Part shown: positions 1 to 64,000 of the stretch, one piece after another
Layout: each line of letters begins with the position of its first letter
Numbering within the stretch: the first letter of the stretch is position 1
NCBI GenBank assembly: GCA_964352335.1
Contig: CAYGRO010000002.1
Span: 13,138 to 77,137 of the forward strand
Source: an uncultured Gammaproteobacteria bacterium
Lineage (GTDB): Bacteria > Patescibacteriota > Patescibacteriia > VMEV01 > CAYQCH01
Reading direction: 5' to 3'
Length of the DNA: 64,000 nucleotides
Program-made: the position numbers and the translations under genes
The notes under the pieces: model-generated
What the model was told of the DNA's origin: nothing
What the model saw: only the letters and a program-made list of their open reading frames with translations
The model's database searches: none

Positions 1-132
1 ACAATTATTTTGATCACCCATGAAACATCGGCCGCTTCGTATGCGCAAAGAACGATAAAGCTCAAAGATGGAAAACTTGTTTCCGATAGAAAGCGTACCT
101 CGCGAGCAAAAAACAGAAAATTCACCAAGTAA
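1..132 (+). CDS. ABC transporter ATP-binding protein, C-terminal fragment (window edge)
   Basis: Frame 1 reads ...TIILITHETSAASYAQRTIKLKDGKLVSD...FTK then TAA at 130-132. The ILITHE H-loop-like tail is typical of MacB/LolD-type ABC ATPases. The cognate permease follows 3 nt downstream. Confidence 0.6.
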   Translation, partial: TIILITHETSAASYAQRTIKLKDGKLVSDRKRTSRAKNRKFTK

Positions 133-134
133 TT

Positions 135-1379
135 ATGTATATTCGTAGCTCAATTATTATCGCATTGAAAGCATTGTGGCGAAATAAATCTCGTTCAAGT
201 TTAACAATTCTTGGTATTGTTATTGGTATTGCTTCAATAATGATGATTTTCACCATTGGTGAAGGTGCTGAGGTTTCGATACTTGGCGAGCTTAGTGGTC
301 TTGGAGCTGAAACAATTGTCGTCAGACCAGGGAAAGAACCTACCGGTCCATCTGATTTTACAGAAACTCTTTTCTCAGATTCGCTTGTTGTACGAGATAT
401 AATTGCACTAGAAAATAGGGCAAATGTTCCAGGGTTAGTAGATATTTCTCCTGCTGTTATTGTTCCTGGACCAGTTAGTTATGCTGGCGATACGTTTTCT
501 GGAATTACGTTAGGGTGGTCAGGAGATATGCTTCAAACAGCCTTTAATCTCTACCCAGATCAAGGGATCTTTTTTGATGAAGACGCGATCAAAAATAAAC
601 AAAGTGTCGCCGTTATTGGAAAAAAAGTTGAACGTGAGCTCTTTGGTAATAGTTCTGCTTTAGGAGAACAAATAAAAATTAAAGGAAGGAATTTTCGAGT
701 CGTTGGGGTTTTGCCACAAAAAGGACAACTTGCATTCTTTAATGTAGACGAAATGATTGTTATTCCTTGGTCAACAGCACAAACCTATTTATTAGGAATA
801 AGTCATTTTCATGAAATCATTGCAACGGCCCAAAGCCCAGAAGTTGTCGATAGAACGATTAGAGATATAGAAGCGACACTGAGAGAAACACATGGTATAA
901 CCGATCCAGAAAAAGATGATTTTTTTGTTGTTTCGCAAGAAGGGCTTGTTGGTCAAATATCCTCTGTTTTAAGTGTTCTCACACTTTTTTTATCGGCTGT
1001 TGTGGCGATAGCCCTAATTGTTGGTGGAATAGGGGTGATGAATATCATGCTTGTATCTGTGACAGAACGAACAAGAGAAATCGGATTAAGAAAAGCTGTT
1101 GGCGCAACCTACCACGATATTATTACGCAATTCTTATTTGAAGCTGTCATGCTTACATTTCTTGGTGGATTGGTAGGAATTGCAATCGGTGCAATTTTTT
1201 CGATAAGTATTTCTTTACTCATTTCTCAATTTACTCCGTATAGTTGGCCAATTACATTTCCATTAACTGCTGCAATTATCGGGACAATTGGTTCTGTCTT
1301 GGTAGGAGTTGTTTTCGGTTTATATCCTGCAATACAGGCAGCTAAAAAGGATCCTATTGATGCATTAAGATACGAATAG
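135..1379 (+). CDS. ABC transporter permease, MacB/FtsX family
   Basis: 414 aa with an N-terminal TM helix, a large periplasmic domain and a C-terminal 3-TM FtsX-like module (...ERTREIGLRKAVGA...). Immediately follows the ABC ATPase fragment. Confidence 0.8.
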   Translation: MYIRSSIIIALKALWRNKSRSSLTILGIVIGIASIMMIFTIGEGAEVSILGELSGLGAETIVVRPGKEPTGPSDFTETLFSDSLVVRDIIALENRANVPGLVDISPAVIVPGPVSYAGDTFSGITLGWSGDMLQTAFNLYPDQGIFFDEDAIKNKQSVAVIGKKVERELFGNSSALGEQIKIKGRNFRVVGVLPQKGQLAFFNVDEMIVIPWSTAQTYLLGISHFHEIIATAQSPEVVDRTIRDIEATLRETHGITDPEKDDFFVVSQEGLVGQISSVLSVLTLFLSAVVAIALIVGGIGVMNIMLVSVTERTREIGLRKAVGATYHDIITQFLFEAVMLTFLGGLVGIAIGAIFSISISLLISQFTPYSWPITFPLTAAIIGTIGSVLVGVVFGLYPAIQAAKKDPIDALRYE

Positions 1380-1403
1380 GTGAAAATGCTATACTAAAAC
1401 CAT

Positions 1404-2006
1404 ATGAATAGGGATCAATCAAAAAAACAGGGGTATATATTAAGAAAAGTAATTCATTTTGCAATAAATAGCATATTAGCTATTTGTGCGCTCTTTATAC
1501 CAATTCAATGGAGTATTCCTCTTGCTTTGATAGGGTTATTTATTATTGTTTGTGTGGAAATGATTCGACTTAGAACACGAGCAAAAAAGATGGTAAATAC
1601 TGCATTTAATCCAGTTATCAAAAAAAGTGAAAAGGGGAAATTCAGCGGAGTATTTTGGGAGGCATTTGCGATCGCATTAGTAGTACCAATTGCTTCTCCA
1701 TTGGCATTAAGTTATGCCTTAGCTCTTTATGCCATTGCAGATCCTGGTGCAGCACTTATTGGTAAATATACGAAAAGTCAAAAACTCTATAGAAATAAAA
1801 CAGTGAACGGAACCTTCACGTTCTTTTTCTCCGTTTTTATAGTTGGAATAATTTATCTATTTATTTTTGATATTGGTCCGTGGTTTGTTCTTTGCTCTTT
1901 ATTACTTGCAATTATATTATCGCTTGTAGAGGTATTTAGTGATCCTATCGATGATAATTTCAGTATTATTGTTATTGGAGCATTATTAATAAATGTTCTT
2001 ATTTAA
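1404..2006 (+). CDS. polytopic membrane protein, possibly CTP-dependent polyprenol/dolichol kinase-like (CdsA superfamily)
   Basis: 200 aa with about 6 TM helices. The ADPGAALIGKYTKS motif resembles the GDxxAxxxG of the dolichol-kinase/phytol-kinase family. Family assignment is tentative. Confidence 0.35.
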   Translation: MNRDQSKKQGYILRKVIHFAINSILAICALFIPIQWSIPLALIGLFIIVCVEMIRLRTRAKKMVNTAFNPVIKKSEKGKFSGVFWEAFAIALVVPIASPLALSYALALYAIADPGAALIGKYTKSQKLYRNKTVNGTFTFFFSVFIVGIIYLFIFDIGPWFVLCSLLLAIILSLVEVFSDPIDDNFSIIVIGALLINVLI

Positions 2007-2023
2007 TTGTTGATCTATTTACT

Positions 2024-2923
2024 ATGTTTCCTCATTGGGTTTTCATTGCGATAGCTGGTTATATGAGTATGGCCTTATCTCAGCTATTAGATAAAGCTTT
2101 ATTAAATGTAGCCTTTAAAGAAGTGAAGTCATTCGTTTTTTTGATAGCGATACTAAGTGTTCTGGTCGTCTTCATGATTCCATTTGGGGTTACCTTCATT
2201 TCACCGCAATTACTACTTATCTCAACAATAGGTGGAAGCTTATTTGTTCTAGGCCTCATTCCATTTCTTTCTGCTTTGCAAGGGGATGATGCATCAAGGG
2301 TTATCCCATTAGTTGGAGGTTTAGTTCCCGTGGTGACATTACTTGGTGAAGTTGTTTTTTTAGGAGCAGTATTTACTTCAAGAAATCTCTTAGCTTTTAG
2401 TCTATTGGTCATTGGATCAATTCTTTTAACGGTAACTCATTCTGGATCAAATAGGCGATCATTATTAGCTGTTGGCAAAGCTATTATAGGGGCGACATTA
2501 TTTGCGGCAAGCTTTGTTATTACGAAATACGTATTTGATCAGACCACGTTTATAAATGGTTTTTTCTGGATGAGGGTAGGAAGCTTATTAGTAGCTGTCT
2601 ACCTAATCTTTTTACCAGAAGTACGATCAGGATTAAAAGATTTCTTTAAGAATAATTCAAAACTAATTCAATCGGGGTATTTTGCAACACAAGGGGTTAA
2701 TGCATTGGGGTTCGTACTACAAAGTTTTGCTATTAGTCTGGCGAGTGTAAGTTTAGTAAATGCTCTACAAGGAGCTCAATATTTCTTTGTTATCGCATTT
2801 GTCGCGATAGCTGCTAAGTTTAAGCCAGATTTGCTAGGAGAAAAGATTACGAAAGGGATTATTGTCGAAAAACTAACAGCTGTTGTCATTATTATTGCTG
2901 GAATTGCATTATTAGCACTATAG
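2024..2923 (+). CDS. integral membrane protein (possible DMT/EamA-like transporter)
   Basis: 299 aa with about 10 predicted TM helices and no catalytic motif recognised. Confidence 0.3.
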   Translation: MFPHWVFIAIAGYMSMALSQLLDKALLNVAFKEVKSFVFLIAILSVLVVFMIPFGVTFISPQLLLISTIGGSLFVLGLIPFLSALQGDDASRVIPLVGGLVPVVTLLGEVVFLGAVFTSRNLLAFSLLVIGSILLTVTHSGSNRRSLLAVGKAIIGATLFAASFVITKYVFDQTTFINGFFWMRVGSLLVAVYLIFLPEVRSGLKDFFKNNSKLIQSGYFATQGVNALGFVLQSFAISLASVSLVNALQGAQYFFVIAFVAIAAKFKPDLLGEKITKGIIVEKLTAVVIIIAGIALLAL

Positions 2924-2924
2924 T

Positions 2925-3938
2925 ATGAGTAAACAGGCAAAAAAATTAAAACGCATTGTACTAATATTAGTTGCATCAATTCTTCTATTTGCAATCTTTC
3001 TTGTTTTACCGATTAACCCTAAGTTAAATCCTCTTTCAAAACTTGGGCTTACATTTAGCCCGAAAGCGGCAACCGCACTTGGTTTGGATTGGAAAGAGAT
3101 CTATAAAAAATTATTGGTCGACTTGCAACCAGATGTTATTCGTATCCCAATTTACTGGGATATTTTAGAACCTGTAAATAACGAATTCCATTTTGAAGAT
3201 TTTGATTATCAATTAGATTTATTAGAAGGCACAGATATCGAGGTAATTCTTGCAATTGGTCATAAATTACCTCGATGGCCAGAATGTCATCTCCCTAACT
3301 GGGTTAGTAATTTAGACAATGAGGCTATTGAAATGGAATTACAACAAATGATTGAAACAGTTGTGAAAAACTATCGAAATAACTCTCGTGTCATTACCTG
3401 GCAAGTACAAAATGAAGTGCTTTTTACATTTGGAGAATGCCCTGAATGGTCATCAAATAGAAAAAGATTAAAATCACTTATCACATCTGTACAGAAGCTA
3501 GCTCCAGAAGACAAGGTTGCAACATCAGATAGTGGTGAACTAAGTTTTTGGTTAAAGACCTCTACATTGCCAATTGATACACTGGCTATTAGTTTATACC
3601 GATCCGTCTACAATCCAGATAGAGGAGGGTATTTTTATTGGCCAGTGAACCCGTATTATTATAAAATCCATGCCTTTTTAGTGAGACCATTTGTGCGTGA
3701 AATCATCATTTCTGAATTGCAATTAGAACCATGGGGGCCAGCACCTGTCCAAGATCTTTCTGATGAAGAAGTCTTACTTTCTATTACTCCAGAAGAAATA
3801 GATATTCGATTAGACTTTGCCCAAAGAACTGGAGCGACAACAATTTTAGCATGGGGAGTTGAGTGGTGGTATTATATGCAAGAAGTGCGAGGCAATTCTG
3901 AATTTTTGCAATCAGCTCAAAAATACTTTAATCAATAG
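2925..3938 (+). CDS. membrane-anchored glycoside hydrolase, TIM-barrel clan GH-A (GH5-like)
   Basis: N-terminal TM anchor. VIRIPIYWDILEP and a WQVQNEV segment fit the acid/base NE(P) motif. IIISELQLEPWG contains a candidate nucleophile Glu. The exact GH family cannot be fixed by eye. Confidence 0.5.
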   Translation: MSKQAKKLKRIVLILVASILLFAIFLVLPINPKLNPLSKLGLTFSPKAATALGLDWKEIYKKLLVDLQPDVIRIPIYWDILEPVNNEFHFEDFDYQLDLLEGTDIEVILAIGHKLPRWPECHLPNWVSNLDNEAIEMELQQMIETVVKNYRNNSRVITWQVQNEVLFTFGECPEWSSNRKRLKSLITSVQKLAPEDKVATSDSGELSFWLKTSTLPIDTLAISLYRSVYNPDRGGYFYWPVNPYYYKIHAFLVRPFVREIIISELQLEPWGPAPVQDLSDEEVLLSITPEEIDIRLDFAQRTGATTILAWGVEWWYYMQEVRGNSEFLQSAQKYFNQ

Positions 3939-3939
3939 T

Positions 3940-5286
3940 ATGGAAAAAATGCATCCAGGTTTTGAACCGAAAAAACCACATCTTCATAAGCCTTTGAAAT
4001 TTCCAAAAGGTTTTCTTTGGGGAGCTGCTACATCGTCTCATCAAGTAGAGGGATATAATGATAAAAATGATTGGTCGGAATGGGAGCAAATAAAAGGAGC
4101 CATTGCTGATGGGCAGTTTTCTGGAAGAGGGCCCGATCATTATCATCTCTTTAGGGAAGATTTCGATTTAGCAGAAGAAATGCATTTGAATTCCTATAGA
4201 ATGTCGCTAGAATGGAGTCGGATTAATCCAGAAGAGGGCGTATTTGATGAAAAGGAAATAGAACATTATAAAACCGTTTTACAAGATTTACAATCAAGAA
4301 ATATCAAAGTAATGCTTACTCTTTGGCATTTTACTTTACCCGTTTGGTTTGCCAAAAAAGGTGGGTTTGCAGATAAGAAGAATCTCAAGCACTTTTACGA
4401 CTATGTAAAAAAATGTGTTTTTGAATTTGAACCGTATGTGGATTTTTGGAATACAATTAATGAACCCAATATATATACAATGATGTCTTATCAATTGGGG
4501 GTTTGGCCACCAGGTGTGAAAAATAACTTTACCGCTTTCAAAGTATTTCATAACTTAGCAATCGTCCACAAAAAAACATACGATATTATCCATCAGAATG
4601 CTCAAAATGAGGTTCAAGTGGGAATTGCGCATAATGTAACCTCTTTTTATGTCTATAACCGCAGATCGTTAACAGATTGGATTTCTGTAAACATGGCAGA
4701 CTGGGCTTGGAATCATTGGTTTTTAGAAAAAACAAAGGGACACCATGATTTTTTGGGGGTAAACTACTATGTTCACAAACGGGTAAAAGGGATTGGTTTA
4801 AAAAATTGGCAAGTGCTTGCTGTTGAAAATCAAGGTGAGGGAAGAGAGCGGTCTGATTTAGAGTGGGAAATCTTCGCCCCTGGTTTTTTTGATGCACTCG
4901 TGAATATGAGTGACTATAATATTCCCATTTATGTAACAGAAAACGGTATTTCAACACTTAATGATCATCAAAGGGCAAGATACCTTATCTCGTATTTGAA
5001 AGAACTTTTTCATGCAATAAAATCTGGTGTAGACATCCGCGGTTACTTTCATTGGGCTTTATTAGATAATTTTGAATGGGACAAGGGTTATAAATCTCGT
5101 TTTGGACTCATTGCCGTGAATTTTGAAACCTTGAAGCGAACGATAAAAGGTTCTGGTAAGCTCTATGGAAGGATTGCACAAATGAATCAAATTGAGCATG
5201 AGTTACTTCGATTTACTGGTCATGCAATTGCACCTGAGGACGTTTTAAAAAACTTACCACCTGAGGCAGAGGTGTTAATGGAATAA
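3940..5286 (+). CDS. GH1 family beta-glucosidase
   Basis: FPKGFLWGAATSSHQVEG N-terminal signature, NEPNIY acid/base motif and YVTENGIS nucleophile motif. The start is taken at the ATG at 3940 just after the upstream stop; the longer track ORF from 3859 overlaps the previous gene. Confidence 0.9.
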   Translation: MEKMHPGFEPKKPHLHKPLKFPKGFLWGAATSSHQVEGYNDKNDWSEWEQIKGAIADGQFSGRGPDHYHLFREDFDLAEEMHLNSYRMSLEWSRINPEEGVFDEKEIEHYKTVLQDLQSRNIKVMLTLWHFTLPVWFAKKGGFADKKNLKHFYDYVKKCVFEFEPYVDFWNTINEPNIYTMMSYQLGVWPPGVKNNFTAFKVFHNLAIVHKKTYDIIHQNAQNEVQVGIAHNVTSFYVYNRRSLTDWISVNMADWAWNHWFLEKTKGHHDFLGVNYYVHKRVKGIGLKNWQVLAVENQGEGRERSDLEWEIFAPGFFDALVNMSDYNIPIYVTENGISTLNDHQRARYLISYLKELFHAIKSGVDIRGYFHWALLDNFEWDKGYKSRFGLIAVNFETLKRTIKGSGKLYGRIAQMNQIEHELLRFTGHAIAPEDVLKNLPPEAEVLME

Positions 5287-6025
5287 TAGATTTTTGATGG
5301 TTATTACTATTTGCGATAAGACCTGTTGATGGTCCTCCATCTAGATTTAATGCGATATCAATATCCAAGTCAGAGGCAAGAAGACCTTGCATTAAATTGT
5401 ACAAACTGACAGGTGTTTGGTCGACAATAATAATCAGAAAGTTTCCGATTTTATCTTTCGCTAGTATCGTTCTCCTTGCAATCTTTTCTGAATCTTCCTC
5501 AATACCAGGTAGACCACCTTTGTGGATGATGACTGGAAATGATTGCATGATTGAAATTGTTGAAGTTACTCTGATTGAAGAGGGGATGGCTGAGTCAAGA
5601 ATATCTATTTTTCCATCTTTAATAAAAAGCATTCCAGAAGCATCGGGTGAGTATTGATTATCTCCAATTGTTTGACCATCAATAACTAGCCAACCCGTTG
5701 GATTGTTCATTTCATTGAAAAAACCACCGTTTATAAGGAGGTTTGAATTCAGTTCCGACGCCCATTCAGTAAATCTCTTTGGTTGGTTGTGCTCAATTGA
5801 GCTAATAAAATCAGATGAGTCAAATTTGTATACAATGGTTTCAATGTCTTTTTTGGGAGAAGATAGAACAAATTCTCGATAGATAAGATCTTCATCAATT
5901 GCTTGCCAATGAGTATTTTTTTCTGGCAACTGAAAAGAAAAATTCTTTGTATCAGAAGTACAACCCATTCCTGAAAAACAGAGAGCTGACACAAGTAGTA
6001 GTTTTTTTAACAAAGAGGTATTCAT
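5213..6025 (-). CDS. lipoprotein, phosphodiester glycosidase family (DUF2233/NAGPA-like)
   Basis: Signal peptide with a lipobox-like ...SGMGC. ALNLDGGPSTGL matches the NLDGGGS motif of phosphodiester glycosidase family proteins. The 3' end overlaps the GH1 gene convergently by 74 bp. Confidence 0.55.
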   Translation of the reverse strand: MNTSLLKKLLLVSALCFSGMGCTSDTKNFSFQLPEKNTHWQAIDEDLIYREFVLSSPKKDIETIVYKFDSSDFISSIEHNQPKRFTEWASELNSNLLINGGFFNEMNNPTGWLVIDGQTIGDNQYSPDASGMLFIKDGKIDILDSAIPSSIRVTSTISIMQSFPVIIHKGGLPGIEEDSEKIARRTILAKDKIGNFLIIIVDQTPVSLYNLMQGLLASDLDIDIALNLDGGPSTGLIANSNNHQKSIIPLTPLPQVVSFLKRPQVQLHDQ

Positions 6026-6109
6026 ACTTTCTCAGTTTGAATTAAAGAAAGATTTCTGTCCACAGTAGAAAAAGATCTTTCTAAGTAAACATGATATACT
6101 AATTACATT

Positions 6110-6562
6110 ATGACAGACGATCATGTAAAATTTGAATATAATATCATCACTGATCTTATTTATCTTGGCACAAACTATTGTTGCGAAGCTCATTTTGATA
6201 AAAAACTTACAGAAATGGGAGTGAAGGCTGAAATTAGTTTAGAAGCTGAAAAATTAGATCAACCTTTTGGGATTAAATATTTTCTTTGGTTGCCAACAAT
6301 TGATCATACAGCTCCAACGCTTGAAGCAATGGCACTTGGTACACAAATGATTCATTTTTTGGTTTCAAGAAATATTAAAATGTTCATTCATTGCAAAAAT
6401 GGGCATGGGAGAGCTCCAACATTAGTAGCTGCTTATCTTGTTTCTACTGGTATGTCTGTGAAAAAAGCAATTAGAGAAATTTCAAAGAAAAGACCAGAGA
6501 TTCACATCGAGCCTGTGCAAGAAGCGATGCTTGAGCAATTTGCGAAAACAGTAAAATGGTAA
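6110..6562 (+). CDS. dual-specificity / tyrosine protein phosphatase
   Basis: HCKNGHGRAPT is a CX5R(S/T) catalytic P-loop. 150 aa. Confidence 0.7.
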   Translation: MTDDHVKFEYNIITDLIYLGTNYCCEAHFDKKLTEMGVKAEISLEAEKLDQPFGIKYFLWLPTIDHTAPTLEAMALGTQMIHFLVSRNIKMFIHCKNGHGRAPTLVAAYLVSTGMSVKKAIREISKKRPEIHIEPVQEAMLEQFAKTVKW

Positions 6563-6563
6563 T

Positions 6564-7124
6564 ATGCCCAATATTTCTTCTCGTTCGTTTATAAAAATTA
6601 TCAGAAATACACTTTTAATCATCTTCGTGGTGGGGCTATTTTTGTTTATAGCTCTTTTTCTCTATTCACTCGCATCACCAGCCAATAAAGAGAGAGCTGA
6701 AAATGATAAACCGGGCTCCGAAAAAATGATACCGCAAGTTTCAGATCAATTCCCAGAAGAAACAAAGTTCGTTCAACAATATTTTTCTCATTTACAAGCT
6801 CAAGAATATGATATTTTACTCAAATCATATTGGACACCTTCTGTAGTGAATGAAATTCGTCAAAATTGTTCAAGTCCTCTTGGAGAAGAACCCTCAACAA
6901 CCACTGAATCTCTTTGGTTAAATTGTGAACACTTACAAGAAATCACGGTAGAAATTATTGCTGTCGAAAAACAGAATATACAAAGCATGGTTACTATTCA
7001 GCTATTCGATAAACAAGGAGATATCGTAGGTTTAGAGTTGCACCCAGAGTGGGTGAGGGGGCATCAAATAATTCTCAAACAAAGTGAAGCTGGATTTAGA
7101 ACGGATAATTGGAAATTTCTTTAA
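6564..7124 (+). CDS. hypothetical membrane-anchored protein
   Basis: 186 aa with an N-terminal TM helix. No motif recognised. Confidence 0.4.
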   Translation: MPNISSRSFIKIIRNTLLIIFVVGLFLFIALFLYSLASPANKERAENDKPGSEKMIPQVSDQFPEETKFVQQYFSHLQAQEYDILLKSYWTPSVVNEIRQNCSSPLGEEPSTTTESLWLNCEHLQEITVEIIAVEKQNIQSMVTIQLFDKQGDIVGLELHPEWVRGHQIILKQSEAGFRTDNWKFL

Positions 7125-7126
7125 GT

Positions 7127-8821
7127 ATGATTACTGTTTTTATTGAACTTGCTATCGCCATTGGAATCGCTGTAATTCTTTCTTTTATTATGAAGGCTTT
7201 AAAACAGCCGTTGATTATTGGTTATATTATAACTGGGATCATCGTTGGCCCTTCTTTATTAAGTTATGTCGGAACAGATTCATCTCTTGAAATCTTCGCT
7301 AGTTTAGGGGTTGCATTATTACTTTTCATCGTCGGTTTAGGACTTAATCCACAAATGATTCAGGATGTTGGAAAAGTTTCTGTTATCACAGGAATAGCCC
7401 AAATAATCTTTACTTCAATTTTCGGTTTTTTATTAGGTATTTTACTTGGATTTTCTACCGCATCTGCATTATATATGGCGGTTGCATTCACATTTAGTAG
7501 TACAATCATCATTTTGCGATTGCTTTATGAAAAAGAAGATCAAGATACACTGTATGGCAGAATAGCGATTGGTTTCTTGCTTATTCAAGATCTCGTAGCT
7601 ATGTTGATATTTGTTTTTTTATCGTCAACAGCTGCGGTTGCTGATCATGGAATAGGCTTAGCTATTTTCTTTGTTCTCGCAAAATTACTCGGTGTTGGTA
7701 TCTTTTTATATCTCTTTGCAAAATGGATTATTCCGCTCGTTGATAAGCTTATCATGGATAGTAGGCAATTACAGTTCATTTTTGCGATCGCACTTTGTTT
7801 TGCACTTGCTAGCATCTTTGCATTGCTCGGTTTTTCTTTAGAACTCGGGGCATTAGTAGCTGGAGTATTATTATCTACATCTCCGTTTCATCGAGAAATG
7901 GCAACTCGCATTCAACCATTAAGAGATTTCTTTTTAGTGATCTTTTTTATTTCATTGGGAACACATATGGAGTTTGGAAGTATTCTTGATAATTGGATTG
8001 CAATTGTTTTATTTTCATCATTTGTTTTAATTGGGAATCCACTTATCGTTTTATTCATCATGACAAAACTAGGGCATACAAGAAAAACAGCTTTTTTTGC
8101 TGGTTTAACGGTTGCACAAATTAGTGAGTTTTCCCTTATTATGCTTGGGATAGGGATTTCTGTTGGTCATATACCTCAATCGCTATTAGCGATAGGAACA
8201 TCTGTCGGGTTAATAACCATTGCGGTTTCTTCTTATATGATCACCTATAACGATTATATCTATACAAAGCTAGAAAGATTTCTGAAAGTTATCACACCCT
8301 ATGCTGTTGACCACGAATCAATAAATGATATTAAAAAAGAAAATTTTGAATTACTTATTTTAGGGGCGCATCGGCTTGGGGAAGGAATAATTATGTCTGC
8401 AACAAAAAATAAGACCAGTTATCTTGTTATTGATCATGATCCAACATTAGTTAAACAGTTAAAAGAAAGAGGAGTAAATGCTATTTTTGGATCAGTCGAA
8501 GATGCTGTTTTTTTGGATGAATTAGATTTTTCAAAAACAAAAATGGTCATTTCAACCATTCCAGAAGTAGAATTAAATAGTTTTCTTATTGATTATACAC
8601 ATCAACGAGATGCTAAAATTCAAGTAATTTGTCTAGCTAATCATAGAAGATATGCACAAAGGCTCTATGAAGAAGGTGCTACCTATGTCATTATGCCATT
8701 TTATTTAAGCAGACAATTTGTAGTTGATATGTTTGATCAATATGCTTTTAGCAGGTCTAAGTATTCAGCTGAGCGAAAAAAGCATTTGCAACAATTACGT
8801 TATATCTCTCATAAATATTAA
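7127..8821 (+). CDS. monovalent cation:proton antiporter (CPA2, Kef-type) with C-terminal TrkA-N/RCK domain
   Basis: About 12 TM helices in a Na+/H+ exchanger-like N-terminal domain. The C-terminus carries a Rossmann GxGxxG (LILGAHRLGEG). The start is placed at the ATG at 7127 after the upstream stop at 7122-7124. Confidence 0.8.
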   Translation: MITVFIELAIAIGIAVILSFIMKALKQPLIIGYIITGIIVGPSLLSYVGTDSSLEIFASLGVALLLFIVGLGLNPQMIQDVGKVSVITGIAQIIFTSIFGFLLGILLGFSTASALYMAVAFTFSSTIIILRLLYEKEDQDTLYGRIAIGFLLIQDLVAMLIFVFLSSTAAVADHGIGLAIFFVLAKLLGVGIFLYLFAKWIIPLVDKLIMDSRQLQFIFAIALCFALASIFALLGFSLELGALVAGVLLSTSPFHREMATRIQPLRDFFLVIFFISLGTHMEFGSILDNWIAIVLFSSFVLIGNPLIVLFIMTKLGHTRKTAFFAGLTVAQISEFSLIMLGIGISVGHIPQSLLAIGTSVGLITIAVSSYMITYNDYIYTKLERFLKVITPYAVDHESINDIKKENFELLILGAHRLGEGIIMSATKNKTSYLVIDHDPTLVKQLKERGVNAIFGSVEDAVFLDELDFSKTKMVISTIPEVELNSFLIDYTHQRDAKIQVICLANHRRYAQRLYEEGATYVIMPFYLSRQFVVDMFDQYAFSRSKYSAERKKHLQQLRYISHKY

Positions 8822-8832
8822 TAGAAAAAACT

Positions 8833-9171
8833 ATGATGTTACTATTTCGTCTTATTCTCAATACAGCGGCCTTACTTTTATTACCTTATATCATTAGCGG
8901 GATACAAGTAGAAGGGGTCTATACGGCATTTATTTCAGCCATTATTTTGGGATTATTAAATATTAGTATTCGTCCTTTAGTAAAACTACTCACATTGCCA
9001 ATTAGTATTTTAACTCTTGGTTTATTTGCACTAATAATTAATGCACTATTCTTCTGGTTTGTTGCAAGCTTTGTCGATGGGTTTTCTGTAGTTGGTTTTT
9101 GGCCAGCATTTTTAGGTGCTCTTATTATGAGCATTGTTAGTTGGCTTACAAATCAATTACTAAAGTCTTAG
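8833..9171 (+). CDS. small 4-TM membrane protein, DUF360 / phage holin 4-like family
   Basis: 112 aa with four hydrophobic helices. Overall resemblance to YvlD/DUF360 proteins. Confidence 0.5.
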   Translation: MMLLFRLILNTAALLLLPYIISGIQVEGVYTAFISAIILGLLNISIRPLVKLLTLPISILTLGLFALIINALFFWFVASFVDGFSVVGFWPAFLGALIMSIVSWLTNQLLKS

Positions 9172-9185
9172 CTAGCTAAGACTTT
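9162..9185. repeat. perfect 24-bp palindrome AAAGTCTTAGCTAGCTAAGACTTT spanning both convergent stop codons
   Basis: Read directly from the sequence. TAG of the plus gene lies at 9169-9171 and CTA (TAG on the minus strand) of fmt at 9172-9174, both inside the palindrome. Confidence 0.6.
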
Positions 9186-10095
9186 GTTCGTGGAATTTAT
9201 GATATCCACTTATAAAATCCTTTGGAGTCATTTCTTTTTTTCCTTCAACTTGCAGTCGTTCTAAAATGAGTACTCCATTTTGGCAAAAAATCTCGATTTG
9301 GTTGTGATCAAATACAATGGTACCAGCTGGTTTAAGTTCATCTCGTAGTTCTGGAGTAGCTTGAATTACTTTAAGGCGTTTTGTGTCTGGTAATAATGTC
9401 CAAGCGATTGGCCAATCATAAGAAGCTCGAATAAGTTGGTCAATTTCTTCAACTGATTTAGACCAGTCAATTTTTGCATCTTCTTTTTTGATCATCTCTG
9501 TATAAGTTGCTTGATCATGATTTTGTTGTTTGGGCTTCATTTTTCCAGACAGAAAATCGGGAAGAATACGAGTAAGTGTTTCAGCTCCAATATGAGCTAA
9601 TTTAGAATGCAAAGATCGATATGTTTCTTTTTCATCTAAATCGATAGATTTTTGAAAAATAATATCACCATGATCCATTTTTGCATCCATCATCATAATA
9701 GTGATACCTGATTCATCTAGTCCATCACGAACAGCTGCTTGAATAGGAGATGAGCCTCTATATGCAGGTAAAAGGGAGGTATGAACATTAATAGAAGCCT
9801 TTTTTGGGATATCTAAAGTAGATTGTGGAATGATTTTACCGTATGAAGCAACGATAAGTACATCTAAATCATATTTTTTTAATTCCTCATTAATTGCATC
9901 TACTTTTTCTGGTTGAAGTAAAGGAATTCGATGATGATCTGCTACAGATTTAACTGCTGGTGGTGTTAAAACTTGTTTTCTACCAACGGGCTTGTCAGGC
10001 ATGGTTACAATGACAGAAGGGTAGTAAAAGTCACTAATCAGTTTTTCAATAATAGCTACGGAAAAATCATCTGTTCCAAAAAAAGCAAATTTCAT
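9172..10095 (-). CDS. fmt: methionyl-tRNA formyltransferase
   Basis: MKFAFFGTDDFSV... formyltransferase N-domain, HTSLLPAYRG motif and a C-terminal Fmt domain. Confidence 0.9.
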   Translation of the reverse strand: MKFAFFGTDDFSVAIIEKLISDFYYPSVIVTMPDKPVGRKQVLTPPAVKSVADHHRIPLLQPEKVDAINEELKKYDLDVLIVASYGKIIPQSTLDIPKKASINVHTSLLPAYRGSSPIQAAVRDGLDESGITIMMMDAKMDHGDIIFQKSIDLDEKETYRSLHSKLAHIGAETLTRILPDFLSGKMKPKQQNHDQATYTEMIKKEDAKIDWSKSVEEIDQLIRASYDWPIAWTLLPDTKRLKVIQATPELRDELKPAGTIVFDHNQIEIFCQNGVLILERLQVEGKKEMTPKDFISGYHKFHEQSLS

Positions 10096-10098
10096 ACG

Positions 10099-10599
10099 TT
10101 ATAAAGATTGTACCGATTCTGGTATTTCAGAGCGGTCAAAGTCTTCCAATTTGTCTATAAATAAAATACCATTTAAATGATCGATTTCATGTTGTAAAAC
10201 ACGTGCAAATAAGCCTTGAGCGTCATAGATTTGTTCATCACCATTTTCGTCAATGCATTTTACAGAGACAGATGAATAACGCTTAACTGAGCCATATTCT
10301 CCTGGAACACTTAAACAACCTTCTTCACCTATTTCTACGTCCTTTGAATGTTTAATAATTTCAGGGTTGATAAACGGAATAGCTCCATCTTTTGTCTCTA
10401 CAACAATAATGCGTTCATTCACTTCTACTTGAATAGCAGCAAGTCCAATTCCATTCTCTTTACGCATCGTCAAAATCATATCGGCAATAAGTTGCTGATA
10501 TTTTTCTTGTTTAACATCTTCCACCTCAACGGCAATTTGTCGCAAAAAGGGGTGGGGTTCTGCTAATACAGGTAATCGTTTTGGTTTATAACTACTCAT
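10099..10599 (-). CDS. def: peptide deformylase
   Basis: GIGLAAIQV, EGCLSVPG and QHEIDHLNG motifs. Lies upstream of fmt as in the classic def-fmt pair. Confidence 0.9.
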   Translation of the reverse strand: MSSYKPKRLPVLAEPHPFLRQIAVEVEDVKQEKYQQLIADMILTMRKENGIGLAAIQVEVNERIIVVETKDGAIPFINPEIIKHSKDVEIGEEGCLSVPGEYGSVKRYSSVSVKCIDENGDEQIYDAQGLFARVLQHEIDHLNGILFIDKLEDFDRSEIPESVQSL

Positions 10600-12425
10600 A
10601 CAACTTGTTCAGGATTGATATCAATAATGGCTTTACTATAAAGAGAATTTAGCATTTTGTCAAGAGTGGGGTCATTCTTCGTTGTTTGCTTTATTTGCCA
10701 TGAATACGCATAAATTTTGTTTTTTCTATAGCGTGAAAATGGCCCTAGAATCGTATATGGGCAGTTTTTATTAAGCTCACGAGTAAATGCTTCAACGGAG
10801 CCGATATATCTGAGGTCGGGCGATTTTAGCGTTATTGTGATAATCCGTGAAAAGGGAGGGTATTGTAAAAGTTTTCTCGCTTTCAATTCTTCTTGTCTAA
10901 ATGCGAGTAGATCTCCTCTTATGGCAAGATCAAAAGAGCCATCATCATTTTTTAGTGTTGTTTGAATGGTCAATGGTAGATTAAAGTAATCTTGAGAAAT
11001 AGCTCTATGCCATTGAATTGCTTGAAAGAACCATTCATTCGAACGATAATCTGGTAAGAATAATAAATTTTCTGGATGTAGATAAATAATTTTTCCAACA
11101 GAATTTGGTTCAACTTTTCTAAATAGTCGTTTTAATAAGTATGGGGTAGTTAAAATGAATGAAGGTGAGTCTATAGTCACTTCATCAATGGTTTGAGCGG
11201 TAATTACTTGTACTTGTTCATAGGAGTTTTTGATCCAGTCAGAAAGACCCTCTAACCCAAGTCCGAATGCTTTTATTCTTTGTCCTTTACAAGAAGTACA
11301 ATGATTAGGCATAGGTTCTTGATGGGCACATGAAGAGCAAAATAAAGCATTATTTTTTACATGTAATGATCCATGTTGATTTGGGCAAATCCATTGTTGT
11401 TTACAATCTAAACAACGAATAGTGCTTGCCTCATACTTGGCATTATTAATAAGTATAAGATGCTTTTGTTCTGCATAGGTTTTTTTCATTTCTTCGATGA
11501 GGTTTTCATGTAAGGGCAAAGATGCAGATTTATGAACAATAGAATGAATAGGTGCAGGGGAAGAAGAGGTAAGATTCCACTGTGTAGAATTAGCAATTCT
11601 GGGTGATAGAGAAAATTGAATAAGAGGAATCTTTAGTGATTCACAAAATAATTTAGCCATATCGCGGATATCGTAATTTGGAGTTGCTTCCCAAGATTTA
11701 TGGTCATTACTTTCCGGGTGGTCAATAATAATTTGTTCTATTTGTTGTAAAGGTAAAAACAAACCAGAGCGTGAAGCAATTACAAGCGAGGCTTTCTCCT
11801 TAATTTCTTGCCATAATTGCCATTGATTCGTTTTATTCATTTGGTTGTCCCATAAAAACGAGGTTGAATCATCGCATTCAAGTAATTGAAAGAGCTCTTC
11901 TGCATCCGTTATTTGTGAGCAAAGAATAAGTGTCTTTTTCGCTTTAACAAGTGATCTAAGTGAATGCACTTTTTCAGATAAATTGTGGTAAACAATGGTT
12001 TGAGTCTCATTGTTTTGATTTTCTACTTTTGTTTCAGGAATGAGTTGAGGCAAAAGAAGCTTGTTTCTTGTCTTTTGATTAAAGGCTCTTTTCGTTTTCG
12101 GTATTTCTGGTGTAAAGGACTTTGTTAATGTCGGTACTGAACAATGGTAAAGAGAACTAAATTTTTCTAATACCTCTAAATGACTAGTATTCCAACTAGG
12201 TTGGGTTTCTTTTATCGAGGTAATAAATGCAATTTTTTCAAGAGGGAAATTCAGTGGTGGTTTTTTTGAAGTCGATACAATAATTCCAAAAACAGCTTTT
12301 TTTCGAAAAGGAATTTCTACAAATTGTCCTATAAAAATAGACCCTTCTAGATCAGAAGGGATTTTATAAGTAAATGACGTCGCGCCATAAGGCATGCGAA
12401 CTAATGGGATGATATTTGCAAACAT
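10596..12425 (-). CDS. priA: primosomal protein N' (PriA) homolog with degenerate helicase ATPase motifs
   Basis: N-terminal 3'-DNA-binding-like region (FTYKIPSDLEGSIFIGQFVEIPF). Motif Ia/II-like segments (KKTLILCSQITDAEE, LVIASRSGLF, IIDHPESNDH). Cys-rich zinc region (CLDCKQQWICPNQHG...CSSCAH...CTSCKG). No GxGKT Walker A. The start is placed at the ATG at 12423-12425, one nt after the upstream stop. Confidence 0.7.
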   Translation of the reverse strand: MFANIIPLVRMPYGATSFTYKIPSDLEGSIFIGQFVEIPFRKKAVFGIIVSTSKKPPLNFPLEKIAFITSIKETQPSWNTSHLEVLEKFSSLYHCSVPTLTKSFTPEIPKTKRAFNQKTRNKLLLPQLIPETKVENQNNETQTIVYHNLSEKVHSLRSLVKAKKTLILCSQITDAEELFQLLECDDSTSFLWDNQMNKTNQWQLWQEIKEKASLVIASRSGLFLPLQQIEQIIIDHPESNDHKSWEATPNYDIRDMAKLFCESLKIPLIQFSLSPRIANSTQWNLTSSSPAPIHSIVHKSASLPLHENLIEEMKKTYAEQKHLILINNAKYEASTIRCLDCKQQWICPNQHGSLHVKNNALFCSSCAHQEPMPNHCTSCKGQRIKAFGLGLEGLSDWIKNSYEQVQVITAQTIDEVTIDSPSFILTTPYLLKRLFRKVEPNSVGKIIYLHPENLLFLPDYRSNEWFFQAIQWHRAISQDYFNLPLTIQTTLKNDDGSFDLAIRGDLLAFRQEELKARKLLQYPPFSRIITITLKSPDLRYIGSVEAFTRELNKNCPYTILGPFSRYRKNKIYAYSWQIKQTTKNDPTLDKMLNSLYSKAIIDINPEQVV

Positions 12426-12426
12426 A

Positions 12427-13191
12427 TTAGAGTAGTTCTGCTGCATAAAAACAGGTACGTTCATCTTTTTCGAAGGAGAGCTCAATTACCTTTGGTTTGT
12501 TTTCAAATAAACCTGATGCTATATCTAAAACATGTGTAATAGATGCGTGAAGCATTTCTTTTGAGTCAGACTCTGGGTTGAAATCGAAGTGACCAGAATT
12601 GATTTGTTCTCGAAGATCTGAATTTTTGATTTGAGCTGATTTAATGAGTTGAGAAGTCTTTGTTTGAAAAAGTGAACCTAGAAAAATAATTGCAAATTCT
12701 TCCTCAGAATGAGAAAGCGAAGCGAGAAGGTGTTTGCCTAAGTGGTTTCGTTGCTCTTTTGATGATAAATGAAAATTATTAAGAGCTAGGTATTCAATTT
12801 TTTCAGCAGGATGTCTAAACGTTTCTAATAAATGAATTGCCACTGCATGCCCATAATCAATATCACTTGAATCGATGAGTTCAATAGGATTTAATGGATG
12901 TGGGGCTGTTTGAATAAGGTTATAGCCTTCCCACCAAATTGGTACAGTACTTTTTGTGATCAAATCACCAAAGTCTGCAAATGACAGTTCATACATTGGA
13001 TGAGTATAGATAGAGAAGGAACTTCTTTCATACTTGGGGCTGTCAGAAATTGTGAGGACTTTTGTTATTCCTTTTTTTCGTAATTCATCACGGACTTTTT
13101 GAAAGATTTTTTTTGTTTCAAGAAATTGATTTTTCTCAAACGCATGAAGCAAAAGAGGGGAGTTTGGTAATACAACAATGTATGGATTCAT
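12427..13191 (-). CDS. hypothetical protein
   Basis: 254 aa with no recognisable motif. Coupled to priA by a stop-1nt-ATG junction. Confidence 0.4.
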   Translation of the reverse strand: MNPYIVVLPNSPLLLHAFEKNQFLETKKIFQKVRDELRKKGITKVLTISDSPKYERSSFSIYTHPMYELSFADFGDLITKSTVPIWWEGYNLIQTAPHPLNPIELIDSSDIDYGHAVAIHLLETFRHPAEKIEYLALNNFHLSSKEQRNHLGKHLLASLSHSEEEFAIIFLGSLFQTKTSQLIKSAQIKNSDLREQINSGHFDFNPESDSKEMLHASITHVLDIASGLFENKPKVIELSFEKDERTCFYAAELL

Positions 13192-13193
13192 AA

Positions 13194-14648
13194 TTATTCA
13201 GCAATATCAGTAGCAGCTAAGGTTTGTGGAAGTACAGATAGTACTTCTCCGTTTACGTGTAGTGCAAGAAGTCCTTCTGAAACGGTTTGGATCATTGTCC
13301 ATTTGTATCCTAAAGCATTAAAAGTTTCTTCCGAGTCAATTTCATGTTTCATTCCATTTGCGATGACATAAACGGAAGGAGAATTAGCAGATTTAACAAG
13401 TAGTCCGTCTTTTAGCTTAACTGGGGCTCCTTTTACATATCGTTCTAATTCTTCAACGGTCCCTTTACGCGCGATAAGTGAGGGATAGTTCAAAGATAAT
13501 AGCTCAGGAGCGATTAGTGGGTACTTAACTCCGTCTTGTACAAAAAAGATTCCGAAACTATTTGGGTCTTGTACAAGTGCACCAATCGGCTCAAGAGAAG
13601 CAACCGTAATTGGGGTTCCTTCTTCAAAAAAAGCTAATGCAGATTCTGCGACATCTTCAATTTCATCTTCAAAAAAACCTAATTGCATAAATGTTGCTTG
13701 GTCTGTAATCAATCGCAATTGATTATTAATCAACAAATATTTTTCTCCAGAAGCAACTCGTAAAAGACTAGATTCAGGATAGGCAATATATGGTCCTTCA
13801 GAATAAGCTTCTAAAACAGCAGGGGGAACTTGAATAATTTGATTCAACGAGTAACGTGAGGTTAAAGAAGAGATATTATGAAATGCATGTTTTTTCCCAT
13901 CTTTAATAAGCCATACACCTGGGGATCCAAATGCTTGTAATAATGTCCCAGATGGATAAGTTAAAGAAGTAGCAAACCACTTTTGCCAAATTTTATAAAA
14001 TAAAAGATTTCCGTGAATATGAGGGGTGTAATTGTATAGGGCAGCTGTTGCAGAGTTTTGAATAAGTACATCTTGCCCGTCTATAGAGTAGGTTTCTCCA
14101 TAGGTAAAATGAAAATCTTGGAGATTTACTGGAACATATTGCAAAAATTCAGCAGCGCTATCTACTTGTTTAGCAAACCCTTTGAATTTTTGAACAAATG
14201 GATGGTCTACATCACAGTCATCACAAACAGCATAACCAGTTGCCCAATGAAATTGAGTATCTTTTGGGGTATTGTCTGTAATAAGACTTTGTTCTTTTTG
14301 TAATAAAACAATTAAAGCTTTTGGGTTAATAGACCTTCTTTGAGCTGCATCATGAATAATCATGGCTGCTGTTTTCATTAAGCCGTCGATATCTGGCTCT
14401 ACATGATCTTTCAATAGCCCTGGTTGTTCATTTAAAAAGGCTTGAATGGCTTCAACGGACATCGTTCCCGTGGCGAATAAATCTGCATCAGAGATAATAA
14501 AGCCTGGGTCAAACTCTTGTGGGATGGTGTCATGATCCGCAAGCGCAGGGGTAGAGACAAAAAGAAGGCAAATAGCCAAAAAGATTGATGATATTTTTTT
14601 CATAGTCAAAAAATTATAGCATAAAAGACCGATTGAAATCAAAGTCAA
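13194..14648 (-). CDS. secreted hypothetical protein
   Basis: The signal peptide probably starts at MKKISSIFLAICLLFVSTPALA, an internal Met about 15 codons in. About 460 aa with no catalytic motif recognised. Confidence 0.5.
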   Translation of the reverse strand: MTLISIGLLCYNFLTMKKISSIFLAICLLFVSTPALADHDTIPQEFDPGFIISDADLFATGTMSVEAIQAFLNEQPGLLKDHVEPDIDGLMKTAAMIIHDAAQRRSINPKALIVLLQKEQSLITDNTPKDTQFHWATGYAVCDDCDVDHPFVQKFKGFAKQVDSAAEFLQYVPVNLQDFHFTYGETYSIDGQDVLIQNSATAALYNYTPHIHGNLLFYKIWQKWFATSLTYPSGTLLQAFGSPGVWLIKDGKKHAFHNISSLTSRYSLNQIIQVPPAVLEAYSEGPYIAYPESSLLRVASGEKYLLINNQLRLITDQATFMQLGFFEDEIEDVAESALAFFEEGTPITVASLEPIGALVQDPNSFGIFFVQDGVKYPLIAPELLSLNYPSLIARKGTVEELERYVKGAPVKLKDGLLVKSANSPSVYVIANGMKHEIDSEETFNALGYKWTMIQTVSEGLLALHVNGEVLSVLPQTLAATDIAE

Positions 14649-14679
14649 AAGACTGAGGATATGCCCCAGTCTTTTCAGT

Positions 14680-17337
14680 CTATTTTACAACTTCTACTGC
14701 AAATTTCGTTCGTTTAAAATCTACATTTACATCAATTTTATCGGTTGATTCTCCTCTTTCTAGTAATGCCATGGCCAGCGGGTCTAATATTTCATGCTGA
14801 ATTGTTCGTTTCAGCGGTCTAGCTCCATAAACTGGGTCGAATCCAGTTTTTGCTAATTGATCCTTGGCTTTAGTTGAAACAGTAATATTAATTGACTTGT
14901 TTTTGAGCCTATTTACCATTTGATCGACTTGAACATCAACAATTTGTCGCAAATTCTTATGATTTAAATGGTGGAAGATAATAATATCATCAAGCCTATT
15001 TAAGAACTCAGGTTTGAAATGTCCTTTAATAGATTCTAAGACTCGGTCTTTCATTTCCAAGTAGTTTGCATCTTCTTCTTTCGTTTTTTGTGCACTTGTG
15101 CCATCTCCGCCAAATCCAATATTGAATTTATTGACAACTTCTGAACCTACATTCGAAGTTAAGATGATAATCGTATTTTTGAAGTTAACAACACGCCCTT
15201 TTGAGTCAGTTAATCGACCATTGTCGAGAACTTGCAATAAAATATTAAATGCTTCTGGATGAGCTTTTTCAATTTCATCGAATAAAACAACAGAGTAGGG
15301 GCGACGTCGAACTTTTTCTGTTAATTGTCCACCGTCTTCATAACCTACATAACCTGGAGGTGATCCGATAAGTCGCGACACGGCATGTCTTTCCATGTAT
15401 TCGGACATATCAATTCGGATGAGAGCTTTTTCATCATTGAACATGAATTCAGCCAATGATTTTGCTAATTCTGTTTTTCCAACCCCTGTCGGTCCAACAA
15501 ACATGAAACTTCCAATTGGTCGGTTGTCGTCTGCGATTCCCACACGAGACCGTCTTAATGCATTTGAGATAGCCGTGATTGCTTCCTTTTGACCAATAAC
15601 TCGTTTCGCTAATTCGTCTTCTGCATTCTTTAATTTATCCATATCAGATTGCAACATTTTTCGAACAGGAATCCCTGTCCATTTTGAAACAACCGCGGCA
15701 ATATCTTCTTCTGTAACCTCTTCTTTTAATACTCGGTGTTCTTTTTGGGTTTTGATCAATTTTTGTTGTAGCTCTTCCATGCGTTTTTCTAATTCTGGAA
15801 TTCGTCCATAACGAATTTCAGCTACTTTTTGCAAGTCAGCTCCACGTTCTGAAATTTCAGCTTCTTGTTTTAATTGGTCGATGTCTTTTTTCGTTTGTCG
15901 GATTTCAGTAATAATTTCTTTCTCACTTTTCCATTGAATTTCTAATTCATTACTCAACTCTTTAAGCTCAGAAATTTCTTTTTCTAATTCACTTAATCGT
16001 TCTTTTGATGCTTTATCATCTTCATTTTTCAAAGCAGCTCGCTCAATTTCGAACTTCATTAATTGACGTTTATACTTATCTAATTCATCAGGCATAGAAT
16101 CAATTTCCATTCGTAGGGCAGAGGTGGCTTCATCAATCAAATCAATTGCTTTATCTGGTAAAAATCGGTCAGTAATATATCGATCAGAAAGCTCTCCGGC
16201 CGCAACAATGGCAGGGTCGGTAATACGAACACCATGGTGAACTTCATATTTTTCTTTAATTCCACGTAAAATAGCGATCGTATCTTCTACTGTCGGTTCA
16301 CCAACAAAAACAGGTTGAAATCTTCGTTCCAAGGCTGCATCTTTTTCAATATACTTTTGGTATTCTTTTAACGTTGTAGCACCAATAGCATAGAGCTCAC
16401 CACGAGCGAGTGCTGGTTTTAACATATTAGAAGCGTCCATAGATCCTTCCATGGCACCAGCTCCAATAAGTGTATGTAATTCGTCGATGAAAAGAATAAT
16501 TTTTCCGTCTGAGTTTTTTACTTCTTTTAAAACAGCTTTTAATCGGTCTTCAAATTCACCTCGAAATTTTGTTCCAGCAACTAATGCACCTAGGTCGAGT
16601 GAAATAAGTTCACGATTCTTCAATGATTCAGGGACATCACCAGCAACAATTCGTTGTGAAAGACCTTCTGCAATGGCTGTTTTACCCGTTCCAGGTTCTC
16701 CAATCAAAACGGGATTATTTTTTGTTCGACGAGTAATAACTTGCATAATTCTTCGGATCTCTGTGTCCCTACCAATGATAGGATCCATCTTTTCTTCTCT
16801 CGCTAATTGAGTAAAGTTGATCCCATATTTTTCTAAAGCTTGGTATTTTGATTCCGGTTCAGGATCAGTAATTCGATGGCTTCCTCGTACTTCGACAAGA
16901 ATGCTTAAGACTGCATCATAATTAACACCTAATTCAGTTAGTATAGGTAAAACAGGGGAACGCTCAATAACCATTCCGAGTAATAAATGTTCCGTACTAA
17001 TATAGTCATCACCAAGTTTTTCTGCTTCTTTTTCAGATTGAAGTAATATTTTATTCAAATTTTGACTGAGCACAATTTGGTTTACATTGATCTCTTTTTC
17101 TGTAAGAGGGAATTTTGAAATCGTATTTCGTAGTAATGCCTTTAAGACATCTTCATCTACTCCTAGTTTTCTTAAAATCGATCCGACGACACCATCTTCT
17201 TGCTCAACCAAAATTAAGAGTAAATGCTCAGCTTGCATTTCATGGTGTTTAGATTCATAAACAAAACGATGTGTTCGTTGTAATGCTTCTTGTGATTTTG
17301 TTGTAAATTTATTGATTGGAATCATTTTTATGTACAT
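14680..17337 (-). CDS. clpB: ATP-dependent chaperone ClpB
   Basis: Clp N-domain. First AAA module GEPGTGKT. Long coiled-coil middle domain. Second AAA module [12 protein letters not shown]. Confidence 0.95.
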
Positions 17338-17376
17338 GGGGCATGCTCATGATAGAGACGTATCCCAATGGAATTA

Positions 17377-17403
17377 TTAGCAGTCAGGCTTTGTGAGTGC
17401 TAA
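17377..17403. promoter_or_regulatory. CIRCE element (HrcA operator) upstream of clpB
   Basis: TTAGCAGTC-N9-GAGTGCTAA against the consensus TTAGCACTC-N9-GAGTGCTAA, a 17/18 match. It lies 40-66 nt upstream of the clpB start, in the divergent intergenic region. Confidence 0.7.
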
Positions 17404-17495
17404 TACAAATGTACCCCAAAAAACCTTTCAAGTCAATAGTGCACAGGTCTGATATTCCCATTTTTGCTCGAGAGTTCTATACTATATCTACGTTT

Positions 17496-18680
17496 ATGAA
17501 TAATAGCCAAACTCATATCTTGGGTTCCAAAATAGATTTGCTAAATTCTGATCAAATTGATCAGCTTTTTTTGCAATGGGAAAAATCATCTAAATTGCAT
17601 CATGTCGTCACTTTGAACCCTGAAATTTGTCTGTATGGAGAAGATAAAGAGGATTATCGAAGACATGTCCTCAATCAAGCAGATTTAACAACAAGAGATG
17701 GTTTTGGGATTCGGTTTGGTGCATGGCTATTAGGAACAAAATCTCCAGAAAGAGTGACTGGTGGTACTTTAACAAAAAAGATTATCCAACTTGCATTAAA
17801 GTCAAATAAATCAATTTATTTGCTTGGAGGAGGAAGAGGAGTGGCCAAAAAAACAGCGAAAAAACTTAAATTACATTATCCCAATCTTCAAATCGCGGGT
17901 GCAGAAGAAGGAATGTCAAAACAAGATTATTCACTAACAAACCCTCAATTAGTAAATAGAATCAATCAGTCAGGAGCATCATTTTTATTAGTTGCATTCG
18001 GAGCCCCAAAACAAGAAAAATGGATAAATGCCAATAAAGACAAATTGACAGGTATTCGAATTGCAATTGGGGTTGGAGGTGTTTTTGATTATTTAGCTGG
18101 AGTAGTAGCTAGTCCACCTAAATTTTTAAGATCATTAGGGTTAGAATGGCTTTTTCGCTTAATTACACAAAGAAATAGAGTTAAAAGAGTTTTTAAGGCT
18201 GTTATTCTCTTCCCATTTCTTTGTTTAAAATGGAGATTAAGAATCACTTTGTCCTATAGAAGAAATGTCGTTGGCGTTATTCTCAATGAAAAAAGCGAAA
18301 TTCTTCTCGTTTCTCCCTGGTGGAGTGAAACAACAAAATGGCAATTTCCACAGGGCGGGGTAGATAAAGGTGAAACAGATCAAAATGCGATTCTGCGCGA
18401 AATGCATGAAGAATTAGGGACAGATAAATTAGAAATTGTTCACTATTGGCAAAACTCTTATGAATATGATTGGCCAAAGTGGTATCAATTACTACGAGGA
18501 TACAAAGGACAAAAGCAAAGTATGTTCCAGCTCAAGTTTATTGGTGAGAATACAGATATTGATATCGAAAATGAAGGGGAATTAAGCAAATGGATGTGGT
18601 CAACAAGGTCAGATGTTATCAATAATTTGGCTCCTTCACGAAAATCTATTGGAAAAATTGCACTGAATTTACTCGATTGA
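17496..18680 (+). CDS. fusion protein: WecB/TagA/CpsF-family glycosyltransferase + C-terminal NUDIX hydrolase
   Basis: N-terminal about 250 aa with TagA/WecG features (VTLNPEI, GIRFGAWLLG, YLLGGG, FLLVAFGAPKQEKWI, IAIGVGGVFDYLAG). C-terminal Nudix box GGVDKGETDQNAILREMHEELGT. The start is set at the ATG at 17496, because the CIRCE element lies inside the longer track ORF. Confidence 0.7.
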   Translation: MNNSQTHILGSKIDLLNSDQIDQLFLQWEKSSKLHHVVTLNPEICLYGEDKEDYRRHVLNQADLTTRDGFGIRFGAWLLGTKSPERVTGGTLTKKIIQLALKSNKSIYLLGGGRGVAKKTAKKLKLHYPNLQIAGAEEGMSKQDYSLTNPQLVNRINQSGASFLLVAFGAPKQEKWINANKDKLTGIRIAIGVGGVFDYLAGVVASPPKFLRSLGLEWLFRLITQRNRVKRVFKAVILFPFLCLKWRLRITLSYRRNVVGVILNEKSEILLVSPWWSETTKWQFPQGGVDKGETDQNAILREMHEELGTDKLEIVHYWQNSYEYDWPKWYQLLRGYKGQKQSMFQLKFIGENTDIDIENEGELSKWMWSTRSDVINNLAPSRKSIGKIALNLLD

Positions 18681-18720
18681 CGATTGACAAAAGATAACGT
18701 AATCTACTGAAACTATAAAA

Positions 18721-20241
18721 ATGATCATTATGAAACAAGTTCGAACAAGATTCGCACCAAGTCCAACCGGGTTTTTACATATTGGTGGGTTAAGAACCGC
18801 ACTTTTTTGTTATGCCTGGGCAAAGAAAAACAATGGAACATTCATTCTCCGAATTGAAGATACAGACCAAAATCGATTGGTAGAAGGAGCAATTAAACAA
18901 ATGTTTGATTCACTTGCTTGGGCTGGCATTACTCCAGATGAAGGAATAACAGGTGCAGATAATGGGAATATTACTCAATCTGGACAATTAGGACCATACA
19001 TTCAAAGTGAAAGAATAGACTTGTATATAAAATATGCTCAAGAGCTTTTGGATGCCAAAAAAGCTTATAAATGTTGGTGTACTCCTGAACGATTAGATGA
19101 AATGAGAGTTGCTCAAAGGGCCGCAAAACAAATGCCGAAATATGATCGACTTTGTTATCATTTATCTGAAGAGGAAAAACAAGAAAAGGAAGCAAGTAAC
19201 CAACCATCTGTTATTCGTTTTTTTGTACCAGAAGTGAAAGAAGTTGGGTGGGATGATCGTGTTTTTGGGAAAATGAAATTTGACGGTGATCAAATTGACG
19301 ACCTTGTTTTACTCAAAGCTGATGGTTTTCCAACCTATAATTTTGCCAATGTGATTGATGATCACTTAATGGAAATTTCTCATGTCATTCGTGGTCAAGA
19401 ATTTTTATCGAGTACACCAAAACATATTCTTCTCTATGAAGCCTTTGGTTGGGACATTCCAGAAATGGTTCATGTAGCTTGGATTTTAGGAAAGAATAAA
19501 CAAAAGCTGAGTAAACGAGATGATGCGGTCTCAGTTGATGATTATAAAAATATGGGAGTATTACCAGATGCATTAAATAATTATCTCGCATTATTAGGTT
19601 GGAACCCTGGAACAGATAGAGAGCTCTATTCATTAGAAGACTTAGTAAAAGAATTTGATATTAAGCAAGCACAAAAATCTGGTGCCGTTTGGGATCTAGA
19701 AAAGCTCCTTTGGTTTAATGGCCAATATATTCGAGAATTAGATGAGGATACGTATTTTGAGCACGCTGTGCCTGTATTAATTGCATCTAAAATGATTAAA
19801 ATGGATGGTACAGATTATCAAAATCTACTAGGTACTGGAATTATTACAGCAAACGATCTTAAAGCAATTTTACTAACAGAAAAAGCACGCATTAAGCGTT
19901 TTGAAGAGCTTACAGACAAAGTAAAATTCTTTTTTGTTGATGAGGTGAACTTTCAAAAAGAAGATCTTGTTTGGAAAAAAGGAAAGCTGGAAGATGTAAA
20001 ACCTATTCTTGAAGAAGTTCTCGCTAGGCTTAGTGTCATTAATGCATGGTCAAATGAAGCCATTCAAGATGCACTAAAAACGTATGTAGATGAAACTGAT
20101 TGGGGAGTAGGAGATGTTTTTTGGCCAACTCGTGTAGCTTTATCTGGGCAAGCACAAAGTCCAGGACCAAATGAAATTGGAGCCGCATTAGGAAAAGAGA
20201 AAACCTTAGAAAGGCTAGCAAAAACAATCGAAAAATTATGA
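18721..20241 (+). CDS. gltX: glutamyl-tRNA synthetase
   Basis: RTRFAPSPTGFLHIGG (HIGH) and KLSKR (KMSKS) class I motifs. Overall GluRS architecture. Confidence 0.9.
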   Translation: MIIMKQVRTRFAPSPTGFLHIGGLRTALFCYAWAKKNNGTFILRIEDTDQNRLVEGAIKQMFDSLAWAGITPDEGITGADNGNITQSGQLGPYIQSERIDLYIKYAQELLDAKKAYKCWCTPERLDEMRVAQRAAKQMPKYDRLCYHLSEEEKQEKEASNQPSVIRFFVPEVKEVGWDDRVFGKMKFDGDQIDDLVLLKADGFPTYNFANVIDDHLMEISHVIRGQEFLSSTPKHILLYEAFGWDIPEMVHVAWILGKNKQKLSKRDDAVSVDDYKNMGVLPDALNNYLALLGWNPGTDRELYSLEDLVKEFDIKQAQKSGAVWDLEKLLWFNGQYIRELDEDTYFEHAVPVLIASKMIKMDGTDYQNLLGTGIITANDLKAILLTEKARIKRFEELTDKVKFFFVDEVNFQKEDLVWKKGKLEDVKPILEEVLARLSVINAWSNEAIQDALKTYVDETDWGVGDVFWPTRVALSGQAQSPGPNEIGAALGKEKTLERLAKTIEKL

Positions 20242-20861
20242 TAAAACAAGTATCCCTTTTGCTTGCATGCACTTCTCTAATCTTCTTAGGGGCGGGTTGT
20301 GATAATCAGCCATTAGAAGAGACTGGTTCAGTGAATAAGGCAAAAGAAACTGGTTTGGTTCAAGAGGGAAATATCACCCAACAGAACCCAGAAGCTACGC
20401 ATGAGACTATTGAGCAAGAAAAGTATACAACCTATTCTGGGGCCTATTTTGACATCGATTATCCTACTGATTTTTCTATTGATGAACGTGTTTTAGATGA
20501 ATCAATGACAAATAAATACGCAGAAGTTGCATTTATTTCGCCCAATAAAAACGTGGAGTTTCATGTTTATTCGCCACTTTGGGGTGGGGTAGCGCAATAT
20601 GAAACCGTCTTAGATACAGAAGAAGTTGTTGCTGAACAACAAAATAGTACTAACGATGGATTTACGATAACAACGACCAAGTGGATTACTATTGAAGCAA
20701 AAGATGGTAGCTATGCAAGGTCCATGAGAATTATCACGACCAATAATGAAACAGTTCGCTATTTATTTGGAATTACATATAGCTCGCAAGAGGAATTAGA
20801 TCTTGTAAGAGAAGAACATAATCATTTCACAACTAGTCTTGTTCAATTTGCAGATGCCTAG
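20238..20861 (+). CDS. hypothetical lipoprotein
   Basis: Signal peptide with lipobox LGAGC. 207 aa. Confidence 0.5.
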   Translation: MIKQVSLLLACTSLIFLGAGCDNQPLEETGSVNKAKETGLVQEGNITQQNPEATHETIEQEKYTTYSGAYFDIDYPTDFSIDERVLDESMTNKYAEVAFISPNKNVEFHVYSPLWGGVAQYETVLDTEEVVAEQQNSTNDGFTITTTKWITIEAKDGSYARSMRIITTNNETVRYLFGITYSSQEELDLVREEHNHFTTSLVQFADA

Positions 20862-20899
20862 AAAGCACTCAGAATTCTATGCTATAATTTAGTCATCTT

Positions 20900-22192
20900 A
20901 TGATGACTTTTTTCTATTCAATAAAAACAAATAAAAAGCTTCCGCAAATCCTTTGGTCATTTGTGGTTATTGTTATTACCTTTTCTTTATTAAAGTCACC
21001 AAGTTCTGCTCAATCTATTGATTTTAAAACATCAGAGGAGATTAAAGAATTGAATGTAGAAATCACAGAGAAATCAGAATTAACAGATAAGTTAAGAGAG
21101 CAGGCAGATGCCTATGCAAAAAAGATTCAAGAACAACAAGCTACATCAAATACGTTAGAAAATGAATTGTCTATTATTGAAAATCGAATCACTAAAATTG
21201 GATTAGATATAGAAAGAAAAGAATCAGAAATTGATACAACTAATTTAAAAATTAGAGAAACAAGTTTACAAATTGATGATAAGCAAAGAGCAATTGATTT
21301 TTCTCAATTGCAGTTAAGCAGTTTATTGCGAGAAATAAATCGACAAGACCAAAGAGGACAATTAGAAATACTTGTTTTAAATGATAATTTATCAGACTTT
21401 TTTGGTTATATAAAACGGCTAGAAGAAGTGCAATTGAACATGCAGTTAACCGTAGCTGGTATCAAAGAAGGGAAGCGAGAGCTCGAAATTAATGAGCATT
21501 CATTAGAAAAAGAAAAAGCTGATCTTCAACGATTGCTTTTAGAACAAGAAATCGAACGTCAAAAAATGAATGAAGAAAAGTTAGCTCAAGAACGACTTAT
21601 CGATCAAACGGAGTTTTCTGAACAAAAATTTCAAGAACAATTGAGTGAAATTAGGTTTCAACAAAGAATTGCAAATGAAGAAATTTCTGATTTAGAACGT
21701 CGGGTAAAAGAAAAATTACGCCAAGCTCAACTAAAAGACCCAGAAATCAATATCAATCCAGGACAATTATTATGGCCGATTCCAAATCAAGGTATTACGA
21801 CCTATTATCATGACCCTACATATCCTTTTCGACATATCGTTGGTGAGCATTCTGGTTTAGATTTGCGAACGTTAATTAACGGGACACCGAGCATGGGGAT
21901 GCCATTGCGAGCACCTGAATCAGGAATTATTGTAAAAACAATTATCAATGGTAAATTCACTGGAAATGCTATTTTCCTTAGTCATGGCGACTTAATGACG
22001 GTTTTCTTCCATTTAAGTGAAGTTTATGTTCAACCAGATCAATTTGTTTCTATAGGAGATACAATTGCTGCTACTGGTGGGGCACCAGGACATCCTGGAG
22101 CAGGACTTTCTAGTGGTCCACATCTTCATTTCGAAGTTCGTTCAAATGGAATCCCTGTAGACCCTTGTTTATATTTATCTCCTGCTTGTTAA
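20900..22192 (+). CDS. M23 family metallopeptidase with N-terminal coiled-coil
   Basis: C-terminal HSGLDLR...GPHLHFEVR LytM/M23 motifs. Long charged coiled-coil region upstream. Confidence 0.8.
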   Translation: MMTFFYSIKTNKKLPQILWSFVVIVITFSLLKSPSSAQSIDFKTSEEIKELNVEITEKSELTDKLREQADAYAKKIQEQQATSNTLENELSIIENRITKIGLDIERKESEIDTTNLKIRETSLQIDDKQRAIDFSQLQLSSLLREINRQDQRGQLEILVLNDNLSDFFGYIKRLEEVQLNMQLTVAGIKEGKRELEINEHSLEKEKADLQRLLLEQEIERQKMNEEKLAQERLIDQTEFSEQKFQEQLSEIRFQQRIANEEISDLERRVKEKLRQAQLKDPEININPGQLLWPIPNQGITTYYHDPTYPFRHIVGEHSGLDLRTLINGTPSMGMPLRAPESGIIVKTIINGKFTGNAIFLSHGDLMTVFFHLSEVYVQPDQFVSIGDTIAATGGAPGHPGAGLSSGPHLHFEVRSNGIPVDPCLYLSPAC

Positions 22193-22193
22193 T

Positions 22194-22700
22194 ATGCATA
22201 AAAGGGAAGAGGGACAATTTTTTGATGGATTACTGCTAGGCGCTTTACTATCTGGGCTTGTTATTGTTTTGCTCATCGTATTTTTTCTTTTACATAATGT
22301 AAAACAAGTCGGAGAAGACCACATGCAATATAGTACTCATGAAATAACCATTGCCCCAATAAATGAAGTTGTCCTTAATAATACCGAAATAGGTCAAATT
22401 GTTGCTATTGAAGATCAAGTCTATTCAATCGATCAATCATTTACAAATACTGAAAGTGATTTAACCTATAGAACACTCAAATTAGGAACAAATCTTTCTT
22501 ATGCGAGTATTTGGACAAAGAATGGGGAACAGCTACTCTATAAGGCAAATAACGCGCTTTTAACAGTCTCTGGTAATCAAAGTATTGCTATAATTGCAAT
22601 AAAAGATGACCATACACTCTTGCTACAACTTTCAGGCGACCAAGAAGTAGTTTATAATCTGCAAAATGGAATGATTTCCGCAAATGAGTATGAAGATTAA
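22194..22700 (+). CDS. hypothetical membrane-anchored protein
   Basis: 168 aa with an N-terminal TM helix. Confidence 0.4.
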   Translation: MHKREEGQFFDGLLLGALLSGLVIVLLIVFFLLHNVKQVGEDHMQYSTHEITIAPINEVVLNNTEIGQIVAIEDQVYSIDQSFTNTESDLTYRTLKLGTNLSYASIWTKNGEQLLYKANNALLTVSGNQSIAIIAIKDDHTLLLQLSGDQEVVYNLQNGMISANEYED

Positions 22701-23094
22701 AATTTCTCCAGAAGATCATATTGAACATGTTGATTATCTTTTTAACAAAGCCTGTAAATTGTTGAAGATAAAAAAAGTGACATGGAGGGTTATGGAAGGA
22801 AGAACGGCTCCAGTAAATACAGCTAAAGACTATAGTCTTGGGTATACAGATCTTCAAAAGCGAGAAATAACCTTAGATGTATTTACACCTAGAAGAAGAT
22901 CACCTAAAAGCTCTAATGGCTTATTACGGGTAATCGCACATGAAATTGCCCATTTACAGAAACCGCCATATCGAGAGCGCTATAGAGGAAGAATCATCAC
23001 TCGTATGCATTTCCCAAAGTTTTATACTCAAGTCAATAAAAATGTAGAGAAGTTTAAAAAAGATAAAGAATTTAAGCAATATTTTCGAATATAA
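22684..23094 (+). CDS. putative zinc metallohydrolase, YgjP/DUF45-like (HExxH)
   Basis: Single HExxH motif (VIAHEIAHL). The preceding segment resembles the DUF45 arrangement, wrapper-like. Confidence 0.45.
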   Translation: MSMKIKISPEDHIEHVDYLFNKACKLLKIKKVTWRVMEGRTAPVNTAKDYSLGYTDLQKREITLDVFTPRRRSPKSSNGLLRVIAHEIAHLQKPPYRERYRGRIITRMHFPKFYTQVNKNVEKFKKDKEFKQYFRI

Positions 23095-23098
23095 TAAT

Positions 23099-23335
23099 TT
23101 GCGACGCATGGTCAATCTTACTCAATTCCTTAATAGGGAGCAAATAGAAGATATCAGTTTTAACCGATAGAACAGGTCAGTGTAATTACAAAAATGAATA
23201 AAAAATAAAACCCTCTTAAAGGGTTTTTGTTTTGTGCATCCTATTAAGGAATTGAGACAATAGAGGGGGAAAGAATGATTATCACTATATGAGTAAGTAG
23301 TAGCGTCGCACAATATACCTTATGCGACGCACTAG
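23099..23335. repeat. long imperfect inverted repeat enclosing a terminator hairpin
   Basis: Left arm TGCGACGC...CTTACTCA...ATTCCTTAATAGG at 23102-23140. Right arm CCTATTAAGGAAT...TGAGTAAG...GCGTCGCA at 23241-23311. An extra local hairpin GCGTCGCA-N12-TGCGACGC lies at 23304-23333. Confidence 0.5.
23201..23233. terminator. bidirectional rho-independent terminator between convergent genes
   Basis: AAACCCT-CTTAA-AGGGTTT stem-loop, flanked by an A-run on the left and a TTTTTGTTTTG run on the right. Confidence 0.6.
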
Positions 23336-23377
23336 AATCATCATCCTTAAAACATAGGTTATAATGGTCACGAAATG

Positions 23378-23572
23378 TTACCACTTATTTGCCCAATATG
23401 CGGCAATTAATCCTATAGGAACATAAAGCGATAAAAAGATAACTGGATGTAAATGATCTAATAAGATTAATCCACTAAAGTACCAAATCATTAGTATGAT
23501 CGCGATGATTCGTGATAATAGATTTGTATGTCGAACAATAAATAAATCTAACGGTTTTGGGTTTTTTGCCAT
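23378..23572 (-). CDS. small 2-TM membrane protein (hypothetical)
   Basis: 64 aa with two hydrophobic helices. Weak support only. Confidence 0.3.
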   Translation of the reverse strand: MAKNPKPLDLFIVRHTNLLSRIIAIILMIWYFSGLILLDHLHPVIFLSLYVPIGLIAAYWANKW

Positions 23573-23617
23573 ACATTTATTTTTATTGGATCTTTGACTT
23601 AATGACGAGATGAACTG

Positions 23618-24889
23618 CTATCTATAGTATACCCGATTGGGAAATCTTAAATCAATATACTCTTTTACTTCCCCCTCTATAGACATCTGAGAGTTAAGCG
23701 TCGCAAAAATATCTAGGTAAGATTTTATTGAGTCAGGATTTTGTAGAGGGTCTGCTCCTAAAAGTAATGACCAACCATTATTCATATAAACCTCGAGTTG
23801 ATCAAAGGTTATTGAATCATCTGGTATAAAGACTTTTTCTTGTTCTAAATATCGCTCTATTTCCCCTTCATCTAGTTTTTCAATATCAATTTCACTTAAT
23901 GCTGATTTGATTTCTGAAATTTTATCTTCAACTGTTTTAGCTTGTGCAATTGAATCTGCAAGACTCTCTAGTTCTGCATTTAATTTCGAATCATCATTAT
24001 TAGCCACTTTCGTTTCAGATTCAGGTAACTTCTCTGGGATAACAATAGTTTGTTTATTCGCTGGTTTTAAACGAAATGAATGAATAGATAAAAACGGATA
24101 CTTTTCTAATTCTGAATAGAGTGTGAGAATTGACGCTATATTTCTTTCCGTTAAAACTTGTTCACCAACCTGAGGTATTGTTTCACCAAATTGATAAATA
24201 GTAGGTGTGTCTTCTTTTTCTAAGATTTCTTCACTTGTCGTTTGACGAATAACAGTACCTTGCTTATCTATTGTGAAATATTGATCATCTACACTATAAA
24301 TAAGTATAGATGACTTTTCTTTTAGATCAATTTGCAATGAATGAGATGGCCAATGAGAAGTAAATGTGATAGATTCTAACCCGTATTTATCTCGGATAGC
24401 TTGTTCAACTGTATTTTGATTGAAGAAAAACAGATGAGAACGCTTTATCAAGAAGATGGATCTTTTATCCATATAGTCAAAAACCATCGATTTTAGATCA
24501 TTTGTTTGAATTTCTTCATTACCAAAAACGGCAATACGATCCAAATAAAAGGTTGGTTGGACAAATAGAACGATAAACCAGATAAAGAGTGTTAGTGATA
24601 ACCCTATTTTCGCAAAGAGGTATCGTTTATCCGTAAAGATTTTTCCTAAGACCCTTCTTGCTGTGACTTTTTTTTGGTAAGGGTTTTCAAAAGATTTTTG
24701 ATGAACATCGCGACGCAGATATGATTTCGCTTTTTTGCCTGTAGCATTTCTCTGGAGTCCTTTTAATGCTAGAATTTGTGATAAATTCAAAGATAAAACT
24801 TTATTCAGTTTTTTTTTAACAAATCGGAACATGATCTTGGTAGACCTACCTGATTTCTTTTTTGTTTTGAATGTTGATCGTACTCTCAT
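23618..24889 (-). CDS. cell division protein FtsQ/DivIB-like (POTRA) with C-terminal coiled-coil extension
   Basis: N-terminal basic tail and a TM helix, then a POTRA-like segment (YLDRIAVFGNEEIQTNDL...SHWPSHSLQIDLKEK...YFTIDKQGTVI). Acidic coiled-coil C-terminus. Confidence 0.55.
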   Translation of the reverse strand: MRVRSTFKTKKKSGRSTKIMFRFVKKKLNKVLSLNLSQILALKGLQRNATGKKAKSYLRRDVHQKSFENPYQKKVTARRVLGKIFTDKRYLFAKIGLSLTLFIWFIVLFVQPTFYLDRIAVFGNEEIQTNDLKSMVFDYMDKRSIFLIKRSHLFFFNQNTVEQAIRDKYGLESITFTSHWPSHSLQIDLKEKSSILIYSVDDQYFTIDKQGTVIRQTTSEEILEKEDTPTIYQFGETIPQVGEQVLTERNIASILTLYSELEKYPFLSIHSFRLKPANKQTIVIPEKLPESETKVANNDDSKLNAELESLADSIAQAKTVEDKISEIKSALSEIDIEKLDEGEIERYLEQEKVFIPDDSITFDQLEVYMNNGWSLLLGADPLQNPDSIKSYLDIFATLNSQMSIEGEVKEYIDLRFPNRVYYR

Positions 24890-24894
24890 AGAAG

Positions 24895-25932
24895 CTAATG
24901 TCTTTTTATACCAAATCCTCGCTTAATTCTTCTGAATGACTCAATAATCCAATTCACCCAATATTTTGAAGTTAATGGGAAATCTTGTGCTGGTAATAAA
25001 TACTCAATTTCACCACCAAAACCTTTCTTAAACTTTGTAATTCCATAAAATGGACGCTTAGGATCGTCTGTATCATCAATTCCCCAGAAACTGTATTTCG
25101 TACAACCACGCGCCTTTGCTTCACGTATTGCTTCCCATTGTAGTAAGTATGCAACAGGAACTTTTGAGCGCAAAGAAGCTCCATGATGATAAGAAGCTAC
25201 ATTTCCGTAATACATAATAATGGCAGAAGCAATTATTTCATTTTCATATTTTCCTGTGTAGATAATAACTTCATCATCATCTCTAAATGTATTCACTTGT
25301 TCATGGTAAAGACGATTCGAATATGGAACAAAACGATGCCTCACATGCGTTTCATTCATTAATGTGATAAATGTATCAACATCAGAGTTATTTGTTGATT
25401 TTTCGATTACAACACCATCTTTTTGCGCACGTCTGATTAGATTTCTTGTTGTTTTTCGCATTCCCATGAGTAATTCCTCTTCGGTTGGTTGCAAATCTAA
25501 TTGCCAAACAATTTCAGATAAAACATGAATTGGAGCAATTTTGAATTTTAACTGTTTAAAGAGCGCTTCGTTTTCTTCTGTTCTTTTTAAATAAGGCGCC
25601 ATTCGAATGAAATCATATTTTTGCTCTCTCCCCCACTCTTTTAAATAATCCACGATAATTGTTAAATATTCAGCTGAATAATTTTTTAAAACTGGACCAT
25701 ATGGAATATAGAGATACTTCCCTCTTTTGGCATGTACTAGTAAAACTAAACAAATACCTACTAAAGTAGAATTTTCATAAATCCCTAATTTAAGTGACTC
25801 ATTACCTAGTAATTGTTCTTGCTTAGCAGAATTCCAAGATTGTAGAAAAGGTGGATGATTTTGAGCAAGCAAGAATGATTCCCACTCAGCTTTATTTTCA
25901 CTAATTTTTACTTGAATCAATTTATTATTCAT
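24895..25932 (-). CDS. FemAB-family peptidoglycan branch aminoacyltransferase
   Basis: YYGNVASYHHGASLRSKVPVAYLLQWEAIREAKARGCTKYSFWGI matches the FemABX signature region. GNAT-like duplicated fold and 345 aa length. Confidence 0.75.
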   Translation of the reverse strand: MNNKLIQVKISENKAEWESFLLAQNHPPFLQSWNSAKQEQLLGNESLKLGIYENSTLVGICLVLLVHAKRGKYLYIPYGPVLKNYSAEYLTIIVDYLKEWGREQKYDFIRMAPYLKRTEENEALFKQLKFKIAPIHVLSEIVWQLDLQPTEEELLMGMRKTTRNLIRRAQKDGVVIEKSTNNSDVDTFITLMNETHVRHRFVPYSNRLYHEQVNTFRDDDEVIIYTGKYENEIIASAIIMYYGNVASYHHGASLRSKVPVAYLLQWEAIREAKARGCTKYSFWGIDDTDDPKRPFYGITKFKKGFGGEIEYLLPAQDFPLTSKYWVNWIIESFRRIKRGFGIKRH

Positions 25933-27163
25933 AGTAGTTTTTCAACAATTTAAGGAGTTTTGAACGACTAGCCATTGATAATTTTCTTTGTGTTGGCAAG
26001 TTTATATTTTGTTTCACAAGTTCTTCACTTTTCGGGCAAGATCCTTCTGTATAGTAAATAGATGACCAATTATCTGGTCTTGGCATAATTGTAGATGAAT
26101 ACCAATTCCCTAAAAGAAATCCTTGTTTACGAAAATCACTTCTAACTTGATTTGGCTTACCATGTTTAATCGTAAATCGTAAATATGATGGCTCAGAATT
26201 TATATGGATTTGTTGAGTCGGTATAGAATGAGTAGAACAAAATTCTTGATAAGCAAATGCATGTTCTCTTCTTTTTTTGAGATTTTCTTCTAAATGCAGC
26301 AATTGTTTCGATGCAAATAGAGCCATGGCATTTGGTAATGGTTGAATAAGTTCCTTTGGTTGTTGCCCATTACATTCATTTTTCAAATAAACCTTATTGA
26401 GCAATTTCGTTTTTTGCGCGATAAAGATAAGTAATTGCCCAATTTTAAGTGGCCCAATTAAACGTGCCATCCATGGAATAAGTAGTGGATGAATACTATT
26501 TTGAAAAATGGAAAATACTGAGTTTTCTAGTGCTGTTGTAGATAATTCTTCCAATTTTTTAGCTAATTCAGTACTAGAAGTAATTGTAGCACCACCAGAG
26601 ACAGATGAGATCATCTTATCTCGACCAAAACTTAAAATTGCGGCATCTCCAAATGTCCCAACCAATTGATTATTGTATTTTGCCCCCAAAGAATGGGCAC
26701 AATCCTCGATGACTTTAATATTATGCTTTTTAGCAAGTTCAACTATTGCATTCATTTGAGCGGGGTAACCAAAAGTATGTTGGACAATAATTGCTTTTGT
26801 TTTGGGTGTAATTGCTTTTTCAATAAGACGAGGGTCGATATTAAATGATTCATCAATATCAATATAAATAGGTTTTGCACCAGCCCAGATTACCGAATTT
26901 GGCACGACAATGCATGTATAAGCTTGAATAATAACTTCATCGCCACTTTGTATCTCCAATGCTTTTAAAATAGCGTAGAGTGCAGATCGTCCATTTTTAA
27001 ATAATGAAATTGAACGCTCATCATGCATCGACGAGAGCTGTTTTTTTAATTGTTCGCTAGCAGCTCCACTTTTCCATTTGTTCCAATTCCATGGCAAAAG
27101 CAAACTCATTGCGAGTTTTTGTTGTTGCCAGTCTGAATTTGGTGAATGAGAAATGGAAATCAT
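25925..27163 (-). CDS. DegT/DnrJ/EryC1/StrS-family PLP-dependent aminotransferase
   Basis: GDEVIIQAYTCIVVPNSVIWAGAKPIYIDID...VIEDCAHSLGAKYNNQLVGTFGDAAILSFGRDKMIS. The start is placed at the ATG at 27161-27163, one nt after the upstream stop. Confidence 0.75.
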   Translation of the reverse strand: MISISHSPNSDWQQQKLAMSLLLPWNWNKWKSGAASEQLKKQLSSMHDERSISLFKNGRSALYAILKALEIQSGDEVIIQAYTCIVVPNSVIWAGAKPIYIDIDESFNIDPRLIEKAITPKTKAIIVQHTFGYPAQMNAIVELAKKHNIKVIEDCAHSLGAKYNNQLVGTFGDAAILSFGRDKMISSVSGGATITSSTELAKKLEELSTTALENSVFSIFQNSIHPLLIPWMARLIGPLKIGQLLIFIAQKTKLLNKVYLKNECNGQQPKELIQPLPNAMALFASKQLLHLEENLKKRREHAFAYQEFCSTHSIPTQQIHINSEPSYLRFTIKHGKPNQVRSDFRKQGFLLGNWYSSTIMPRPDNWSSIYYTEGSCPKSEELVKQNINLPTQRKLSMASRSKLLKLLKNYYE

Positions 27164-27164
27164 A

Positions 27165-28775
27165 TTATGAATCTGTAAGTAGGTTTGGAATAAATTGTTC
27201 AGATTCTCTTCCTTCACAGAGAACAACAGTTGGTTGGTTTCGAACAAATTCGAGAAGTGATTCTTGATCTTTTGGATGCAAGATTGATTCTTCAGGGAAC
27301 CCTTGTTGTAAAAGAGATAAACGCAATAAGTCTCTCTGTTGACTAGGCAGTAAAAGGATTTTATCAAAAACTTCTGAAGCTCGTTTAGCAATTAATTCAT
27401 GTGATGTTTTTGATAAGTCAGCGAGTTCAATAACTTCTTTGAAAATAAGAATCTTTTTTTCGTCTAGTGAACTGACATCATCAAATGCCAGAAGAATACT
27501 GGGTACATTTGCATTATAAGAATCATCAATAATCCAAGAATCATCATTAATCATTTTGACTTCCATTGTTCTTTCAATTTGAGGAAAAGTTTTGAGTGCA
27601 CTTTGAATTTCCTTTAAGGACATTCCAAGTTGTTTAGCTATAGCAATTGCACCCAATGCATTAATGATATGGCCCTTACCAAATAAGGGTAAAGATAGAT
27701 TCATTTCACTTAAAGTAAACTTAGACTCATTTTTGTTCATTTGAATATTTTGAGCAGAATAATGTACATCTGGAGCAAACCCATAAGTAATAGGACTGAT
27801 TCCTCTAAGTTCAAAGGCTTCAAGTAATTCTGGACTTTCACCATTCGCGAAAACCTTAGTCATATCGTCAACTGATTTTACAAGCTCAAATTTTGTTTTC
27901 TCGATATTTTTTTGAGAACCAAATAATTCTAAATGTTGATTCGTTAAACCTGTCATAATCCCATAGTCAGGCGAAACGATATCTGCAATCCTTTTGACTT
28001 CCCCTTCTCGATACGCTCCCATTTCTACAATAAAAAATTCATGTGTGGGTTGTAATTCATCTAAAATAAGCTTAGCAATACCGGTATCAACATTTAGATG
28101 TTTTGGTGTTTTTAAGACAGAGTATTTTTTTGAAAGGATATGGCCAAGTAATTCCTTCATCGATGTCTTACCATAACTTCCAGTAATACCAATGACAATG
28201 AGATCCTTATGCGAAATCATTTTTTCTCTCGCTTTTTTCATTAATTGTTTTTGCATGAGAAAATTCGGAATAAATAAGACAGAAAACACAGTAAAAACGA
28301 TGAGAGGTTGAATGATCTCAATCGCAAGTAATTGTTCTGGCCAAAATAAATAACGAGATGCCAAATAGATTTCTACAACTAATATTGAAACAAAGAGAAC
28401 CCAGATTTTAGAGGTGAATGTCGGTATTTGTAATGTATGTTGCTTTAAATGAAGGATTGTTTGAATGAAACGGAATAGGAAAAAAGCAATTATAGCTGTT
28501 AATAAGAAATCAAAAGCACCAACTTGTGAAGAAATACTTGTTCGTAATAATAACTGCCAAGTAAGAAAAAAACCGATCAAAATAGAACGATAGGAAGAGA
28601 AAATAAGCTTAATAAATTTGGGCTGTTTTATTTCTGAAACCAATCGATCGATTCTATATTGTTTTAATTGAATATAATGTAACCAAAAAAGTAGTGATCT
28701 AGCGATCGCTACAACCCATAGTACTGTCAAAAGGGTGAATGCATGCGCACTATATAATTGGAGTAAATAAGTCAT
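27165..28775 (-). CDS. MurF-like Mur ligase fused to an N-terminal polytopic membrane domain
   Basis: C-terminal about 350 aa carry the Mur ligase P-loop IGITGSYGKTS and the MurF-type DDSYNANVPS motif. The N-terminal about 185 aa form 5-6 TM helices in place of the usual MurF domain 1. Confidence 0.7.
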   Translation of the reverse strand: MTYLLQLYSAHAFTLLTVLWVVAIARSLLFWLHYIQLKQYRIDRLVSEIKQPKFIKLIFSSYRSILIGFFLTWQLLLRTSISSQVGAFDFLLTAIIAFFLFRFIQTILHLKQHTLQIPTFTSKIWVLFVSILVVEIYLASRYLFWPEQLLAIEIIQPLIVFTVFSVLFIPNFLMQKQLMKKAREKMISHKDLIVIGITGSYGKTSMKELLGHILSKKYSVLKTPKHLNVDTGIAKLILDELQPTHEFFIVEMGAYREGEVKRIADIVSPDYGIMTGLTNQHLELFGSQKNIEKTKFELVKSVDDMTKVFANGESPELLEAFELRGISPITYGFAPDVHYSAQNIQMNKNESKFTLSEMNLSLPLFGKGHIINALGAIAIAKQLGMSLKEIQSALKTFPQIERTMEVKMINDDSWIIDDSYNANVPSILLAFDDVSSLDEKKILIFKEVIELADLSKTSHELIAKRASEVFDKILLLPSQQRDLLRLSLLQQGFPEESILHPKDQESLLEFVRNQPTVVLCEGRESEQFIPNLLTDS

Positions 28776-28781
28776 GATAAT

Positions 28782-29558
28782 TTATGAATGTTTTACAAAT
28801 TCCATTATCGCTTTTGCTACTAATTCTGGATTGTTTTTCACTAAGTTATGACGCGCACCTTCAAAGACTTTCAGTTCAGATTCTTTGATAAGCTTATGCA
28901 TTTTTTTTCCGTCAGAAAGAGGTGTAGCACCATCATCACTTCCCCAAAGCAAAAGTGTCTTATGATGAATTTGTGGCAATAATGGCTGTAAATCTTCGTC
29001 TAGTACATTAATAATTGTTTCTTTCATTACCCCATCTGCTTTGAGATAATCTGTTGACCCCGCTACTTTATACAATATTTTTTTGGCTGGTTCTTCTAAT
29101 TTTGAAATAAGTGGTAGATCAAAAAACTTTTTCCCAATCTTGGCCGATGTTTTTAAGACTCTTCGTTTTACGGTATAAGCATCTGGTTTTACTCCAGCAG
29201 ATGCACAGAGAATAAGATTGTTTAAATCAGGTGCATACTTAATTGTATATTTGATGGAAACACGGCCTCCAAAAGAATGACCAAAAAGAGTAAATTGCTT
29301 AATCTCCAATGCTTGTGTGAAATCATGTACCCAATCTCGATAATCAGAAACAGTCCATGCTTTTGGTGGTTTAGGCGTATTTCCCCAACCTGGTAAATCA
29401 GGAACAATAATACGAAGACCTTGTTTCGCTAAAAGTGGACCAAGTTCTTGGTAATGCGTTGAATCAGCTGGCCATCCATGAAGCATGATAATAATGGTAT
29501 TACCACTTCCCCATTCTCGATAATGCGCAACGCGATCTTGAACAGTAATTGAAGCCAT
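28782..29558 (-). CDS. alpha/beta-fold hydrolase
   Basis: GHSFGG nucleophile elbow. IIMLHGWPADS oxyanion region. Confidence 0.75.
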   Translation of the reverse strand: MASITVQDRVAHYREWGSGNTIIIMLHGWPADSTHYQELGPLLAKQGLRIIVPDLPGWGNTPKPPKAWTVSDYRDWVHDFTQALEIKQFTLFGHSFGGRVSIKYTIKYAPDLNNLILCASAGVKPDAYTVKRRVLKTSAKIGKKFFDLPLISKLEEPAKKILYKVAGSTDYLKADGVMKETIINVLDEDLQPLLPQIHHKTLLLWGSDDGATPLSDGKKMHKLIKESELKVFEGARHNLVKNNPELVAKAIMEFVKHS

Positions 29559-29565
29559 AGATTCG

Positions 29566-30852
29566 TTAGTTTAAAGAGATTTCAGTTTTCCCATTCATAT
29601 AGGCTCTAAGAGCTTGTGGAATAGAAATGCTTCCATCTTCTTTTTGGTGATTTTCCAATAATGGGATCAAAATTCTAGGGCTAGCAATAAGTGTATTATT
29701 CAATGTATGACAATACTGTTTTTCATCACCATCTTTATAGCGAATATTAGATCGTCTAGCTTGCCAGTCACCGAGGTAGGAAGCTGAATGGGTTTCTCCA
29801 TAAGATTGACGAGAAGGCATCCAACATTCAATATCAAACATTTCTTTTTTTCCGGCTCCCATATCCCCTGTTGCAATTTGTAATACTCGATAAGGAAGTT
29901 CTAATGAAGCCAAAAAGTCTTCCGCGTTTTTTAAGATTTCACGCAACATTTCTCTACCGGCTTTTTCATCTGCTTTCATGAAAATAACTTGTTCTACTTT
30001 TGTAAATTGCTTGATGCGATAAAGTCCTTTTGTATCTTTTCCGTAACTTCCAACTTCTGTTCTAAAACAATTTGTCATTGCGCAATATTTAAGTGGAAGT
30101 TTGTCAATATCAAGAAATTCATTTGAATGGTATCCAAGTAGTGTAACTTCTGAAGTACCGATTAAATACAACGGTGGTTCATCTAAATCCTTACGTTGAT
30201 CATATATTTTGAATGTTTCATCTTCTGCAAATGGAAAATGACCAGAACCTTCAAAGTGTTCACGCTTAGCCATTACTGGCATATCTAATTGAGTAAATCC
30301 TCGTTCAGTAAGAAAATCTAAAGCGTAATTTACAAGTGCTCTTTGCAATTGTGCTGCTTCATTTTTCAAAACATAGCCACGAGTCCCCATTAACTTTACC
30401 CCACGTTCGATGTCAATAATATCTAAAGCTGTTCCAAGCTCTATATGATCTTTAGGCTCAAAGCTAAACTGAGTTGGCTCTCCAACGGTTTTTATTACTG
30501 TATTTGCTTCTTCACCTCCAATAGGTGCTTCTTCAACTGGGATTTGTGGTACAAGTAACATTAATTCGTTAAATCTTGCTTCTACTGCACCTAATTCATC
30601 TTTTATTGCATGAGCTTGATCCGAAATTGTTTTCATTTCTGCAACAAGCGTCTTTTTTTCATCTGGTGATGCTTGAGCAATTTTGTCTGAAGCTTGATTT
30701 TGTTGAGCTCTAAATTCTTCATGTTGAGTAATTAGTTCACGTCTTTTTTCATCAATTTGAAGAAGTTCATCTAGATTAAGATCTATTTGTTTGTTTTTAA
30801 TAGCGGTTTTGACTAAATCTACGTTTTCTCGGATGAATTTACTGTCTAACAT
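29566..30852 (-). CDS. serS: seryl-tRNA synthetase
   Basis: N-terminal coiled-coil arm and class II core motifs (FRTEVGSYGKDTKGLYRIKQF...). 428 aa. Confidence 0.95.
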   Translation of the reverse strand: MLDSKFIRENVDLVKTAIKNKQIDLNLDELLQIDEKRRELITQHEEFRAQQNQASDKIAQASPDEKKTLVAEMKTISDQAHAIKDELGAVEARFNELMLLVPQIPVEEAPIGGEEANTVIKTVGEPTQFSFEPKDHIELGTALDIIDIERGVKLMGTRGYVLKNEAAQLQRALVNYALDFLTERGFTQLDMPVMAKREHFEGSGHFPFAEDETFKIYDQRKDLDEPPLYLIGTSEVTLLGYHSNEFLDIDKLPLKYCAMTNCFRTEVGSYGKDTKGLYRIKQFTKVEQVIFMKADEKAGREMLREILKNAEDFLASLELPYRVLQIATGDMGAGKKEMFDIECWMPSRQSYGETHSASYLGDWQARRSNIRYKDGDEKQYCHTLNNTLIASPRILIPLLENHQKEDGSISIPQALRAYMNGKTEISLN

Positions 30853-30936
30853 ATCGGTCTATTATGCTAAAAACAGGGATTTTGATCCCTTTTAATGATA
30901 GAAATATACCAAAATTCAGTGTTTTTGTCCAAGATA

Positions 30937-30965
30937 TTGACAAAAGCTTGATTTTATGATAATTT
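30937..30965 (+). promoter_or_regulatory. sigma70-like promoter for the GC-rich gene
   Basis: TTGACA at 30937-30942, a 17-nt spacer, then TAATTT at 30960-30965. AAGGAG Shine-Dalgarno at 31000-31005, 6 nt before the GTG at 31012. Confidence 0.4.
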
Positions 30966-31011
30966 CGGCATTCTGGCACATACGTTTTGTGTCATAACAA
31001 AGGAGTGTTCC

Positions 31012-31632
31012 GTGAAGAAGTTCCCAATTGTGATTTTGTTGTTGTTCGCTTTCGTCATGCCCTGTATGGCGCAACAGGACAACGACAAGAAGAACACGAT
31101 GGCCACGCCGAAGGTCGACGAGCCCGCCAACCTGGCGACCCAAGTCGAGATCCTGAAGGCCAAGCTCGAGCGCGAGCAGCTTTTGACCCAGATCGCAGTC
31201 AAGCGGTCGAAGGAGCACGAGCAGCGTCTGCTGAACTTGCTCAAGCGCGTCAAGGCGATCGTCGCTGAGAACGAGAAGCTCAAGCTCCAGAACAAGGCGC
31301 TCGCCGAGCGGGTCGCAAGGAGCAAGCCTCCTATCGAGAATCCCACGGAGAAGAAGCAGGTGACCTCGAGCAAGCCCATCATCAAGGTCGTCGGTGAACC
31401 TCATCGGGTGACTGATCACGTGGCGCTGGTCGTCAACATCAAGGGCGCCAACTCCGGCGTCAAGGCTTGGTGGCATGGGACCGGCATGAAGAAGGCTATG
31501 CTTCTCAAGCTCAAGCAAGAGAAGAACGGTCACTTCTCGCTTCTCGTTGACAAGCCAACGAAGGAGCTCACGGTCTACATCAAGGCCGTCAATGGGAAGG
31601 AGAACACAACGCTCGCCATCCCGATCAAGTAG
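31012..31632 (+). CDS. secreted Lys/Glu-rich coiled-coil protein encoded by a GC-rich island
   Basis: GTG start after a strong SD. Signal peptide MKKFPIVILLLFAFVMPCMAQQ. Codons are GC-ending (AAG, GAG, CTC, GCC) and the line at 31081-31140 counts 38/60 GC, against 19/60 in the flank at 30841-30900. No homolog recognised. Confidence 0.6.
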   Translation: MKKFPIVILLLFAFVMPCMAQQDNDKKNTMATPKVDEPANLATQVEILKAKLEREQLLTQIAVKRSKEHEQRLLNLLKRVKAIVAENEKLKLQNKALAERVARSKPPIENPTEKKQVTSSKPIIKVVGEPHRVTDHVALVVNIKGANSGVKAWWHGTGMKKAMLLKLKQEKNGHFSLLVDKPTKELTVYIKAVNGKENTTLAIPIK

Positions 31633-31639
31633 CTGGCCC

Positions 31640-31700
31640 CCGCCGGCAAGAGACCCGTGCTGGCAGATCGCTCTATGAGTGGTTTGCTGGCACGGGTCTT
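31640..31700 (+). terminator. stem-loop at the 3' end of the GC-rich gene
   Basis: AGACCCGTGC...GCACGGGTCT 10-bp stem with a 29-nt loop, followed by TTTCAATTT. Terminator-like but the U-tract is weak. Confidence 0.35.
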
Positions 31701-31714
31701 TCAATTTGAAAAAA

Positions 31715-32140
31715 TTAGTTTGCTTGTTCTTCTTTTAATTTACTGGATTTATACAATTCTGGGTGAAATGGTTTTAATCGAATGACTGAAGCATGTATAG
31801 ATCTTTTTTGTAATTCATCATTTAATTTATCCACAAAGGCATTTTGATCATAACCTAAGGCGATAATATCAGGTCGAACCTCTTCAATAATTTTATACTT
31901 ATCTTCTATATATCCTAAATGGACTTGATCAACAGCTTTTGATTGAGCGACATGCCCAGCTCTAGTTGTTTCATTTTGATCAGGTAAATTTCCTTTCACT
32001 TGTTGAACTGTTTCGTCTCTAGCAACAACAATATGTAATTCATCCCCTAATTTTTTTGCTTGCTCGAAAAAATCCAGATGTCCTGGGTGTAAAATATCGA
32101 ATGTTCCAAATGCAAGAACTTTTTTCATAGAATTATTCAT
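31715..32140 (-). CDS. cytidylyltransferase-like nucleotidyltransferase (HxGH family)
   Basis: FGTFDILHPGHLDFF is the (T/H)xGH motif of the TagD/CoaD/FMN-adenylyltransferase superfamily. 141 aa. Confidence 0.6.
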   Translation of the reverse strand: MNNSMKKVLAFGTFDILHPGHLDFFEQAKKLGDELHIVVARDETVQQVKGNLPDQNETTRAGHVAQSKAVDQVHLGYIEDKYKIIEEVRPDIIALGYDQNAFVDKLNDELQKRSIHASVIRLKPFHPELYKSSKLKEEQAN

Positions 32141-33620
32141 TCAACTGTTCAGGTCTCATTGTTGGAAAAAAGACAACATCTCTAATCGACTCTTGATTTG
32201 TCAAAATAGAAAATAACCGATCGATTCCAACACCAAATCCGGCTGTTGGTGGCATTCCATGTTCTAAGGCTTGAACATAATCAAAATCAATCATTTGTGC
32301 TTCATTATCCCCTGCCTCTCGCAATTTCATCTGATCTTCGAAGCGCCCTTTTTGGTCAATTGGATCATTTAACTCAGAGAACCCATTTCCGACTTCTGCC
32401 CCAATCATCAGTACTTGGTGACGTTGAACAATTGTCGGATCTTCTGGGTCTCGTTTAGATAAAGGTGAAATAGCAACAGGATGATTAATCAAGAAGCTTG
32501 GTTGAATAATTTCTGGTCGAACCATTTTTTTATAAACCTGATCAACAATTCTTCCATAACCGGCACTTGGATCTATTTTAATTTTGATTCCTTTTTCTTT
32601 GATTTGAGATTTTAATGTTTCTACATCTAAAACAGTTTTAAGATCTATTCCTGTTTTATCTAAAAAGAGTGTTCGATAATCTAGACGTGGCCATTCACTT
32701 GAAAAATCTAATTGATGTTCTTTGTAGGTAATTGAAAGAGTTTCAAAAGTACTTTGAATAATCGATTGATACATTTCTTGAACTAAAGTCATTAACGATT
32801 CATTATTTGCATAGGCCAAATAAAATTCCATCATGGTAAATTCCTGTAGATGCTGTGTGCTCATCCCTTCATTACGAAAGACTTTACCAATTTCGAATAT
32901 TTTTTCATATCCACCAACCGTTAATCGTTTAAGATGTAATTCAAGTGATATCCGTAAATAAAGATCTAAATCCAAGGTATTGTGATGAGTGATAAAAGGT
33001 TCTGCTTCTGCCCCACCGGGGATATTTTCCAAAACGGGAGTTTCTACTTCTAGAAAACCTTTTCCATGCAAAAAACTACGTAGAGATTGAATAAAGAGTG
33101 AACGTTTTTTGAATAGCTCTTTAACATCTTTGTTCACAATTAAATCTACATATCGATGTCTATATCTGTATTCTTCATCTTTAAGACCATGGAATTTATC
33201 AGGCAATGGTCGAATAGCCTTGCTCAATAAATCGAATGATTGAACTTTAATTGTTTGCTCTTCTGTTTTCGTTAAAAATGGAATTCCCGTAATTGAGAGA
33301 AAATCAGCAACATCAATTAATTTTAATAATGCATACTGTTCTTCACTTACGATTTTTTTATTGAAAAATAACTGAATCATTCCAGACTCATCTTCAATTT
33401 GTGCAAAAGTAGATCCACCTTGTCTACGTAAAAGGCGTAATCGACCAGCAACCGTTACTGTGGTTTCTTTTGAAGAAAGTTTATCAAAAGCTAATTTAAC
33501 AGAAGAAATCTCCGTATCTCGTTTTGCATTTGCTGGGTATGGATCTATTCCCATTTCTTGCAATTGAGTTACTTTTTCCAGTCGAATACTTCTTTCATCA
33601 TTTAGGTTTGATTCTGTCAT
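32133..33620 (-). CDS. lysS: lysyl-tRNA synthetase, class II
   Basis: N-terminal OB anticodon-binding domain and class II motifs (FRNEGMSTQHLQEFTMMEFY..., GFGVGIDRLF). Confidence 0.95.
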   Translation of the reverse strand: MTESNLNDERSIRLEKVTQLQEMGIDPYPANAKRDTEISSVKLAFDKLSSKETTVTVAGRLRLLRRQGGSTFAQIEDESGMIQLFFNKKIVSEEQYALLKLIDVADFLSITGIPFLTKTEEQTIKVQSFDLLSKAIRPLPDKFHGLKDEEYRYRHRYVDLIVNKDVKELFKKRSLFIQSLRSFLHGKGFLEVETPVLENIPGGAEAEPFITHHNTLDLDLYLRISLELHLKRLTVGGYEKIFEIGKVFRNEGMSTQHLQEFTMMEFYLAYANNESLMTLVQEMYQSIIQSTFETLSITYKEHQLDFSSEWPRLDYRTLFLDKTGIDLKTVLDVETLKSQIKEKGIKIKIDPSAGYGRIVDQVYKKMVRPEIIQPSFLINHPVAISPLSKRDPEDPTIVQRHQVLMIGAEVGNGFSELNDPIDQKGRFEDQMKLREAGDNEAQMIDFDYVQALEHGMPPTAGFGVGIDRLFSILTNQESIRDVVFFPTMRPEQLNE

Positions 33621-33644
33621 AATTATTATTTCTATGTTCTTATA

Positions 33645-33672
33645 AAAAAACGCCGTATCAGACGCGGCGTTT
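33645..33672 (-). terminator. rho-independent terminator after greA
   Basis: Read on the minus strand: AACGCCG-CGTCTGATA-CGGCGTT followed by TTTTTTT. Confidence 0.6.
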
Positions 33673-33692
33673 AATTTACTCGCGAATTGAAT

Positions 33693-34154
33693 TTATTTTA
33701 CACTGACAATAGTATAGATCGTTTTACCTGCTGGTGTATCTACTTCTACTTTATCACCTTTTGTATGATTTAAAAATGCTTTTCCTAAAGGTGATTCATG
33801 AGAGATAAGACCTTCTGTTGGCGCTGATTCTTCTGGGCCAACAATAGTAAATTTCATACTAGATCCATTTGCTTTTACTTCTACAGTACAACCAAGCGAA
33901 ACAATACCATCACGACCAGATTTTTCGTCAATCATTTCTGAATTTTTCAAAATTTCAGCAAGTTCTGCTGTTCTACCAGCGATAAAAGCTTGTTCATCTT
34001 TTGCATCATGATATTCAGCATTTTCTGATAAATCACCCATTTTAATGGCTTCTTCGATTCGATCAGCAACGGCTATTTTTCTTTTTTTGAGCTCTTCAAG
34101 CTCTTCTTCAAGTTTTTTATAACCTGATTTTGTTAAATAATGGGGGTTTGTCAT
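33693..34154 (-). CDS. greA: transcription elongation factor GreA
   Basis: LTKSGYKKLEEELEELKK N-terminal coiled-coil and a C-terminal FKBP-like domain. 153 aa. Confidence 0.9.
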   Translation of the reverse strand: MTNPHYLTKSGYKKLEEELEELKKRKIAVADRIEEAIKMGDLSENAEYHDAKDEQAFIAGRTAELAEILKNSEMIDEKSGRDGIVSLGCTVEVKANGSSMKFTIVGPEESAPTEGLISHESPLGKAFLNHTKGDKVEVDTPAGKTIYTIVSVK

Positions 34155-34240
34155 AAAAAAAAATGTGGAGACGATCCACTTATACGATATAATGAGTAAA
34201 ACAATATGTATCAGAATAATAGCTCTTAGCTACTCTGTCA

Positions 34241-34276
34241 AACTCATTTTATCCACATTTGCAAGATTTTTGTCAA
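34241..34276 (-). promoter_or_regulatory. candidate sigma70-like promoter for greA
   Basis: On the minus strand: TTGACA, an 18-19 nt spacer, then TAAAAT. About 85 nt upstream of the greA start. Confidence 0.3.
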
Positions 34277-34289
34277 CCTTTTCTAACAA

Positions 34290-36323
34290 TTATTCTAATA
34301 CGATTCGATTGTCATACCACCACTGTAATAAATCATTGGCGATTGAAACGGCTATCTTAGACCCTTCTTCTCCCTCTTCGACCAGAATACTAAAAGCAAT
34401 TTGTGGATTCTCTGTTGGTGCATATCCAGCAAACCATGCATGAGGAGGTTTCGTAGGATGCCATTGAGCTGTCCCCGTTTTACCAGAAACCTCGATTGGC
34501 AATGTACCTAATCGTTGTCCACTTCCTTGTGTCACAACTCGCCGTAAACCATCTTGAATAACTTGAATATTTTCTTGTGACAAAACTTGTTGGTTGAGAA
34601 TAGTTGGTTTCACTTCTTCAATAAGTTCTTGATTTTGATTTAAAAACCCAGAAACTAAATAGGGCTGATAAACTGTCCCCCCATTAGCAAATGTAGAAAT
34701 GAATGAGGCAACTTGCAGAGGTGTTACAAGTAAATCACCTTGTCCAATCGCTAAATGATAGGTGTCACCGATATACCATCTTTCATTTTTTGTTGCCTCT
34801 TTCCATTCTTTCGAAGGGAGAAAACCTGCAGACTCACTAGGAAGATCAATTCCCAATGGTTGTGACAAACCAAACTTATACGCATAATCAGAAATTTTTG
34901 CCACACCTAGTCCTTCAAAATCATCGACACCACCACCTATAGCATAAAAATAGGTATTCACGGAGTCTGCAAGTGCATGATAAACATTTGTTTGTCCATG
35001 TCCTCCAGCTTTCCAATCAGGAAAAAACCATGTTTTAATTCTTATCCCCCCCGTAGAAAGAAAGTTTGTATATGGTGTCACAATTCCTTCATCCAAAGCT
35101 GCACCAGCAACGATTGGTTTAAATGTAGAACCAGATGGGTATTCACCAGACACGGCTCTATTGTACAGCGGCTTATTTTCATTCTCGATGAGAGCTGAAT
35201 ACACATCTGAATTAATTCGTTTAGCAAAGTCGTTATTATCAAATGTAGGAAGACTTACCATTGAGATTACTTGTCCATTTTGAGGATTTAATATCACAAC
35301 ACTTCCTCGTTCTTTTTCATAGTCGATCAAATGATTTTGTAAGATTTCTTCTGCAGCTCGTTGAAACTCAACATCAATTGTAGTTAATAAACTTAAACCA
35401 TCTACAGCTTGTTTTTGAGCAATTACTTGCTGTGGTGTACCCATTGCATTTACTTCTAATGATTCATTTCCGAATTCTCCTCTCAATTGTTCTTCATAAG
35501 TATATTCCAAGCCTGAACGTCCAATAACATCATTAAAAAGATAACCATTATCTGATAATTCTTTATGGTCAGAGTCGTTTAATCTAGCCATATACCCAAG
35601 CAAATGGGATAAGCTTTTTACAGGAGCATAAACTCTTGTATCACTTGTATCTAATGACGGCGGTCCTTCATTCAAATATTCTCTTCGAGAAAATAATTCA
35701 ACACTGAGATATTCTTGTTTTTCAGCGAGCAATTGAAGAGCAATGGAGTCATCTTGTTTTATGAATTCTGCGACAATGGTTGCTTGTCCACGTTTTTTAT
35801 AATTTTGATAGAGATCTTCAATTGATGAAAGAAATTCATCTTGAGTATCATCGCGATAAAACAACAGATAGCTTTGATAAAGATCTCGTAATAATGATTG
35901 TCGTTTAGAAAGATCAACAGGTAAAAGATTAGGTTGAATCGTTAAAACATAATTTGGAGAGTTTTGAACAAGTGGGATTTTGTATCGATCATAAATCAAA
36001 CCACGATCTGCTCGAATATGGTCAATTCGCAATCTATTTTGATCAGCCTTTTCTTTATAAGAGGCTCCTTGAACAACTTGAACTTGCATTGAGCGAAGGA
36101 TCAATATGCTTAATACGATCAATACAAAAATAGAAATTTTTGCAAATAATTTTGGAGTAAATAGTCTTCCTAAATACCCATCTGTCTGCCCATATTGCAT
36201 GGTATAGCCATCTTGAATATCTGGATCAACAAAACTAGCTTCTACCCATTCTTGTTTTTTTCCACGATGAAGATGTAGAGATTTTCTGGAAACTTCTTGT
36301 ACTCTAAATAAATCTTCTGACAT
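34290..36323 (-). CDS. mrdA: penicillin-binding protein 2 (class B transpeptidase)
   Basis: N-terminal TM and dimerisation domain. SGSTFKP (SxxK) and KTGTAQ (KTG) motifs. Last gene of the mreBCD-pbp2 set. Confidence 0.85.
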   Translation of the reverse strand: MSEDLFRVQEVSRKSLHLHRGKKQEWVEASFVDPDIQDGYTMQYGQTDGYLGRLFTPKLFAKISIFVLIVLSILILRSMQVQVVQGASYKEKADQNRLRIDHIRADRGLIYDRYKIPLVQNSPNYVLTIQPNLLPVDLSKRQSLLRDLYQSYLLFYRDDTQDEFLSSIEDLYQNYKKRGQATIVAEFIKQDDSIALQLLAEKQEYLSVELFSRREYLNEGPPSLDTSDTRVYAPVKSLSHLLGYMARLNDSDHKELSDNGYLFNDVIGRSGLEYTYEEQLRGEFGNESLEVNAMGTPQQVIAQKQAVDGLSLLTTIDVEFQRAAEEILQNHLIDYEKERGSVVILNPQNGQVISMVSLPTFDNNDFAKRINSDVYSALIENENKPLYNRAVSGEYPSGSTFKPIVAGAALDEGIVTPYTNFLSTGGIRIKTWFFPDWKAGGHGQTNVYHALADSVNTYFYAIGGGVDDFEGLGVAKISDYAYKFGLSQPLGIDLPSESAGFLPSKEWKEATKNERWYIGDTYHLAIGQGDLLVTPLQVASFISTFANGGTVYQPYLVSGFLNQNQELIEEVKPTILNQQVLSQENIQVIQDGLRRVVTQGSGQRLGTLPIEVSGKTGTAQWHPTKPPHAWFAGYAPTENPQIAFSILVEEGEEGSKIAVSIANDLLQWWYDNRIVLE

Positions 36324-36326
36324 ATT

Positions 36327-36866
36327 CTAGTGATCTGAAATAATGAAATAAGATTTAAACCGCTTACTCATAAATGTTGTTGCTAGATATCCAAGACTTA
36401 ATAAAGCTAAGGAAAATGGAGTATAGAATAGAATCGAGATCATCCAATCTACTGTGATCAGTGTAATCAGTTCTTCTGGAAACCAGTAATGATAGAGAGT
36501 TAATAAAAGCGCATAAACAGCATAATAGATAAACCAAGCAATAATTCCAATTGCCAGTAATACATAATACGATCTATTCGTAAAAAATCGTTCAAGTAAG
36601 AAATTTATGACAAAAAGTGATGTAAACCCAGCAATGAGAGGAATCAGAAAAAGGCTACCAGCAGTATATGAAAGCAATAGGATACTAGCAAAATAAAATG
36701 GATATGCGATCGCATTACGGAAAATAAAGATGAAGAAAACAGAAACAATAAAAGCGATATTGATCAAATTCCAATTTCCCCCTAAACCGGGTAAAAAGCC
36801 CGCGTCAAAACTAATAACCATTAAGAGAAAGAGAAATTTTGCTATCGTAGAAAGAAATACTTTCAT
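36327..36866 (-). CDS. mreD: rod shape-determining protein MreD (polytopic membrane protein)
   Basis: 179 aa with 5-6 TM helices, positioned between mreC and pbp2. Assigned by synteny; MreD has no strong motif. Confidence 0.55.
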   Translation of the reverse strand: MKVFLSTIAKFLFLLMVISFDAGFLPGLGGNWNLINIAFIVSVFFIFIFRNAIAYPFYFASILLLSYTAGSLFLIPLIAGFTSLFVINFLLERFFTNRSYYVLLAIGIIAWFIYYAVYALLLTLYHYWFPEELITLITVDWMISILFYTPFSLALLSLGYLATTFMSKRFKSYFIISDH

Positions 36867-36871
36867 AGATT

Positions 36872-37687
36872 CTATTGCTGAGAAAGAATAACAGAAACGA
36901 ATGTATGCGCACTTGGGTCAGCCAATGGTCTTAAAATGGCTTTTTGAAATAAATCACTATTTTCTGAAATGACTTCTTCTATTTCTCCGATAATCAGACC
37001 TTTTGGAATACTAATTTCTAATCCAGATGTAATAACGAGTTGCCCCTGTAATAAGGATTCACCTTGTGGAATTTGATCCAGCAATAAACTCAAACCTCGC
37101 TCTCCATGTGCCATTTTACTAGAAGGCGCTCCCCCACTTATTGTCGAAGCAACTTGACTTTGTGTATCTGTAAGCAATAGCGCTTTTGATGAACGAGCAA
37201 AAACTTCTGTGATCTTGGCTATAATGACTCCATCTTCAACGACAACGGCATTATCTAAAGCCACCCCGTCCCTTATTCCAACATTTAAAAGTAATACAGA
37301 AGAATTTTCTGGATCTTTACCAACAACTCGCGCTGCAGTTCTAGGCAAATTTGTTGAACTATCTTCAAAGAAATTTAATAATTGACGCAGAGATTGATTT
37401 TCTTGTTCAGCCGTTTGTAACTGAGCTAAACGTTGTTTTATTTGAATAATCTCATCTCGCAATAATTCATTTTCAGTCTGTAAAAGAGCTGTATTTTTGG
37501 GTTTTGAAAAGAGCGAACTGAGAGAGTTTCCGAAACCATAAAACTTTTGAATGATTGGCTGAGTAATAGCTAGTGAACCAGATTGTATTGACCTATCTAC
37601 TCCAATGAGTTTAAAAATCAACGCAAAAAGAATCAGACCTGTGATGACGATCAAAAGCGTAAATCGTTTTACTGGTTGACGCTTCAT
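36872..37687 (-). CDS. mreC: rod shape-determining protein MreC
   Basis: N-terminal TM helix, then a coiled-coil (ENELLRDEIIQIKQRLAQLQTAEQEN), then a beta-rich C-domain. Directly downstream of mreB. Confidence 0.75.
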   Translation of the reverse strand: MKRQPVKRFTLLIVITGLILFALIFKLIGVDRSIQSGSLAITQPIIQKFYGFGNSLSSLFSKPKNTALLQTENELLRDEIIQIKQRLAQLQTAEQENQSLRQLLNFFEDSSTNLPRTAARVVGKDPENSSVLLLNVGIRDGVALDNAVVVEDGVIIAKITEVFARSSKALLLTDTQSQVASTISGGAPSSKMAHGERGLSLLLDQIPQGESLLQGQLVITSGLEISIPKGLIIGEIEEVISENSDLFQKAILRPLADPSAHTFVSVILSQQ

Positions 37688-37696
37688 ATAGTTATG

Positions 37697-38782
37697 CTAA
37701 CGAATCATTGTTTCTTGTTGAGTTGAAGCTAATATAACTTCACTCATTGCTTCTATGTCTTCTAAAATAATCCCTGTGCCACGTACAGCACATGTAGCAG
37801 GATCATCAGCTATTTGTACCGGAATACTTAAGGCTTCTGCGAGAGCCTGGTCTAATCCTTTTAATAAAGAACCAGCTCCAAATAATGTAATTCCACGTTC
37901 ATAAATATCCGCAACTAATTCAGGTGGTGTTCCTTCTAATGTTGCTTTCACATTATCAATGAAAAACTTAAGAGAGCGTGAAATCGCTTGTCGAATTTGA
38001 GCATCAGACACGGTGACTTCTCTTGGTAATCCAGAAATAAGATTTCTCCCTCTCACCTCCATCGATAATGATTCAGCTAAAGGAATAGCAGATCCAATCT
38101 TTGTTTTGGCTGCTTCCGCCATATGTGAACCTAAAAGGATATTGAATTCATGTCTGGCAAATTGAATGATGTCATTATCAAATTGCTTACTAGACATTTG
38201 TAAACTTTTCCAAGTTACCACCCCGCTTAAAGAAATAACAGCAATTTCAATTCTACCTCCACCAATATCAATAACCATTGTTCCATTTGGTTCTTGAATA
38301 GGGATTCTTGCACCAATTGCTCCCGCTAAAATTTGCTCTGTTAATAACACTTCGCGTGCCCCAGCTCCTAATACAGCATCTTCAACAGCTTTTTTTTCTA
38401 CCTCAGTTAAATCCATTGGAATAGCAACAACAACTCGTGGCCTTGGTAAAATATTGAAGTTTTCTGCGTGAATTTTATCAATGAAAAATCGGATCATTTT
38501 TTCGCATACTTCAAAATCAGAAATAATCCCCTGTAATAGAGGTGAAACAACGGTGATATGTGGAGGGGTTTTCCCCAACATGGCTTCTGCTTCGCTTCCT
38601 ACAGCGATAATTTGATTTGTTTTTGTATTCAATGCAACGACAGATGGCTCATCAATCACAATACCGCGATCTTTTACATAAATACGGGTATTTGATGTAC
38701 CTAGATCGATACCAATGTCTTTAGAAAATCTACCAAGGAATTTATTGATCATAGAAAAAAAGCGTAAATTCAGCGTATACAA
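37697..38782 (-). CDS. mreB: rod shape-determining protein MreB
   Basis: DIGIDLGTSNTRIYVKDRGIVIDEPSVVA phosphate-1 motif and actin-fold motifs (DIGGGRIEIAV). Confidence 0.9.
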   Translation of the reverse strand: MYTLNLRFFSMINKFLGRFSKDIGIDLGTSNTRIYVKDRGIVIDEPSVVALNTKTNQIIAVGSEAEAMLGKTPPHITVVSPLLQGIISDFEVCEKMIRFFIDKIHAENFNILPRPRVVVAIPMDLTEVEKKAVEDAVLGAGAREVLLTEQILAGAIGARIPIQEPNGTMVIDIGGGRIEIAVISLSGVVTWKSLQMSSKQFDNDIIQFARHEFNILLGSHMAEAAKTKIGSAIPLAESLSMEVRGRNLISGLPREVTVSDAQIRQAISRSLKFFIDNVKATLEGTPPELVADIYERGITLFGAGSLLKGLDQALAEALSIPVQIADDPATCAVRGTGIILEDIEAMSEVILASTQQETMIR

Positions 38783-38829
38783 TCATTTTAGAACTTCATC
38801 TTAGCGGAACTTTTGTATTAGATCAATTA

Positions 38830-39936
38830 TCAAAAAATGCCTTTAATTGAATCTACTATTCCACCACCATAGGTAGAGATATCTTTGATGGTAATCAAAA
38901 GAATCAGCAAGAGAAGAAAGATAAAACCTGAAGTATGTATAATATTTTCCAATCGGATGCTTACTTTTTTTCGGCGGATTTTTTCAATAATAACAAGAGC
39001 TAATCTTCCTCCATCTAATGCTGGTAAAGGCAAAATATTGATGACAGCTAGATTAAGGGAAAGCAAAGCAGCAAATTGTAATAATTGTGCAAATCCTTGT
39101 TTGGCAACCTGACCTGTAATAACAGCAATACCAATTGGACCTGCAATATCAGCTGGCGCAGAACCAGTTGTTACTAATTGAACAAGTAAAGCACCGAAGG
39201 CTGTGATAATCATCCATAACAGCTCTGCTGTTCTTGCTATTCCTAAAAATGGAGCAATATACCAAGGGTAAGAAACCATTGCTGTGTTTGCTAAACCAAT
39301 ACCTATTCCTTTTTTCTCTAAACCATCTAATTGTTCAGGCTTAACCAATACTGCTTGAGTTGAATTATTTCGAACAATTGTGATTTTATATTCTTCCTGT
39401 TCCGAATTCAAAATAGTAGAAAGTTCCTCAACTGATGAAACGGAAATATCATTTATAGAAATAAACTCATCAGCAATTTCAATTCCAGCCCTTTCCGCTG
39501 GTGCCCCTGGTAATAATTGGACAATTTGTAGTTTTTTATCCGAGATAATTGCTGATTCAGGTAGCTTTGTATCATCTAAAATAGTTGGTGAACCAAATAG
39601 AAGTCCGATAGAAATAAGAACATATCCTAAAAGAATATTCATTAAAACTCCGGCAGATAAAATAAGGGATTTCCAGGCAAATGATTTGTTCACAAAGCTT
39701 CTTGGGTCTTCTGATGTTTCACCATTCTCTCCTTTGATTTTTACATACCCTCCAAGTGGAAGTGCGTTTAACGCATATTTTGTTTCCCCTTTTTTGATGG
39801 AATAAACTGTAGGAGGAAAACCAATGCCAAATTCTTCTACACGACACCCAGCTTTCTTCGCAGCAAAAAAATGACCAAGCTCATGAACAATGACAAGGAC
39901 TCCTAAAACGACGACAAAAATAAGAAATGTAAGCAT
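38830..39936 (-). CDS. rseP: RIP metalloprotease RseP (site-2 protease)
   Basis: HELGHFFAAK HExxH in TM1, PDZ domain and LNLAVINILPLPALDGG LDG motif. Confidence 0.85.
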   Translation of the reverse strand: MLTFLIFVVVLGVLVIVHELGHFFAAKKAGCRVEEFGIGFPPTVYSIKKGETKYALNALPLGGYVKIKGENGETSEDPRSFVNKSFAWKSLILSAGVLMNILLGYVLISIGLLFGSPTILDDTKLPESAIISDKKLQIVQLLPGAPAERAGIEIADEFISINDISVSSVEELSTILNSEQEEYKITIVRNNSTQAVLVKPEQLDGLEKKGIGIGLANTAMVSYPWYIAPFLGIARTAELLWMIITAFGALLVQLVTTGSAPADIAGPIGIAVITGQVAKQGFAQLLQFAALLSLNLAVINILPLPALDGGRLALVIIEKIRRKKVSIRLENIIHTSGFIFLLLLILLITIKDISTYGGGIVDSIKGIF

Positions 39937-39961
39937 GGTATCTTTTAGTTAATAAAGTCTA

Positions 39962-40516
39962 TTAAATTGTCATGATTTGTTTTTCTTTCTCTTCTGCAAG
40001 CTGACCAACTTCCTTTGATTTAGCATTCGTAAAATCATCTAATTGTTTTAGATACTTGAATTTTTCATCTTCAGAAATTTCTTTTTCTTTTTCAGCATCT
40101 AAAATGAGTTCTTTTACTTTATCTCGCAATTGACGAAGGGCTACTTTTGCAGCTTCTGCTTTCTTTCCTACTACTTTTACAAGATCCTTTCGATTTTCTT
40201 CCGACATTGGAGGCATTGGTAGACGAATAACTTCTCCATCATTAACAGGTGAAAAACCTAAATTTGACTCAATAATAGCTTTTTCAATCCCCTTTAAAAC
40301 TGTTTTGTCCCAAGGTGCAATCAATAGTGTTTTTTGATCTGGGGCTGTAATGGTAGCAACTTGATTCAATGGCATTGTTGATTCATATGCCATGACTTTA
40401 ACTCCATCTAATACATCTGGGTTCGCATGACCAGATCTAAGATGAGATAATTCTTGTGAAAAATGAGTAATTGTCTCTGAAAAGGCTCTTTTCTTTTGAT
40501 CAATAAATGGGTTCAT
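39962..40516 (-). CDS. frr: ribosome recycling factor
   Basis: 184 aa. Overall RRF similarity (VRLPMPPMSEENRKDLVK...). Confidence 0.9.
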   Translation of the reverse strand: MNPFIDQKKRAFSETITHFSQELSHLRSGHANPDVLDGVKVMAYESTMPLNQVATITAPDQKTLLIAPWDKTVLKGIEKAIIESNLGFSPVNDGEVIRLPMPPMSEENRKDLVKVVGKKAEAAKVALRQLRDKVKELILDAEKEKEISEDEKFKYLKQLDDFTNAKSKEVGQLAEEKEKQIMTI

Positions 40517-40548
40517 AGAGATATTCGTTAAGTTGATGATTTATACCA

Positions 40549-41604
40549 TTATTCTTGCTTTGTGCCAATATAGACTTTTCCTGAAGCATAGTTATCAGGA
40601 AGGATGATTGATGTAGGAAAAGCTGCTAGAAATGGAATAGTTGTCCACGTTTGTCCAAAATTCTTGCTTTGGTAAAAAACAGTTGGAGTCGCATAATAGA
40701 TATTTCCTCGATTTAATGGATCCCAGGCAATTGCTCGAATTTGCTTTTTATCACTTGCTGTTAATAATTCTAATTGTTTCCATACTGGTGGTGATGAAGT
40801 GCTTGTATACAACCCCTGAGAGGTATGCACGAGCATATCATCTGGATTGCCTTGATGAACAATCAAATTTCTATAGATAAGCGGATTTGTAAATTCATCT
40901 ATTGGCCTTTGAATCGATTCCGTTATTTCTGACCAATTGACTCCATTATCAAGTGAACGATAAACCCCTTCTTCGGGCAAGACAACATAAATTCGCTGTC
41001 TACTATTTTTTGCGAGAACTATTTTAGAGATGATTTCTTTAAAATGGTGAACGGCAGACCAACTATTCCCTAAGTCAACGGTTTTTAACAATTCACCCGT
41101 TATTACAGAAGCATAAATGATATTTTTATCTAATGGATCTATCAAAACATCTGTAATAAGACTTCCATTTGGATTTGTATACACTAATTTCCAAATTTTT
41201 CCTTGATCAGTGCTTAGATAAAGTTGATGTAGTCGAGCTGCAATTAGTATAGAATTATCTGTATCAGCAATTGAAAAGGCTTGGATTTGTCCAGATGTTG
41301 TTATTGGAGACCATAGATCACCATTATTTTCTGAAACAAAAAGGCCTTGTGCACCTGTAGCCGCATAGAGTCGAGAACTTACCTTCGTATCCATTTGTAA
41401 ATCGAAAATAGATTCACGCGATAAAAGTGATGGAGTGAATTGTGGGTCAATCGTATTTGAAGCTAGCCAAGTTGTACCAAAATCTTCTGAACGATAAACT
41501 CCCGCTTGTGACCGCCCAGTATTTGGACAAGACGCACCTAAGAAAACAAGTGCGGAAAGAAGGATGGAAAGTTGTAGTGTTTTTAAATTAAACATGTAAG
41601 GCAA
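40549..41604 (-). CDS. secreted BNR/Asp-box repeat beta-propeller protein
   Basis: Signal peptide, then six SxDxGxTW-type repeats (SEDFGTTW, SENNGDLW, STDQGKIW, TVDLGNSW, SLDNGVNW, SKNFGQTW). Confidence 0.6.
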   Translation of the reverse strand: MPYMFNLKTLQLSILLSALVFLGASCPNTGRSQAGVYRSEDFGTTWLASNTIDPQFTPSLLSRESIFDLQMDTKVSSRLYAATGAQGLFVSENNGDLWSPITTSGQIQAFSIADTDNSILIAARLHQLYLSTDQGKIWKLVYTNPNGSLITDVLIDPLDKNIIYASVITGELLKTVDLGNSWSAVHHFKEIISKIVLAKNSRQRIYVVLPEEGVYRSLDNGVNWSEITESIQRPIDEFTNPLIYRNLIVHQGNPDDMLVHTSQGLYTSTSSPPVWKQLELLTASDKKQIRAIAWDPLNRGNIYYATPTVFYQSKNFGQTWTTIPFLAAFPTSIILPDNYASGKVYIGTKQE

Positions 41605-42592
41605 AAGACTCGAGTTGAAGTCTTAGATTAGTACTTGTCGTGATTTGAAATAAAATATCTGAGAGCTGATCTTGTGCAGTAATAATTTTTTCATCAGTAA
41701 GGTTCTCAAACTGTAAACCAGAAAGCTCCGTGAAGAATAAGAGATCTGTTCTTTGTAATTTTAGCATAAGTAAGTCTCTTAGGAGTACTTTCCATAATTC
41801 AATTCTCTCATTCCATATTTTTTTTTGTTCACTAGGAGTCTTTTTTTTCTCTTTAAATAACGTTTCAATAATCTTTAGTCGTTTTCCAGGAGTCGTAGAG
41901 ATAAATTGAATAAAAAGCTCTCTTTCTTCGTTGAGTGATGATAATGCTGTTTCATCATGAACGAATTCTTGATAATTCCCTGGTAATTGTCTCGATTTTT
42001 GCCATAATTTTAGATCACCAGGATATTCATCTGGTGAAATTGCAGTAAATTCTATGACAGAACAACGCGAAATAATGGTTTTAGGTAATCGTGCAGGATA
42101 GCGAGAGAGTAGAAAAATGGCACAAGAAGCGGGTGGCTCTTCTAATGTTTTTAATAAAGCATTGCTTGCTCCATTCGACATTAAATCAGCATCATCAATG
42201 ACAAGATACTTTCGTTCCCCCATAACAGCAGATCTATAGGATTGTTGAATAGCAGTTCTTATCAATTCAACTGATAGATTTTGCTTGTCTTCTGGTTTAG
42301 CCACAAATAAGACATCTGGATGAGATCCTTGAAGAATCATTTTACAAGAATGACATTGTTCACAAGCGAGCTTATTAGTTGTTTGTTCTCCACCAAAAAG
42401 TGAATCTGAGGCGTCTTGAGTACAGAGAAACGACTGAATGAGCGCTGAAACTACTGTTCGTTTCCCTATTCTGGCTGGACCGCTAAATAAATAGCTCTGA
42501 CCTAGTGAGTTTTGGTCATGCAGATTTTGAAAATAGGAGATGATTTTGCTATGGCCAATGAGCTCAGGCATATGAAATCTATTTTGTAGCAA
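41588..42592 (-). CDS. holB: DNA polymerase III subunit delta'
   Basis: GQSYLFSGPARIGKRT P-loop-like region. Zinc-module cysteines CEQCHSC. SRC-like SRCSVIEF segment. Confidence 0.75.
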   Translation of the reverse strand: MLQNRFHMPELIGHSKIISYFQNLHDQNSLGQSYLFSGPARIGKRTVVSALIQSFLCTQDASDSLFGGEQTTNKLACEQCHSCKMILQGSHPDVLFVAKPEDKQNLSVELIRTAIQQSYRSAVMGERKYLVIDDADLMSNGASNALLKTLEEPPASCAIFLLSRYPARLPKTIISRCSVIEFTAISPDEYPGDLKLWQKSRQLPGNYQEFVHDETALSSLNEERELFIQFISTTPGKRLKIIETLFKEKKKTPSEQKKIWNERIELWKVLLRDLLMLKLQRTDLLFFTELSGLQFENLTDEKIITAQDQLSDILFQITTSTNLRLQLESFALHV

Positions 42593-43592
42593 GGACAGAT
42601 CGTTTATAAGAGTCGAGGTTTTCTAAAGCAATACCAGTACCACGTGCCACACAAAGTAATGAGTCATCAGCAACATAGCCTGAAACACCCGTTGCACGAG
42701 TGAATAATTTATCGATATTTCGTAGAAGACTAGATCCCCCAGAAAAAATCATTCCTTTATCCATGACATCTGCTGATAATTCTGGTGGAGTTTTTTGTAA
42801 AACATCTTTTGTCGCTTGAATAATCCCTTCTAATTGAGGTTGAATCGCTTCTGTAATATCGTCTGAACTAATTCTAATTGTTTTTGGCAATCCTGTAATC
42901 ATATCTCGCCCTCGAACATCCGTATAAAGTTTGTCATCTAAATACAAAGCTGATCCAATCTTAATCTTAACTTGTTCTGCTGTTTGCTCCCCTACAGCTA
43001 ATCCATATTTTTTTCTCAAATGTTCTGAAACAGCTTGGTCTAATTTATTTCCACCAATACGCACCGATGTTGATGCTACAATTCCACCAAGAGAAATGAC
43101 CGCAATTTCGGCAGTTCCACCACCAATGTCGACAATCATATGACCAGATGCACCACCAATAGGGATATTTGCTCCAATAGCGGCAGCTACGGGTTCTTTG
43201 ATAATATAAGCGGCTTTGGCTCCAGCAGCGATGGTCGCATCGATAACAGCACGTCTTTCTGTAGAAGTAATTCCAGCAGGAACAGCCACCATTACTTCGG
43301 GACGCAAAAATCGTAAACCACCTAAAGCTTTGTTAATAAAGTATCGTAACATCGCTTCTGTCGTTTTATAATCAGCAATTACTCCATCTTTTAATGGACG
43401 AGAAGCAACAATTGTTTCTGGTGTTCGCCCAAGCATTTCTTTGGCTTCAGCACCAACAGCTAGAACTTTTTTATCTAATGTTGAAATGGCAACAACAGAT
43501 GGTTCATTAATAACTATTCCACGTTTAGGGATATACACCAAAACATTAGTTGTACCAAGATCAATTCCAATTTTTTTCACGAATAATGACAT
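42579..43592 (-). CDS. MreB-like actin homolog (second paralog)
   Basis: KIGIDLGTTNVLVYIPKRGIVINEPSVVA and DIGGGTAEIAV motifs. 337 aa. Confidence 0.8.
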   Translation of the reverse strand: MSLFVKKIGIDLGTTNVLVYIPKRGIVINEPSVVAISTLDKKVLAVGAEAKEMLGRTPETIVASRPLKDGVIADYKTTEAMLRYFINKALGGLRFLRPEVMVAVPAGITSTERRAVIDATIAAGAKAAYIIKEPVAAAIGANIPIGGASGHMIVDIGGGTAEIAVISLGGIVASTSVRIGGNKLDQAVSEHLRKKYGLAVGEQTAEQVKIKIGSALYLDDKLYTDVRGRDMITGLPKTIRISSDDITEAIQPQLEGIIQATKDVLQKTPPELSADVMDKGMIFSGGSSLLRNIDKLFTRATGVSGYVADDSLLCVARGTGIALENLDSYKRSVLATK

Positions 43593-43593
43593 A

Positions 43594-45468
43594 TCAGGGT
43601 TTGAATTTTAGTGTATAAGTAGTATCTCGTAGTGGGCTATCTGTAAAGAATAATTTTTTGTTTGCTTCTGTTTCATAAGAAACAGCTGATGGAGCAAAGG
43701 AGAATAATTCCTTTTGTGATTGAATAGAAAACGTTGTTTCAATAGGAGCGACACCAGATTGCTTTTGAATAAGTAATGAGTATTTATTTTCTCTCTTTAT
43801 CTTCTCCGATAACCAAGCTGGTAATTGATATTCGATTGTGGCGAAACGTTCTTGACCAGGTTCAACAGATACGAATCCAGCAAATACCGTTTTATCAAAT
43901 TCTTCATAGACAGTTGGTCTAATATAATTACTAGATTTATCTTCTTCTACAAAACCAGATGATGAAAGTAATTCTGATCCAAGCGGAGTATAGATTCTTG
44001 TATAAGTCCGATATCTTGTCGTTCGATAATCAAAGAATCCATTGTTTTTGTAGCGAATCGTAATGCGTCCCTTCCATGTACCATTATCATCTTGTATCAG
44101 CGTATACTCATGTTTTCTTTCAACTAATCGATCGGTCTTTAAAGCACCTAAATTGGCATCGAAAACACCGATAAAATCAGTCTTCTCTTGTCTTAATAGA
44201 CCTGCCCATTCTTTAGATTCAATAAAGGATTGCAATTGTGGATCTGAAGTATAAACGAGAATTTCTTTCCGGTCTAATACGTCTAAGGAAATCGAAGCAA
44301 ATTCAAGAAATTGGTCACTTGAGAAGTTAAAAACACGCTGTAATAAGGCTTGGGCCAAATCATTAATAATGGTTTTTCTCTGCTCATCTGTAAGTCCAAT
44401 GCGCCAAAATTCTTGTTCTACACGATGTTGAATGGCGTCAATTAAATTATTTTCATCAAATACAATGGAATCAACTTCTATTGGACCTGTGAATTTTAAG
44501 AATTCTTGGATAAGAGATGGTGTAACAGCAATAACCGTATCTATCCCCTCTTCTCTTGTTTCAAATTCATAAAGCTTGATTGCTTGTTTAGCTGATGTAG
44601 GAAAATCTGGTGACCAATTTGCATCTCTAAAATACCAAAAATTTACATCTGCGTATTTCTGAATCGGTTCAGGTGCTTCATACTCTTCTCTGCCTAAAGC
44701 AAAGACATCCACATTGTAAACATCTTCTGTATAAAATTGTTCTAAGACACCTTTATTGAATCTAATTCTTCCGAATGAACCGATAAAACCACCAGTCGGA
44801 CGTAATTCATGGGGATTCTGTAATAGAACTAGTATATCGTGTGGCTGTTCAGCACCAAGCATTGTTGGTAATTGCTCTAAAAATGGTTTGTAATTTTCAA
44901 CGAATTGAACAAAGTCAGCATCCAATAATTGTTTTTGAAGTAATCTAATTTCTGATTGAATAGATGCTGGAAATAATTCGATATGAAGATTTTCAATTTC
45001 AATTGCCGCCAATTCTAAATGTTCAATTGCTTCCATAATATCCTCATGGACAGATAAATAAGCTGCCGGAGCTGTTTTTAAATCAATTGAGTCTAAAGAA
45101 AGTGATTGACTAATCGTTGATTCCACTAATTGATTGGCAATAAAGTCTAGTGATGCCGTTAAATTAACTCCTGCAGATAAGAGTTCTTCATAAACAATAT
45201 AATCAGAATTGAAAGGAGGAATATACCGTACCCAAAATGAAGGTTTTTGCAATTTTTGTGCAGTTTGTAAGTGTTTTGTCGTATTTGATAATTCTACAAA
45301 TGCGCGGTCATATTCTTTGGCTTGCAAGGCATTAAAGGCAAGATTAATTGAATCTTTCGCTTGTAATGCCTGACGAGCACTGAACACAAATAGAATGGCG
45401 CTTATAGCAATTGATGCTAAAAGTACAATTGTGGATGTAATCAATAATGCTTTTGTTATTGGTTTCAT
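43594..45468 (-). CDS. membrane-anchored hypothetical protein (possibly DUF4012-like)
   Basis: N-terminal TM helix and a large extracytoplasmic domain. Heads a glycosyltransferase cluster. Confidence 0.35.
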   Translation of the reverse strand: MKPITKALLITSTIVLLASIAISAILFVFSARQALQAKDSINLAFNALQAKEYDRAFVELSNTTKHLQTAQKLQKPSFWVRYIPPFNSDYIVYEELLSAGVNLTASLDFIANQLVESTISQSLSLDSIDLKTAPAAYLSVHEDIMEAIEHLELAAIEIENLHIELFPASIQSEIRLLQKQLLDADFVQFVENYKPFLEQLPTMLGAEQPHDILVLLQNPHELRPTGGFIGSFGRIRFNKGVLEQFYTEDVYNVDVFALGREEYEAPEPIQKYADVNFWYFRDANWSPDFPTSAKQAIKLYEFETREEGIDTVIAVTPSLIQEFLKFTGPIEVDSIVFDENNLIDAIQHRVEQEFWRIGLTDEQRKTIINDLAQALLQRVFNFSSDQFLEFASISLDVLDRKEILVYTSDPQLQSFIESKEWAGLLRQEKTDFIGVFDANLGALKTDRLVERKHEYTLIQDDNGTWKGRITIRYKNNGFFDYRTTRYRTYTRIYTPLGSELLSSSGFVEEDKSSNYIRPTVYEEFDKTVFAGFVSVEPGQERFATIEYQLPAWLSEKIKRENKYSLLIQKQSGVAPIETTFSIQSQKELFSFAPSAVSYETEANKKLFFTDSPLRDTTYTLKFKP

Positions 45469-45470
45469 GT

Positions 45471-46286
45471 TTATTTGGTCTTAGAGTTCCCTCTATATTT
45501 ATGTAAATAACGCAACCAATCTTTAATATGAATTCTTGTTGCCTTACTTGTTAAACTTTTAAATCCTCGTTTATGCGCCGATTCACGATGATAATAATGA
45601 ATCGCATTAACCCCTGTATAATAATACACTTTCCAACCAGCGTCCCAACATCTTCTACACCAATCTACATCTGTGAAGTAGAGGAAAAATCGTTCATCTA
45701 ATAAACCAATTTTTTCTAATGCTTCTCGGCGTATTGTAAGACAAGATCCTTGTACCCAATCTACTTCGCGACAAGTTTTTCTATCCCACTCACTCATGAC
45801 AAAGTGATCGATATGTTTTTTTCCAAAACGGGTTTTTTGCAATAAGGAATTTCGCTGAAATATTGGTGTAAATAATTTCAAAAACCTCCAAGCACCTGGC
45901 TGTAAACTTCCATCTGGGTTTTTTAATTGTACAGTTGTCATTCCAACTTCCTTATTCTCATCCATGAATTCGATTAATTGATCGAAAATAGGTTCTAAAA
46001 AAACAACATCAGGGTTGATAATCATTATATGTCGACCAGTGCTTTCTTTAATTCCGATATTATTCCCTTTTGCATGACCATAGTTTTTCCCTGATTGAAT
46101 ATAGCGCACTTCCGGAAATTGAGTAGAAACAAGTTCCTCGCTTCCGTCGCCACTATTATTATCAACCACAATAACTTCAATAGCTTTATTGACTGGGTGC
46201 TCAAAAATACTTTTAAGACAGTTTTTTACCAAACCGCCCATTTTATAATTGAGGATGATAATGGATAAATCTGGTTGACTAGACAT
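45471..46286 (-). CDS. family 2 glycosyltransferase
   Basis: LSIIILNYKMGG...VIVVDNNSGDGS, the GT-A DxD-region signature. Confidence 0.8.
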   Translation of the reverse strand: MSSQPDLSIIILNYKMGGLVKNCLKSIFEHPVNKAIEVIVVDNNSGDGSEELVSTQFPEVRYIQSGKNYGHAKGNNIGIKESTGRHIMIINPDVVFLEPIFDQLIEFMDENKEVGMTTVQLKNPDGSLQPGAWRFLKLFTPIFQRNSLLQKTRFGKKHIDHFVMSEWDRKTCREVDWVQGSCLTIRREALEKIGLLDERFFLYFTDVDWCRRCWDAGWKVYYYTGVNAIHYYHRESAHKRGFKSLTSKATRIHIKDWLRYLHKYRGNSKTK

Positions 46287-47148
46287 ATCGGCGTTTAATC
46301 ATTTTAGGGGCTTGTTCAATTACTTCTGGTACAACAGTGAGGGTTTTAGGAGAAGTAATTAAGAGAAAGCAGAATTTCAATAATTCATAGACAGCAATAA
46401 CAGGTAAATTTAGAAATCTTGCATGTTTAAATAGTATAAATAAATGATTTTTGTAGGAATTCTTTTTGATATATTCAGCTCTATACAATCGAGAACTTTG
46501 TTTAGAACCTGTTCTTTGATGATACCCAATCGCTTTAGAAGCAAATTGTGCTTTCCATCCCTTTTTATTTAATCGTTCAGCAATGTCGACATCTTCTTTA
46601 TACATAAAAAAGCTTTCATCAAAGTATTCCTTGTTTTCGTAGGCAATCGAATCTAAAGCTTTTCTTCGATAGAGCGCACAAGATCCACTTATCCCCCAGA
46701 CAGTTTGATCCGTTGAATCATTGCGCTCTTTGTATGCGTAAAAAAACAGTTTCTTGATCCCTGTTGTATCAATAATATCTTCATTTTTGGAAAAATAAAG
46801 CTTTGGACCAATAGATCCTATTGATTGATCTGTTGTAAAGGACATTATTTCTTCTAATGCATTTGGCTTAAGCTCAACATCTTGATTCAATACAAGAATC
46901 CATGGTGTATCTGATTGGTTGATGACAATATTATGTGCTTTACCAAAACCAAGATTTTCATTCTGTTCGATAAATTGCACTTCAGGATAGCTCTTTTTTA
47001 TTCGTTCAATAGTTCCATCTGAAGAATGATTATCAATAATCTGAATTTCAAAATCTCGAAATGTTTGTGCTCTGAGAGAATCTAAACAAGAGACAAGATC
47101 ATTGCCTGGATTATAGGTAACAATACTAATGGTAAGTGTTTTAGACAT
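46279..47148 (-). CDS. family 2 glycosyltransferase
   Basis: ISIVTYNPGNDLVSCLDSL...IQIIDNHSSDGT. Confidence 0.8.
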   Translation of the reverse strand: MSKTLTISIVTYNPGNDLVSCLDSLRAQTFRDFEIQIIDNHSSDGTIERIKKSYPEVQFIEQNENLGFGKAHNIVINQSDTPWILVLNQDVELKPNALEEIMSFTTDQSIGSIGPKLYFSKNEDIIDTTGIKKLFFYAYKERNDSTDQTVWGISGSCALYRRKALDSIAYENKEYFDESFFMYKEDVDIAERLNKKGWKAQFASKAIGYHQRTGSKQSSRLYRAEYIKKNSYKNHLFILFKHARFLNLPVIAVYELLKFCFLLITSPKTLTVVPEVIEQAPKMIKRRYV

Positions 47149-47153
47149 AGAAT

Positions 47154-47408
47154 TTATTCACATTCAATCCAACCTCGATCTTGTAAATCACTTTTATCAA
47201 AATATTCTTCGTCATCAGTTTTATTATCTGGCCCAGTGACACTTGGTACTTGTCTCATTTCCCCAGTTTCAGGATTACACATATCAACAATATCGGCCGT
47301 GCTTAAATAAAATTCTGGATCAGGTTCTTCATATGAATAGAATTTGTATCCAATGTACGAAGCAGAAACAAGAATTACGAAGATGATAGCAATTGTTTGT
47401 TTTTTCAT
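47154..47408 (-). CDS. small secreted/membrane-anchored hypothetical protein
   Basis: 84 aa with an N-terminal hydrophobic segment and an acidic C-terminus. Confidence 0.35.
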   Translation of the reverse strand: MKKQTIAIIFVILVSASYIGYKFYSYEEPDPEFYLSTADIVDMCNPETGEMRQVPSVTGPDNKTDDEEYFDKSDLQDRGWIECE

Positions 47409-47424
47409 ATAGAGATGATAATAA

Positions 47425-48918
47425 TTATTTACGAACCTTCTCTGTAACCCAGAACCCTAAATACTTCCCTGTCATTAATCTTGTTTGTGCGGCGATTGCA
47501 GGAATAGCTCCCCAGATAATTAAAGTAATTGGTAAAAATGCCCATTGAATAATCATGGCTAAATGTCTCCATTTTGAATAATTTTCTGGTCTTGGTGGCA
47601 AAAGCAATAAGCTGAAAAAACCAGTGACAAAAATTCCGACCATGCTTAGGCCTAGAATATTTTCCAAAATAAAGGGACTCGCTTGTGCTAATGCCGTTGA
47701 CTCAATATGTGCTGGAGCAACATAAAAAGGTAAATACCCTAAAACCACAAGAACCACCGGCACAGTTGCCCATGAATACATTCCTTCTGTTAAGTTGATG
47801 AGATATTTCATTTTCTTTTGGAAAGGAATTCCATGGTCACGTTTGAAAAAATGCCAAACCATATACGGAAAATGTTCGGTTCCATAGGCCCATCGTCTTT
47901 GTTGTTTATACAAATTTTTCACAGCCCCCATATAGGTTTCCGCTTGAACAGAATCCATAGAAATAGGTACATACATTGGAGTCACCGTGAAATCGCCTTT
48001 ATAGTGAATAAAACATTGTAAAAAAATACGAGAATCATCGGTTACGATATCTCTTTGCCAAAACCCGACATCAACGAGTGCTTTCATACTCATCGCATGA
48101 GAAGAAAAGGTGAATAATCGATCTGGACGCGCAAGGTCGGTCATTAACCAAAAGGTTGTTCCAAAAGCAGCAATACGAGCAAAAAACGGAGATTCCCAAA
48201 TATTATTATTGTACAAAACGACTGGTTGATATGCCGTTCGAGTTGGGTTTGGGACAGTGAGGTATTTATAAGTCAAAGAACTAAAATATTCTTTATGAAC
48301 AACAGTATCAACGTCAAAATAGGAAACAATTACATCTTCATATGCAATACCTTTTTCGTCCAAAAGATCTTTAGCGATATGACCAGCCCAATGCGCATTC
48401 GCTCCTTTTCCTTTCATTTCCCCGGTAATACCATCTGGATGTTCCGTGGTCACAATATCCATGAAAATATCTTTGTATTTATCATAAATTCTTTGTGGCA
48501 CATCTTTTGTTTCATCCCCAGCCCGTTCTTCTTTACTAATCACAAGCATGATTTTATCACTAGGATAATCTGCATTACGATATGATTCAATCGATGTTTC
48601 TAATACTTCATAGGATTCTTCATAAGTTGGAAGAATAACCAAATGATACAATTCTCTTGTTGAATCTTTTGTAACCTCTTTAAGCATTGCATTCCATGGC
48701 TGGCTTATTTCTGATTTATACCGTCTCCATCCAATGAATGTAAAAATAACAAAATAGATTACACGAAAAAACCACAGTAAAGCGAAAATGAGGATAAAGC
48801 TCATCACCCATAATGGTTTTACGAAACTGAAAAAAATTGTCCCAATAAAAGTAGACCAGATTAAAATACCTGGGATCATTTCTAAAAGTCGATATTGTTT
48901 AACAGGATTTATGATCAT
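47425..48918 (-). CDS. membrane-embedded processive family 2 glycosyltransferase (polysaccharide synthase; cellulose/chitin/NodC-like)
   Basis: VILPTYEES...DKIMLVISKEE and GKGANAHWAGH in the GT-A region. QQRRWAYG is the Q(Q/R)xRW motif of processive GT2 synthases. TM helices at both ends. Confidence 0.7.
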   Translation of the reverse strand: MIINPVKQYRLLEMIPGILIWSTFIGTIFFSFVKPLWVMSFILIFALLWFFRVIYFVIFTFIGWRRYKSEISQPWNAMLKEVTKDSTRELYHLVILPTYEESYEVLETSIESYRNADYPSDKIMLVISKEERAGDETKDVPQRIYDKYKDIFMDIVTTEHPDGITGEMKGKGANAHWAGHIAKDLLDEKGIAYEDVIVSYFDVDTVVHKEYFSSLTYKYLTVPNPTRTAYQPVVLYNNNIWESPFFARIAAFGTTFWLMTDLARPDRLFTFSSHAMSMKALVDVGFWQRDIVTDDSRIFLQCFIHYKGDFTVTPMYVPISMDSVQAETYMGAVKNLYKQQRRWAYGTEHFPYMVWHFFKRDHGIPFQKKMKYLINLTEGMYSWATVPVVLVVLGYLPFYVAPAHIESTALAQASPFILENILGLSMVGIFVTGFFSLLLLPPRPENYSKWRHLAMIIQWAFLPITLIIWGAIPAIAAQTRLMTGKYLGFWVTEKVRK

Positions 48919-48921
48919 GTA

Positions 48922-49389
48922 TTAAAGTGTTGAAATTTGATTTAAACCGATGATAACGAGAGCAGCTAAGGTAATAAACTGGAGAACAAGTGTCATTAAA
49001 ATAATTCTTCCTCGTCTTCTACGAGCAAATAGAATTGGTAAAAAAACACCGAGCAAAAATGTCACGGTAATAGATAATGGAATCCCAATACGCCATAATG
49101 AACTTTCGTATTGAATAAGTCCTTGATTATAAGGTGTTCCAAATACTTTATTTACCAAAAAAGCAGTTGAAAAGCCTCCTAATACAGATAAGGTATAGCT
49201 TAAAAGCATTGGCCAAAAGATCGGTGATCGCTCAGGAGCGAGGCTTCTTGTTGTTTCTACTACTCGTTCTACCATGGGAGATTGCTCTACCGCTGGTATA
49301 TCCTGAAAAGGTTGTTCTTGGGTTTTCATCATAAAATTCCCCAGGTTTTGGGGTGAGTACAATTTACCATAAATAAACAACAAAATCAA
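48922..49389 (-). CDS. hypothetical membrane protein
   Basis: 155 aa with 3 TM helices and no motif. Confidence 0.35.
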   Translation of the reverse strand: MILLFIYGKLYSPQNLGNFMMKTQEQPFQDIPAVEQSPMVERVVETTRSLAPERSPIFWPMLLSYTLSVLGGFSTAFLVNKVFGTPYNQGLIQYESSLWRIGIPLSITVTFLLGVFLPILFARRRRGRIILMTLVLQFITLAALVIIGLNQISTL

Positions 49390-49428
49390 GCCATTTTTAG
49401 CTTGATTTTGTCAAGAAAACTAGGTCAA

Positions 49429-49836
49429 CTACAAGATAATCAAATCTTGATATTTCTCATCATTTTCTTCTGTGATTTCGACTAACTTTAGCTCTATATC
49501 CGATTTTAAATCAGATGGTAAGACATAATAGATTGTATCTGTAGGCCCTACTCGCATTCCATAATCTAAATTTGTTTCGAAGTCTTGGTTTATAAAAAGG
49601 TTCAACCCATCCTTAATAAAACCAATCTTAAATGCAATTGCGCTTTCTTGGGAAGTCGCTCTAAATACGGCAATTTTTTTCCAAGACTGAATAACTTTTT
49701 CATTGGCATCTGCATTTTCAACCGTATCTGGTAATGTGAATGGTTGAGCTTCTGGATCCCCCTTAACTTCGATCATTTTTACTTCATGCCATGCAGACCA
49801 GTCTTGTAGATTATTTTCCAATTTATAGTTGATCAT
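49429..49836 (-). CDS. hypothetical protein
   Basis: 135 aa with no motif. Confidence 0.35.
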   Translation of the reverse strand: MINYKLENNLQDWSAWHEVKMIEVKGDPEAQPFTLPDTVENADANEKVIQSWKKIAVFRATSQESAIAFKIGFIKDGLNLFINQDFETNLDYGMRVGPTDTIYYVLPSDLKSDIELKLVEITEENDEKYQDLIIL

Positions 49837-49839
49837 AGT

Positions 49840-50553
49840 TTAGCTTAAAATCTCAATATCCAAGATTTCTACATCTACAACTGGGTGATCGGCTGCTCCT
49901 GTTTCTACAGATTCAATTTTATCTACAATATCCATTCCATCTACCACTTCTCCAAAAACAGCATGCTTACCGTCTAAATGAGGTGTCGCACCTACTGTGA
50001 TAATAAAGAATTGGCTTCCATTGGTATTTGGACCCGCATTGGCCATAGAAAGCATTCCACGGACATTTTTGTGTAAATTAAATTCATCAGCAAATTTATA
50101 CCCAGGACCACCAGTTCCATGTACAGCTCGAGTATCTCGTTGTTCTCGAGTTAAAGGATCTCCACCTTGAATCATAAAATCAGAAATAACTCGGTGGAAA
50201 ACGGTTCCATCGTAAAAATCTTGTTTTGCAAGCGTTAAGAAATTGTTAACAGTATTAGGAGTTGCTTCTTCAAATAATTGAATAGTAATATCTCCCATTG
50301 TTGTTTTCATGATAACTTTTGGACCAACTTTGCTATCTGAATTTGTTTGTGTAGCTTCTGCTGGTAAATCTGTTGGAGGTGTCACTGTAATTTTTTGTCC
50401 GACTTTGTCTGATTGTGGTGTGTCATTCATATAATAATCTAGGTTAGTTGTATCGTTTGAATTATGAAAAGTAAATTCTTCTGGCTGATTACAGCTGCTC
50501 CCTAATAAAACGAGAGAACAACAAATACCTGCTAAGGCAAGTTTATTATTCAT
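49840..50553 (-). CDS. cyclophilin-type peptidyl-prolyl cis-trans isomerase, lipoprotein
   Basis: Lipobox [27 protein letters not shown] cyclophilin signature. Confidence 0.85.
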
Positions 50554-50564
50554 AGTAGTTTTCT

Positions 50565-50660
50565 TGTCATTTCGACCGAAGCCCCTTTAGGGCGTAGTGG
50601 AGAAATCTACTAACTCTTGTTGGAAGATTTCTCGGCTTCGCTCGAAATGACAGGTTAATT
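50565..50660. repeat. GC-rich nested palindromic element (TGTCATTTCGA.. / ..TCGAAATGACA termini)
   Basis: 18-bp outer stem GTCATTTCGACCGAAGCC / GGCTTCGCTCGAAATGAC with one mismatch. Inner 9-bp stem GAGAAATCT / AGATTTCTC. Lies between the uvrC stop and the ppi start. Confidence 0.55.
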
Positions 50661-50663
50661 TGG

Positions 50664-52286
50664 TTAATGTTTATCTTTTATCATGCCTTTCTTTCTCAAG
50701 AGGCGATGATAGGTAATTGCAAAACGATGAGCCTCATTACGGATTTGCATCAATAATTTGAGCCCAGGTTCTTTATGAGACAATTTTAAGGTCTCAAGTT
50801 CTTCTACACGATAAATCTCTTCTTCTTTCTTGGCAAGTCCTATAACTGGAACCTTTAATTTTAAGGCTTTTAAAACCTCCCATGCCGCATTTAATTGTCC
50901 CCTACCTCCATCTATTACAATGAGATCGGGCAAAGGTTTCTTTTCTTCGATTAACCGTTTATAGCGTCTTCCAACAACTTCCGCCATCGAAGCAAAATCG
51001 TCTTGTTGGAGAACCGTTTTAATCTTGAACTTTCGATAATTCGATTTATCTGGTACCCCACCTCGAAATTGCACCATGGAAGCAACATTATATTGACCTT
51101 GAATAGTGGAAATATCAAAACATTCGATGACATTTGGTACCCCTGGTAAATTTAAATGCGCTTGTAAACTGAGTAATGATTTATCTTCTTGCTCGGTTGC
51201 AAAAAGAATATTTCTATAAACAAGGTCGAGCAATTTCTTTTTATCACCAATACGCGGAACTTTTAGCTGAACAACTTTTCCTTTTAGTTTAGTTAAATAG
51301 GCTTCTAATAATTTTTTATCCGGCAAATCTGTTGGGATAAGCAAAGAATCTGGAACCGTATTTGTTTGATAATACTGTTGAATAAAATCAGAAATAATCA
51401 CAAGATCATGATCTATTGTGCCATCTGGTTTAATAATATCTCTTTCGAAAGTGAATTCTTGTTTACCAGAAACACGTCCTTTATCTACTTTAAACATTTG
51501 TAAATACAGCGTCTCACCCACACCAATCCAATGCATAATATCTTCGTCATATGATCTATACATGGTCATTTTTTGTCTTGCTTGGAATTTTCGTAAAGAA
51601 GCTATTTGATCTCGCCTTACTTTTGCTTGTTCATATAATTGCTTTTCAGAAAATGATTGCATCTCTTGCGACAATTGCTTGATAACTAATTTATTTCTTC
51701 CCTGAAGAACTTGTTTTGCTGCTTTCATATTCGCGCCATATTCCGTTTTTGTCGTTTTCTTAATACAAGGAGCTTCGCAATTGCCAATATAAAATTGTAA
51801 ACAAGCTTCTTTTGGTAATTTTGCTCCACAGGTTCGAATTTTGAAGATTGAACGCAATAATCTAGCAGAATTTTCTCTCGCCGTTCCATCTGTATACGGG
51901 CCAAAATACAAAGCTCCATCTTTTTGACGTTTACGGACTGTTAGTAAGCGTGGAAAGTCTTCATTTGTGATTTTCAAGTAAGCATAACGAACACCGTCTT
52001 TAAGTGCGATATTATACCGTGGTTGATGTTGCCGAATAAGGCGCGCCTCTAAGATCAAGGCTTCGATTTCGGTATCTGTTAAAAAGATTTCGATTTGGTC
52101 AATTTCACGGACAAGCCACATTGTTTTCCCTTCCTGTTTTTTCGAAAAATAGGAAGAAACACGCTTTTTAAGCGCTTTGGCTTTACCAATATAAATGATC
52201 ACACCCTGTTTATTTTTATAGATATAAACACCAGGCTTAAGTGGAAGATCATTGATTGTTTTTTTGAGTTTTTCGTTGGCTGGCAT
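50664..52286 (-). CDS. uvrC: excinuclease ABC subunit C
   Basis: N-terminal GIY-YIG (PGVYIYKNKQGVIIYIGKAKALKKR). UvrBC-interaction and RNase H-like/HhH C-terminal regions. Confidence 0.9.
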   Translation of the reverse strand: MPANEKLKKTINDLPLKPGVYIYKNKQGVIIYIGKAKALKKRVSSYFSKKQEGKTMWLVREIDQIEIFLTDTEIEALILEARLIRQHQPRYNIALKDGVRYAYLKITNEDFPRLLTVRKRQKDGALYFGPYTDGTARENSARLLRSIFKIRTCGAKLPKEACLQFYIGNCEAPCIKKTTKTEYGANMKAAKQVLQGRNKLVIKQLSQEMQSFSEKQLYEQAKVRRDQIASLRKFQARQKMTMYRSYDEDIMHWIGVGETLYLQMFKVDKGRVSGKQEFTFERDIIKPDGTIDHDLVIISDFIQQYYQTNTVPDSLLIPTDLPDKKLLEAYLTKLKGKVVQLKVPRIGDKKKLLDLVYRNILFATEQEDKSLLSLQAHLNLPGVPNVIECFDISTIQGQYNVASMVQFRGGVPDKSNYRKFKIKTVLQQDDFASMAEVVGRRYKRLIEEKKPLPDLIVIDGGRGQLNAAWEVLKALKLKVPVIGLAKKEEEIYRVEELETLKLSHKEPGLKLLMQIRNEAHRFAITYHRLLRKKGMIKDKH

Positions 52287-52296
52287 GTTGATTCTA

Positions 52297-55125
52297 TTAT
52301 TTCAACATTGGTTGTAAGAATTGACCGGTATAACTTTTTTTATTGGCAGCAATATCTTCTGGAGTACCTGTTGCAATAATTTTTCCTCCTCCATCACCAC
52401 CTTCTGGACCAAGGTCGATAATATGATCCGCTGTTTTAATAACATCCAGATTATGTTCAATCACAACAATAGTATTACCACGATCAACAAGTCTATTTAA
52501 GACTTCTAATAATTTCTCGATATCAGAAAAATGTAAACCAGTTGTTGGTTCATCTAAAATATACAATGTTTTCCCTGTATCTCTTTTCGATAATTCTGAT
52601 GTTAATTTAATCCGTTGTGCCTCACCACCAGAAAGTGTGGTAGAACTTTGACCTAACTTGATATATCCAAGCCCAACATCATTTAAGGTTGCCATTTTCT
52701 TTTGAATTTTTGGGATGCGCTCAAAAAAGACTAAAGCTTCTTCAACCGACATATCTAAAACATCAGCAATTGTTTTTCCTCGGTATTTTACTTCTAATGT
52801 TTCTCGATTATACCGTTTCCCTTTACATGTTTCGCATTCTACAAAAACATCAGGTAAAAAATGCATTTCGATTCGCAACACTCCATCTCCGTCACAAGTA
52901 TCACATCTCCCACCAGCTACATTGAAGCTAAACCTCCCTGCTTTATAACCACGTTCTTTGGCTTCTTTGCTTTGTGCAAATAAATCGCGTACATCGCCGA
53001 ACACTTTAATATAAGTTGCAGGATTCGATCTTGGAGTTCTTCCAATTGGACTTTGGTCAATATTAATCACTTTATCGAATTGTTCAAACCCTTTTAAGGC
53101 TTTAAATTTACCAGTGACTTTATGCGAACGATGTAATTTATTGGCTAAACCTTTATAGAGAATTTCATTTACAAGTGTACTTTTCCCACTTCCTGACACT
53201 CCTGTTACACAAGTTAAAATACCTACAGGAAAAGAGGCCGAAACTTTTTTGAGATTATTTTGCTCCGCTTCTTGCACTTCTAAAACATCTTTATACTCTC
53301 GTCGTTTAGCTGGTATAGCAATTTTCTTTTTTCCAGAGAGATATTGTCCTGTTTTTGATTTAGGATCACGTTTTACTTGCGCAGGAGTTCCTTGAGAAAT
53401 AATTCTTCCACCATGAATACCAGCTCCAGGGCCAATATCGATTAAATGATCCGCCGCATTCATGGTATCTTCGTCATGTTCAACCACAATTAATGTATTT
53501 CCGATATCTCGAAGACGATGAAGGGTTGAAATCAAGCGTTGATTATCTCTTTGATGTAGACCAATCGAAGGTTCATCGAGAATATACATAACCCCACGTA
53601 ATTCTGATCCAATTTGAGTAGCCAAACGAATTCGTTGCGCTTCTCCACCAGAAAGAGTTCCGGCTGAACGTGAAAGAGTTAAGTAACTTAAACCAACATC
53701 GTTCAAAAACTTTAATCGATCATGCACTTCTTTAACCACCATTTTGGCAATTTGTTTTTCTGTCGCATTTAATTTAAGTTTTTTGATTTTGTCTAAAGCT
53801 TTTTCTACAGATAGATCCGTAAACTCAATAATATTCATTTTATCGATAGTCACAGCCAGAACAACCGCTTTTAATCGATGCCCATCACATTCTGGACAGG
53901 GCTTTTCTGTCATGAATTTCATGATACGTTCGCGTCGATCTTCTGAATCTGTTTCTTGTAAATATCTTTGTAATTGCGGAATCACACCTTCCCATTCACC
54001 AAAATGACGGAACATGGACCCTTTTTTCGATTCAAAAACAACTTCAATCTCTTCCCCATTTCCATGCATGACCATTTTCACAATCTCTTTAGGCAAGTCT
54101 TCAATCGCACTTCGAAGATTGAATTTATAATAATCAGCCAAGGCTTCCATATACGTCATTCGCCAGGTATTTGGCCCTTTCCATGGTGCAATTGCTCCAA
54201 TATCAGCAAATGAAAGTGATTTATCTGGAATAATTAATTCTTCATCAAATTCTTGAGCCACCCCAAGCCCATGACAAGTATCACAAGCACCAAAAGGCGA
54301 ATTAAAAGAAAATAAACGTGGTTCTAATTGTTCCACATTTACATGATCATCGGGACAAGAGAGATGTTGAGAAAAGACTTCTTGCTGTTCATCGTCACCA
54401 AATAAAACCATCACAAGACCTTCTGCTGTATCTAAGGCTGTTTCAACTGAGTCATTAATTCTTGTTCTAGTATCTTTATCTGTATCAACTTTAATACGGT
54501 CAACAATAACTTCGATAAAATGTTTTTTCTTTTTATCTAATTTAATTTCTTCCGAGATATCATAAATTTTTCCATTTACACGAATACGAGCAAAACCATC
54601 TTTTTCTAATCGTTTAAACAATTCAACATAGGTTCCCTTTTTTCCTCGAATAATAGGAGCTAGAATTTGGATTTTGGTTCCGTTTTTTTGTTTCAAAATA
54701 GTATCCGTAATATCTTGTGCAGATTGAGAGACAATTTCTTTGGAACAAACCGGACAATGTGGTTTACCAATACGCGCATAAAGCAAACGTAAATAGTCGT
54801 AAATTTCGGTAATCGTACCAACCGTTGACCGTGGATTCTTTGAAACCGATTTTTGTTCAATAGAAATAGCCGGGCTTAACCCCCGAATAGCATCTACATC
54901 TGGCTTATTCATTAAACCTAAAAATTGCCGAGCATAGGCAGAAAGACTTTCTACATAGCGTCTTTGACCTTCGGCATAAATGGTATCAAAAGCCAAAGAA
55001 GACTTACCTGATCCAGATAAGCCCGTAATAACGTTTAATTTCCCCAAAGGGATTTTCACGTTAATATTCTTCAAATTATGTTCCCTTGCCCCTTGAATTG
55101 TGAGGTATTCTTGTTGTTTAGGCAT
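52297..55125 (-). CDS. uvrA: excinuclease ABC subunit A
   Basis: Two ABC ATPase modules (GLSGSGKSSLAFDT and GVSGSGKSTLV). Zinc-finger cysteine clusters. 942 aa. Confidence 0.95.
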   Translation of the reverse strand: MPKQQEYLTIQGAREHNLKNINVKIPLGKLNVITGLSGSGKSSLAFDTIYAEGQRRYVESLSAYARQFLGLMNKPDVDAIRGLSPAISIEQKSVSKNPRSTVGTITEIYDYLRLLYARIGKPHCPVCSKEIVSQSAQDITDTILKQKNGTKIQILAPIIRGKKGTYVELFKRLEKDGFARIRVNGKIYDISEEIKLDKKKKHFIEVIVDRIKVDTDKDTRTRINDSVETALDTAEGLVMVLFGDDEQQEVFSQHLSCPDDHVNVEQLEPRLFSFNSPFGACDTCHGLGVAQEFDEELIIPDKSLSFADIGAIAPWKGPNTWRMTYMEALADYYKFNLRSAIEDLPKEIVKMVMHGNGEEIEVVFESKKGSMFRHFGEWEGVIPQLQRYLQETDSEDRRERIMKFMTEKPCPECDGHRLKAVVLAVTIDKMNIIEFTDLSVEKALDKIKKLKLNATEKQIAKMVVKEVHDRLKFLNDVGLSYLTLSRSAGTLSGGEAQRIRLATQIGSELRGVMYILDEPSIGLHQRDNQRLISTLHRLRDIGNTLIVVEHDEDTMNAADHLIDIGPGAGIHGGRIISQGTPAQVKRDPKSKTGQYLSGKKKIAIPAKRREYKDVLEVQEAEQNNLKKVSASFPVGILTCVTGVSGSGKSTLVNEILYKGLANKLHRSHKVTGKFKALKGFEQFDKVINIDQSPIGRTPRSNPATYIKVFGDVRDLFAQSKEAKERGYKAGRFSFNVAGGRCDTCDGDGVLRIEMHFLPDVFVECETCKGKRYNRETLEVKYRGKTIADVLDMSVEEALVFFERIPKIQKKMATLNDVGLGYIKLGQSSTTLSGGEAQRIKLTSELSKRDTGKTLYILDEPTTGLHFSDIEKLLEVLNRLVDRGNTIVVIEHNLDVIKTADHIIDLGPEGGDGGGKIIATGTPEDIAANKKSYTGQFLQPMLK

Positions 55126-55132
55126 TTTTATT

Positions 55133-55165
55133 CCCTGTCATCCTTCCCTTTTGGGAGGAATCTCA
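55133..55165. repeat. partial copy of the TGTCAT-type GC-rich hairpin element in the uvrA 5' leader
   Basis: CCTGTCATCCTTCCCTTTTGGGAGGAATCTC shares TGTCAT...GGAATCTC with the element at 60478-60548. Confidence 0.3.
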
Positions 55166-55412
55166 TGATTTACTTGATTAACTGAGGACGGTTAATGGTA
55201 TGATTATAGTAGAATTTTGGGGGTTTGGGTAGTGTTGTGAAGACCATCTTTTTGTTACGATTTTATGAGCATTTTCACAGATAGCTATTACATTGTATGC
55301 TGTATCATTAAACGGTTAGAATGTTTATACCGAAATTTAACAAGATACACAAAATAATTCACAGTAAAAATTATATCTCTACTCATCTTAAAACAAGTAG
55401 TAAAACTGCCTT

Positions 55413-55880
55413 ATGAAATATTCCAGATTTATAATAAGCAATTTTAAAGGTATTGATGAAATCACAATCGATTTTTCGAACAATCGAGTAATAACACTAG
55501 TTGGCCTCAATGAGAGTGGGAAAACAACCATAATGGAGGCTATCCACTTGTTTTATAAAATGCTTAAGGGCGACGAACCAAGTGAAAGTGAACTAAAAAC
55601 ATTGCGTCCGAAGGGGGCAGGCTTCACTGGTAACATCAAAATAACAGGCGAATTGGTTTTAGAAGAAATTGATAAGAAAAAAATCAATAAATATTGGAAA
55701 CATGATCTTAACTTATCTGGTTGGTGGATCTTAGTCCCATTTGTAAACTCTCTTTTATGGCTCGGGGGGTTCTTTTTAAGAGGTATCTCAGGCGAAAATA
55801 AGTATGGCCAACCACCAACAAATGATACATCACTCACTGAAGCATTATTTGCGCCACAACCATTACCTCAAACGAAATAA
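55413..55880 (+). pseudogene. N-terminal fragment of an OLD/ABC-type (AAA_15/AAA_21-like) ATPase; the C-terminal half is not ATPase-like and the gene appears truncated
   Basis: The first about 95 aa (RFIISNFKGIDEITIDFSNNRVITLVGLNESGKTTIMEAI) match the P-loop N-terminus of OLD/RecF-like ATPases. No Walker B or signature motif follows. The ORF stops at the uvrB stop codon. Confidence 0.5.
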
Positions 55881-55885
55881 CTAGC

Positions 55886-57841
55886 TTATAGTATCTCATC
55901 ATCATTCATCCCATGCCTCCCCTTCACCTCACTAATCTCATCCCGCAATTCAATCGCTCGTTCAAAATCCATATTTTCCGCAGAAATTTTCATCGCTGCT
56001 TCTAATTCAGCTAAAAGATCTGGAACATTATCGATATCTTTATAAAGTTTTTTCACATCTTCATCCAAAGACAATCGTTCTCGAATTTTTTTACTAATAC
56101 CAACAGGTTCAATATTATGCTTGGTATTATAATCTTCTTGAATTTTTCGACGACGATTCGTTTCTGAAATCGCTTTTTTCATTGAATCGGTCGTTTTTGA
56201 CGCATACATAATCACACGACCATTCACATTACGCGCGGCACGACCAATTGTTTGGATTAAACTTCTTTCATTACGTAAAAACCCTTCTTTATCAGCATCC
56301 AAAATTGCGACGAGTTCCACCTCTGGGATGTCTAATCCCTCTCTAAGTAAATTGATACCAACTAGACAATCAAAACGTTTCATACGCAAATCTCGTAAGA
56401 TTTCTGTACGTTCAATTGTATCGATTTCACTATGAAGATACCGAACTCGAATACCATTTTTTGCTAAATGATCAGAGAGATCTTCGGCCATTCGTTTGGT
56501 TAAAGTTGTTACCAAAACACGATTATCTCTTGATAAAGTATCTTTAATTTCTTTTACCAAGTCCTCGATTTGCCCATCTTGTTCTCGAACCTCAATTGGA
56601 GGGTCTAATAAACCTGTTGGACGAATAATTTGTTCAACAACTAATGGGGTTCTTTGTAATTCAAAAATCGTTGGAGTCGCACTCACAAAAACAGTATTCT
56701 TCATATATTTTTCAAACTCTTCAAACTTTAACGGACGATTATCTAATGCACTTGGTAATCGAAAACCATATTCGACAAGGTTTTCCTTTCGTGAACGATC
56801 ACCTTTATACATTCCACCAACTTGAGGGATTGTCACATGTGACTCATCGATAAATAAAAGAAAATCATCGGGGAAGAAATCTAATAATGTCTTAGGAGCT
56901 TCACCTGGTTTACGTCTATCAAAATGACGAGAATAATTTTCGATTCCCTTACAAGACCCAAATTCTTTAATCAATTCTAAATCGTATAAAGTTCTTTGCT
57001 TTAAACGATGTGCTTCTAATTGAGGAAGTGTTTTAAGCCTTTCATCTAATTCCGCTTTAATATCTTTAATCGCCGGTTTCATATCATCGGGATTTACCCA
57101 ATATGGATTACGCGGAAAAACCGTTAATTCGTCGAGAGCAATAATTTCTTTTTGAGTTGTTAAATGTCGTTCAGAAATTTTTTCAATTTCATCTCCAAAT
57201 AATTCAATTCTATAAATCGAACCACCAAACCCTTGAATCAAATCTATCGTATCCCCTTTTCCTCTAAAGGTCCCAGTTTTTAATTCTATATCATTTCGTT
57301 CAAAACCAATACGAACCAATTGTGCAAATAATGCTTTGCGAGAAATCTTTTGTCCTTTTTTAAGTTCAAAACTCGCTTCTTTAAATGTTTCTGGTCTACC
57401 AAAACCGTAAATACAAGAAACAGAAGAAACAATAATAACATCTTTTCTACTAATCAAATCAGCTGCCGAAGCTAAACGAAATTCTTCAATTTTTTCATTC
57501 ACCAAAGTTGATTTTTCAATAAATGTATCACTCGCCGGCATATAACTTTCCGGTTGGTAATAGTCGTAATAAGAAATAAAATAATTCACTCTATTATTTG
57601 GAAAAAACTCTTTCATTTCTGAATACAATTGAGCCGCCAATGTTTTATTATGAGACAAAATTAACGCAGGTCTCCCTGTTTGAGCAATCACATTTGCCAT
57701 GGTAAACGTCTTCCCACTCCCCGTAACACCGAGTAAAGTTTGATATTGCTTTTTCTTTTTCAACCCAGCAACAAGCTTCTCAATTGCTTGAGGTTGGTCT
57801 CCTTTCGGTTCGTATTCAGATTGCAGATCAAATAGAGGCAT
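55886..57841 (-). CDS. uvrB: excinuclease ABC subunit B
   Basis: GVTGSGKT Walker A, helicase motifs and a UvrB beta-hairpin region. 651 aa. Confidence 0.95.
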   Translation of the reverse strand: MPLFDLQSEYEPKGDQPQAIEKLVAGLKKKKQYQTLLGVTGSGKTFTMANVIAQTGRPALILSHNKTLAAQLYSEMKEFFPNNRVNYFISYYDYYQPESYMPASDTFIEKSTLVNEKIEEFRLASAADLISRKDVIIVSSVSCIYGFGRPETFKEASFELKKGQKISRKALFAQLVRIGFERNDIELKTGTFRGKGDTIDLIQGFGGSIYRIELFGDEIEKISERHLTTQKEIIALDELTVFPRNPYWVNPDDMKPAIKDIKAELDERLKTLPQLEAHRLKQRTLYDLELIKEFGSCKGIENYSRHFDRRKPGEAPKTLLDFFPDDFLLFIDESHVTIPQVGGMYKGDRSRKENLVEYGFRLPSALDNRPLKFEEFEKYMKNTVFVSATPTIFELQRTPLVVEQIIRPTGLLDPPIEVREQDGQIEDLVKEIKDTLSRDNRVLVTTLTKRMAEDLSDHLAKNGIRVRYLHSEIDTIERTEILRDLRMKRFDCLVGINLLREGLDIPEVELVAILDADKEGFLRNERSLIQTIGRAARNVNGRVIMYASKTTDSMKKAISETNRRRKIQEDYNTKHNIEPVGISKKIRERLSLDEDVKKLYKDIDNVPDLLAELEAAMKISAENMDFERAIELRDEISEVKGRHGMNDDEIL

Positions 57842-57879
57842 AAGTACTTATTTATAGCAGGAAAATGTGGATCACTCAA

Positions 57880-57905
57880 GCCGTCGGGACGGCGTATTTT
57901 TTAGT
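57880..57905 (+). terminator. terminator-like hairpin (GCCGTC-GG-GACGGC + T-run) with no upstream plus-strand gene
   Basis: CAAGCCGTCGGGACGGCGTATTTTTTAG, seen in sequence. Orientation is ambiguous, because an A-run precedes it on the other strand. Confidence 0.35.
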
Positions 57906-58045
57906 GGATAGATCTGATTCAAAACCAGAGCGTATGTTTGTTAAACTTAGTTTATACCTAGTACTTTACCACCCCAGTTTGGCGAAGCCAAACTACCCCT
58001 CCTAATCTAGCCCTCGGCCATGAGCTCGGGCCGAATGGGAGGGGT

Positions 58046-58423
58046 ATGTATGTTTATATGTATTTACATAATGATTCGTCTTCAAAACTGTTAAGAAAAA
58101 CAACAAGAAACAATGCTACAAATAGTGAACGACTATTATGGTCAAAACTTCGGCGAAAACAGTTAGGTGGTTTTAAATTTAGAAGAAATCATCAAATCCT
58201 GAGATATTATGTTGATTTCTATTGTCCATCAGCTCGCTTAGCAATTGAAGTAGATGGAAAGATTCATGAGAATCCACAAAACAAATTATATGATCAAATA
58301 AGAGATAAAGAAATTAGGACGTTAAACATCAATATTCTTCGTTTTAGCAACGATGATATTACACAAAACACACAACAAGTACTTGAAATAATCCTAAAGA
58401 ATCTCACTACTTCCCCCTACTAA
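58046..58423 (+). CDS. DUF559 (Vsr-like endonuclease fold) domain protein
   Basis: ERLLWSKLRRKQLGGFKFRRNHQILRYYVDFYCPSARLAIEVDGKIHE...YDQIRDKEIRTLNINILRFSNDDI matches the DUF559 signature. The true start may be an internal Met. Confidence 0.7.
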   Translation: MYVYMYLHNDSSSKLLRKTTRNNATNSERLLWSKLRRKQLGGFKFRRNHQILRYYVDFYCPSARLAIEVDGKIHENPQNKLYDQIRDKEIRTLNINILRFSNDDITQNTQQVLEIILKNLTTSPY

Positions 58424-58448
58424 GTTAGGAGGGGGCTAGGGGGTGGTA

Positions 58449-59054
58449 CTACTCCCACTCCTCATAAAACCGCTCCAAAAACCCTTCCATATAATCATGC
58501 CTTTCCTTTGCCATTTGTTTACCAGTCTCCGTATTCATCAAATCTTTCAACTTAAGTAATTTGTCATAAAAATGTTGAATAGAATGTTTCCCTTCTTTAT
58601 CATTTGGATCATAAATCGGTCTTCCCATTTTCGCCCCTGTTGCAAAACATCGCGCAATACCAATCGCACCTATGGCTTCCAGCCTATCTGCATCTTGAAC
58701 AATTTTACCTTCTTTAGATTTCATTGGTCCTGCATTTTTTGAATAAGAAATGGTTGAAACAATTTCAACAACTTCATGAATCAATTCAGGTTCTAGATTC
58801 AATGACCCTAACCATTCTCTTGTCATTTTTGGCCCAATAGAGTAATCCCCTCCATGGTTTTTATGATCAGCAATATCATGAAGCAAGGCAGCCAGTTCTA
58901 CCACAAAAAGATTTACATCAATTTCGTTTTCTGCAATTTGCATTGCATTTTTTCTAACAAGATGAATATGATACCAATCATGCCCCGAGCTTTCGCCAGC
59001 AAGTGTGTCTTGAACAAATTGTTCTGTTTTACTTATAACTTCGGTTGGAGACAT
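58449..59054 (-). CDS. HD-domain phosphohydrolase
   Basis: HDWYH...LHDIADHK is the H...HD...D metal-binding pattern. 201 aa. Coupled to the upstream lpd by a stop-1nt-ATG junction. Confidence 0.75.
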   Translation of the reverse strand: MSPTEVISKTEQFVQDTLAGESSGHDWYHIHLVRKNAMQIAENEIDVNLFVVELAALLHDIADHKNHGGDYSIGPKMTREWLGSLNLEPELIHEVVEIVSTISYSKNAGPMKSKEGKIVQDADRLEAIGAIGIARCFATGAKMGRPIYDPNDKEGKHSIQHFYDKLLKLKDLMNTETGKQMAKERHDYMEGFLERFYEEWE

Positions 59055-59055
59055 A

Positions 59056-60417
59056 CTAAAATTGTGCCAATGCTCGATGTATTACTTCTGGTAAAGCAGG
59101 ATGAACATGAATTGTATTAACAATTTCACTGATTTTCCCTTTTCTACGCATCACTGGAAGAACTTCATGAATTAATGTAGAAGCTTCTGGACCGAGTATA
59201 TGGCAACCTAAAATTGTTTCTCCTTTTTCATCAGCCAGCACTTTTACAAAAGATGTTTCATCTCTAAATGCCATTCCCATTCCAGTATTTTTATAATCAT
59301 AACGAGAGACTTTGTATTTAACGCCTGCTTCTTTTAATTCTTGTTCTGTTTTACCAACCCCAGCCATTTGTGGCGAAGTAAAGACAGCATATGGCATGGC
59401 GGTATAATCAATTTTAGATTTTTTTGGGAGGAATAGATTTTTCACAATCCCTTCTGCTTCTAAATTTGCCGAATGTTTAAAAAAGTATTTACCAGCAATA
59501 TCCCCCAATGCCCACACACCTGGCACAGAAGTCTCTAAATAATCATTATTTGTGATATAGCCACGATCTGTTAAGTCATACCCAACTTCTTTTAACTTTA
59601 ACGTATCTGTATTCGGCTTTCTCCCAACAACAACCAATAATTGATCTGACGTAATAGTAGATTTCTTTTTCGTTGCAAGATTTTCAACTTGTACTTTGAT
59701 CTTCCCCTTCACCTTGCTTACACTCATCGCATTTGAATTGAGCAATACTTTATGTTTTTTAGAAAACTCTTCTGTAAAGGTTTTTGAGATATCTTGATCA
59801 GTATTCTTTAACATTTGATCCCCCCTTTCAATAATTGTGACCTTTGATCCTAATGCCCCAAAAAAATGAGACAATTCTGCAGAAATATATCCACCACCAA
59901 TAACGGTCAACGTTTTTGGAAGCTTTTTCAGTCGTAAAGCTTCTTTACTTGTGAGGTAATCTACTTTATCTAAACCAGGAATAGGTGGTACAAATGGCCG
60001 ACCTCCTGCGGCAATAATAATTTTATCGGCAGTAATTGTTTCTTTTCCAACTTGAATAACTTTTTTATCGATAAACTTTGCCTTCTTTTGAAAAACCGTA
60101 ATATTTGGATTCTGCTTATTCCCTGCCAATACATTTTTTGCATCTTGATCAACTGTTTTTGAAACTCGCTCAATAAGTTCAGAGAATTTCACCCCATTGT
60201 ATTTAGCTTTGATTGAATACTTACTGGCATTCTTGATTGATTCAACAATATCAGCCGCATGAATCAGCATTTTTGAAGGAATACACCCACGATTCAAACA
60301 AGTCCCCCCAAATGGCCCCGAATCCACCACAGCAACCTTCCACCCCTGAGCAGCCGCCGTAGAAGACACCGTCAATCCAGACCCCGCCCCAATAACAATC
60401 AAATCAAATTTTTTCAT
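59056..60417 (-). CDS. FAD-dependent pyridine nucleotide-disulfide oxidoreductase (dihydrolipoyl dehydrogenase-like)
   Basis: IVIGAGSGL FAD fold. GGTCLNRGCIPSK redox-active disulfide. C-terminal dimerisation domain ending with HPALPE. The start is taken at MKKFD (ATG at 60415-60417); the longer track ORF reads through upstream palindromic DNA. Confidence 0.85.
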   Translation of the reverse strand: MKKFDLIVIGAGSGLTVSSTAAAQGWKVAVVDSGPFGGTCLNRGCIPSKMLIHAADIVESIKNASKYSIKAKYNGVKFSELIERVSKTVDQDAKNVLAGNKQNPNITVFQKKAKFIDKKVIQVGKETITADKIIIAAGGRPFVPPIPGLDKVDYLTSKEALRLKKLPKTLTVIGGGYISAELSHFFGALGSKVTIIERGDQMLKNTDQDISKTFTEEFSKKHKVLLNSNAMSVSKVKGKIKVQVENLATKKKSTITSDQLLVVVGRKPNTDTLKLKEVGYDLTDRGYITNNDYLETSVPGVWALGDIAGKYFFKHSANLEAEGIVKNLFLPKKSKIDYTAMPYAVFTSPQMAGVGKTEQELKEAGVKYKVSRYDYKNTGMGMAFRDETSFVKVLADEKGETILGCHILGPEASTLIHEVLPVMRRKGKISEIVNTIHVHPALPEVIHRALAQF

Positions 60418-60477
60418 AAATAACCCAAAATTAAGGTTCAAACCCTCACTAGCATTGTACCACGAATGGCTCCCCAC

Positions 60478-60548
60478 CCCCTTGTCATTCCTGCGCAGGC
60501 AGGAATCTCCCGATATTGATGAGATACCCGCCTGCGCGGGCATGACAA
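60478..60548. repeat. GC-rich palindromic element with TTGTCATT...ATGACAA termini (second copy of the family)
   Basis: CTTGTCATTCCTGCGCAGGCAGGAATCTCCCGATATTGATGAGATACCCGCCTGCGCGGGCATGACAAGG. Two internal short hairpins, and the outer arms are inverted with 2-3 mismatches. Confidence 0.55.
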
Positions 60549-60645
60549 GGATTTATATCGAGCAACTTTATGAAACAATAATCAACCCAACAAAATCAAA
60601 AACCCTCCTCAAAACAAGAAGGGTTAATTGATCAAGAAAATTCAA

Positions 60646-61878
60646 TTATGAATTGCTCGGTTCTACTTTAGGACTATCCATTTTCTTCTCTTTCATTTTC
60701 AACCAGTAGAAAACCCCACCAGCAGTTAATAAGAGAATAATAATCACAGCCCAAATATTATGCAGAATCATTGAAACCAAAATGGTAATAATTGTTGCAA
60801 CCAAACTGACAATAAATGTCGCGATCTTAACAACAGATCGTGTTAAATGTGCAAGGAATGGAATAACGGCAGCTAATACACCAATAGGACCAAAGACCAT
60901 ATTAAGCCCAATCCACATCATTAAGAAACCAACAAGACGGAAAACCCAAAGCATTGTTTTGTATTCACCATGTAAAGTTGATACAGCTTGTTCTGGAGAA
61001 GACCCAGGAAAAGCACGGTAAAGTGTATTTCCTTCTTTATCTAAGAAAGGCAAAATTGAATCCCCTTTTAGTTTTCCAAATACAATTACATCTTGATTTG
61101 ATTCAATAACTTTATAGCTAATTCTTGTATCACCAACTTCTGGTGCAGTAATTGTTCCAAAACCATTGAAGATATATTTAGTTCCAGCTAATTCTGCTGT
61201 TGACTCTTCTGAAATAACTGTATTTTCTTCAGTCAATACAAGTAATTCTGCTGAAGGCATAACAAGAGACTTAGGATCAACACTATACACACCTAACATT
61301 GCTGAATTAGCTGTGCTTGTAAGATCGTCAACCTGTTTTGAAGAATTTTCATGTCCTGCAGGAATTTTAAAATCTGCAGATTCTGCTGGATTACTCACCC
61401 AATCTTTTGAATAAGTATAAGTTGTTTCTGTTTCTTCAGAACCACCAAGTTTTTCTTCTGACTTGGTACTTGTTTTTTCTACCCATGAATAAACTTCTAC
61501 TAAACGTTGCACTTTTAGATAATTACTTGGTTGTAAAAACAAATCATCTGATAAAAGATCTTCTGTTATTAATGAACCAGCGGCTGAAACTAATGAATCT
61601 TCTAATTCTGCATCTGTATTTATTTCTGCAGATGAAATAGCAATGGCATCATCAGCGACTTTTGAAAGATCTGCTCTTCCTTCGTTCCAAAAGAGAACAC
61701 CAAAAGAACCAAGAAATAAAATAACTCCAACTAACATCCCACTTAAAGAACTTCCTAAACGACTTCCCCACCCTCGTTTTGAAGTTTCCGTAAAAACGTC
61801 TGGCATAGCGCAAATTTTAATAATGAATATAAATGAATTGTATTTTGATTCCACTTGTTTTACAAGGGATAAAAACAA
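60646..61878 (-). CDS. hypothetical membrane protein
   Basis: 410 aa. Two N-terminal TM helices, a large extracytoplasmic domain and several C-terminal TM helices. Confidence 0.4.
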   Translation of the reverse strand: MFLSLVKQVESKYNSFIFIIKICAMPDVFTETSKRGWGSRLGSSLSGMLVGVILFLGSFGVLFWNEGRADLSKVADDAIAISSAEINTDAELEDSLVSAAGSLITEDLLSDDLFLQPSNYLKVQRLVEVYSWVEKTSTKSEEKLGGSEETETTYTYSKDWVSNPAESADFKIPAGHENSSKQVDDLTSTANSAMLGVYSVDPKSLVMPSAELLVLTEENTVISEESTAELAGTKYIFNGFGTITAPEVGDTRISYKVIESNQDVIVFGKLKGDSILPFLDKEGNTLYRAFPGSSPEQAVSTLHGEYKTMLWVFRLVGFLMMWIGLNMVFGPIGVLAAVIPFLAHLTRSVVKIATFIVSLVATIITILVSMILHNIWAVIIILLLTAGGVFYWLKMKEKKMDSPKVEPSNS

Positions 61879-61934
61879 CTAGCCCTTTACATAATTGAAA
61901 TTTTTATGTATGGTATATGGATTAATCACTTCCT

Positions 61935-62651
61935 ATGGAAACTCTACGCCTTCAAAAATTTATCGCAGACCAAGGGGTTGCATCTCGTCGAAAAGCCGAG
62001 GATCTTATTCGTGAAGGAAGAGTTCGTGTAAACGGAGAAGTGGCTCATATTGGCCAAAAAATCAACCCAGAAGTCGACCAAGTTGTCATTAAAGGACAAA
62101 GCTTGCAAGTAAGATCATCTGAGCCAATTGTGTATATTTTCAATAAACCAAAAGGGATTACTAGTACAACCAGAAAATTCAAAGGAGAAAAGAATATTCT
62201 CAGCTTTTTTCCTAATACTCACCGTTTATTCCCTGCTGGACGACTAGATAAAGATTCTCGAGGCATGATGATTATTACCAATGATGGTGAATTAGCCAAT
62301 GAAATCATGCATCCATCGAAACAGTCAGAAAAAGAGTATATTGTTACGACCTATGAACCATTAGATGACCTTGCCATGAAACGACTTAGACAAGGAATTA
62401 CCTACGAAAAAATCAACTATAAGCTTATTTCGGCAAAAGAGTTAAAGAAAAATGAATACCGTATCGTCCTTGGAGAAGGAAAAAAACGTCATATTCGTAT
62501 GATGTTTAGAGCCTTGAATGTAAAAATCCGTGATTTATACAGAAAACGTATAAATGACCTAGAAATAGGAAAGCTCCCCGTTGGAAAGTATAAAGAGCTC
62601 ACTCAAGAAGAAATAGCTCTCGTTTTACAAAATAGTCGAAAAAAGCGCTAA
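61935..62651 (+). CDS. rluB: pseudouridine synthase, RsuA/RluB family
   Basis: S4 domain (RLQKFIADQGVASRRKAEDLIREGRVRVNG). Catalytic GRLDKDSRGMMIITNDGELA motif. Confidence 0.85.
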   Translation: METLRLQKFIADQGVASRRKAEDLIREGRVRVNGEVAHIGQKINPEVDQVVIKGQSLQVRSSEPIVYIFNKPKGITSTTRKFKGEKNILSFFPNTHRLFPAGRLDKDSRGMMIITNDGELANEIMHPSKQSEKEYIVTTYEPLDDLAMKRLRQGITYEKINYKLISAKELKKNEYRIVLGEGKKRHIRMMFRALNVKIRDLYRKRINDLEIGKLPVGKYKELTQEEIALVLQNSRKKR

Positions 62652-62668
62652 ATCAAGCGCTTTTTTTA
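62640..62668 (+). terminator. rho-independent terminator overlapping the rluB stop
   Basis: AAGCGC-TAAATCAA-GCGCTT stem-loop followed by TTTTTTT. Confidence 0.55.
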
Positions 62669-62731
62669 ATGTAAAAATACAACTAAAAAACTATTTATCA
62701 TAAAGTGACATAGGTGCATATTTACAAAAAA

Positions 62732-64000
62732 TTACAGAGTTGTATCATCTTCTTCCCCAGTTGCAATGGTTGGTACAAATGCTTTTTCAAATAATCGTAA
62801 CTTCCCTTTTATTCCTTGTTCGTAATAGAGATACTCCTCGTTTCCAATAAAACGCAAAACGAATAAATAGATTAAACCACCAATCACTGATGGCAATAAG
62901 AAGTGAATAAAAACCCCTTTTACCGTGAGTAAATTTAATAAGGGTCCCGAAAATTCTTTGATCAACTGAATTACTAAAATCATAGCACCAGAAGCAATAA
63001 TTGTTTGCCAGATTGTTTGTCTTAAACAACGGATCTCTTCATCTGCTTTTATCTTTAGTAATGACGCCAATAAAACTAATTGTAAAAAGCTTGCCACACT
63101 AAAAGCAAAAGCTAATCCCACGACACCATTTTCAAATAATTCAACAAACCAATAGCTTAACCCTATCGTTGCAACTAAACCAGCAAGCGCTGAATATAAC
63201 GGATACTTGGTATTCTTTTTTGCATAAAAACCACGAGACAAAAGTGGTATAAGCGCTTGTGCAAAAAGCCCAGGAACAAAATAGAGTAATGTTTTAGCTG
63301 TCACTAAAGTTGAATTCCAACTAAATTCTCCAGCACCATATACTAATCGAACAATTTGTTCATCGAGTAGAATAAAGAGAACAATGGTTGGCATTAAAAA
63401 AAATAAGATTTGAGAAACCGTTTTATAAATTGTATAAGCAAATTCAGATTCTTTCCCTTCTGCAATATATTCAGACAAAACAGGAAAAGCCGAAACGGCA
63501 AATGAAATTCCAAAAAGCCCAATTGGTACATGAGCGAGATTACTAGCAAAATTGAAAATAGTGAGACTTCCTTGCTCAAGACTCGTCGCAAAAATAGTTA
63601 CAACAAGTAAGTTTACTTGAAAAATGACTAAACTTATTGTTCGTGGTCCCATTAGAGAGATAATCTCTTTCAATCCTTTTGTTTGCCAAATATTTTTAAA
63701 ACTCCAAATAAAACCAAGCTTCATTGCAATGGTAGATTGCATAATCAAATGTAAAAAAGCACCAAGCACAACTCCATATGCCAAACCAATAAGCCCAAAT
63801 GGTTTTACAAGAAAAAACACACCAAAAATAATTCCAATATTATACAAAATCGGCGCGAGAGAATAGGCTAAAAATCTTTTAAACGTTTGCAAAACTCCTC
63901 CAAAAACAGAGCTAATGCCTAGCAAGATAGGAGAAGCCAACATAATTCTTGTAAGCAAAATTGTTTGATCTAATTGATCAGGGTTAAAACCTGGAGTAAT
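62732..64000 (-). CDS. murJ: lipid II flippase MurJ (partial; N-terminus beyond window end)
   Basis: Polytopic MATE-like fold. LSRGFYAKKNTKYP matches the MurJ RxFYAxxDTxTP motif. The reading frame stays open to position 64000. Confidence 0.7.
   Translation of the reverse strand: MTPGFNPDQLDQTILLTRIMLASPILLGISSVFGGVLQTFKRFLAYSLAPILYNIGIIFGVFFLVKPFGLIGLAYGVVLGAFLHLIMQSTIAMKLGFIWSFKNIWQTKGLKEIISLMGPRTISLVIFQVNLLVVTIFATSLEQGSLTIFNFASNLAHVPIGLFGISFAVSAFPVLSEYIAEGKESEFAYTIYKTVSQILFFLMPTIVLFILLDEQIVRLVYGAGEFSWNSTLVTAKTLLYFVPGLFAQALIPLLSRGFYAKKNTKYPLYSALAGLVATIGLSYWFVELFENGVVGLAFAFSVASFLQLVLLASLLKIKADEEIRCLRQTIWQTIIASGAMILVIQLIKEFSGPLLNLLTVKGVFIHFLLPSVIGGLIYLFVLRFIGNEEYLYYEQGIKGKLRLFEKAFVPTIATGEEDDTTL

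What the first reader, a model, noticed from the sequence alone, without database searches (positions are those of the whole stretch)
23618..28775. Cell-envelope cluster: membrane-anchored MurF-like ligase, DegT aminotransferase, FemAB transferase, FtsQ-like protein
Four co-directional, tightly packed genes. murF-like and degT are joined by a stop-1nt-ATG junction. degT and femAB overlap by 8 bp.

The combination is unusual. It holds a D-Ala-D-Ala-adding-type Mur ligase with its N-terminal domain replaced by a 5-6 TM membrane domain. It also holds a sugar-aminotransferase-type PLP enzyme with a roughly 75-aa N-terminal extension, a FemABX tRNA-dependent aminoacyl transferase, and a POTRA divisome protein with a long acidic coiled-coil tail.

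This looks like a dedicated module for building or modifying a non-canonical peptidoglycan stem or cross-bridge, or an amino-sugar-decorated wall polymer, at the membrane.
Basis: partly seen in the sequence, partly recalled or inferred. Interest (0 to 1): 0.55.

Follow-up and report, generated by a model that had tools for sequence, protein, structure and literature searches.

The report
Membrane-embedded MurF cell-wall operon
This is a conserved cell-wall-building operon of tiny "CPR" bacteria. Its last peptide-adding enzyme (MurF) carries a membrane domain where the usual substrate-gripping head would be, and it always sits next to an uncharacterised hydrolase. That unreported MurF variant is also common in gut Firmicutes.

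Summary
The four genes are real, on the minus strand, and joined as described (TAA-T-ATG; 8-bp overlap). The unit is larger than reported: SerRS, α/β-hydrolase, TM-MurF, DegT-like, FemX-like and FtsQ are packed with gaps of 7 nt or less.

All four domain calls hold. Two details do not:
- The "75-aa N-extension" of DegT is an ORF-calling artefact.
- The acidic FtsQ "tail" is an internal insertion.

The ligase is MurF-type, not CapB, cyanophycin synthetase or MurT. Its N-domain is replaced by a conserved 5-helix membrane domain with invariant polar motifs on the cytoplasmic face. This domain has no Pfam or PDB match.

This architecture is a large family in CPR bacteria and Firmicutes, nearly always preceded by the same catalytically intact α/β-hydrolase. 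In Firmicutes a bona fide Ddl follows it. In CPR, DegT-like and FemX-like follow it.

In three CPR cell-wall gene clusters it is the only MurF-type ligase. In two of them it lies a few genes upstream of mraY.

So this is most likely the lineage's core peptidoglycan-precursor and division operon, not a side-pathway. The roles of the membrane domain, the hydrolase and the DegT-like enzyme are unknown. Whole-genome absence of a canonical murF was not testable here.

The parts
30903..30931 (-). Best sigma-70-like promoter match, just upstream of serS. It is a candidate operon start.
   Evidence: TGGACA-17-TATATT with an extended TG, 10 of 12 matches. This is a consensus match only; the total number of such matches in the region is not above shuffled expectation.
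29566..30852 (-). Seryl-tRNA synthetase, the first gene of the tightly packed run.
   Evidence: ORF. The orthologous position carries Seryl_tRNA_N/tRNA-synt_2b in L001 and L003. The gap to the next gene is 7 nt. SerRS is upstream in 27 of 40 CPR loci.
28782..29558 (-). Soluble α/β-hydrolase (258 aa), the invariant upstream partner of the membrane MurF.
   Evidence: Abhydrolase_1 7e-28 and Hydrolase_4 8e-22. The closest NCBIfam is EstV-type lipase, 108 bits against a cut-off of 300. The triad S95 (GHSFGG), D209 and H237 is conserved in 85-86 of 86 orthologues. It lies immediately upstream of TM-MurF in 35/35 CPR and 35/37 Firmicute loci.
28221..28775 (-). N-terminal membrane domain of TM-MurF (aa 1-185): 5 TM helices, N-terminus out and C-terminus in. 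Conserved motifs lie on the cytoplasmic face: Q36-x-K38-x-Y40-x3-R44 and P118-x2-T121-x-K123.
   Evidence: Hydropathy. AlphaFold helices 2-37, 61-78, 87-111, 122-141 and 145-187. Invariant columns. Homologous in Firmicutes, with shared Q..Y and T.(K/R) motifs. No Pfam hit. No PDB fold match, best E 1.6. Found only fused to MurF-type ligases.
27165..28220 (-). MurF-type ATP-dependent ligase body of TM-MurF (aa 186-536): central and C-terminal Mur ligase domains.
   Evidence: TIGR01143 murF 1e-62, positions 67-404/418. P-loop GITGSYGKT, DDSYNAN, IELA..H and EGR motifs. PDB sequence best hit is E. coli MurF 1gg4 at 3.7e-32. Foldseek best hit is MurF 4qf5 at 8e-26, TM 0.71.
25925..27163 (-). DegT/DnrJ/EryC1/StrS-family PLP enzyme (412 aa), translationally coupled to murF. 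Substrate unknown.
   Evidence: PF01041 6e-59. All NCBIfam equivalogs are far below cut-off; the best is LegC-family at 160 bits against 420. PLP motifs IEDCAH and SFGRDK are visible in the sequence. PDB best hit is QdtB 3frk at 9e-37 over aa 56-221 only. It is present directly after TM-MurF in 30/37 CPR loci and 0/36 Firmicute loci.
24895..25932 (-). FemABX-family transferase (345 aa), of short FemX size.
   Evidence: PF02388 5.5e-37 in two stretches, and Acetyltransf_6 3e-13. The nearest equivalog is FemX (UDP-MurNAc-pentapeptide-lysine alanyltransferase), 56 bits against a cut-off of 500. PDB hits are S. aureus FemX 6snr at 4e-13 and W. viridescens FemX at 5e-6. It lies downstream of TM-MurF in 32/35 CPR loci.
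23618..24889 (-). FtsQ/DivIB-like bitopic divisome protein (423 aa). It has a basic cytoplasmic N-extension, one TM segment (aa 89-117), a POTRA-like region, and a β-domain interrupted by a 77-aa acidic insertion.
   Evidence: FtsQ_DivIB_C 22.3 bits against 21; FtsQ PRK05529 at 1.9e-4. Orthologues carry POTRA_1. A profile built from this family hits the ORF between murG and ftsA in L090 at 3e-9. Alignment A3 locates the insertion.
23207..23227 (.). Hairpin plus T-runs on both strands in the convergent gap. It is a candidate bidirectional terminator ending the operon.
   Evidence: AAAACCCTTTAAGAGGGTTTT followed by ATTTTTTATT on the minus strand. Pattern match only.

Best explanation
The region is the core peptidoglycan-precursor and division operon of a CPR (Parcubacteria-like) bacterium: serS, α/β-hydrolase, TM-MurF, DegT-like, FemX-like, ftsQ.

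[quoted passage not shown] Its usual N-terminal nucleotide-binding domain is replaced by a conserved five-helix membrane domain. This places the catalytic body at the inner face of the membrane, next to MraY. The invariant polar residues of the membrane domain (Q36, K38, Y40, R44, T121, K123) sit at the cytoplasmic interface. They are inferred to take over recognition of the diphosphate/nucleotide end of the substrate.

The FemX-like enzyme then adds a branch amino acid from aminoacyl-tRNA to the position-3 residue of the stem. FtsQ ties the operon to division.

The α/β-hydrolase is always present and has an intact catalytic triad. The DegT-like PLP enzyme is present in most CPR loci. Both are conserved accessory enzymes of this step with unknown substrates.

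Shown: gene identities, architecture, conservation, synteny and cluster context. Inferred: activity, topology, substrate, the role of the membrane domain, and that no second MurF exists.
For: - **MurF identity.** TIGR01143 is by far the best model (212 bits against 74 for MurC), and it covers everything except the N-domain. PDB sequence and fold searches both rank MurF first. Canonical MurF motifs are invariant in the 37-sequence alignment A1, which samples CPR-type members.
- **Only MurF-type ligase in CPR PG clusters.**
  - L088/L089: murC-murB-murA-glmU-abhydrolase-TM-MurF-DegT-MBL-FemAB-dagK-mraY-murL-murD-ftsW-murG.
  - L090: ftsI-murE-yfiH-murC-murB-murA-x-glmU-abhydrolase-TM-MurF-DegT-x-x-FemAB-dagK-mraY-ftsW-murG-ftsQ-ftsA-ftsZ.
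  - L079: PBP-murE-murC-murA-3 ORFs-abhydrolase-TM-MurF-DegT-FemAB.
- **Firmicute context.** In Firmicutes the same abhydrolase-TM-MurF pair is followed by a ligase that passes NCBI's D-Ala-D-Ala ligase cut-offs (340 against 262; 287 against 246), in 35-38 of 40 loci.
- **Family size and conservation.** 3149 proteins at E<=1e-10; the top 120 are 484-567 aa with 85-100% coverage. At least 590 hits were found among species-representative genomes. The N-domain profile finds 1104 cluster representatives, and all of the best 150 are either this architecture or short fragments.
- **Membrane domain is under selection.** It has invariant polar motifs. The AlphaFold model is confident, with pLDDT 93.9 and pTM 0.88, and TM5 continues as one helix into the ligase body.
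- **Operon structure.** Gaps of 7, 6, 1, -8 and 5 nt.
- **Published core gene set.** The core gene table for Parcubacteria lists one COG0770 and one COG0769 ligase per genome (PMC4508563 Table S1).
Against: - No whole genome could be scanned, so a canonical murF elsewhere in this genome is not excluded. The 64-kb window holds no other Mur ligase, but it is only part of a 163-kb contig.
- In the Parcubacteria core table the COG0770 gene is adjacent to ftsI. TM-MurF is not adjacent to ftsI in my loci, where the ftsI neighbour is MurE-like. The mapping of that row is therefore uncertain.
- The protein misses the TIGR01143 cut-off (212 against 288.6) and lacks the domain that binds UDP in known MurFs.
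- Pseudalkalibacillus (L059) probably also has a standard ddl-murF, by inference from Bacillaceae, which would make its copy a paralogue.
- No Ddl was seen within 10 kb in any CPR locus, so the dipeptide source is unidentified.
- No biochemical data exist, and I found no paper on this architecture.
Confidence: 0.7

Rival explanations
1. Accessory paralogue. A canonical soluble MurF exists elsewhere, and this operon builds or modifies a non-standard stem, cross-bridge or a second wall polymer.
For: - The N-domain is replaced and the score is below the family cut-off.
- A DegT-type enzyme is unusual in PG clusters.
- The FemAB and PLP pair has a weak echo of the 'IMCC1989' FemAB/PLP families (TIGR04421 at 1.4e-4; PF27889 faint).
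- L059 (Bacillaceae) carries the module with its own Ddl, a VanX-like dipeptidase and a PBP, like a self-contained second set.
- The published Parcubacteria murF row is adjacent to ftsI, unlike this gene.
Against: - Three CPR PG clusters contain murA/B/C/E or D, mraY and murG, but no other MurF-type gene.
- CPR genomes are small (most under 1 Mb; PMC4508563), so two conserved MurFs are unlikely; this is inference.
- The Firmicute partner is an ordinary Ddl in a housekeeping context, with tsaE-tsaB-rimI upstream.
- FemAB persists in loci that lack DegT.
Confidence: 0.15
2. Lipid-linked substrate. TM-MurF is the only MurF but acts on a membrane-bound tripeptide intermediate (lipid I/II-tripeptide) rather than on UDP-MurNAc-tripeptide. 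The membrane domain binds the undecaprenyl-diphosphate end.
For: - The UDP-binding domain is lost.
- Conserved K/R/Y/Q/T residues lie at the predicted cytoplasmic membrane interface.
- CPR MurE next to ftsI also lacks its N-terminal domain.
- There are precedents of PG enzymes working on lipid II: MurT/GatD and S. aureus FemX appear among the structural relatives.
- The esterase/lipase-like partner could act on a lipid.
Against: - There is no direct evidence.
- MraY is found in L088/L089 and L090 and MurC in L079, L088 and L090, all with normal family matches, which fits the ordinary UDP-linked order of steps.
- MurT scores are negligible (30 bits against 800).
- Basic residues at the interface are also expected from the positive-inside rule.
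Confidence: 0.12
3. Alternative dipeptide or D-amino-acid supply. In CPR, DegT-like plus FemX-like (with or without the hydrolase) occupy the position that Ddl holds after TM-MurF in Firmicutes. They provide or remodel MurF's amino-acid substrate, for example a PLP-dependent D-Ala source or tRNA-dependent dipeptide formation, instead of building a cross-bridge.
For: - Positional replacement: Ddl follows TM-MurF in 35-38 of 40 Firmicute loci, and DegT/FemAB follow it in 30/37 and 32/35 CPR loci.
- There is no Ddl in any CPR flank, nor in the ftsI-to-ftsZ cluster L090.
- MurF-alanine racemase fusions exist as an NCBI family (NF008897).
- FemAB relatives in the PDB include tRNA-dependent peptide synthases (9wqw).
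Against: - Genome-wide absence of ddl and alr in CPR was not tested.
- From my own knowledge, not checked here, no DegT-family racemase is known.
- DegT is missing from 7 of 37 CPR loci that keep FemAB.
- The nearest characterised FemAB relatives add bridge residues to Lys.
Confidence: 0.08

Closest known systems
Canonical MurF (UDP-MurNAc-tripeptide:D-Ala-D-Ala ligase; E. coli 1GG4, A. baumannii 4QF5, TIGR01143)
   Same: The central ATP-binding and C-terminal domains, the P-loop, and the DxYNAN, ELG..H and GR motifs. It is the best sequence and fold match. Relatives are the only MurF-type gene in dcw-type clusters and lie next to Ddl in Firmicutes.
   Different: The roughly 80-aa soluble N-terminal domain is replaced by a 185-aa five-helix membrane domain with its own conserved motifs. 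There is an obligate α/β-hydrolase neighbour. The score is below the family cut-off.
Natural Mur chimeras (MurE-MurF, MurC-Ddl, MurD-FtsW and others; Shirakawa et al. 2023, PMC10214165)
   Same: A Mur ligase is covalently joined to another pathway element. MurD-FtsW shows that a Mur ligase can be tethered to a membrane protein.
   Different: Here the membrane part is not a known enzyme, and it replaces a domain rather than being appended. This architecture is not in that catalogue.
MurT (lipid II isoglutaminyl synthase subunit)
   Same: It has a Mur-ligase fold without the classical UDP-binding N-domain and acts on a lipid-linked precursor. It appears among the fold matches.
   Different: Negligible family score (30 bits against 800). 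No GatD partner in the operon, and none among the neighbours annotated here. The C-terminal domain and motifs are MurF-type.
FemX of Weissella viridescens and S. aureus FemX (lipid II:glycine glycyltransferase)
   Same: The FemAB Pfam domain matches in two stretches, with a GNAT-type match over the second half. It has the short size of Weissella FemX. The 'kfkkgfgg' stretch aligns to 'afkkvwgt' of 6SNR.
   Different: Very distant: 56 bits against a cut-off of 500. The acceptor and the amino acid are unknown.
DegT/DnrJ/EryC1/StrS sugar aminotransferases (QdtB, PseC, LegC, ArnB)
   Same: A strong Pfam match, and the PLP Lys and Asp motifs are present.
   Different: Only the N-terminal half (aa 28-221) aligns well, and every equivalog is far below cut-off. 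No partner dehydratase or oxidase that would make a keto-sugar lies in the operon. It forms a CPR-wide family embedded in PG clusters.
Bifunctional MurF/alanine racemase (NCBIfam NF008897)
   Same: A precedent for a PLP enzyme physically coupled to MurF. Here the PLP enzyme is translationally coupled.
   Different: From my own knowledge, not tested here, alanine racemase belongs to a different PLP fold class from the DegT family. The similarity found here is confined to the MurF part.

Membership tests
MurF (TIGR01143 / Mur ligase family) | Central Mur ligase domain with an ATP P-loop | tested here: met
   PF08245 5e-35. GITGSYGKT is invariant across homologues.
MurF (TIGR01143 / Mur ligase family) | MurF-type C-terminal domain and motifs; best match to MurF rather than to MurC, MurD, MurE, Mpl, MurT, CphA or CapB | tested here: met
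   TIGR01143 212 bits through position 404/418, against MurC 74, MurE 45, MurT 30 and cyanophycin synthetase 28. No CapB/PgsB hit is listed. Foldseek and PDB rank MurF first. PF02875 was not detected in this protein but is present in most homologues.
MurF (TIGR01143 / Mur ligase family) | Soluble N-terminal domain that binds the UDP end of the substrate | tested here: not met
   The model match starts at position 67. Residues 1-185 are five TM helices.
MurF (TIGR01143 / Mur ligase family) | Score above the curated family cut-off | tested here: not met
   212.3 bits against 288.6. Relatives score 231-243.
MurF (TIGR01143 / Mur ligase family) | Genomic role as the MurF of the PG cluster: the only MurF-type gene in the cluster, near mraY or next to ddl | tested here: met
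   Met in relatives L088, L090 and L079 and in Firmicute loci. In the window itself the cluster is fragmented. It keeps ftsQ downstream, with mreBCD-pbp2 about 5 kb upstream.
MurF (TIGR01143 / Mur ligase family) | D-Ala-D-Ala addition to MurNAc-tripeptide, and being the sole such enzyme in the genome | not testable with these tools
   This needs enzymology or complementation, plus whole-genome scans.
DegT/DnrJ/EryC1/StrS aminotransferases | Pfam domain above cut-off, with the PLP-binding Lys and Asp | tested here: met
   200.5 bits against 19.8. The motifs IEDCAH and SFGRDK are present.
DegT/DnrJ/EryC1/StrS aminotransferases | Membership of a characterised equivalog (PseC, LegC, ArnB, WecE, RfbH, DesI) | tested here: not met
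   All are far below cut-off; the best is 160 bits against 420.
FemABX aminoacyl-tRNA transferases | FemAB domain above cut-off | tested here: met
   128 bits against 24, matched in two stretches, plus a GNAT-type Acetyltransf_6 hit.
FemABX aminoacyl-tRNA transferases | Equivalog-level match to FemX, and use of aminoacyl-tRNA on a PG precursor | tested here: not met
   NF047883 scores 56 bits against 500. The activity itself is not testable here.
FtsQ/DivIB | Bitopic protein with POTRA and an FtsQ C-terminal domain, located in the dcw context | tested here: inconclusive
   One TM segment. FtsQ_DivIB_C scores 22.3 against 21, with no single stretch significant. POTRA_1 is seen only in orthologues. 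A family profile hits the murG-ftsA intergene ORF of L090 at 3e-9.
   Cyanophycin synthetase 22-28 bits against 850-877. MurT 22-30 bits against 800. No PgsB family is listed.

The most novel reading that the evidence does not exclude
The last 'cytoplasmic' step of peptidoglycan precursor synthesis is carried out in CPR bacteria and many gut Firmicutes by an integral-membrane MurF. A new five-helix domain, together with an obligate α/β-hydrolase partner, recognises the substrate in a new way, possibly a lipid-linked tripeptide intermediate. In CPR the adjacent DegT-like and FemX-like enzymes replace the classical Ddl/Alr supply of the terminal dipeptide. Together with the N-domain-less MurE next to ftsI, this would mean that the late Mur pathway is organised differently in these lineages.
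Probability: 0.15. Interest if true: 0.8.

Novelty: new variant of a known kind. Interest (0 to 1): 0.55.

Why it matters
MurF is an essential enzyme and an antibiotic target. From my own knowledge, it is described as a soluble three-domain enzyme.

The variant here has a conserved membrane domain in place of the nucleotide-binding domain. It also has a fixed hydrolase partner. It is widespread in CPR bacteria and in abundant gut Oscillospirales.

- It offers a concrete way to ask how Mur ligases hand precursors to MraY at the membrane.
- Inhibitors aimed at the MurF N-domain/UDP pocket would not apply to these organisms.
- It assigns two conserved genes of unknown function (the α/β-hydrolase and the DegT-like PLP enzyme) to the peptidoglycan pathway. 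These are testable leads to the unknown wall chemistry of CPR bacteria.

Tried and rejected
- **Other architectures of the membrane domain.** A profile search of 1.84 billion representatives found only the MurF fusion or fragments.
- **Is the Peregrinibacteria locus L061 a dcw cluster?** No. MurD lies 6 kb away but the neighbours are unrelated.
- **CapB, cyanophycin synthetase or MurT classification.** Rejected on scores.
- **Van-type ligase next to the Firmicute copy.** Rejected. It passes the D-Ala-D-Ala ligase cut-offs and is far below the Van cut-offs.
- **Literature.** Six searches for a membrane MurF, CPR MurF, or FemAB+DegT found nothing relevant. PMC8871954 excluded CPR. PMC12786226 was not relevant.
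- **Parcubacteria core table (PMC4508563).** I tried to use it to prove a single MurF. It shows one COG0770 gene per genome, but that gene is adjacent to ftsI, so it cannot be mapped with certainty.
- **Ddl in CPR.** None was found in the flanks, but genome-wide presence could not be tested.
- **RNA features.** No tRNA or Rfam family lies in the window.

Full report
**What is in the sequence**

The window is a low-GC (35.5%) genome with the gene content of a CPR/Parcubacteria bacterium. It holds two MreB genes, MreC, PBP2, a DUF4012 protein, MurJ, many tRNA synthetases and few biosynthetic genes.

The finding's four ORFs lie on the minus strand at 28775..27165, 27163..25925, 25932..24895 and 24889..23618. 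I read the junctions directly. They are TAA-T-ATG between the ligase and the PLP enzyme, an 8-bp overlap (ATGAATAA) between the PLP enzyme and FemAB, and 5 nt before ftsQ.

The packed run continues upstream. An α/β-hydrolase (29558..28782) and seryl-tRNA synthetase (30852..29566) are joined by gaps of 6 and 7 nt. The best promoter-like match lies just upstream of serS (30931-30903). A hairpin with T-runs on both strands sits at 23207-23227 in the convergent gap. Both are pattern matches only.

**Check of the domain calls**

- **Ligase.** Pfam gives Mur_ligase_M at 5e-35. NCBIfam gives murF TIGR01143 at 212 bits over model positions 67-404 of 418. Next come MurC at 74 bits, MurT at 30 (cut-off 800) and cyanophycin synthetase at 28 (cut-off 877). 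No CapB/PgsB hit is listed. So the ligase is MurF-type without the MurF N-domain.
- **PLP enzyme.** DegT_DnrJ_EryC1 at 6e-59.
- **Transferase.** FemAB at 5.5e-37.
- **Division protein.** FtsQ_DivIB_C is marginal, at 22.3 bits against a cut-off of 21.

- The 75-aa extension of DegT belongs only to the longest ORF, which starts at a TTG inside murF. From the ATG at 27163 the protein is 412 aa, and it aligns from residue 1-2 with orthologues of 405-433 aa.
- The acidic stretch of FtsQ is a 77-aa insertion (aa 286-362, 22 D/E). It lies inside the C-terminal domain, upstream of the conserved final strand. There is also a basic 65-aa N-terminal extension. Only the closest relatives (L001, L006) share both features.

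**The membrane MurF**

Hydropathy and a confident AlphaFold model (pLDDT 93.9, pTM 0.88) give five TM helices: 2-37, 61-78, 87-111, 122-141 and 145-187. The last helix runs without a break into the ligase body.

The loops rich in K and R (38-60, 108-123, 173-192) place the N-terminus outside and the ligase in the cytoplasm. This topology is inferred from the positive-inside rule.

The domain is not just an anchor. Q36, K38, Y40, R44, P118 and T121 are invariant or nearly so in alignments that reach down to about 20% N-domain identity, and K123 is nearly invariant. All lie at the predicted cytoplasmic ends of TM1 and TM4.

The domain has no Pfam match and no PDB fold match, with a best E of 1.6. 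A profile of it finds 1104 cluster representatives. Among the best 150, all are 480-585-aa MurF fusions or short fragments.

The ligase body matches MurF best by sequence (1gg4, 3.7e-32) and by fold (4qf5, 8e-26, TM 0.71).

**Distribution and synteny**

Full-length homologues are abundant. There are 3149 proteins at E<=1e-10, named Parcubacteria, Nealsonbacteria or Spechtbacterales where a name exists.

I analysed the best 80 loci. By record title and gene content they split into 40 CPR and 40 Firmicute loci. The Firmicutes include Oscillospiraceae, Acutalibacteraceae, Christensenellaceae, uncultured Bacilli and one isolate, Pseudalkalibacillus sp. R45.

| Feature near TM-MurF | CPR loci | Firmicute loci |
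|---|---|---|
| α/β-hydrolase immediately upstream | 35/35 | 35/37 |
| DegT-like directly downstream | 30/37 | 0/36 |
| FemAB downstream | 32/35 | 0/32 |
| FtsQ-like after FemAB (profile search) | 26 loci | not seen |
| D-Ala-D-Ala ligase downstream | none within 10 kb | 35-38 of 40 |

- Denominators are the loci with enough flanking sequence to evaluate each feature.
- The Firmicute ligase passes the NCBI cut-offs for D-Ala-D-Ala ligase (340 against 262; 287 against 246) and is far below the Van-ligase cut-offs.
- The Firmicute N-domain is homologous to the CPR one, with the same Q..Y and T.(K/R) motif positions.
- The Firmicute family is very large: 7872 proteins at E<=1e-30 among the 8000 candidates scored.
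- The hydrolase keeps its Ser95-Asp209-His237 triad and its HG motif in 85-86 of 86 orthologues. Its nearest named relatives are esterases and lipases, all below cut-off.

**Is it the organism's MurF?**

Homologues of the DegT-like protein led to CPR loci where the module sits inside classical cell-wall clusters.

- **Two Gottesmanbacteria contigs (L088, L089).** The order is yfiH-murC-murB-murA-glmU-hydrolase-TM-MurF-DegT-MBL-FemAB-dagK-mraY-murL-murD-ftsW-murG. Identities were checked with NCBIfam, and the TM-MurF carries the motif VKEYRFDR.
- **A second Gottesmanbacterium (L090).** The order runs from ftsI to ftsZ: ftsI-murE-yfiH-murC-murB-murA-x-glmU-hydrolase-TM-MurF-DegT-x-x-FemAB-dagK-mraY-ftsW-murG-ftsQ-ftsA-ftsZ.
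- **A Patescibacteria genome (L079).** The order is PBP-murE-murC-murA-three ORFs-hydrolase-TM-MurF-DegT-FemAB.

In all three, TM-MurF is the only MurF-type ligase. In L088/L089 and L090 it lies a few genes upstream of mraY. Together with the Ddl partnership in Firmicutes, this makes it most likely the working D-Ala-D-Ala-adding enzyme, not a side-pathway ligase.

The published Parcubacteria core set lists one COG0770 and one COG0769 ligase per genome (PMC4508563 Table S1). That fits. However, its COG0770 gene is adjacent to ftsI, whereas in my loci the ftsI neighbour is MurE-like. The row therefore cannot be mapped with certainty.

I could not scan a whole genome, so a canonical murF elsewhere remains possible. 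The window itself has no other Mur ligase.

**The other genes**

- **FemAB.** The protein is 345 aa, the short FemX size. Its closest equivalog is the UDP-MurNAc-pentapeptide-lysine alanyltransferase, but at 56 bits against a cut-off of 500. PDB relatives are S. aureus FemX (4e-13) and W. viridescens FemX (5e-6). Some CPR loci carry a second FemAB between the hydrolase and TM-MurF. The MurE next to ftsI in CPR matches the Lys-adding T. maritima enzyme best. This fits a Lys-type wall with a tRNA-built branch, by inference.
- **DegT-like.** It has the PLP Lys and Asp motifs but matches sugar aminotransferases well only over aa 28-221. It belongs to a CPR-wide family. No gene for a keto-sugar-forming partner lies in the operon. 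Its substrate is unknown.

I considered three roles for DegT: a nucleotide-sugar or precursor amination, a D-amino-acid or dipeptide supply, and an aminoacyl-amino-sugar pathway together with FemAB. The supply idea rests on its occupying the place Ddl has in Firmicutes, and MurF-alanine racemase fusions exist as an NCBI family. The third idea rests only on faint similarity to the 'IMCC1989' FemAB/PLP families. None is supported beyond gene context. FemAB persists where DegT is absent, so the two are not strictly interdependent.

**Mechanism I commit to (confidence 0.7)**

This is the lineage's core PG-precursor and division operon.

1. TM-MurF performs the MurF reaction at the inner face of the membrane. 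The conserved interface motifs substitute for the lost nucleotide-binding domain, and the enzyme sits near MraY.
2. FemX-like adds a branch residue to the stem.
3. FtsQ links the operon to the divisome.
4. The hydrolase and the DegT-like enzyme are conserved accessory activities of this step.

The gene identities, architecture, conservation and cluster context are shown. The activity, topology, substrate and sole-copy status are inferred.

The rivals, with their confidence, are:

- An accessory paralogue (0.15).
- A lipid-linked substrate (0.12).
- A Ddl-independent dipeptide supply (0.08).

**Comparison with known systems and novelty**

The closest known thing is canonical MurF. This protein works like one by every sequence and context test I could run, but it fails two membership features: the N-terminal domain and the curated cut-off.

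A catalogue of natural Mur chimeras (PMC10214165) lists MurE-MurF, MurC-Ddl, MurG-MurC, MurC-MurB and MurD-FtsW, but no membrane MurF. My literature searches found no description of it.

I rate it a new variant of a known kind. The pathway is ordinary. The enzyme architecture and its fixed hydrolase partner are not described. Interest is moderate (0.55).

Noticed in passing
window 31010-31700: A 690-bp island of 57.7% GC in a 35.5% GC genome. It lies between serS and a cytidylyltransferase gene. It encodes a 206-aa Lys-rich protein with a signal-peptide-like N-terminus on the opposite (+) strand, followed by a 20-bp-stem hairpin at 31652-31698. The relative L001 has only a 75-aa ORF at this position. 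This could be a foreign insertion or an assembly chimera.
   Followed up: partly
L090:590-1762 and L079:2111-3337: In these CPR loci the Mur ligase directly after ftsI is MurE-like (best PDB hit T. maritima MurE, 6e-73 and 5e-66). It is only 390-408 aa and aligns from about residue 90 of MurE, with no room upstream for an N-terminal domain. So MurE, like MurF, lacks its classical UDP-binding domain in these CPR genomes.
   Followed up: partly
L088:12357-14935: The Gottesmanbacteria PG cluster encodes a MurL-type UDP-MurNAc-L-Ala-L-Glu epimerase (365 bits, cut-off 700) next to murD. This suggests that the L-Glu-then-epimerise route known from Xanthomonadales is used in CPR.
   Followed up: no
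L059:9217-17589 (Pseudalkalibacillus sp. R45): In this isolate the hydrolase-TM-MurF-Ddl trio is followed by a VanX-like D-Ala-D-Ala dipeptidase (Peptidase_M15), a 380-aa protein with no family match, and a PBP2B-type class B PBP. It looks like a self-contained second wall-precursor set.
   Followed up: partly
L011:9003-9989, L013:8235-9215, L014:1-939, L016:572-1540: These loci have a second, divergent FemAB paralogue (about 30% identity to the window's) inserted between the hydrolase and TM-MurF. This suggests a two-residue branch in those lineages.
   Followed up: no
L088:9221-9865; L090:11190-12543: Extra genes are wedged between DegT and FemAB in Gottesmanbacteria: an MBL-fold hydrolase (GloB-like) in L088, and a Colicin_V/CAP protein plus a Phage_holin_4_2 family protein in L090. 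The window has its own Phage_holin_4_2 gene at 8833-9171.
   Followed up: no
L006 (CAYQCH010000019.1): This is the closest of the 80 loci from the species-representative genome scan (39% ligase identity, 59-66% for the flanking genes, identical gene order). It is deposited as 'uncultured Gammaproteobacteria'. Several other CPR-type loci are labelled Saccharibacteria. These are probably taxonomic mislabels of MAGs.
   Followed up: no
window 17397-18680: A WecG/TagA-family glycosyltransferase is fused to a NUDIX hydrolase domain (427 aa). The same fusion is conserved at the same place in L001.
   Followed up: no
window 37697-38782 and 42579-43592; 43594-48918: There are two MreB paralogues 4 kb apart. 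A DUF4012 protein and three GT2 glycosyltransferases lie downstream of the second. This is an envelope-polymer cluster next to the elongasome genes.
   Followed up: no

Follow-up and report, generated by a model that had tools for sequence, protein, structure and literature searches.

The GC-rich island described here, which lies within a 64-kb window of AT-rich DNA (the window being the whole stretch that was analysed), is probably a complete foreign bacterial expression cassette acquired very recently from an unsampled donor, an interpretation that is put forward with modest confidence. The cassette would consist of a 5' UTR with a Shine-Dalgarno (SD) sequence, a coding sequence and an intrinsic terminator, possibly together with its own promoter, and would measure about 735–765 bp (roughly 30937 or 30966 to 31701). 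It would have been inserted in reverse orientation into a variable intergenic slot between a cytidylyltransferase gene and serS in the genome of a deep-branching, SD-poor member of the Patescibacteria, and the donor would be an unsampled bacterium with a strong preference for G/C-ending codons. A preliminary description of this DNA had proposed either horizontal transfer or a chimeric assembly as the source of the island. Transfer is the better supported of the two, as the cassette is complete, coherent and non-disruptive, occupies a conserved slot, and carries a ribosome binding site (RBS) and a terminator unlike those of the host; an assembly artefact remains the main rival.

The compositional signal is real and far beyond chance. 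The island (31012–31700) contains 57.6% GC, corresponding to z = +11.5 relative to 690-nt windows outside the island (mean GC 0.353, sd 0.019, maximum 0.416). While the line counts reported initially (38/60 GC at 31081–31140 and 19/60 GC at 30841–30900) are exact, the accompanying estimate of ~63% GC applies to the core of the island, where 60-nt windows peak at 0.62–0.68, rather than to its mean, and the ~32% GC given for the background is too low, as the 64-kb window averages 35.5%. The coding sequence of the island is a 206-aa plus-strand open reading frame (ORF) with a GTG start at 31012–31632, as first described, and is identified by the ORF listing, GC3 periodicity, codon usage and an AlphaFold model of its product. 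Its codon usage is indeed opposite to that of the host, with AAG used at 31 of 31 lysine codons, compared to 81% AAA in host genes, and with GAG (14/15), GTC (14/20) and ATC (10/12) likewise favoured. GC at the third codon position (GC3) is 0.85 in this ORF versus 0.14–0.34 in the 54 other genes of the window, and the host-referenced codon adaptation index (CAI) is 0.28 versus 0.68 ± 0.04 in host genes (z = −9.4). The minor codons GCT, CTT, CCT, GGT, CAA and CAT are present too, so that the ORF is not written with one codon per amino acid. On the basis of its GC z-score, GC3 and CAI z-score, the ORF falls within the compositional definition of a horizontally transferred gene.

The suggestion that the gene came from a high-GC organism holds in part: the synonymous sites look high-GC, but the protein composition is atypical for genes of high-GC bacteria. 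The amino acid make-up of the protein is that of an AT-rich genome (K 15%, K/(K+R) 0.82, GC2 0.31), and a typical high-GC donor consequently fits poorly. For comparison, ORFs with GC3 of at least 0.8 in the fetched loci (n = 8) have a mean K/(K+R) of 0.32 and a maximum of 0.55. The coiled coil accounts for part of the Lys excess, and the beta domain is Lys-rich as well. The codon-position values of the ORF are 0.55/0.31/0.85 (GC1/2/3); GC1, GC2 and amino acid composition lie within the host range, and GC3 alone deviates. The donor clade is not inferable from the preference of the ORF for CTC, GTC, ATC, AAG, ACG and TCG, as many GC-rich lineages have the same preferences.

The expression signals of the island have also been characterized. 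A candidate sigma-70-type promoter can be read on the plus strand at 30937–30965, with the TTGACA hexamer (30937–30942), 17-nt spacer and TAATTT hexamer (30960–30965) legible as originally noted and a TGa preceding the −10 element. The −35 hexamer is perfect and the −10 hexamer matches just 3/6 of the consensus, placing this promoter below the threshold of the promoter scan. The segment is host-like in composition (21% GC) and lies back-to-back with a minus-strand candidate promoter for serS (30931..30903; TGGACA-17-TATATT), which was found by the scan. The increase in GC begins in the putative 5' UTR (30966–31011, plus strand, 46% GC), which contains an AAGGAG SD sequence (31000–31005) recognized by its spacing of 6 nt 5' of the GTG start codon, in agreement with the preliminary description. 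This AAGGAG is the sole SD match of at least 6 nt at proper spacing among the 55 genes of the window, and the host genes in the 64 kb are essentially SD-less. A Parcubacteria subgroup has been reported to be without the anti-SD motif (PMC9297842).

Downstream of the ORF is a plus-strand RNA hairpin (31649–31701) that probably serves as an intrinsic terminator or stabilises the 3' end, based on its folding energy, its list of pairs and a terminator-like scan match. The hairpin is stronger than had been described, with 25 pairs and a folding energy of −48.8 kcal/mol; it is made up of 19 Watson-Crick and 6 G.U pairs with 0 mismatches and a 3-nt loop, and is followed by UUUCAAUUUG. On the plus strand this energy corresponds to z = −7.9, compared to −29.8 kcal/mol for the minus strand, and the hairpin ranks first in stability among the 8524 70-nt folds of the window. 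The other strong host hairpins are strand-symmetric palindromes, unlike this plus-strand-specific structure. As the SD sequence is unique in the 64 kb and the hairpin is the most stable and forms on the plus strand only, the whole expression cassette is foreign in style, beyond its codons alone.

The island is located in the intergenic slot between serS and the cytidylyltransferase gene, amid housekeeping genes for translation and the cell wall. The insert disrupts nothing: the candidate serS promoter is intact, and the stop codon of the cytidylyltransferase gene, which lies 14 nt past the hairpin, is untouched. The greA-lysS-...-serS gene order is kept in about 15 CPR loci, all of them distant (serS identity 42–49%; the best serS match in GTDB genomes and metagenomes is 49%), and these collections contain no close relative of the host. 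In these loci the lysS-serS gap holds 0–3 same-strand housekeeping genes, and a search of the slot in about 15 syntenic loci shows that the island gene is absent from it. No comparable GC islet is present in 1.46 Mb of related loci. Within the window, no k-mer of at least 17 nt is common to the island and the remaining sequence, no integrase, transposase or recombinase Pfam families are found among the ORFs, and there is no tRNA in the 64 kb. A 16-nt direct repeat flanks the island (positions 30752 and 31701, 14/16 identical), with one copy within serS, and was judged to be a chance occurrence. The flanking repeats being short and at chance level, the island does not fit the classical definition of a genomic island or mobile element. 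A transposon or MITE was considered and rejected for lack of terminal inverted repeats. An integron gene cassette was likewise rejected, as core sites are missing (the attC core motifs RYYYAAC and GTTRRRY occur on neither strand in 30900–31020 or 31625–31725) and there is no intI in the 64-kb window.

The product of the ORF is predicted to be a secreted protein. Hydropathy and the −3/−1 rule point to a Sec-type signal peptide, MKKFPIVILLLFAFVMPCMA (31012–31071, residues 1–20, plus strand, cut before QQ), with a KK n-region, a hydrophobic core of 14–15 residues, Pro at −4, Cys at −3 and Ala at −1. Residues 4–20 have a mean Kyte-Doolittle hydropathy of 2.58, and no other part of the protein forms a hydrophobic segment. 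By these heuristics the protein corresponds to a Sec-dependent substrate of SPase I, with the −3/−1 rule placing the putative cleavage site between CMA and QQ. The domain layout of the 206-aa protein then comprises a polar linker (residues 21–37), a coiled coil (residues 38–104, from the AlphaFold helix spanning 38–104 and the heptad register), a Pro/Lys-rich linker (residues 105–121) and an Fn3/Ig-like beta-sandwich (residues 122–206, from AlphaFold strands within 123–205 and fold matches). Hydropathy, heptad register and the AlphaFold model (pLDDT 77) bear out the architecture first read from the translation, in which a signal peptide is followed by a coiled coil and then a beta domain. Superposition of the predicted structure on known folds places the C-terminal domain among the Fn3/Ig-like beta-sandwiches. 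The coiled coil is an unbroken heptad pattern of 67 residues with a leucine zipper at its end, where, within residues 73–101, each 'd' position is occupied by Leu or Ile (L76, I83, L90, L97) and two of the 'a' positions by Asn (N87, N94). The protein is basic, with a pI of about 10.5.

Several other modes of export and attachment were considered. A bacterial lipoprotein was rejected, as the lipobox [LVI][ASTVI][GAS]C is absent from the protein and Cys18 lies in the context VMPC, with Pro at −1. A Tat substrate was rejected because the protein contains no Tat motif, and a sortase-anchored (M-like) surface protein because there is no LPXTG-like motif and the C-terminus (...NTTLAIPIK) has no hydrophobic tail. 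The predicted architecture makes a role as a secreted effector or adhesin plausible. The product would leave the cell via Sec, with cleavage following CMA, and might dimerize via a parallel leucine-zipper stalk that has Asn at two 'a' positions. Such a dimer would display two basic Fn3/Ig-like modules extracellularly and could serve in binding or adhesion, either in soluble form or loosely attached. If the join is real, the protein would found a new family combining a coiled-coil stalk with an Ig-like module.

The statement that no homolog is recognizable is upheld by searches of protein, metagenome, viral, plasmid and phage collections and of Pfam. An exhaustive phmmer search of 1.84 billion representative proteins returned no homolog, including from any Patescibacteria. 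No match was found for the full protein against 5.8 billion word-indexed clusters, nor for the beta domain alone against the 5.8 billion clusters at E ≤ 10. Viral and metagenome contigs yielded no homolog when scanned by pattern plus tblastn, and tblastn did not find the protein in plasmids and phages. The strongest Pfam match, at E = 0.057, scores well under the gathering cutoff, so that no family is assigned, and the best match in a PDB sequence search has E = 0.27, which is not significant. Weak matches to the Jun and NRBF2 coiled coils (E 0.06–7) reflect coiled-coil composition only. The possibility of a paralog of a host gene was rejected, as there is no blastp match within the window. 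Look-ups by exact sequence likewise gave no record of the island protein, of serS or of the cytidylyltransferase. Rfam searches of the island region on both strands gave nothing at E ≤ 1, and those of the whole window gave nothing at the gathering threshold. As no homolog was found, there is no identifiable donor clade, and the gene falls outside the phylogenetic definition of a horizontally transferred gene.

Single-gene 'genomic islets' and ORFan genes are recognized by atypical GC and codon usage in compositional studies of horizontal transfer of the Lawrence and Ochman type. The island resembles these in that an abrupt break in composition and codon usage is confined to one accessory gene, which is placed between conserved housekeeping genes and encodes a secreted or surface-type product with no homologs. 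In contrast to the usual islets, its contrast is extreme and unameliorated (GC3 0.85 vs 0.24), its donor is undetectable, and the hallmarks of tRNA, integrase and repeats are missing; moreover, its RBS type conflicts with an SD-less recipient and its amino acids do not match a high-GC donor. Similar to integron cassettes, the island consists of a single gene with an imperfect inverted repeat directly 3' of the ORF and orphan or secreted cargo. Unlike integron cassettes, it has no R''/R' core sites at its boundaries and no recombinase in the 64 kb, and it carries its own SD sequence and promoter-like site. Furthermore, the imperfections in its hairpin are all G.U pairs, a feature of the RNA level, whereas those in attC sites are extrahelical bases on folded single-stranded DNA. 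At the protein level, Paenibacillus ChiW (PDB 5gzt), in its stalk-plus-Ig-like region, shares a generic fold with the orphan protein at an identity of about 10%. In contrast to ChiW and the M-like fibrillar adhesins of Gram-positive bacteria, the orphan protein is 206 aa in length and has no enzymatic domains, SLH domains or anchor. The zipper resembles the parallel dimeric leucine zippers of the bZIP/GCN4 type, with Leu/Ile at 'd' and Asn at two 'a' positions; unlike bZIP proteins, the orphan protein is bacterial, predicted to be extracellular, and has no basic DNA-binding region.

Some observations weigh against transfer. Following a recent, unameliorated transfer a copy in the donor would be hoped for, and no homolog was found. 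Nor is the insertion accompanied by an integrase or transposase, a tRNA, an attC site or a persuasive target duplication, and near-exact trimming from promoter to terminator combined with zero amelioration is suspiciously tidy. In favour of transfer, horizontal gene transfer into Patescibacteria is documented, with recent cross-phylum events being rare (PMC12455944). A more specific version of the transfer reading, in which the cassette was captured from the basibiont of an episymbiotic Patescibacterium, or from the mobilome of that basibiont, by the competence machinery with which CPR bacteria typically scavenge DNA and encodes a host-type secreted adhesin used at the cell-cell interface, is distinctly doubtful. 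Were it correct, the codon signature and sequence would serve as a direct genomic pointer to an otherwise unknown host organism. In an exotic sub-variant, the transcript-like shape of the segment (from the predicted transcription start at ~30966 to the terminator end at 31701) would fit RNA-mediated (reverse-transcribed) acquisition, with the caveat that a 5' UTR of 46 nt offers too little sequence for its rise in GC to be significant. If the join is real, recent transfer of the cassette would provide an unusually clean snapshot of cross-lineage transfer into a reduced CPR genome, in which the acquired unit is complete, unameliorated, mismatched in its SD sequence to an SD-poor recipient, and inside a core gene cluster. 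The expression of an SD-led, GC3-rich mRNA in such a host, the uptake of partner surface proteins by episymbionts, and the identification of partners from the codon signatures of islets would all become testable.

The most serious alternative is that the island is not physically in the genome and arose through a double chimeric join, contamination or polishing error, or as an inserted synthetic or recoded sequence. This explanation is judged unlikely, if substantial enough to need weighing. The contrast is extreme and unique, with an unameliorated GC3 of 0.85 beside 0.24, and the cassette is textbook-ideal in its layout (perfect TTGACA, 17-nt spacer, AAGGAG 6 nt ahead of the start codon, and a perfect hairpin of great length). 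The sequence is fully orphan among about 15 billion proteins, has no mobility signature, and combines host- or AT-like amino acids with GC-rich synonymous sites only, which is the signature expected from recoding. The AlphaFold fold of the beta domain is unusually confident for a single sequence, the source genome is absent from the collections, and the join has no independent confirmation. However, a chimera would require two precise misjoins, each leading back into the same genome in syntenic order, and there is no shared k-mer of at least 17 nt to cause a misjoin. Both junctions also respect function, damaging neither the serS promoter nor the stop codon of the cytidylyltransferase gene. 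Six G.U pairs and zero mismatches in the hairpin suggest evolution at the RNA level more than design, and the codon usage, with its minor codons, is naturally heterogeneous. If the island is nevertheless an artefact, it would be a warning case for the quality control of metagenome-assembled genomes (MAGs), as a perfect-looking gene of this kind would pass gene-level checks.

It is very improbable that the island is a native, vertically inherited gene whose GC3 is kept high by unusual selection, such as selection for mRNA structure or stability, for control of translation speed, or for evading an AT-targeting nuclease or silencer. Consistent with such a gene, the amino acids, GC1 (0.55) and GC2 (0.31) lie inside the host range with GC3 alone deviant, the promoter segment is host-like, and the core region has no mobility genes. 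However, no mechanism is known for 31 of 31 AAG codons and a GC3 of 0.85 where other genes reach at most 0.34, and codon selection leaves a canonical SD sequence in an SD-less genome unexplained. About 15 relatives also lack the gene in the syntenic slot, and it has no Patescibacteria homolog among the 1.84 billion representatives.

Finally, it is hardly credible that the functional element is a 262-aa minus-strand ORF (30916–31704) or a structured non-coding RNA; the minus-strand ORF is the longer of the two, structured RNAs often account for GC-rich patches in AT-rich genomes, and several 70-nt windows within the island have folding energies of −26 to −30 kcal/mol, but these energies are as expected for sequence of 60% GC, Rfam gives no match at E ≤ 1 on either strand, the three-base periodicity (GC3 0.85, a single stop) agrees with plus frame 0, AlphaFold folds the plus-strand product with confidence, and the SD sequence, signal peptide and strand-specific terminator all point to the plus strand. 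The preliminary description of a single-gene island whose real gene is the plus-strand ORF is retained, as is its view of the minus-strand ORFs at 30916–31704 and 30954–31385 as antisense artefacts. The 262-aa ORF is ruled out as a gene by its codon-position GC (GC1/2/3 = 0.77/0.34/0.53 over its full length); restricted to 31012–31632, the minus frame gives 0.85/0.31/0.55, with its peak at codon position 1. No Pfam family matches this ORF. The GC3-rich sense frame keeps it open by avoiding the A-ending codons that read as stops in reverse complement, and its product would be rich in Leu/Asp/Arg, mirroring the Lys/Glu-rich sense protein.

The compositional step in the window is real and sharp-edged. 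In 200-nt windows, GC content is 0.30–0.39 up to ~31000, 0.55–0.62 over 31000–31700 and 0.28 from 31700, which reproduces the abrupt rise reported in the preliminary description; on recount, both of its line counts (38/60 and 19/60) proved exact. The GC-rich island (31012–31700) has 57.6% GC (z = +11.5 relative to other 690-nt windows; mean 0.353, sd 0.019), and the highest 500-nt value elsewhere in the 64-kb window is at most 0.414. The earlier figure of ~63% thus holds for the island core and not for the island mean, and the background, previously put at ~32%, is measured at 35.5%. GC content is 0.21 in the promoter, climbs to 0.46 in the 46-nt 5′ UTR and reaches 0.58 in the part that encodes the mature protein. 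The left edge of the foreign DNA lies somewhere within 30937–31000, and the right edge is at 31701, 14 nt short of the cytidylyltransferase stop codon.

The island gene is a 206-aa open reading frame at 31012–31632 (+) with a GTG start, a single stop, and codon-position GC of 0.55/0.31/0.85. GC3 ranges from 0.14 to 0.34 in the 54 other ORFs of at least 100 aa in the window. The strong deviation in codon usage claimed earlier is borne out by a leave-one-out codon adaptation index (CAI) with host genes as reference, which is 0.28 for the island gene (z = −9.4) and 0.68 ± 0.04 for host genes (minimum 0.58). AAG encodes Lys at all 31 positions, against a host preference for AAA (81%), and GAG (14/15), GTC (14/20), ATC (10/12) and TTC (4/4) are similarly dominant. 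G/C-ending codons are favored from the first codons onward; the low GC of the signal-peptide region (45%) stems from its Phe, Ile and Leu residues and not from host-like codons. The GC-rich appearance is confined to synonymous sites, as Lys content (15%), K/(K+R) (0.82; host 0.63) and GC2 (0.31) are all inside or beyond the host range. Among ORFs of the 160 related loci fetched for comparison (1.46 Mb), those with GC3 of 0.7–0.8 have a mean K/(K+R) of 0.42 (maximum 0.70, n = 28) and those with GC3 of at least 0.8 a mean of 0.32 (maximum 0.55; GC2 0.44–0.50; n = 8). Coiled-coil constraints explain the Lys-rich make-up in part, but the β domain is Lys-rich too. Possible sources of this discordance are a donor whose codon bias and amino-acid content are uncoupled, a fast-evolving, lineage-specific surface protein, or an artificial or recoded sequence.

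The expression signals (Shine-Dalgarno sequence and 3′ hairpin) are foreign in style, as are the codons. The 54 host genes are essentially SD-less: within 22 nt of the start codon, matches of at least 5 nt to AAGGAGGT occur in just two, both poorly spaced, and the 22 nt ahead of the starts are A/T-rich and lack anything like AGGAG (for example at serS, start 30852; lysS, start 33620; and greA, start 34154). The island AAGGAG, 6 nt from the start, is the sole canonical SD among the 55 ORFs. The anti-SD motif of 16S rRNA is reportedly missing from a Parcubacteria subgroup (PMC9297842), with which the SD-less host genes are consistent; the 64-kb window contains no rRNA gene. The 3′ hairpin (31649–31701, +) has 25 pairs, 19 Watson-Crick and six G·U, with zero mismatches. 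The folding energy is −48.8 kcal/mol (z = −7.9) for the plus strand, compared with only −29.8 for the minus strand, and the hairpin ranks first in stability among 8524 70-nt folds across the window. All six imperfections are G·U on the plus strand, and since the chance of this is ~(1/6)^6 for six random non-Watson-Crick positions, RNA-level selection is indicated. Other strong host hairpins (57976–58045 and 60481–60550) are, unlike this one, strand-symmetric DNA palindromes, and terminator-like matches in the host are near background (18 versus 11 ± 3.5 per 20 kb). The heptamer CTGGCAC/CTGGCAG occurs three times in the untranslated parts of the island, once in the 5′ UTR (tTCTGGCACatacgTTTTG) and once in each hairpin arm (30975–30992; 31659–31690). 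The copy in the 5′ UTR bears a loose, probably coincidental likeness to a sigma-54 −24/−12 element (TGGCAC-N5-TTGC), whose −12 part is not matched. A candidate promoter, TTGACA-17-(TGa)TAATTT at 30937–30965 (+), was read in the sequence and missed by the promoter scan because its −10 matches consensus at just 3/6 positions. It is host-like in composition (21% GC), and because such sites are abundant in AT-rich DNA (66 per 20 kb, the shuffle expectation), it could be fortuitous host DNA.

The gene content of the window is core housekeeping throughout, with densely packed protein genes that include MacB/FtsX, Fmt, Def, PriA, ClpB, GltX, M23 peptidase, FemAB, Mur ligase, SerS, LysS, GreA, PBP2, MreC, two MreB copies, RseP, RRF, HolB, glycosyltransferases, cyclophilin and UvrABC. 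The window is free of integrases, transposases and phage modules, and its 64 kb contain no tRNA, tmRNA or Rfam family at threshold. The host is a deep-branching member of the Patescibacteria (CPR); its serS is at most 47–49% identical to sequences from 185,579 GTDB species genomes and JGI metagenomes, these top matches being labelled CPR, and exact matches to the proteins are not on record. The greA-lysS-...-serS order on one strand is kept in ~15 of the 160 fetched loci, all distant, where the lysS-serS gap varies from 58 to 3800 bp and is occupied by housekeeping genes on the same strand (HD, RdgB-like, Nudix and similar). The island gene is absent from these loci, none of which has a secreted gene on the opposite strand in the gap. 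No comparable GC islet was found in the 1.46 Mb, where 400-nt windows exceed the locus mean by at most 0.17. The island is flanked by just short, chance-level repeats, lacks attC core motifs, and has neither a k-mer of at least 17 nt in common with the remaining window nor a paralog in it.

The island protein is predicted to begin with a Sec signal peptide (residues 1–20, MKKFPIVILLLFAFVMPCMA; mean hydropathy 2.58) in which Pro occupies −4, Cys −3 and Ala −1; cleavage would expose an N-terminal Gln. The protein lacks a lipobox, a Tat motif, LPXTG and any further hydrophobic segment, as well as a catalytic signature or anchor. The single-sequence AlphaFold model (mean pLDDT 77) has a helix at residues 38–104 (pLDDT 83–96) and an eight-strand β domain at residues 123–205 (pLDDT 78–88). 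The heptad register is unbroken across 67 residues, and the helix ends as a canonical leucine zipper (a = L73, V80, N87, N94, V101; d = L76, I83, L90, L97). Asn at 'a' positions favors parallel dimers in coiled coils, and its occurrence here suggests a parallel dimer. The mature protein is strongly basic (pI ~10.5, net charge +16). An exported dimeric stalk would present two basic Ig-like modules, and the protein may act in extracellular binding or adhesion with affinity for anionic envelope polymers. The earlier failure to recognize a homolog extends to every collection searched: there were none in a 5.8 billion cluster index, none for the β domain alone at E ≤ 10, 0 matches at E ≤ 1e-3 in an exhaustive phmmer search of 1.84 billion representatives, and none in viral and metagenome contigs or plasmids and phages. 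PDB sequences gave coiled-coil noise alone (E ≥ 0.27) and Pfam nothing better than E = 0.057. The protein forms a new sequence family of one, in which the folds themselves are common.

The explanation that fits best, and on balance a probable one, is that a complete bacterial cassette was recently transferred horizontally: codons, ribosome binding site and terminator form a consistently foreign set, the functionally intact insert leaves nothing disrupted, and its slot is variable among relatives. Published work describes transfer into Patescibacteria, with recent events between phyla being rare (PMC12455944). Among compositionally atypical, horizontally acquired ORFan islets, a known kind, this island would be a new and rather extreme case, and screening the same sample for its donor could reveal the symbiont's partner. 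An assembly or in-silico artefact is unlikely, though a serious contender: neither donor nor close relative was found and the cassette is suspiciously tidy and unameliorated, but a de Bruijn chimera needs two exact misjoins back into the same genome without common k-mers, and the G·U-rich hairpin and heterogeneous codon use appear evolved, not designed. A native gene under odd selection is very improbable, since it accounts neither for the SD nor for the lack of the gene in all CPR searched. A minus-strand gene or ncRNA as the functional element can practically be dismissed, as codon periodicity and the zero Rfam matches on both strands are against it, the 262-aa minus-strand ORF has no Pfam family, and the long minus frame, open because sense codons ending in A are avoided, has its 0.85 GC peak at codon position 1, the pattern expected from the antisense of a GC3-rich gene. 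GC3 periodicity, SD, signal peptide and strand-specific terminator all point to the plus strand, so the reading frame originally chosen is correct.

Several other features of the window were observed. The full length of a 112-aa protein (8833–9171, +) matches Phage_holin_4_2 (E = 4e-32); its gene lies outside any phage context, with a Na+/H+ exchanger gene on one side and fmt on the other. This ultra-small CPR genome carries two full-length MreB paralogs (37697–38782 and 42579–43592, both −; Pfam E = 9e-124 and 1e-130) alongside MreC and PBP2. Between uvrA and uvrB, a 155-aa ORF (55413–55880, +) with the highest GC3 (0.34) and lowest CAI (0.58) of the host matches just the N-terminal ~60 residues of AAA_15/AAA_23 ATPase domains, and may be what is left, after truncation, of a defence-type ATPase from an older acquisition. 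A 125-aa DUF559 (PF04480) endonuclease-like ORF (58046–58423, +; E = 4.5e-30), between uvrB and an HD-domain gene, is bracketed by GC-rich C/G tracts at 57976–58045 and 58415–58460 (ccacccc...tacccctcc / gggaggggt ... ttccccc...agggggtgg) that include a strand-symmetric hairpin of ~−38 kcal/mol; together these look like a small selfish or insertion-type module. Finally, a ~70-nt strand-symmetric GC-rich palindrome at 60481–60550 (cttgtcattcctgcgcaggcaggaatc...cccgcctgcgcgggcatgacaagg; −44 kcal/mol on both strands) resembles a REP-like repeat and overlaps the 5′ end of a pyridine-nucleotide-disulphide oxidoreductase ORF (59056–60543, −), the true start of which is therefore probably downstream.

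Follow-up and report, generated by a model that had tools for sequence, protein, structure and literature searches.

The analysed stretch of DNA (the window, 64 kb, GC content 0.355) contained two strong palindromes, E1 and E2, and one weak single hairpin, E3, close to the genes uvrC, ppi, uvrA and lpd (Table 1). Their GC contents were 0.47, 0.58 and 0.50, respectively, consistent with an earlier description of the copies as GC-rich elements in AT-rich DNA. E1 was separated from the uvrC stop codon by 11 nt and from the ppi ATG by a further 11 nt. This sequence-only reading had placed all copies immediately upstream of start codons, which was accurate for E1 (11 nt) and E3 (10 nt), but E2 was located 65 nt ahead of the true lpd ATG at 60417. 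The meaning it had attached to a position in the 5' leaders of minus-strand genes was not borne out: the placement was coincidental, and the palindromic E1 and E2 lack any orientation. A putative extended -10-like box, TGGTACAAT, located between E2 and the lpd ATG, aligned with TGCTATACT of a relative (L002); the box was not called in a consensus promoter scan. E2 is probably located upstream of the lpd promoter and, since it precedes this box, perhaps outside the lpd leader altogether. E2 also falls inside a 42-codon extension of the lpd reading frame to an upstream in-frame ATG (up to 60543), a possible source of error for gene callers.

The nested palindrome reported for the uvrC-ppi spacer was real. 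The outer arms of E1 (50565–50583 and 50634–50652) were 19 nt long and 95% complementary, and the inner stem GAGAAATCT/AGATTTCTC was confirmed within the element. As RNA, the leader strand of E1 folded with -42.5 kcal/mol (z = -8.3), a value equalled by none of 200 shuffles. The second element, described as carrying two short hairpins, was likewise present: the E2 arms (60480–60509 and 60521–60550) were 30 nt long, 87% complementary and 11 nt apart, and each arm was itself a hairpin (RNA fold of E2 -49 kcal/mol, z = -6.7). As single DNA units, U3 (-7.7 kcal/mol, z = -4.4) and U2 (-6.1 kcal/mol, z = -2.0) were predicted to fold; U1 alone had no predicted DNA fold.

Table 1. Coordinates of the repeat units and neighbouring features in the window.
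Feature	Position	Strand	Description
E1 dimer	50565–50652	none	In the 110-nt uvrC-ppi spacer; two TGTC-tagged units, head-to-head (tags outward)
E1 left unit, U2	50565–50610	+	Long-loop GA-type: TGTC-ATTTCGACCGAAGCCCCTTTAGGGCGTAGTGGAGAAAT-CTAC
E1 spacer, 11 nt	50611–50621	none	TAACTCTTGTT, read from sequence
E1 right unit, U1	50622–50652	-	Short GA-type: TGTC-ATTTCGAGCGAAGCCGAGAAAT-CTTCC
E3, degenerate single unit	55136–55164	+	TGTC-ATCCTTCCC-TTTT-GGGAGGAAT-CTC; uvrA ATG 10 nt further
Extended -10-like box TGGTACAAT	60451–60459	-	Putative; between E2 and the lpd ATG; aligns with TGCTATACT of L002
E2 heterodimer	60483–60547	none	Two canonical units, head-to-head; between the terminator (60601–60625) and lpd (ATG 60417)
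E2 left unit, U3	60483–60509	+	TGTC-ATTCCTGC-GCAG-GCAGGAAT-CTC; stem 8 bp, loop 4 nt
E2 spacer, 11 nt	60510–60520	none	CCGATATTGAT
E2 right unit, U4	60521–60547	-	TGTC-ATGCCCGC-GCAG-GCGGGTAT-CTC
Terminator-like hairpin of the gene upstream of lpd	60601–60625	-	Context; E2 is downstream of it

All copies followed one plan: an unpaired TGTC tag, a stem starting with AT, a loop, and a second arm ending in AT and followed by C. TGTC opened all five units, and GTC directly 5' as well as C directly 3' of the hairpin were found in every unit. The 3' tails always started with C (CTC in three units, CTT and CTA in one each). E1 and E2 each consisted of two inverted units with outward tags and an 11-nt spacer, so that both were head-to-head dimers with the tags outside. 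The stems were more diverse. An 8–9-bp stem starting with A-T and T-A and closed by a 4–5-nt loop was present in E2 and roughly so in E3, and the E1 units fell outside this description. In E2, the stem of U4 contained one G.T pair, and a C-G pair replaced a T-A pair of U3. The E1 units had a GA-type stem (pattern NGTCATTNYGASCG-N(3-36)-GARVAATC) of 5 bp, a tandem G.A/A.G flanked by a covarying pair, and 1–2 bp after the tandem, with loops of 6–24 nt that can contain an extra hairpin. The differing interiors of E1 and E2 reflect two subfamilies of one superfamily. E3, read at 55136–55164 as TGTCATCCTTCCCTTTTGGGAGGAATCTC, had a 4-nt loop and nine stem positions, of which one was mismatched and another a wobble.

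With the family covariance model R1, the two E2 units were clearly recovered (U3, 37.7 bits, E = 1.2e-7; U4, 33.6 bits, E = 1.5e-6), and the E1 units (U1, 12.4 bits, E = 0.64) and E3 (11.6 bits, E about 1.1) scored at chance level. The partial third copy reported for the uvrA leader was present as a sequence but weak as a family member. A search of the window for the proposed termini (TTGTCAT-N30-60-ATGACA) gave two matches where 0.17 were expected; both were E2, one locus on both strands, and E1 was missed because its arms are too far apart for the pattern. Beyond E1–E3, no further convincing copy was detected with the model in the 64-kb window. A 21-bit match at 42320–42357 was rejected since it lay in a gene resembling that of DNA polymerase III delta', within its conserved C-x2-C...HPD motif, and a GGTC hairpin at 62558 (minus strand), inside a pseudouridine-synthase gene, was taken as chance. 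A home-made tag-plus-hairpin scan was too permissive (nine matches in the window against nine expected) and was dropped. The published pattern for Ssn-related motifs (SRM, a general name of this repeat family) HGTCWYN(0-2)YYVSBRHN(0-5)WNVSBRGN(0-2)RNCYNB had no match in the window and fitted none of the five units; by inspection, U3 failed at one covarying pair (T-A versus C-G) and U4 at the last base. In total, the window held five units at three loci with no subtype occurring at a second locus, and multi-copy status in this genome is thus unproven.

Outside this genome, the same unit types were widespread. The E2 arms matched multi-copy sequences in N. gonorrhoeae and Photobacterium, as well as head-to-head dimers on a plasmid of a Rickettsia endosymbiont and on a Francisella plasmid (12-nt spacer). 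At least 120 metagenome contigs matched the pattern TGTCATTCCTGCGNAGGCAGGAATCT, which the first 26 nt of U3 fit with the loop base left free. About 40% of the matches listed were dimers, including heterodimers with other stems, and the exact GCAG-loop core of U3 occurred 13 times among the 80 loci listed. Strict units numbered 145 in 492 kb of U3-type loci and six in 1.18 Mb of control loci. A UvrC-alignment profile search of genome contigs yielded, among the matches listed, mostly archaeal sequences and one relative (L007), and these loci were used solely for comparison as negative controls. The tags of the sampled homologous units were TGTC in 133 cases and CGTC in nine; CT-type tails prevailed in AT-rich metagenome loci, where CCAG was also present.

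GA-type units were rarer, with ten in the 492 kb of U3-type loci, none in the 1.18 Mb of control loci and two in the window. The architecture of U2 recurred in four metagenome loci (L181, L170, L130 and L140), and U1 was one base off units in two others (L097 and L182). The GA-type units of E1 form a variant subfamily that co-occurs in the same contigs as the U3-type units. An 18-mer of U1 was also searched in viral contigs, where 10 of the 11 matches represented one coding-sequence coincidence in related phages.

A candidate protein partner was found beside such units elsewhere. A gene for a GIY-YIG protein of 94–102 aa was present in six of the 80 listed loci, and in five it was no more than 500 nt away from a unit. 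This protein matched a single N. gonorrhoeae locus (E = 3e-23), a 94-aa ORF with seven strict NTS copies around it, which is presumed to be the SsnA orthologue. NTS, CGTCATTCCCGCGMAVGCGGGAATCYRG, is cut in its single-stranded DNA form by SsnA, a 94-aa GIY-YIG protein; binding depends most on the C right after the stem, and cutting, which takes place close to the tag, on the three bases that precede the stem (Nat Commun 2025, PMC11893778). Genes of this family encode small cd10448-type GIY-YIG proteins and typically have the motif on their flanks. In a complete Candidatus Moraniibacteriota genome (L224), a 94-aa GIY-YIG protein (P0157) was 51% identical to the presumed gonococcal orthologue, and its gene was flanked by three units (37–42 bits) of the same types as those of E2. 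The ATGCC...GGTAT variant of U4 was also present beside this gene and in metagenome loci. Locus L181 had an Ssn-like gene with three GA-type units 60–330 nt upstream of it, two of which formed a head-to-head dimer. No ssn-like gene was detected in the 64-kb window or in the loci of four relatives by regular expression, tblastn or HMM searches, in which the GIY-YIG domain of UvrC was the only match. A weak tblastn match at 25540–25752 was rejected; it lay inside a 345-aa ORF read as a FemAB-like peptidyltransferase.

The sequence-only reading had named structural conservation in orthologous intergenic regions as a check, and for E1 and E2 the comparison with close relatives spoke against such conservation. 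The uvrC-ppi spacer of the closest relatives was only 10 nt (L002), 3 nt (L004) and 13 nt (a JGI contig) long and lacked E1. E2 was absent in L002, the sole relative with its lpd region read. These short, empty spacers and the missing E2 indicate insertions rather than conserved regulators. The place orthologous to E3 was occupied in L002 by a hairpin in which the flanks and the GAGATTC...GAAT frame were conserved around another stem, and the uvrA leader hairpin was absent in L004 and the JGI contig. Neither a target-site duplication nor a direct repeat flanked E1 or E2. A 9-nt duplication of AAATTAACC was observed on one side of E1 only. A contig of a near-identical strain (L001) carried a remodelled E1; the loop and tag of a single E1 unit were all that set the two strains apart.

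We consider it likely that E1–E3 are copies of a known CGTC/TGTC-tagged REP-like hairpin repeat, inserted at these sites and devoid of a gene-specific regulatory role. The proposal of a dispersed REP/MITE-like family with TGTCAT...ATGACA ends was right in substance, the elements being REP dimers of this known kind plus one singleton. According to the literature, units of this family fold into a hairpin in single-stranded DNA, and the folded unit is bound by Ssn, a GIY-YIG nuclease of about 95 aa, and cut near the tag. The copies in the window may have been inserted by this Ssn-linked system, which is poorly understood, or may stem from recombination among copies. As a by-product, E1 would add a hairpin of -42 kcal/mol to the transcript shared by uvrC and ppi, and E3 would add a small one to the uvrA leader. 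Effects of these hairpins on the stability or translation of the mRNA are conceivable, as for REP elements elsewhere in bacteria.

A separate alternative concerns E3. E3 is a decayed singleton of the family in our reading; less likely, though possible, is that it has no relation to E1 and E2 and arose as a leader hairpin by chance or within this lineage. Its model score was at chance level and comparable to scores obtained inside genes, its DNA fold was unremarkable (z = -1.3), and its stem was imperfect. Against this alternative, the TGTC-AT...AT-CTC frame of E3 was complete and enclosed a 4-nt loop, and the orthologous hairpin of L002 kept its frame around a different stem, as the heterodimers of the family do.

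A different kind of non-autonomous mobile element was considered, either a GTAG-type REPIN mobilized by a RAYT tyrosine transposase or a MITE with terminal inverted repeats (TIRs) mobilized by a DDE transposase. The inverted doublet with a short spacer is REPIN-like, the inverted termini resemble TIRs, and the elements are insertions relative to the related genomes. However, the tag was TGTC rather than GTAG, target-site duplications were lacking, the apparent TIRs were hairpin units that also occur as singletons, and the associated gene found encoded a GIY-YIG nuclease. No Y1 transposase was encoded among the ten genes of the 49.8–62.7 kb stretch, and a published survey found CGTC-type repeats without an associated transposase (PMC3733652). 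We regard this explanation as improbable.

A shared, conserved cis-regulatory RNA of uvrC-ppi, uvrA and lpd (an attenuator, riboswitch-like leader or stability element), which the sequence-only reading had also put forward, is very improbable. Strong predicted RNA hairpins, the short distances of E1 and E3 to start codons and the L002 hairpin with its conserved flanks and different stem would agree with it. This reading was largely refuted by the empty orthologous sites: E1 was absent from three closer relatives, E2 from L002 and the uvrA leader hairpin from L004 and the JGI contig. Moreover, identical units were located at unrelated loci, in more than 100 unrelated contigs among the matches listed, and E2 is probably upstream of the lpd promoter. 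No Rfam family matched anywhere in the window at gathering thresholds, in agreement with the earlier statement that no riboswitch or non-coding RNA could be named; no terminator was called at E1, E2 or E3, and none was followed by a T-run. A protein operator, such as SOS/LexA-type TGTCA...TGACA half-sites over DNA-repair genes, can practically be dismissed despite the palindromic ends and the proximity of uvrA and uvrC, given half-sites 55–80 nt apart, elements that also occur at ppi and lpd and are missing in relatives, the spread of the same sequence over many genomes at unrelated genes, and GAAC-N4-GTTC (LexA-type) boxes without enrichment (22 versus 21.4 expected).

Under the preferred reading of E1–E3 as inserted family copies, the elements should not be annotated as riboswitches or as operators of DNA-repair genes. 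It also places Ssn-related hairpin repeats in a Parcubacteria-like genome. Bacteria of the candidate phyla radiation (CPR) are ultra-small and thought to depend on DNA uptake. The nuclease gene and flanking units of Candidatus Moraniibacteriota extend a system mostly studied in Proteobacteria to this radiation; no link of these repeats to Patescibacteria was found in the searchable literature. The TGTC...CT and GA-type units suggest the existence of Ssn enzymes that differ in single-stranded DNA specificity. More speculatively, and with a rather low probability, the GA-type units could constitute an undescribed Ssn-associated hairpin subfamily (TGTC-ATTYCGAS...SGAGRAAT-CT). Such units combine a conserved tandem G.A/A.G within the stem and a covarying pair beside it with a loop that can be exchanged or inverted. 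This subfamily is perhaps currently active in CPR bacteria, given the two near-identical strains whose difference is confined to the loop and tag of a single E1 unit. Recognition of GA-type units by CPR Ssn enzymes would make these enzymes single-stranded DNA nucleases of new specificity. The repeats might also serve to mark or restrict incoming DNA in these DNA-scavenging bacteria. The empty and filled sites, together with the E1 strain variant, provide material for studying the spread of the repeats.

Three known systems resemble the elements to different degrees. Like REPINs (Bertels and Rainey 2011), E1 and E2 are inverted hairpin pairs with a short spacer that together form one long hairpin; they are non-autonomous and intergenic, and the singlets look like decayed dimers. 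They differ from the REPIN/RAYT system in the tag, TGTC instead of GTAG, and in the partner, a GIY-YIG nuclease instead of an HUH/Y1 transposase. The resemblance to NTS and the Ssn-related motifs (PMC11893778) concerns the positions critical for cutting and binding, GTC before and C after the hairpin. U4 is a few positions off the NTS core, and both the E2 and E1 unit types are located near Ssn-like genes elsewhere, the E2 type in a complete CPR genome. In contrast to NTS, the stems are more AT-rich, with CCTGC in place of CCCGC, the strict SRM pattern was unmatched, and the window has no ssn gene.

The CGTC superfamily, which includes dRS3 (dRS3/NTS) of Neisseria and RPE-4 and RPE-6 of Rickettsia, comprises repeats with a CGTC tag, often TGTC (variants TGTC and CCTC), 8–9-bp stems starting with AT, 4–5-nt loops and 3-nt tails (consensus CCA), mostly as tags-outside dimers and in tens to thousands of copies per genome (Di Nocera, De Gregorio, Rocco 2013, PMC3733652). 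The present elements share with it the unpaired 4-nt tag, the A-T and T-A stem start, the short unpaired tail, head-to-head dimers and heterodimers, the intergenic location and the absence of a transposase nearby; the 8-bp stems and 4-nt loops of E2 resemble CGTC-1 in particular. They deviate in their CTC, CTT and CTA tails and in the E1 units, in which a tandem G.A interrupts the stem and the loops measure 6–24 nt, outside the published stem and loop ranges. Their Parcubacteria-like host is also outside the five phyla listed in 2013. The kind of repeat has already been described from many bacteria, and the copies reported here extend it to a Parcubacteria-like (CPR) genome.

E1 in the uvrC-ppi spacer, E2 upstream of lpd and E3 in the uvrA leader (Table) were built from units with a common frame: the tag TGTC, a stem starting with AT, a loop, a complementary arm ending in AT, and C. 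E1 consisted of TGTC-ATTTCGACCGAAGCCCCTTTAGGGCGTAGTGGAGAAAT-CTAC, an 11-nt spacer and an inverted TGTC-ATTTCGAGCGAAGCCGAGAAAT-CTTCC. Its arms of 19 nt were 95% complementary, with an additional inner stem of 9 bp, and the leader strand folded at −42.5 kcal/mol (z = −8.3). This stability came from the whole dimer, as the short unit alone folded poorly as single-stranded DNA (ssDNA; −1.7 kcal/mol, z = 0.3). E2 consisted of TGTC-ATTCCTGC-GCAG-GCAGGAAT-CTC, an 11-nt spacer and an inverted TGTC-ATGCCCGC-GCAG-GCGGGTAT-CTC (arms of 30 nt, 87% complementary, 11 nt apart; −49 kcal/mol, z = −6.7). At one pair, the E2 arms differed in a compensated manner (T-A versus C-G). Each therefore retained its own hairpin, and as ssDNA both units folded well alone (−7.7 and −6.8 kcal/mol). 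The palindromes noted in the sequence-only reading were thus real, as was their raised GC content (0.47–0.58 in E1, E2 and E3, versus 35.5% for the window). The proposed third copy, E3, was present as described, a single unit TGTC-ATCCTTCCC-TTTT-GGGAGGAAT-CTC, but was statistically weak.

E1–E3 belong to a kind of repeat that has already been described. CGTC-tagged REPs often carry TGTC as the tag, with 8–9-bp stems starting with AT, 4–5-nt loops and a 3-nt tail; they mostly occur as 'HH' dimers with the tags outside, have no associated transposase, and were considered the same family as the Neisseria dRS3 and the Rickettsia RPE-4/6 repeats (Di Nocera et al., PMC3733652). In Neisseria, the 94-aa GIY-YIG protein SsnA binds and cuts the repeat NTS, CGTCATTCCCGCGMAVGCGGGAATCYRG, in single-stranded form only; binding depends on the C just 3′ of the palindrome and cutting on three bases 5′, and NTS-related motifs flank ssn genes in multiple phyla (PMC11893778). 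A BLAST search of plasmid records with E2 gave multi-copy matches in Photobacterium and in two N. gonorrhoeae chromosomes deposited among them, as well as matches in a Francisella plasmid (a dimer with a 12-nt spacer) and a Rickettsia-endosymbiont plasmid (dimers TGTCATTCCTGCGTAGGCAGGAATCTA...TAGATTCCTGCCTACGCAGGAATGACA). In the latter plasmid (CP084575.1, 8460–9540 of the extracted locus), the TGTC dimer lay inside an element of ~330 bp with the ends GTCGCTCCGTCAAAA / TTTTGACGGAGCGAC, present in three copies: a repeat within a repeat.

The suspicion of a dispersed REP/MITE-like family was borne out in metagenomes, where the 26-nt E2 unit, with one loop base left free, was found in at least 120 contigs. 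GC content ranged from 0.27 to 0.58 over the 80 loci listed, and approximately 40% of the matches listed were dimers with the tags outward, many of them pairing the unit with one of different stem. In these loci (492 kb), 145 strict units were counted, representing 46 sequence types, versus six in the unrelated control loci (1.18 Mb); the tag was TGTC in 133 and CGTC in nine. With a covariance model built from 41 distinct units, one E2 unit scored 37.7 bits (E = 1e-7) and the other 33.6 bits (E = 1.5e-6); the window gave no other credible copy.

The E1 units scored poorly with this canonical model (12.4 bits, E = 0.64). Their GA-type pattern, present twice in E1, occurred 10 times across the listed metagenome loci (492 kb) and once in a viral contig, but not in the 1.18-Mb control. 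Short GA-type units, TGTCATTTCGAGCGAAGCGAGAAATCT, in two loci were one base off the E1 right unit, and long ones in three loci had the layout of the left unit. Between copies the outer stem covaried (ATTTC/GAAAT, ATTCC/GGAAT, ATTCT/AGAAT), the tandem G.A/A.G was retained, and the next pair alternated between C-G and G-C. In one locus, L181, an Ssn-like gene was preceded by three GA-type units at a distance of 60–330 nt, and two of these made up a dimer with the tags outward. By their sequence, the E1 units are a recognisable subfamily in the same contigs as E2-type units, and on these grounds E1 was filed as a variant member; its units lie outside the published stem and loop ranges of CGTC-tagged REPs.

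E1, E2 and E3 are not conserved regulators. A cis-regulatory RNA structure or protein operator shared by these genes was the alternative offered in the sequence-only reading. E1 lies 11 nt from each of uvrC and ppi and E3 in the uvrA leader; E2 probably lies outside the lpd transcript. Against the alternative, the uvrC-ppi spacer was only 10, 3 and 13 nt long in the relatives L002, L004 and a JGI contig (UvrC identity 83%, 73% and 71%, respectively), so E1 is an insertion into an otherwise tightly packed operon. In L002, which lacks E2, the terminator of the gene upstream of lpd directly joined a conserved TG-extended −10-like box; in the window, E2 and about 45 nt were inserted between them. 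L002 had a uvrA leader hairpin at the same position, with the GAGATTC...GAAT frame kept and the stem completely different, and the hairpin was missing from the other two relatives, L004 and the JGI contig, in which the preceding gene ended 8 and 5 nt before uvrA, respectively. In the more distant relative L005, the 108-nt uvrC-ppi spacer held another GC-rich hairpin of similar frame (GTGTATTCCTT...AAGGAGAATC, 11590–11650), suggesting repeated occupation of this spacer rather than conservation. Rfam gave no match anywhere in the window. A near-identical strain was represented by a 1-kb Logan contig (L001) from another sample (ERR3534981), with an identical Ppi and identical flanks. It carried E1 (129–247, versus 50554–50663 in the window) with one unit remodelled (tag TATC, loop of 25 nt instead of 6 nt) and the 9-nt AAATTAACC beside it missing, which may reflect true turnover, or else faulty assembly at the palindrome.

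Coordinates of repeats, genes and other features in the window
Feature	Position	Strand	Remark
Inverted repeat	23121-23256		
Reading frame containing island	~30952-31632	+	
GC-rich island	31091-31700		610 bp
Hairpin	31651-31699		
ppi	49840-50553	-	
E1	50565-50652		arms 50565-50583 / 50634-50652
uvrC	50664-52286	-	
uvrA	52297-55125	-	
E3	55136-55164		
155-aa ORF	55413-55880	+	between uvrA and uvrB
uvrB	55886-57841	-	
Inverted C-run/G-run motifs	57996-58048, 58413-58463		
DUF559 gene	58046-58423		Vsr-like endonuclease
lpd	ATG at 60417	-	profile match
E2	60483-60547		

The lpd frame had an in-frame ATG 42 codons upstream (60418–60543) and was open straight through E2. Because the profile match began only at residue 43 of this longest ORF, the true ATG was placed at 60417 and not at 60543; a gene caller could thus call a false, repeat-encoded N-terminal extension. 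The close UvrC homologues (63–83% identity) were metagenome proteins, and the nearest named ones belonged to the 'Parcubacteria group' (64%, partial protein) and Candidatus Uhrbacteria. Together with the genes nearby, among them MreB, RRF and DNA polymerase III delta', this points to a Parcubacteria-type bacterium of the candidate phyla radiation (CPR). Outside its own clade, the best UvrC matches listed were mostly archaeal (43–49% identity; Methanoregula, Methanosarcina, Woesearchaeota), which hints that CPR bacteria and archaea exchanged the gene long ago.

Further features were observed in the window. The GC-rich island (59% GC versus 35.5%) looks like foreign DNA; its reading frame looked coiled-coil-like and had a hydrophobic N-terminus, the genes beside it resembled those of seryl- and lysyl-tRNA synthetases, and a hairpin followed. 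The DUF559 gene was bracketed by the inverted C-run/G-run motifs, and the region (57996–58463) may be a small mobile cassette, because L002 carried other genes at this place. The 155-aa ORF, on the opposite strand to its neighbours, corresponded to RecF, PtuA and retron-effector type proteins in their N-terminal ATPase part alone, and possibly represents a truncated defence gene. The inverted repeat CTCAATTCCTTAATAGGGAGCA / TGCATCCTATTAAGGAATTGAG (22 nt, 91% complementary, arms 92 nt apart) had a sequence unrelated to that of the TGTC units.

A GIY-YIG gene of 94–102 aa was present in six of the 80 metagenome loci listed, in five within 500 nt and in three within 100 nt of a unit. For one of the proteins, each N. 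gonorrhoeae chromosome gave a single match (50% identity, E = 3e-23), a 94-aa ORF among seven strict NTS copies, presumed to be the gonococcal SsnA orthologue. One was identical to P0157 of a Candidatus Moraniibacteriota bacterium (complete 1.29-Mb genome, CP175956.1). The P0157 gene was bracketed by three units (37–42 bits), including the ATGCC...GGTAT variant of E2, with one unit 16 nt upstream of the start codon and another 2 nt past the stop codon. Because of this bracketing by high-scoring units and the resemblance of P0157 to the presumed gonococcal SsnA (51% identity), the full nuclease-plus-repeat system is present in CPR bacteria. This organism is only distantly related to that of the window (UvrA 48% identical). 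Neither the window nor the loci of the relatives contained an ssn-like gene, weak matches arising only from the GIY-YIG domain of UvrC itself.

Alongside the observed unit anatomy, family identity, insertion status and link with ssn elsewhere, a working can be proposed. Following the literature, the hairpin would form in ssDNA, and Ssn would bind and cut near the tag. The window copies would have arrived via an Ssn system or by recombination between copies, and would have no gene-specific function. REPs elsewhere affect mRNA decay or translation, and the large hairpin of E1 in the uvrC-ppi transcript and the small one of E3 in the uvrA leader could do the same. No window unit matched the published degenerate pattern of the Ssn-related motif; on inspection, the left E2 unit failed at one covarying pair and the right at the final base. 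Modestly new relative to the known systems are the occurrence of the repeats in a genome of Parcubacteria-like type, the presence of the matching nuclease gene in a further CPR genome, and the variant unit subfamily.
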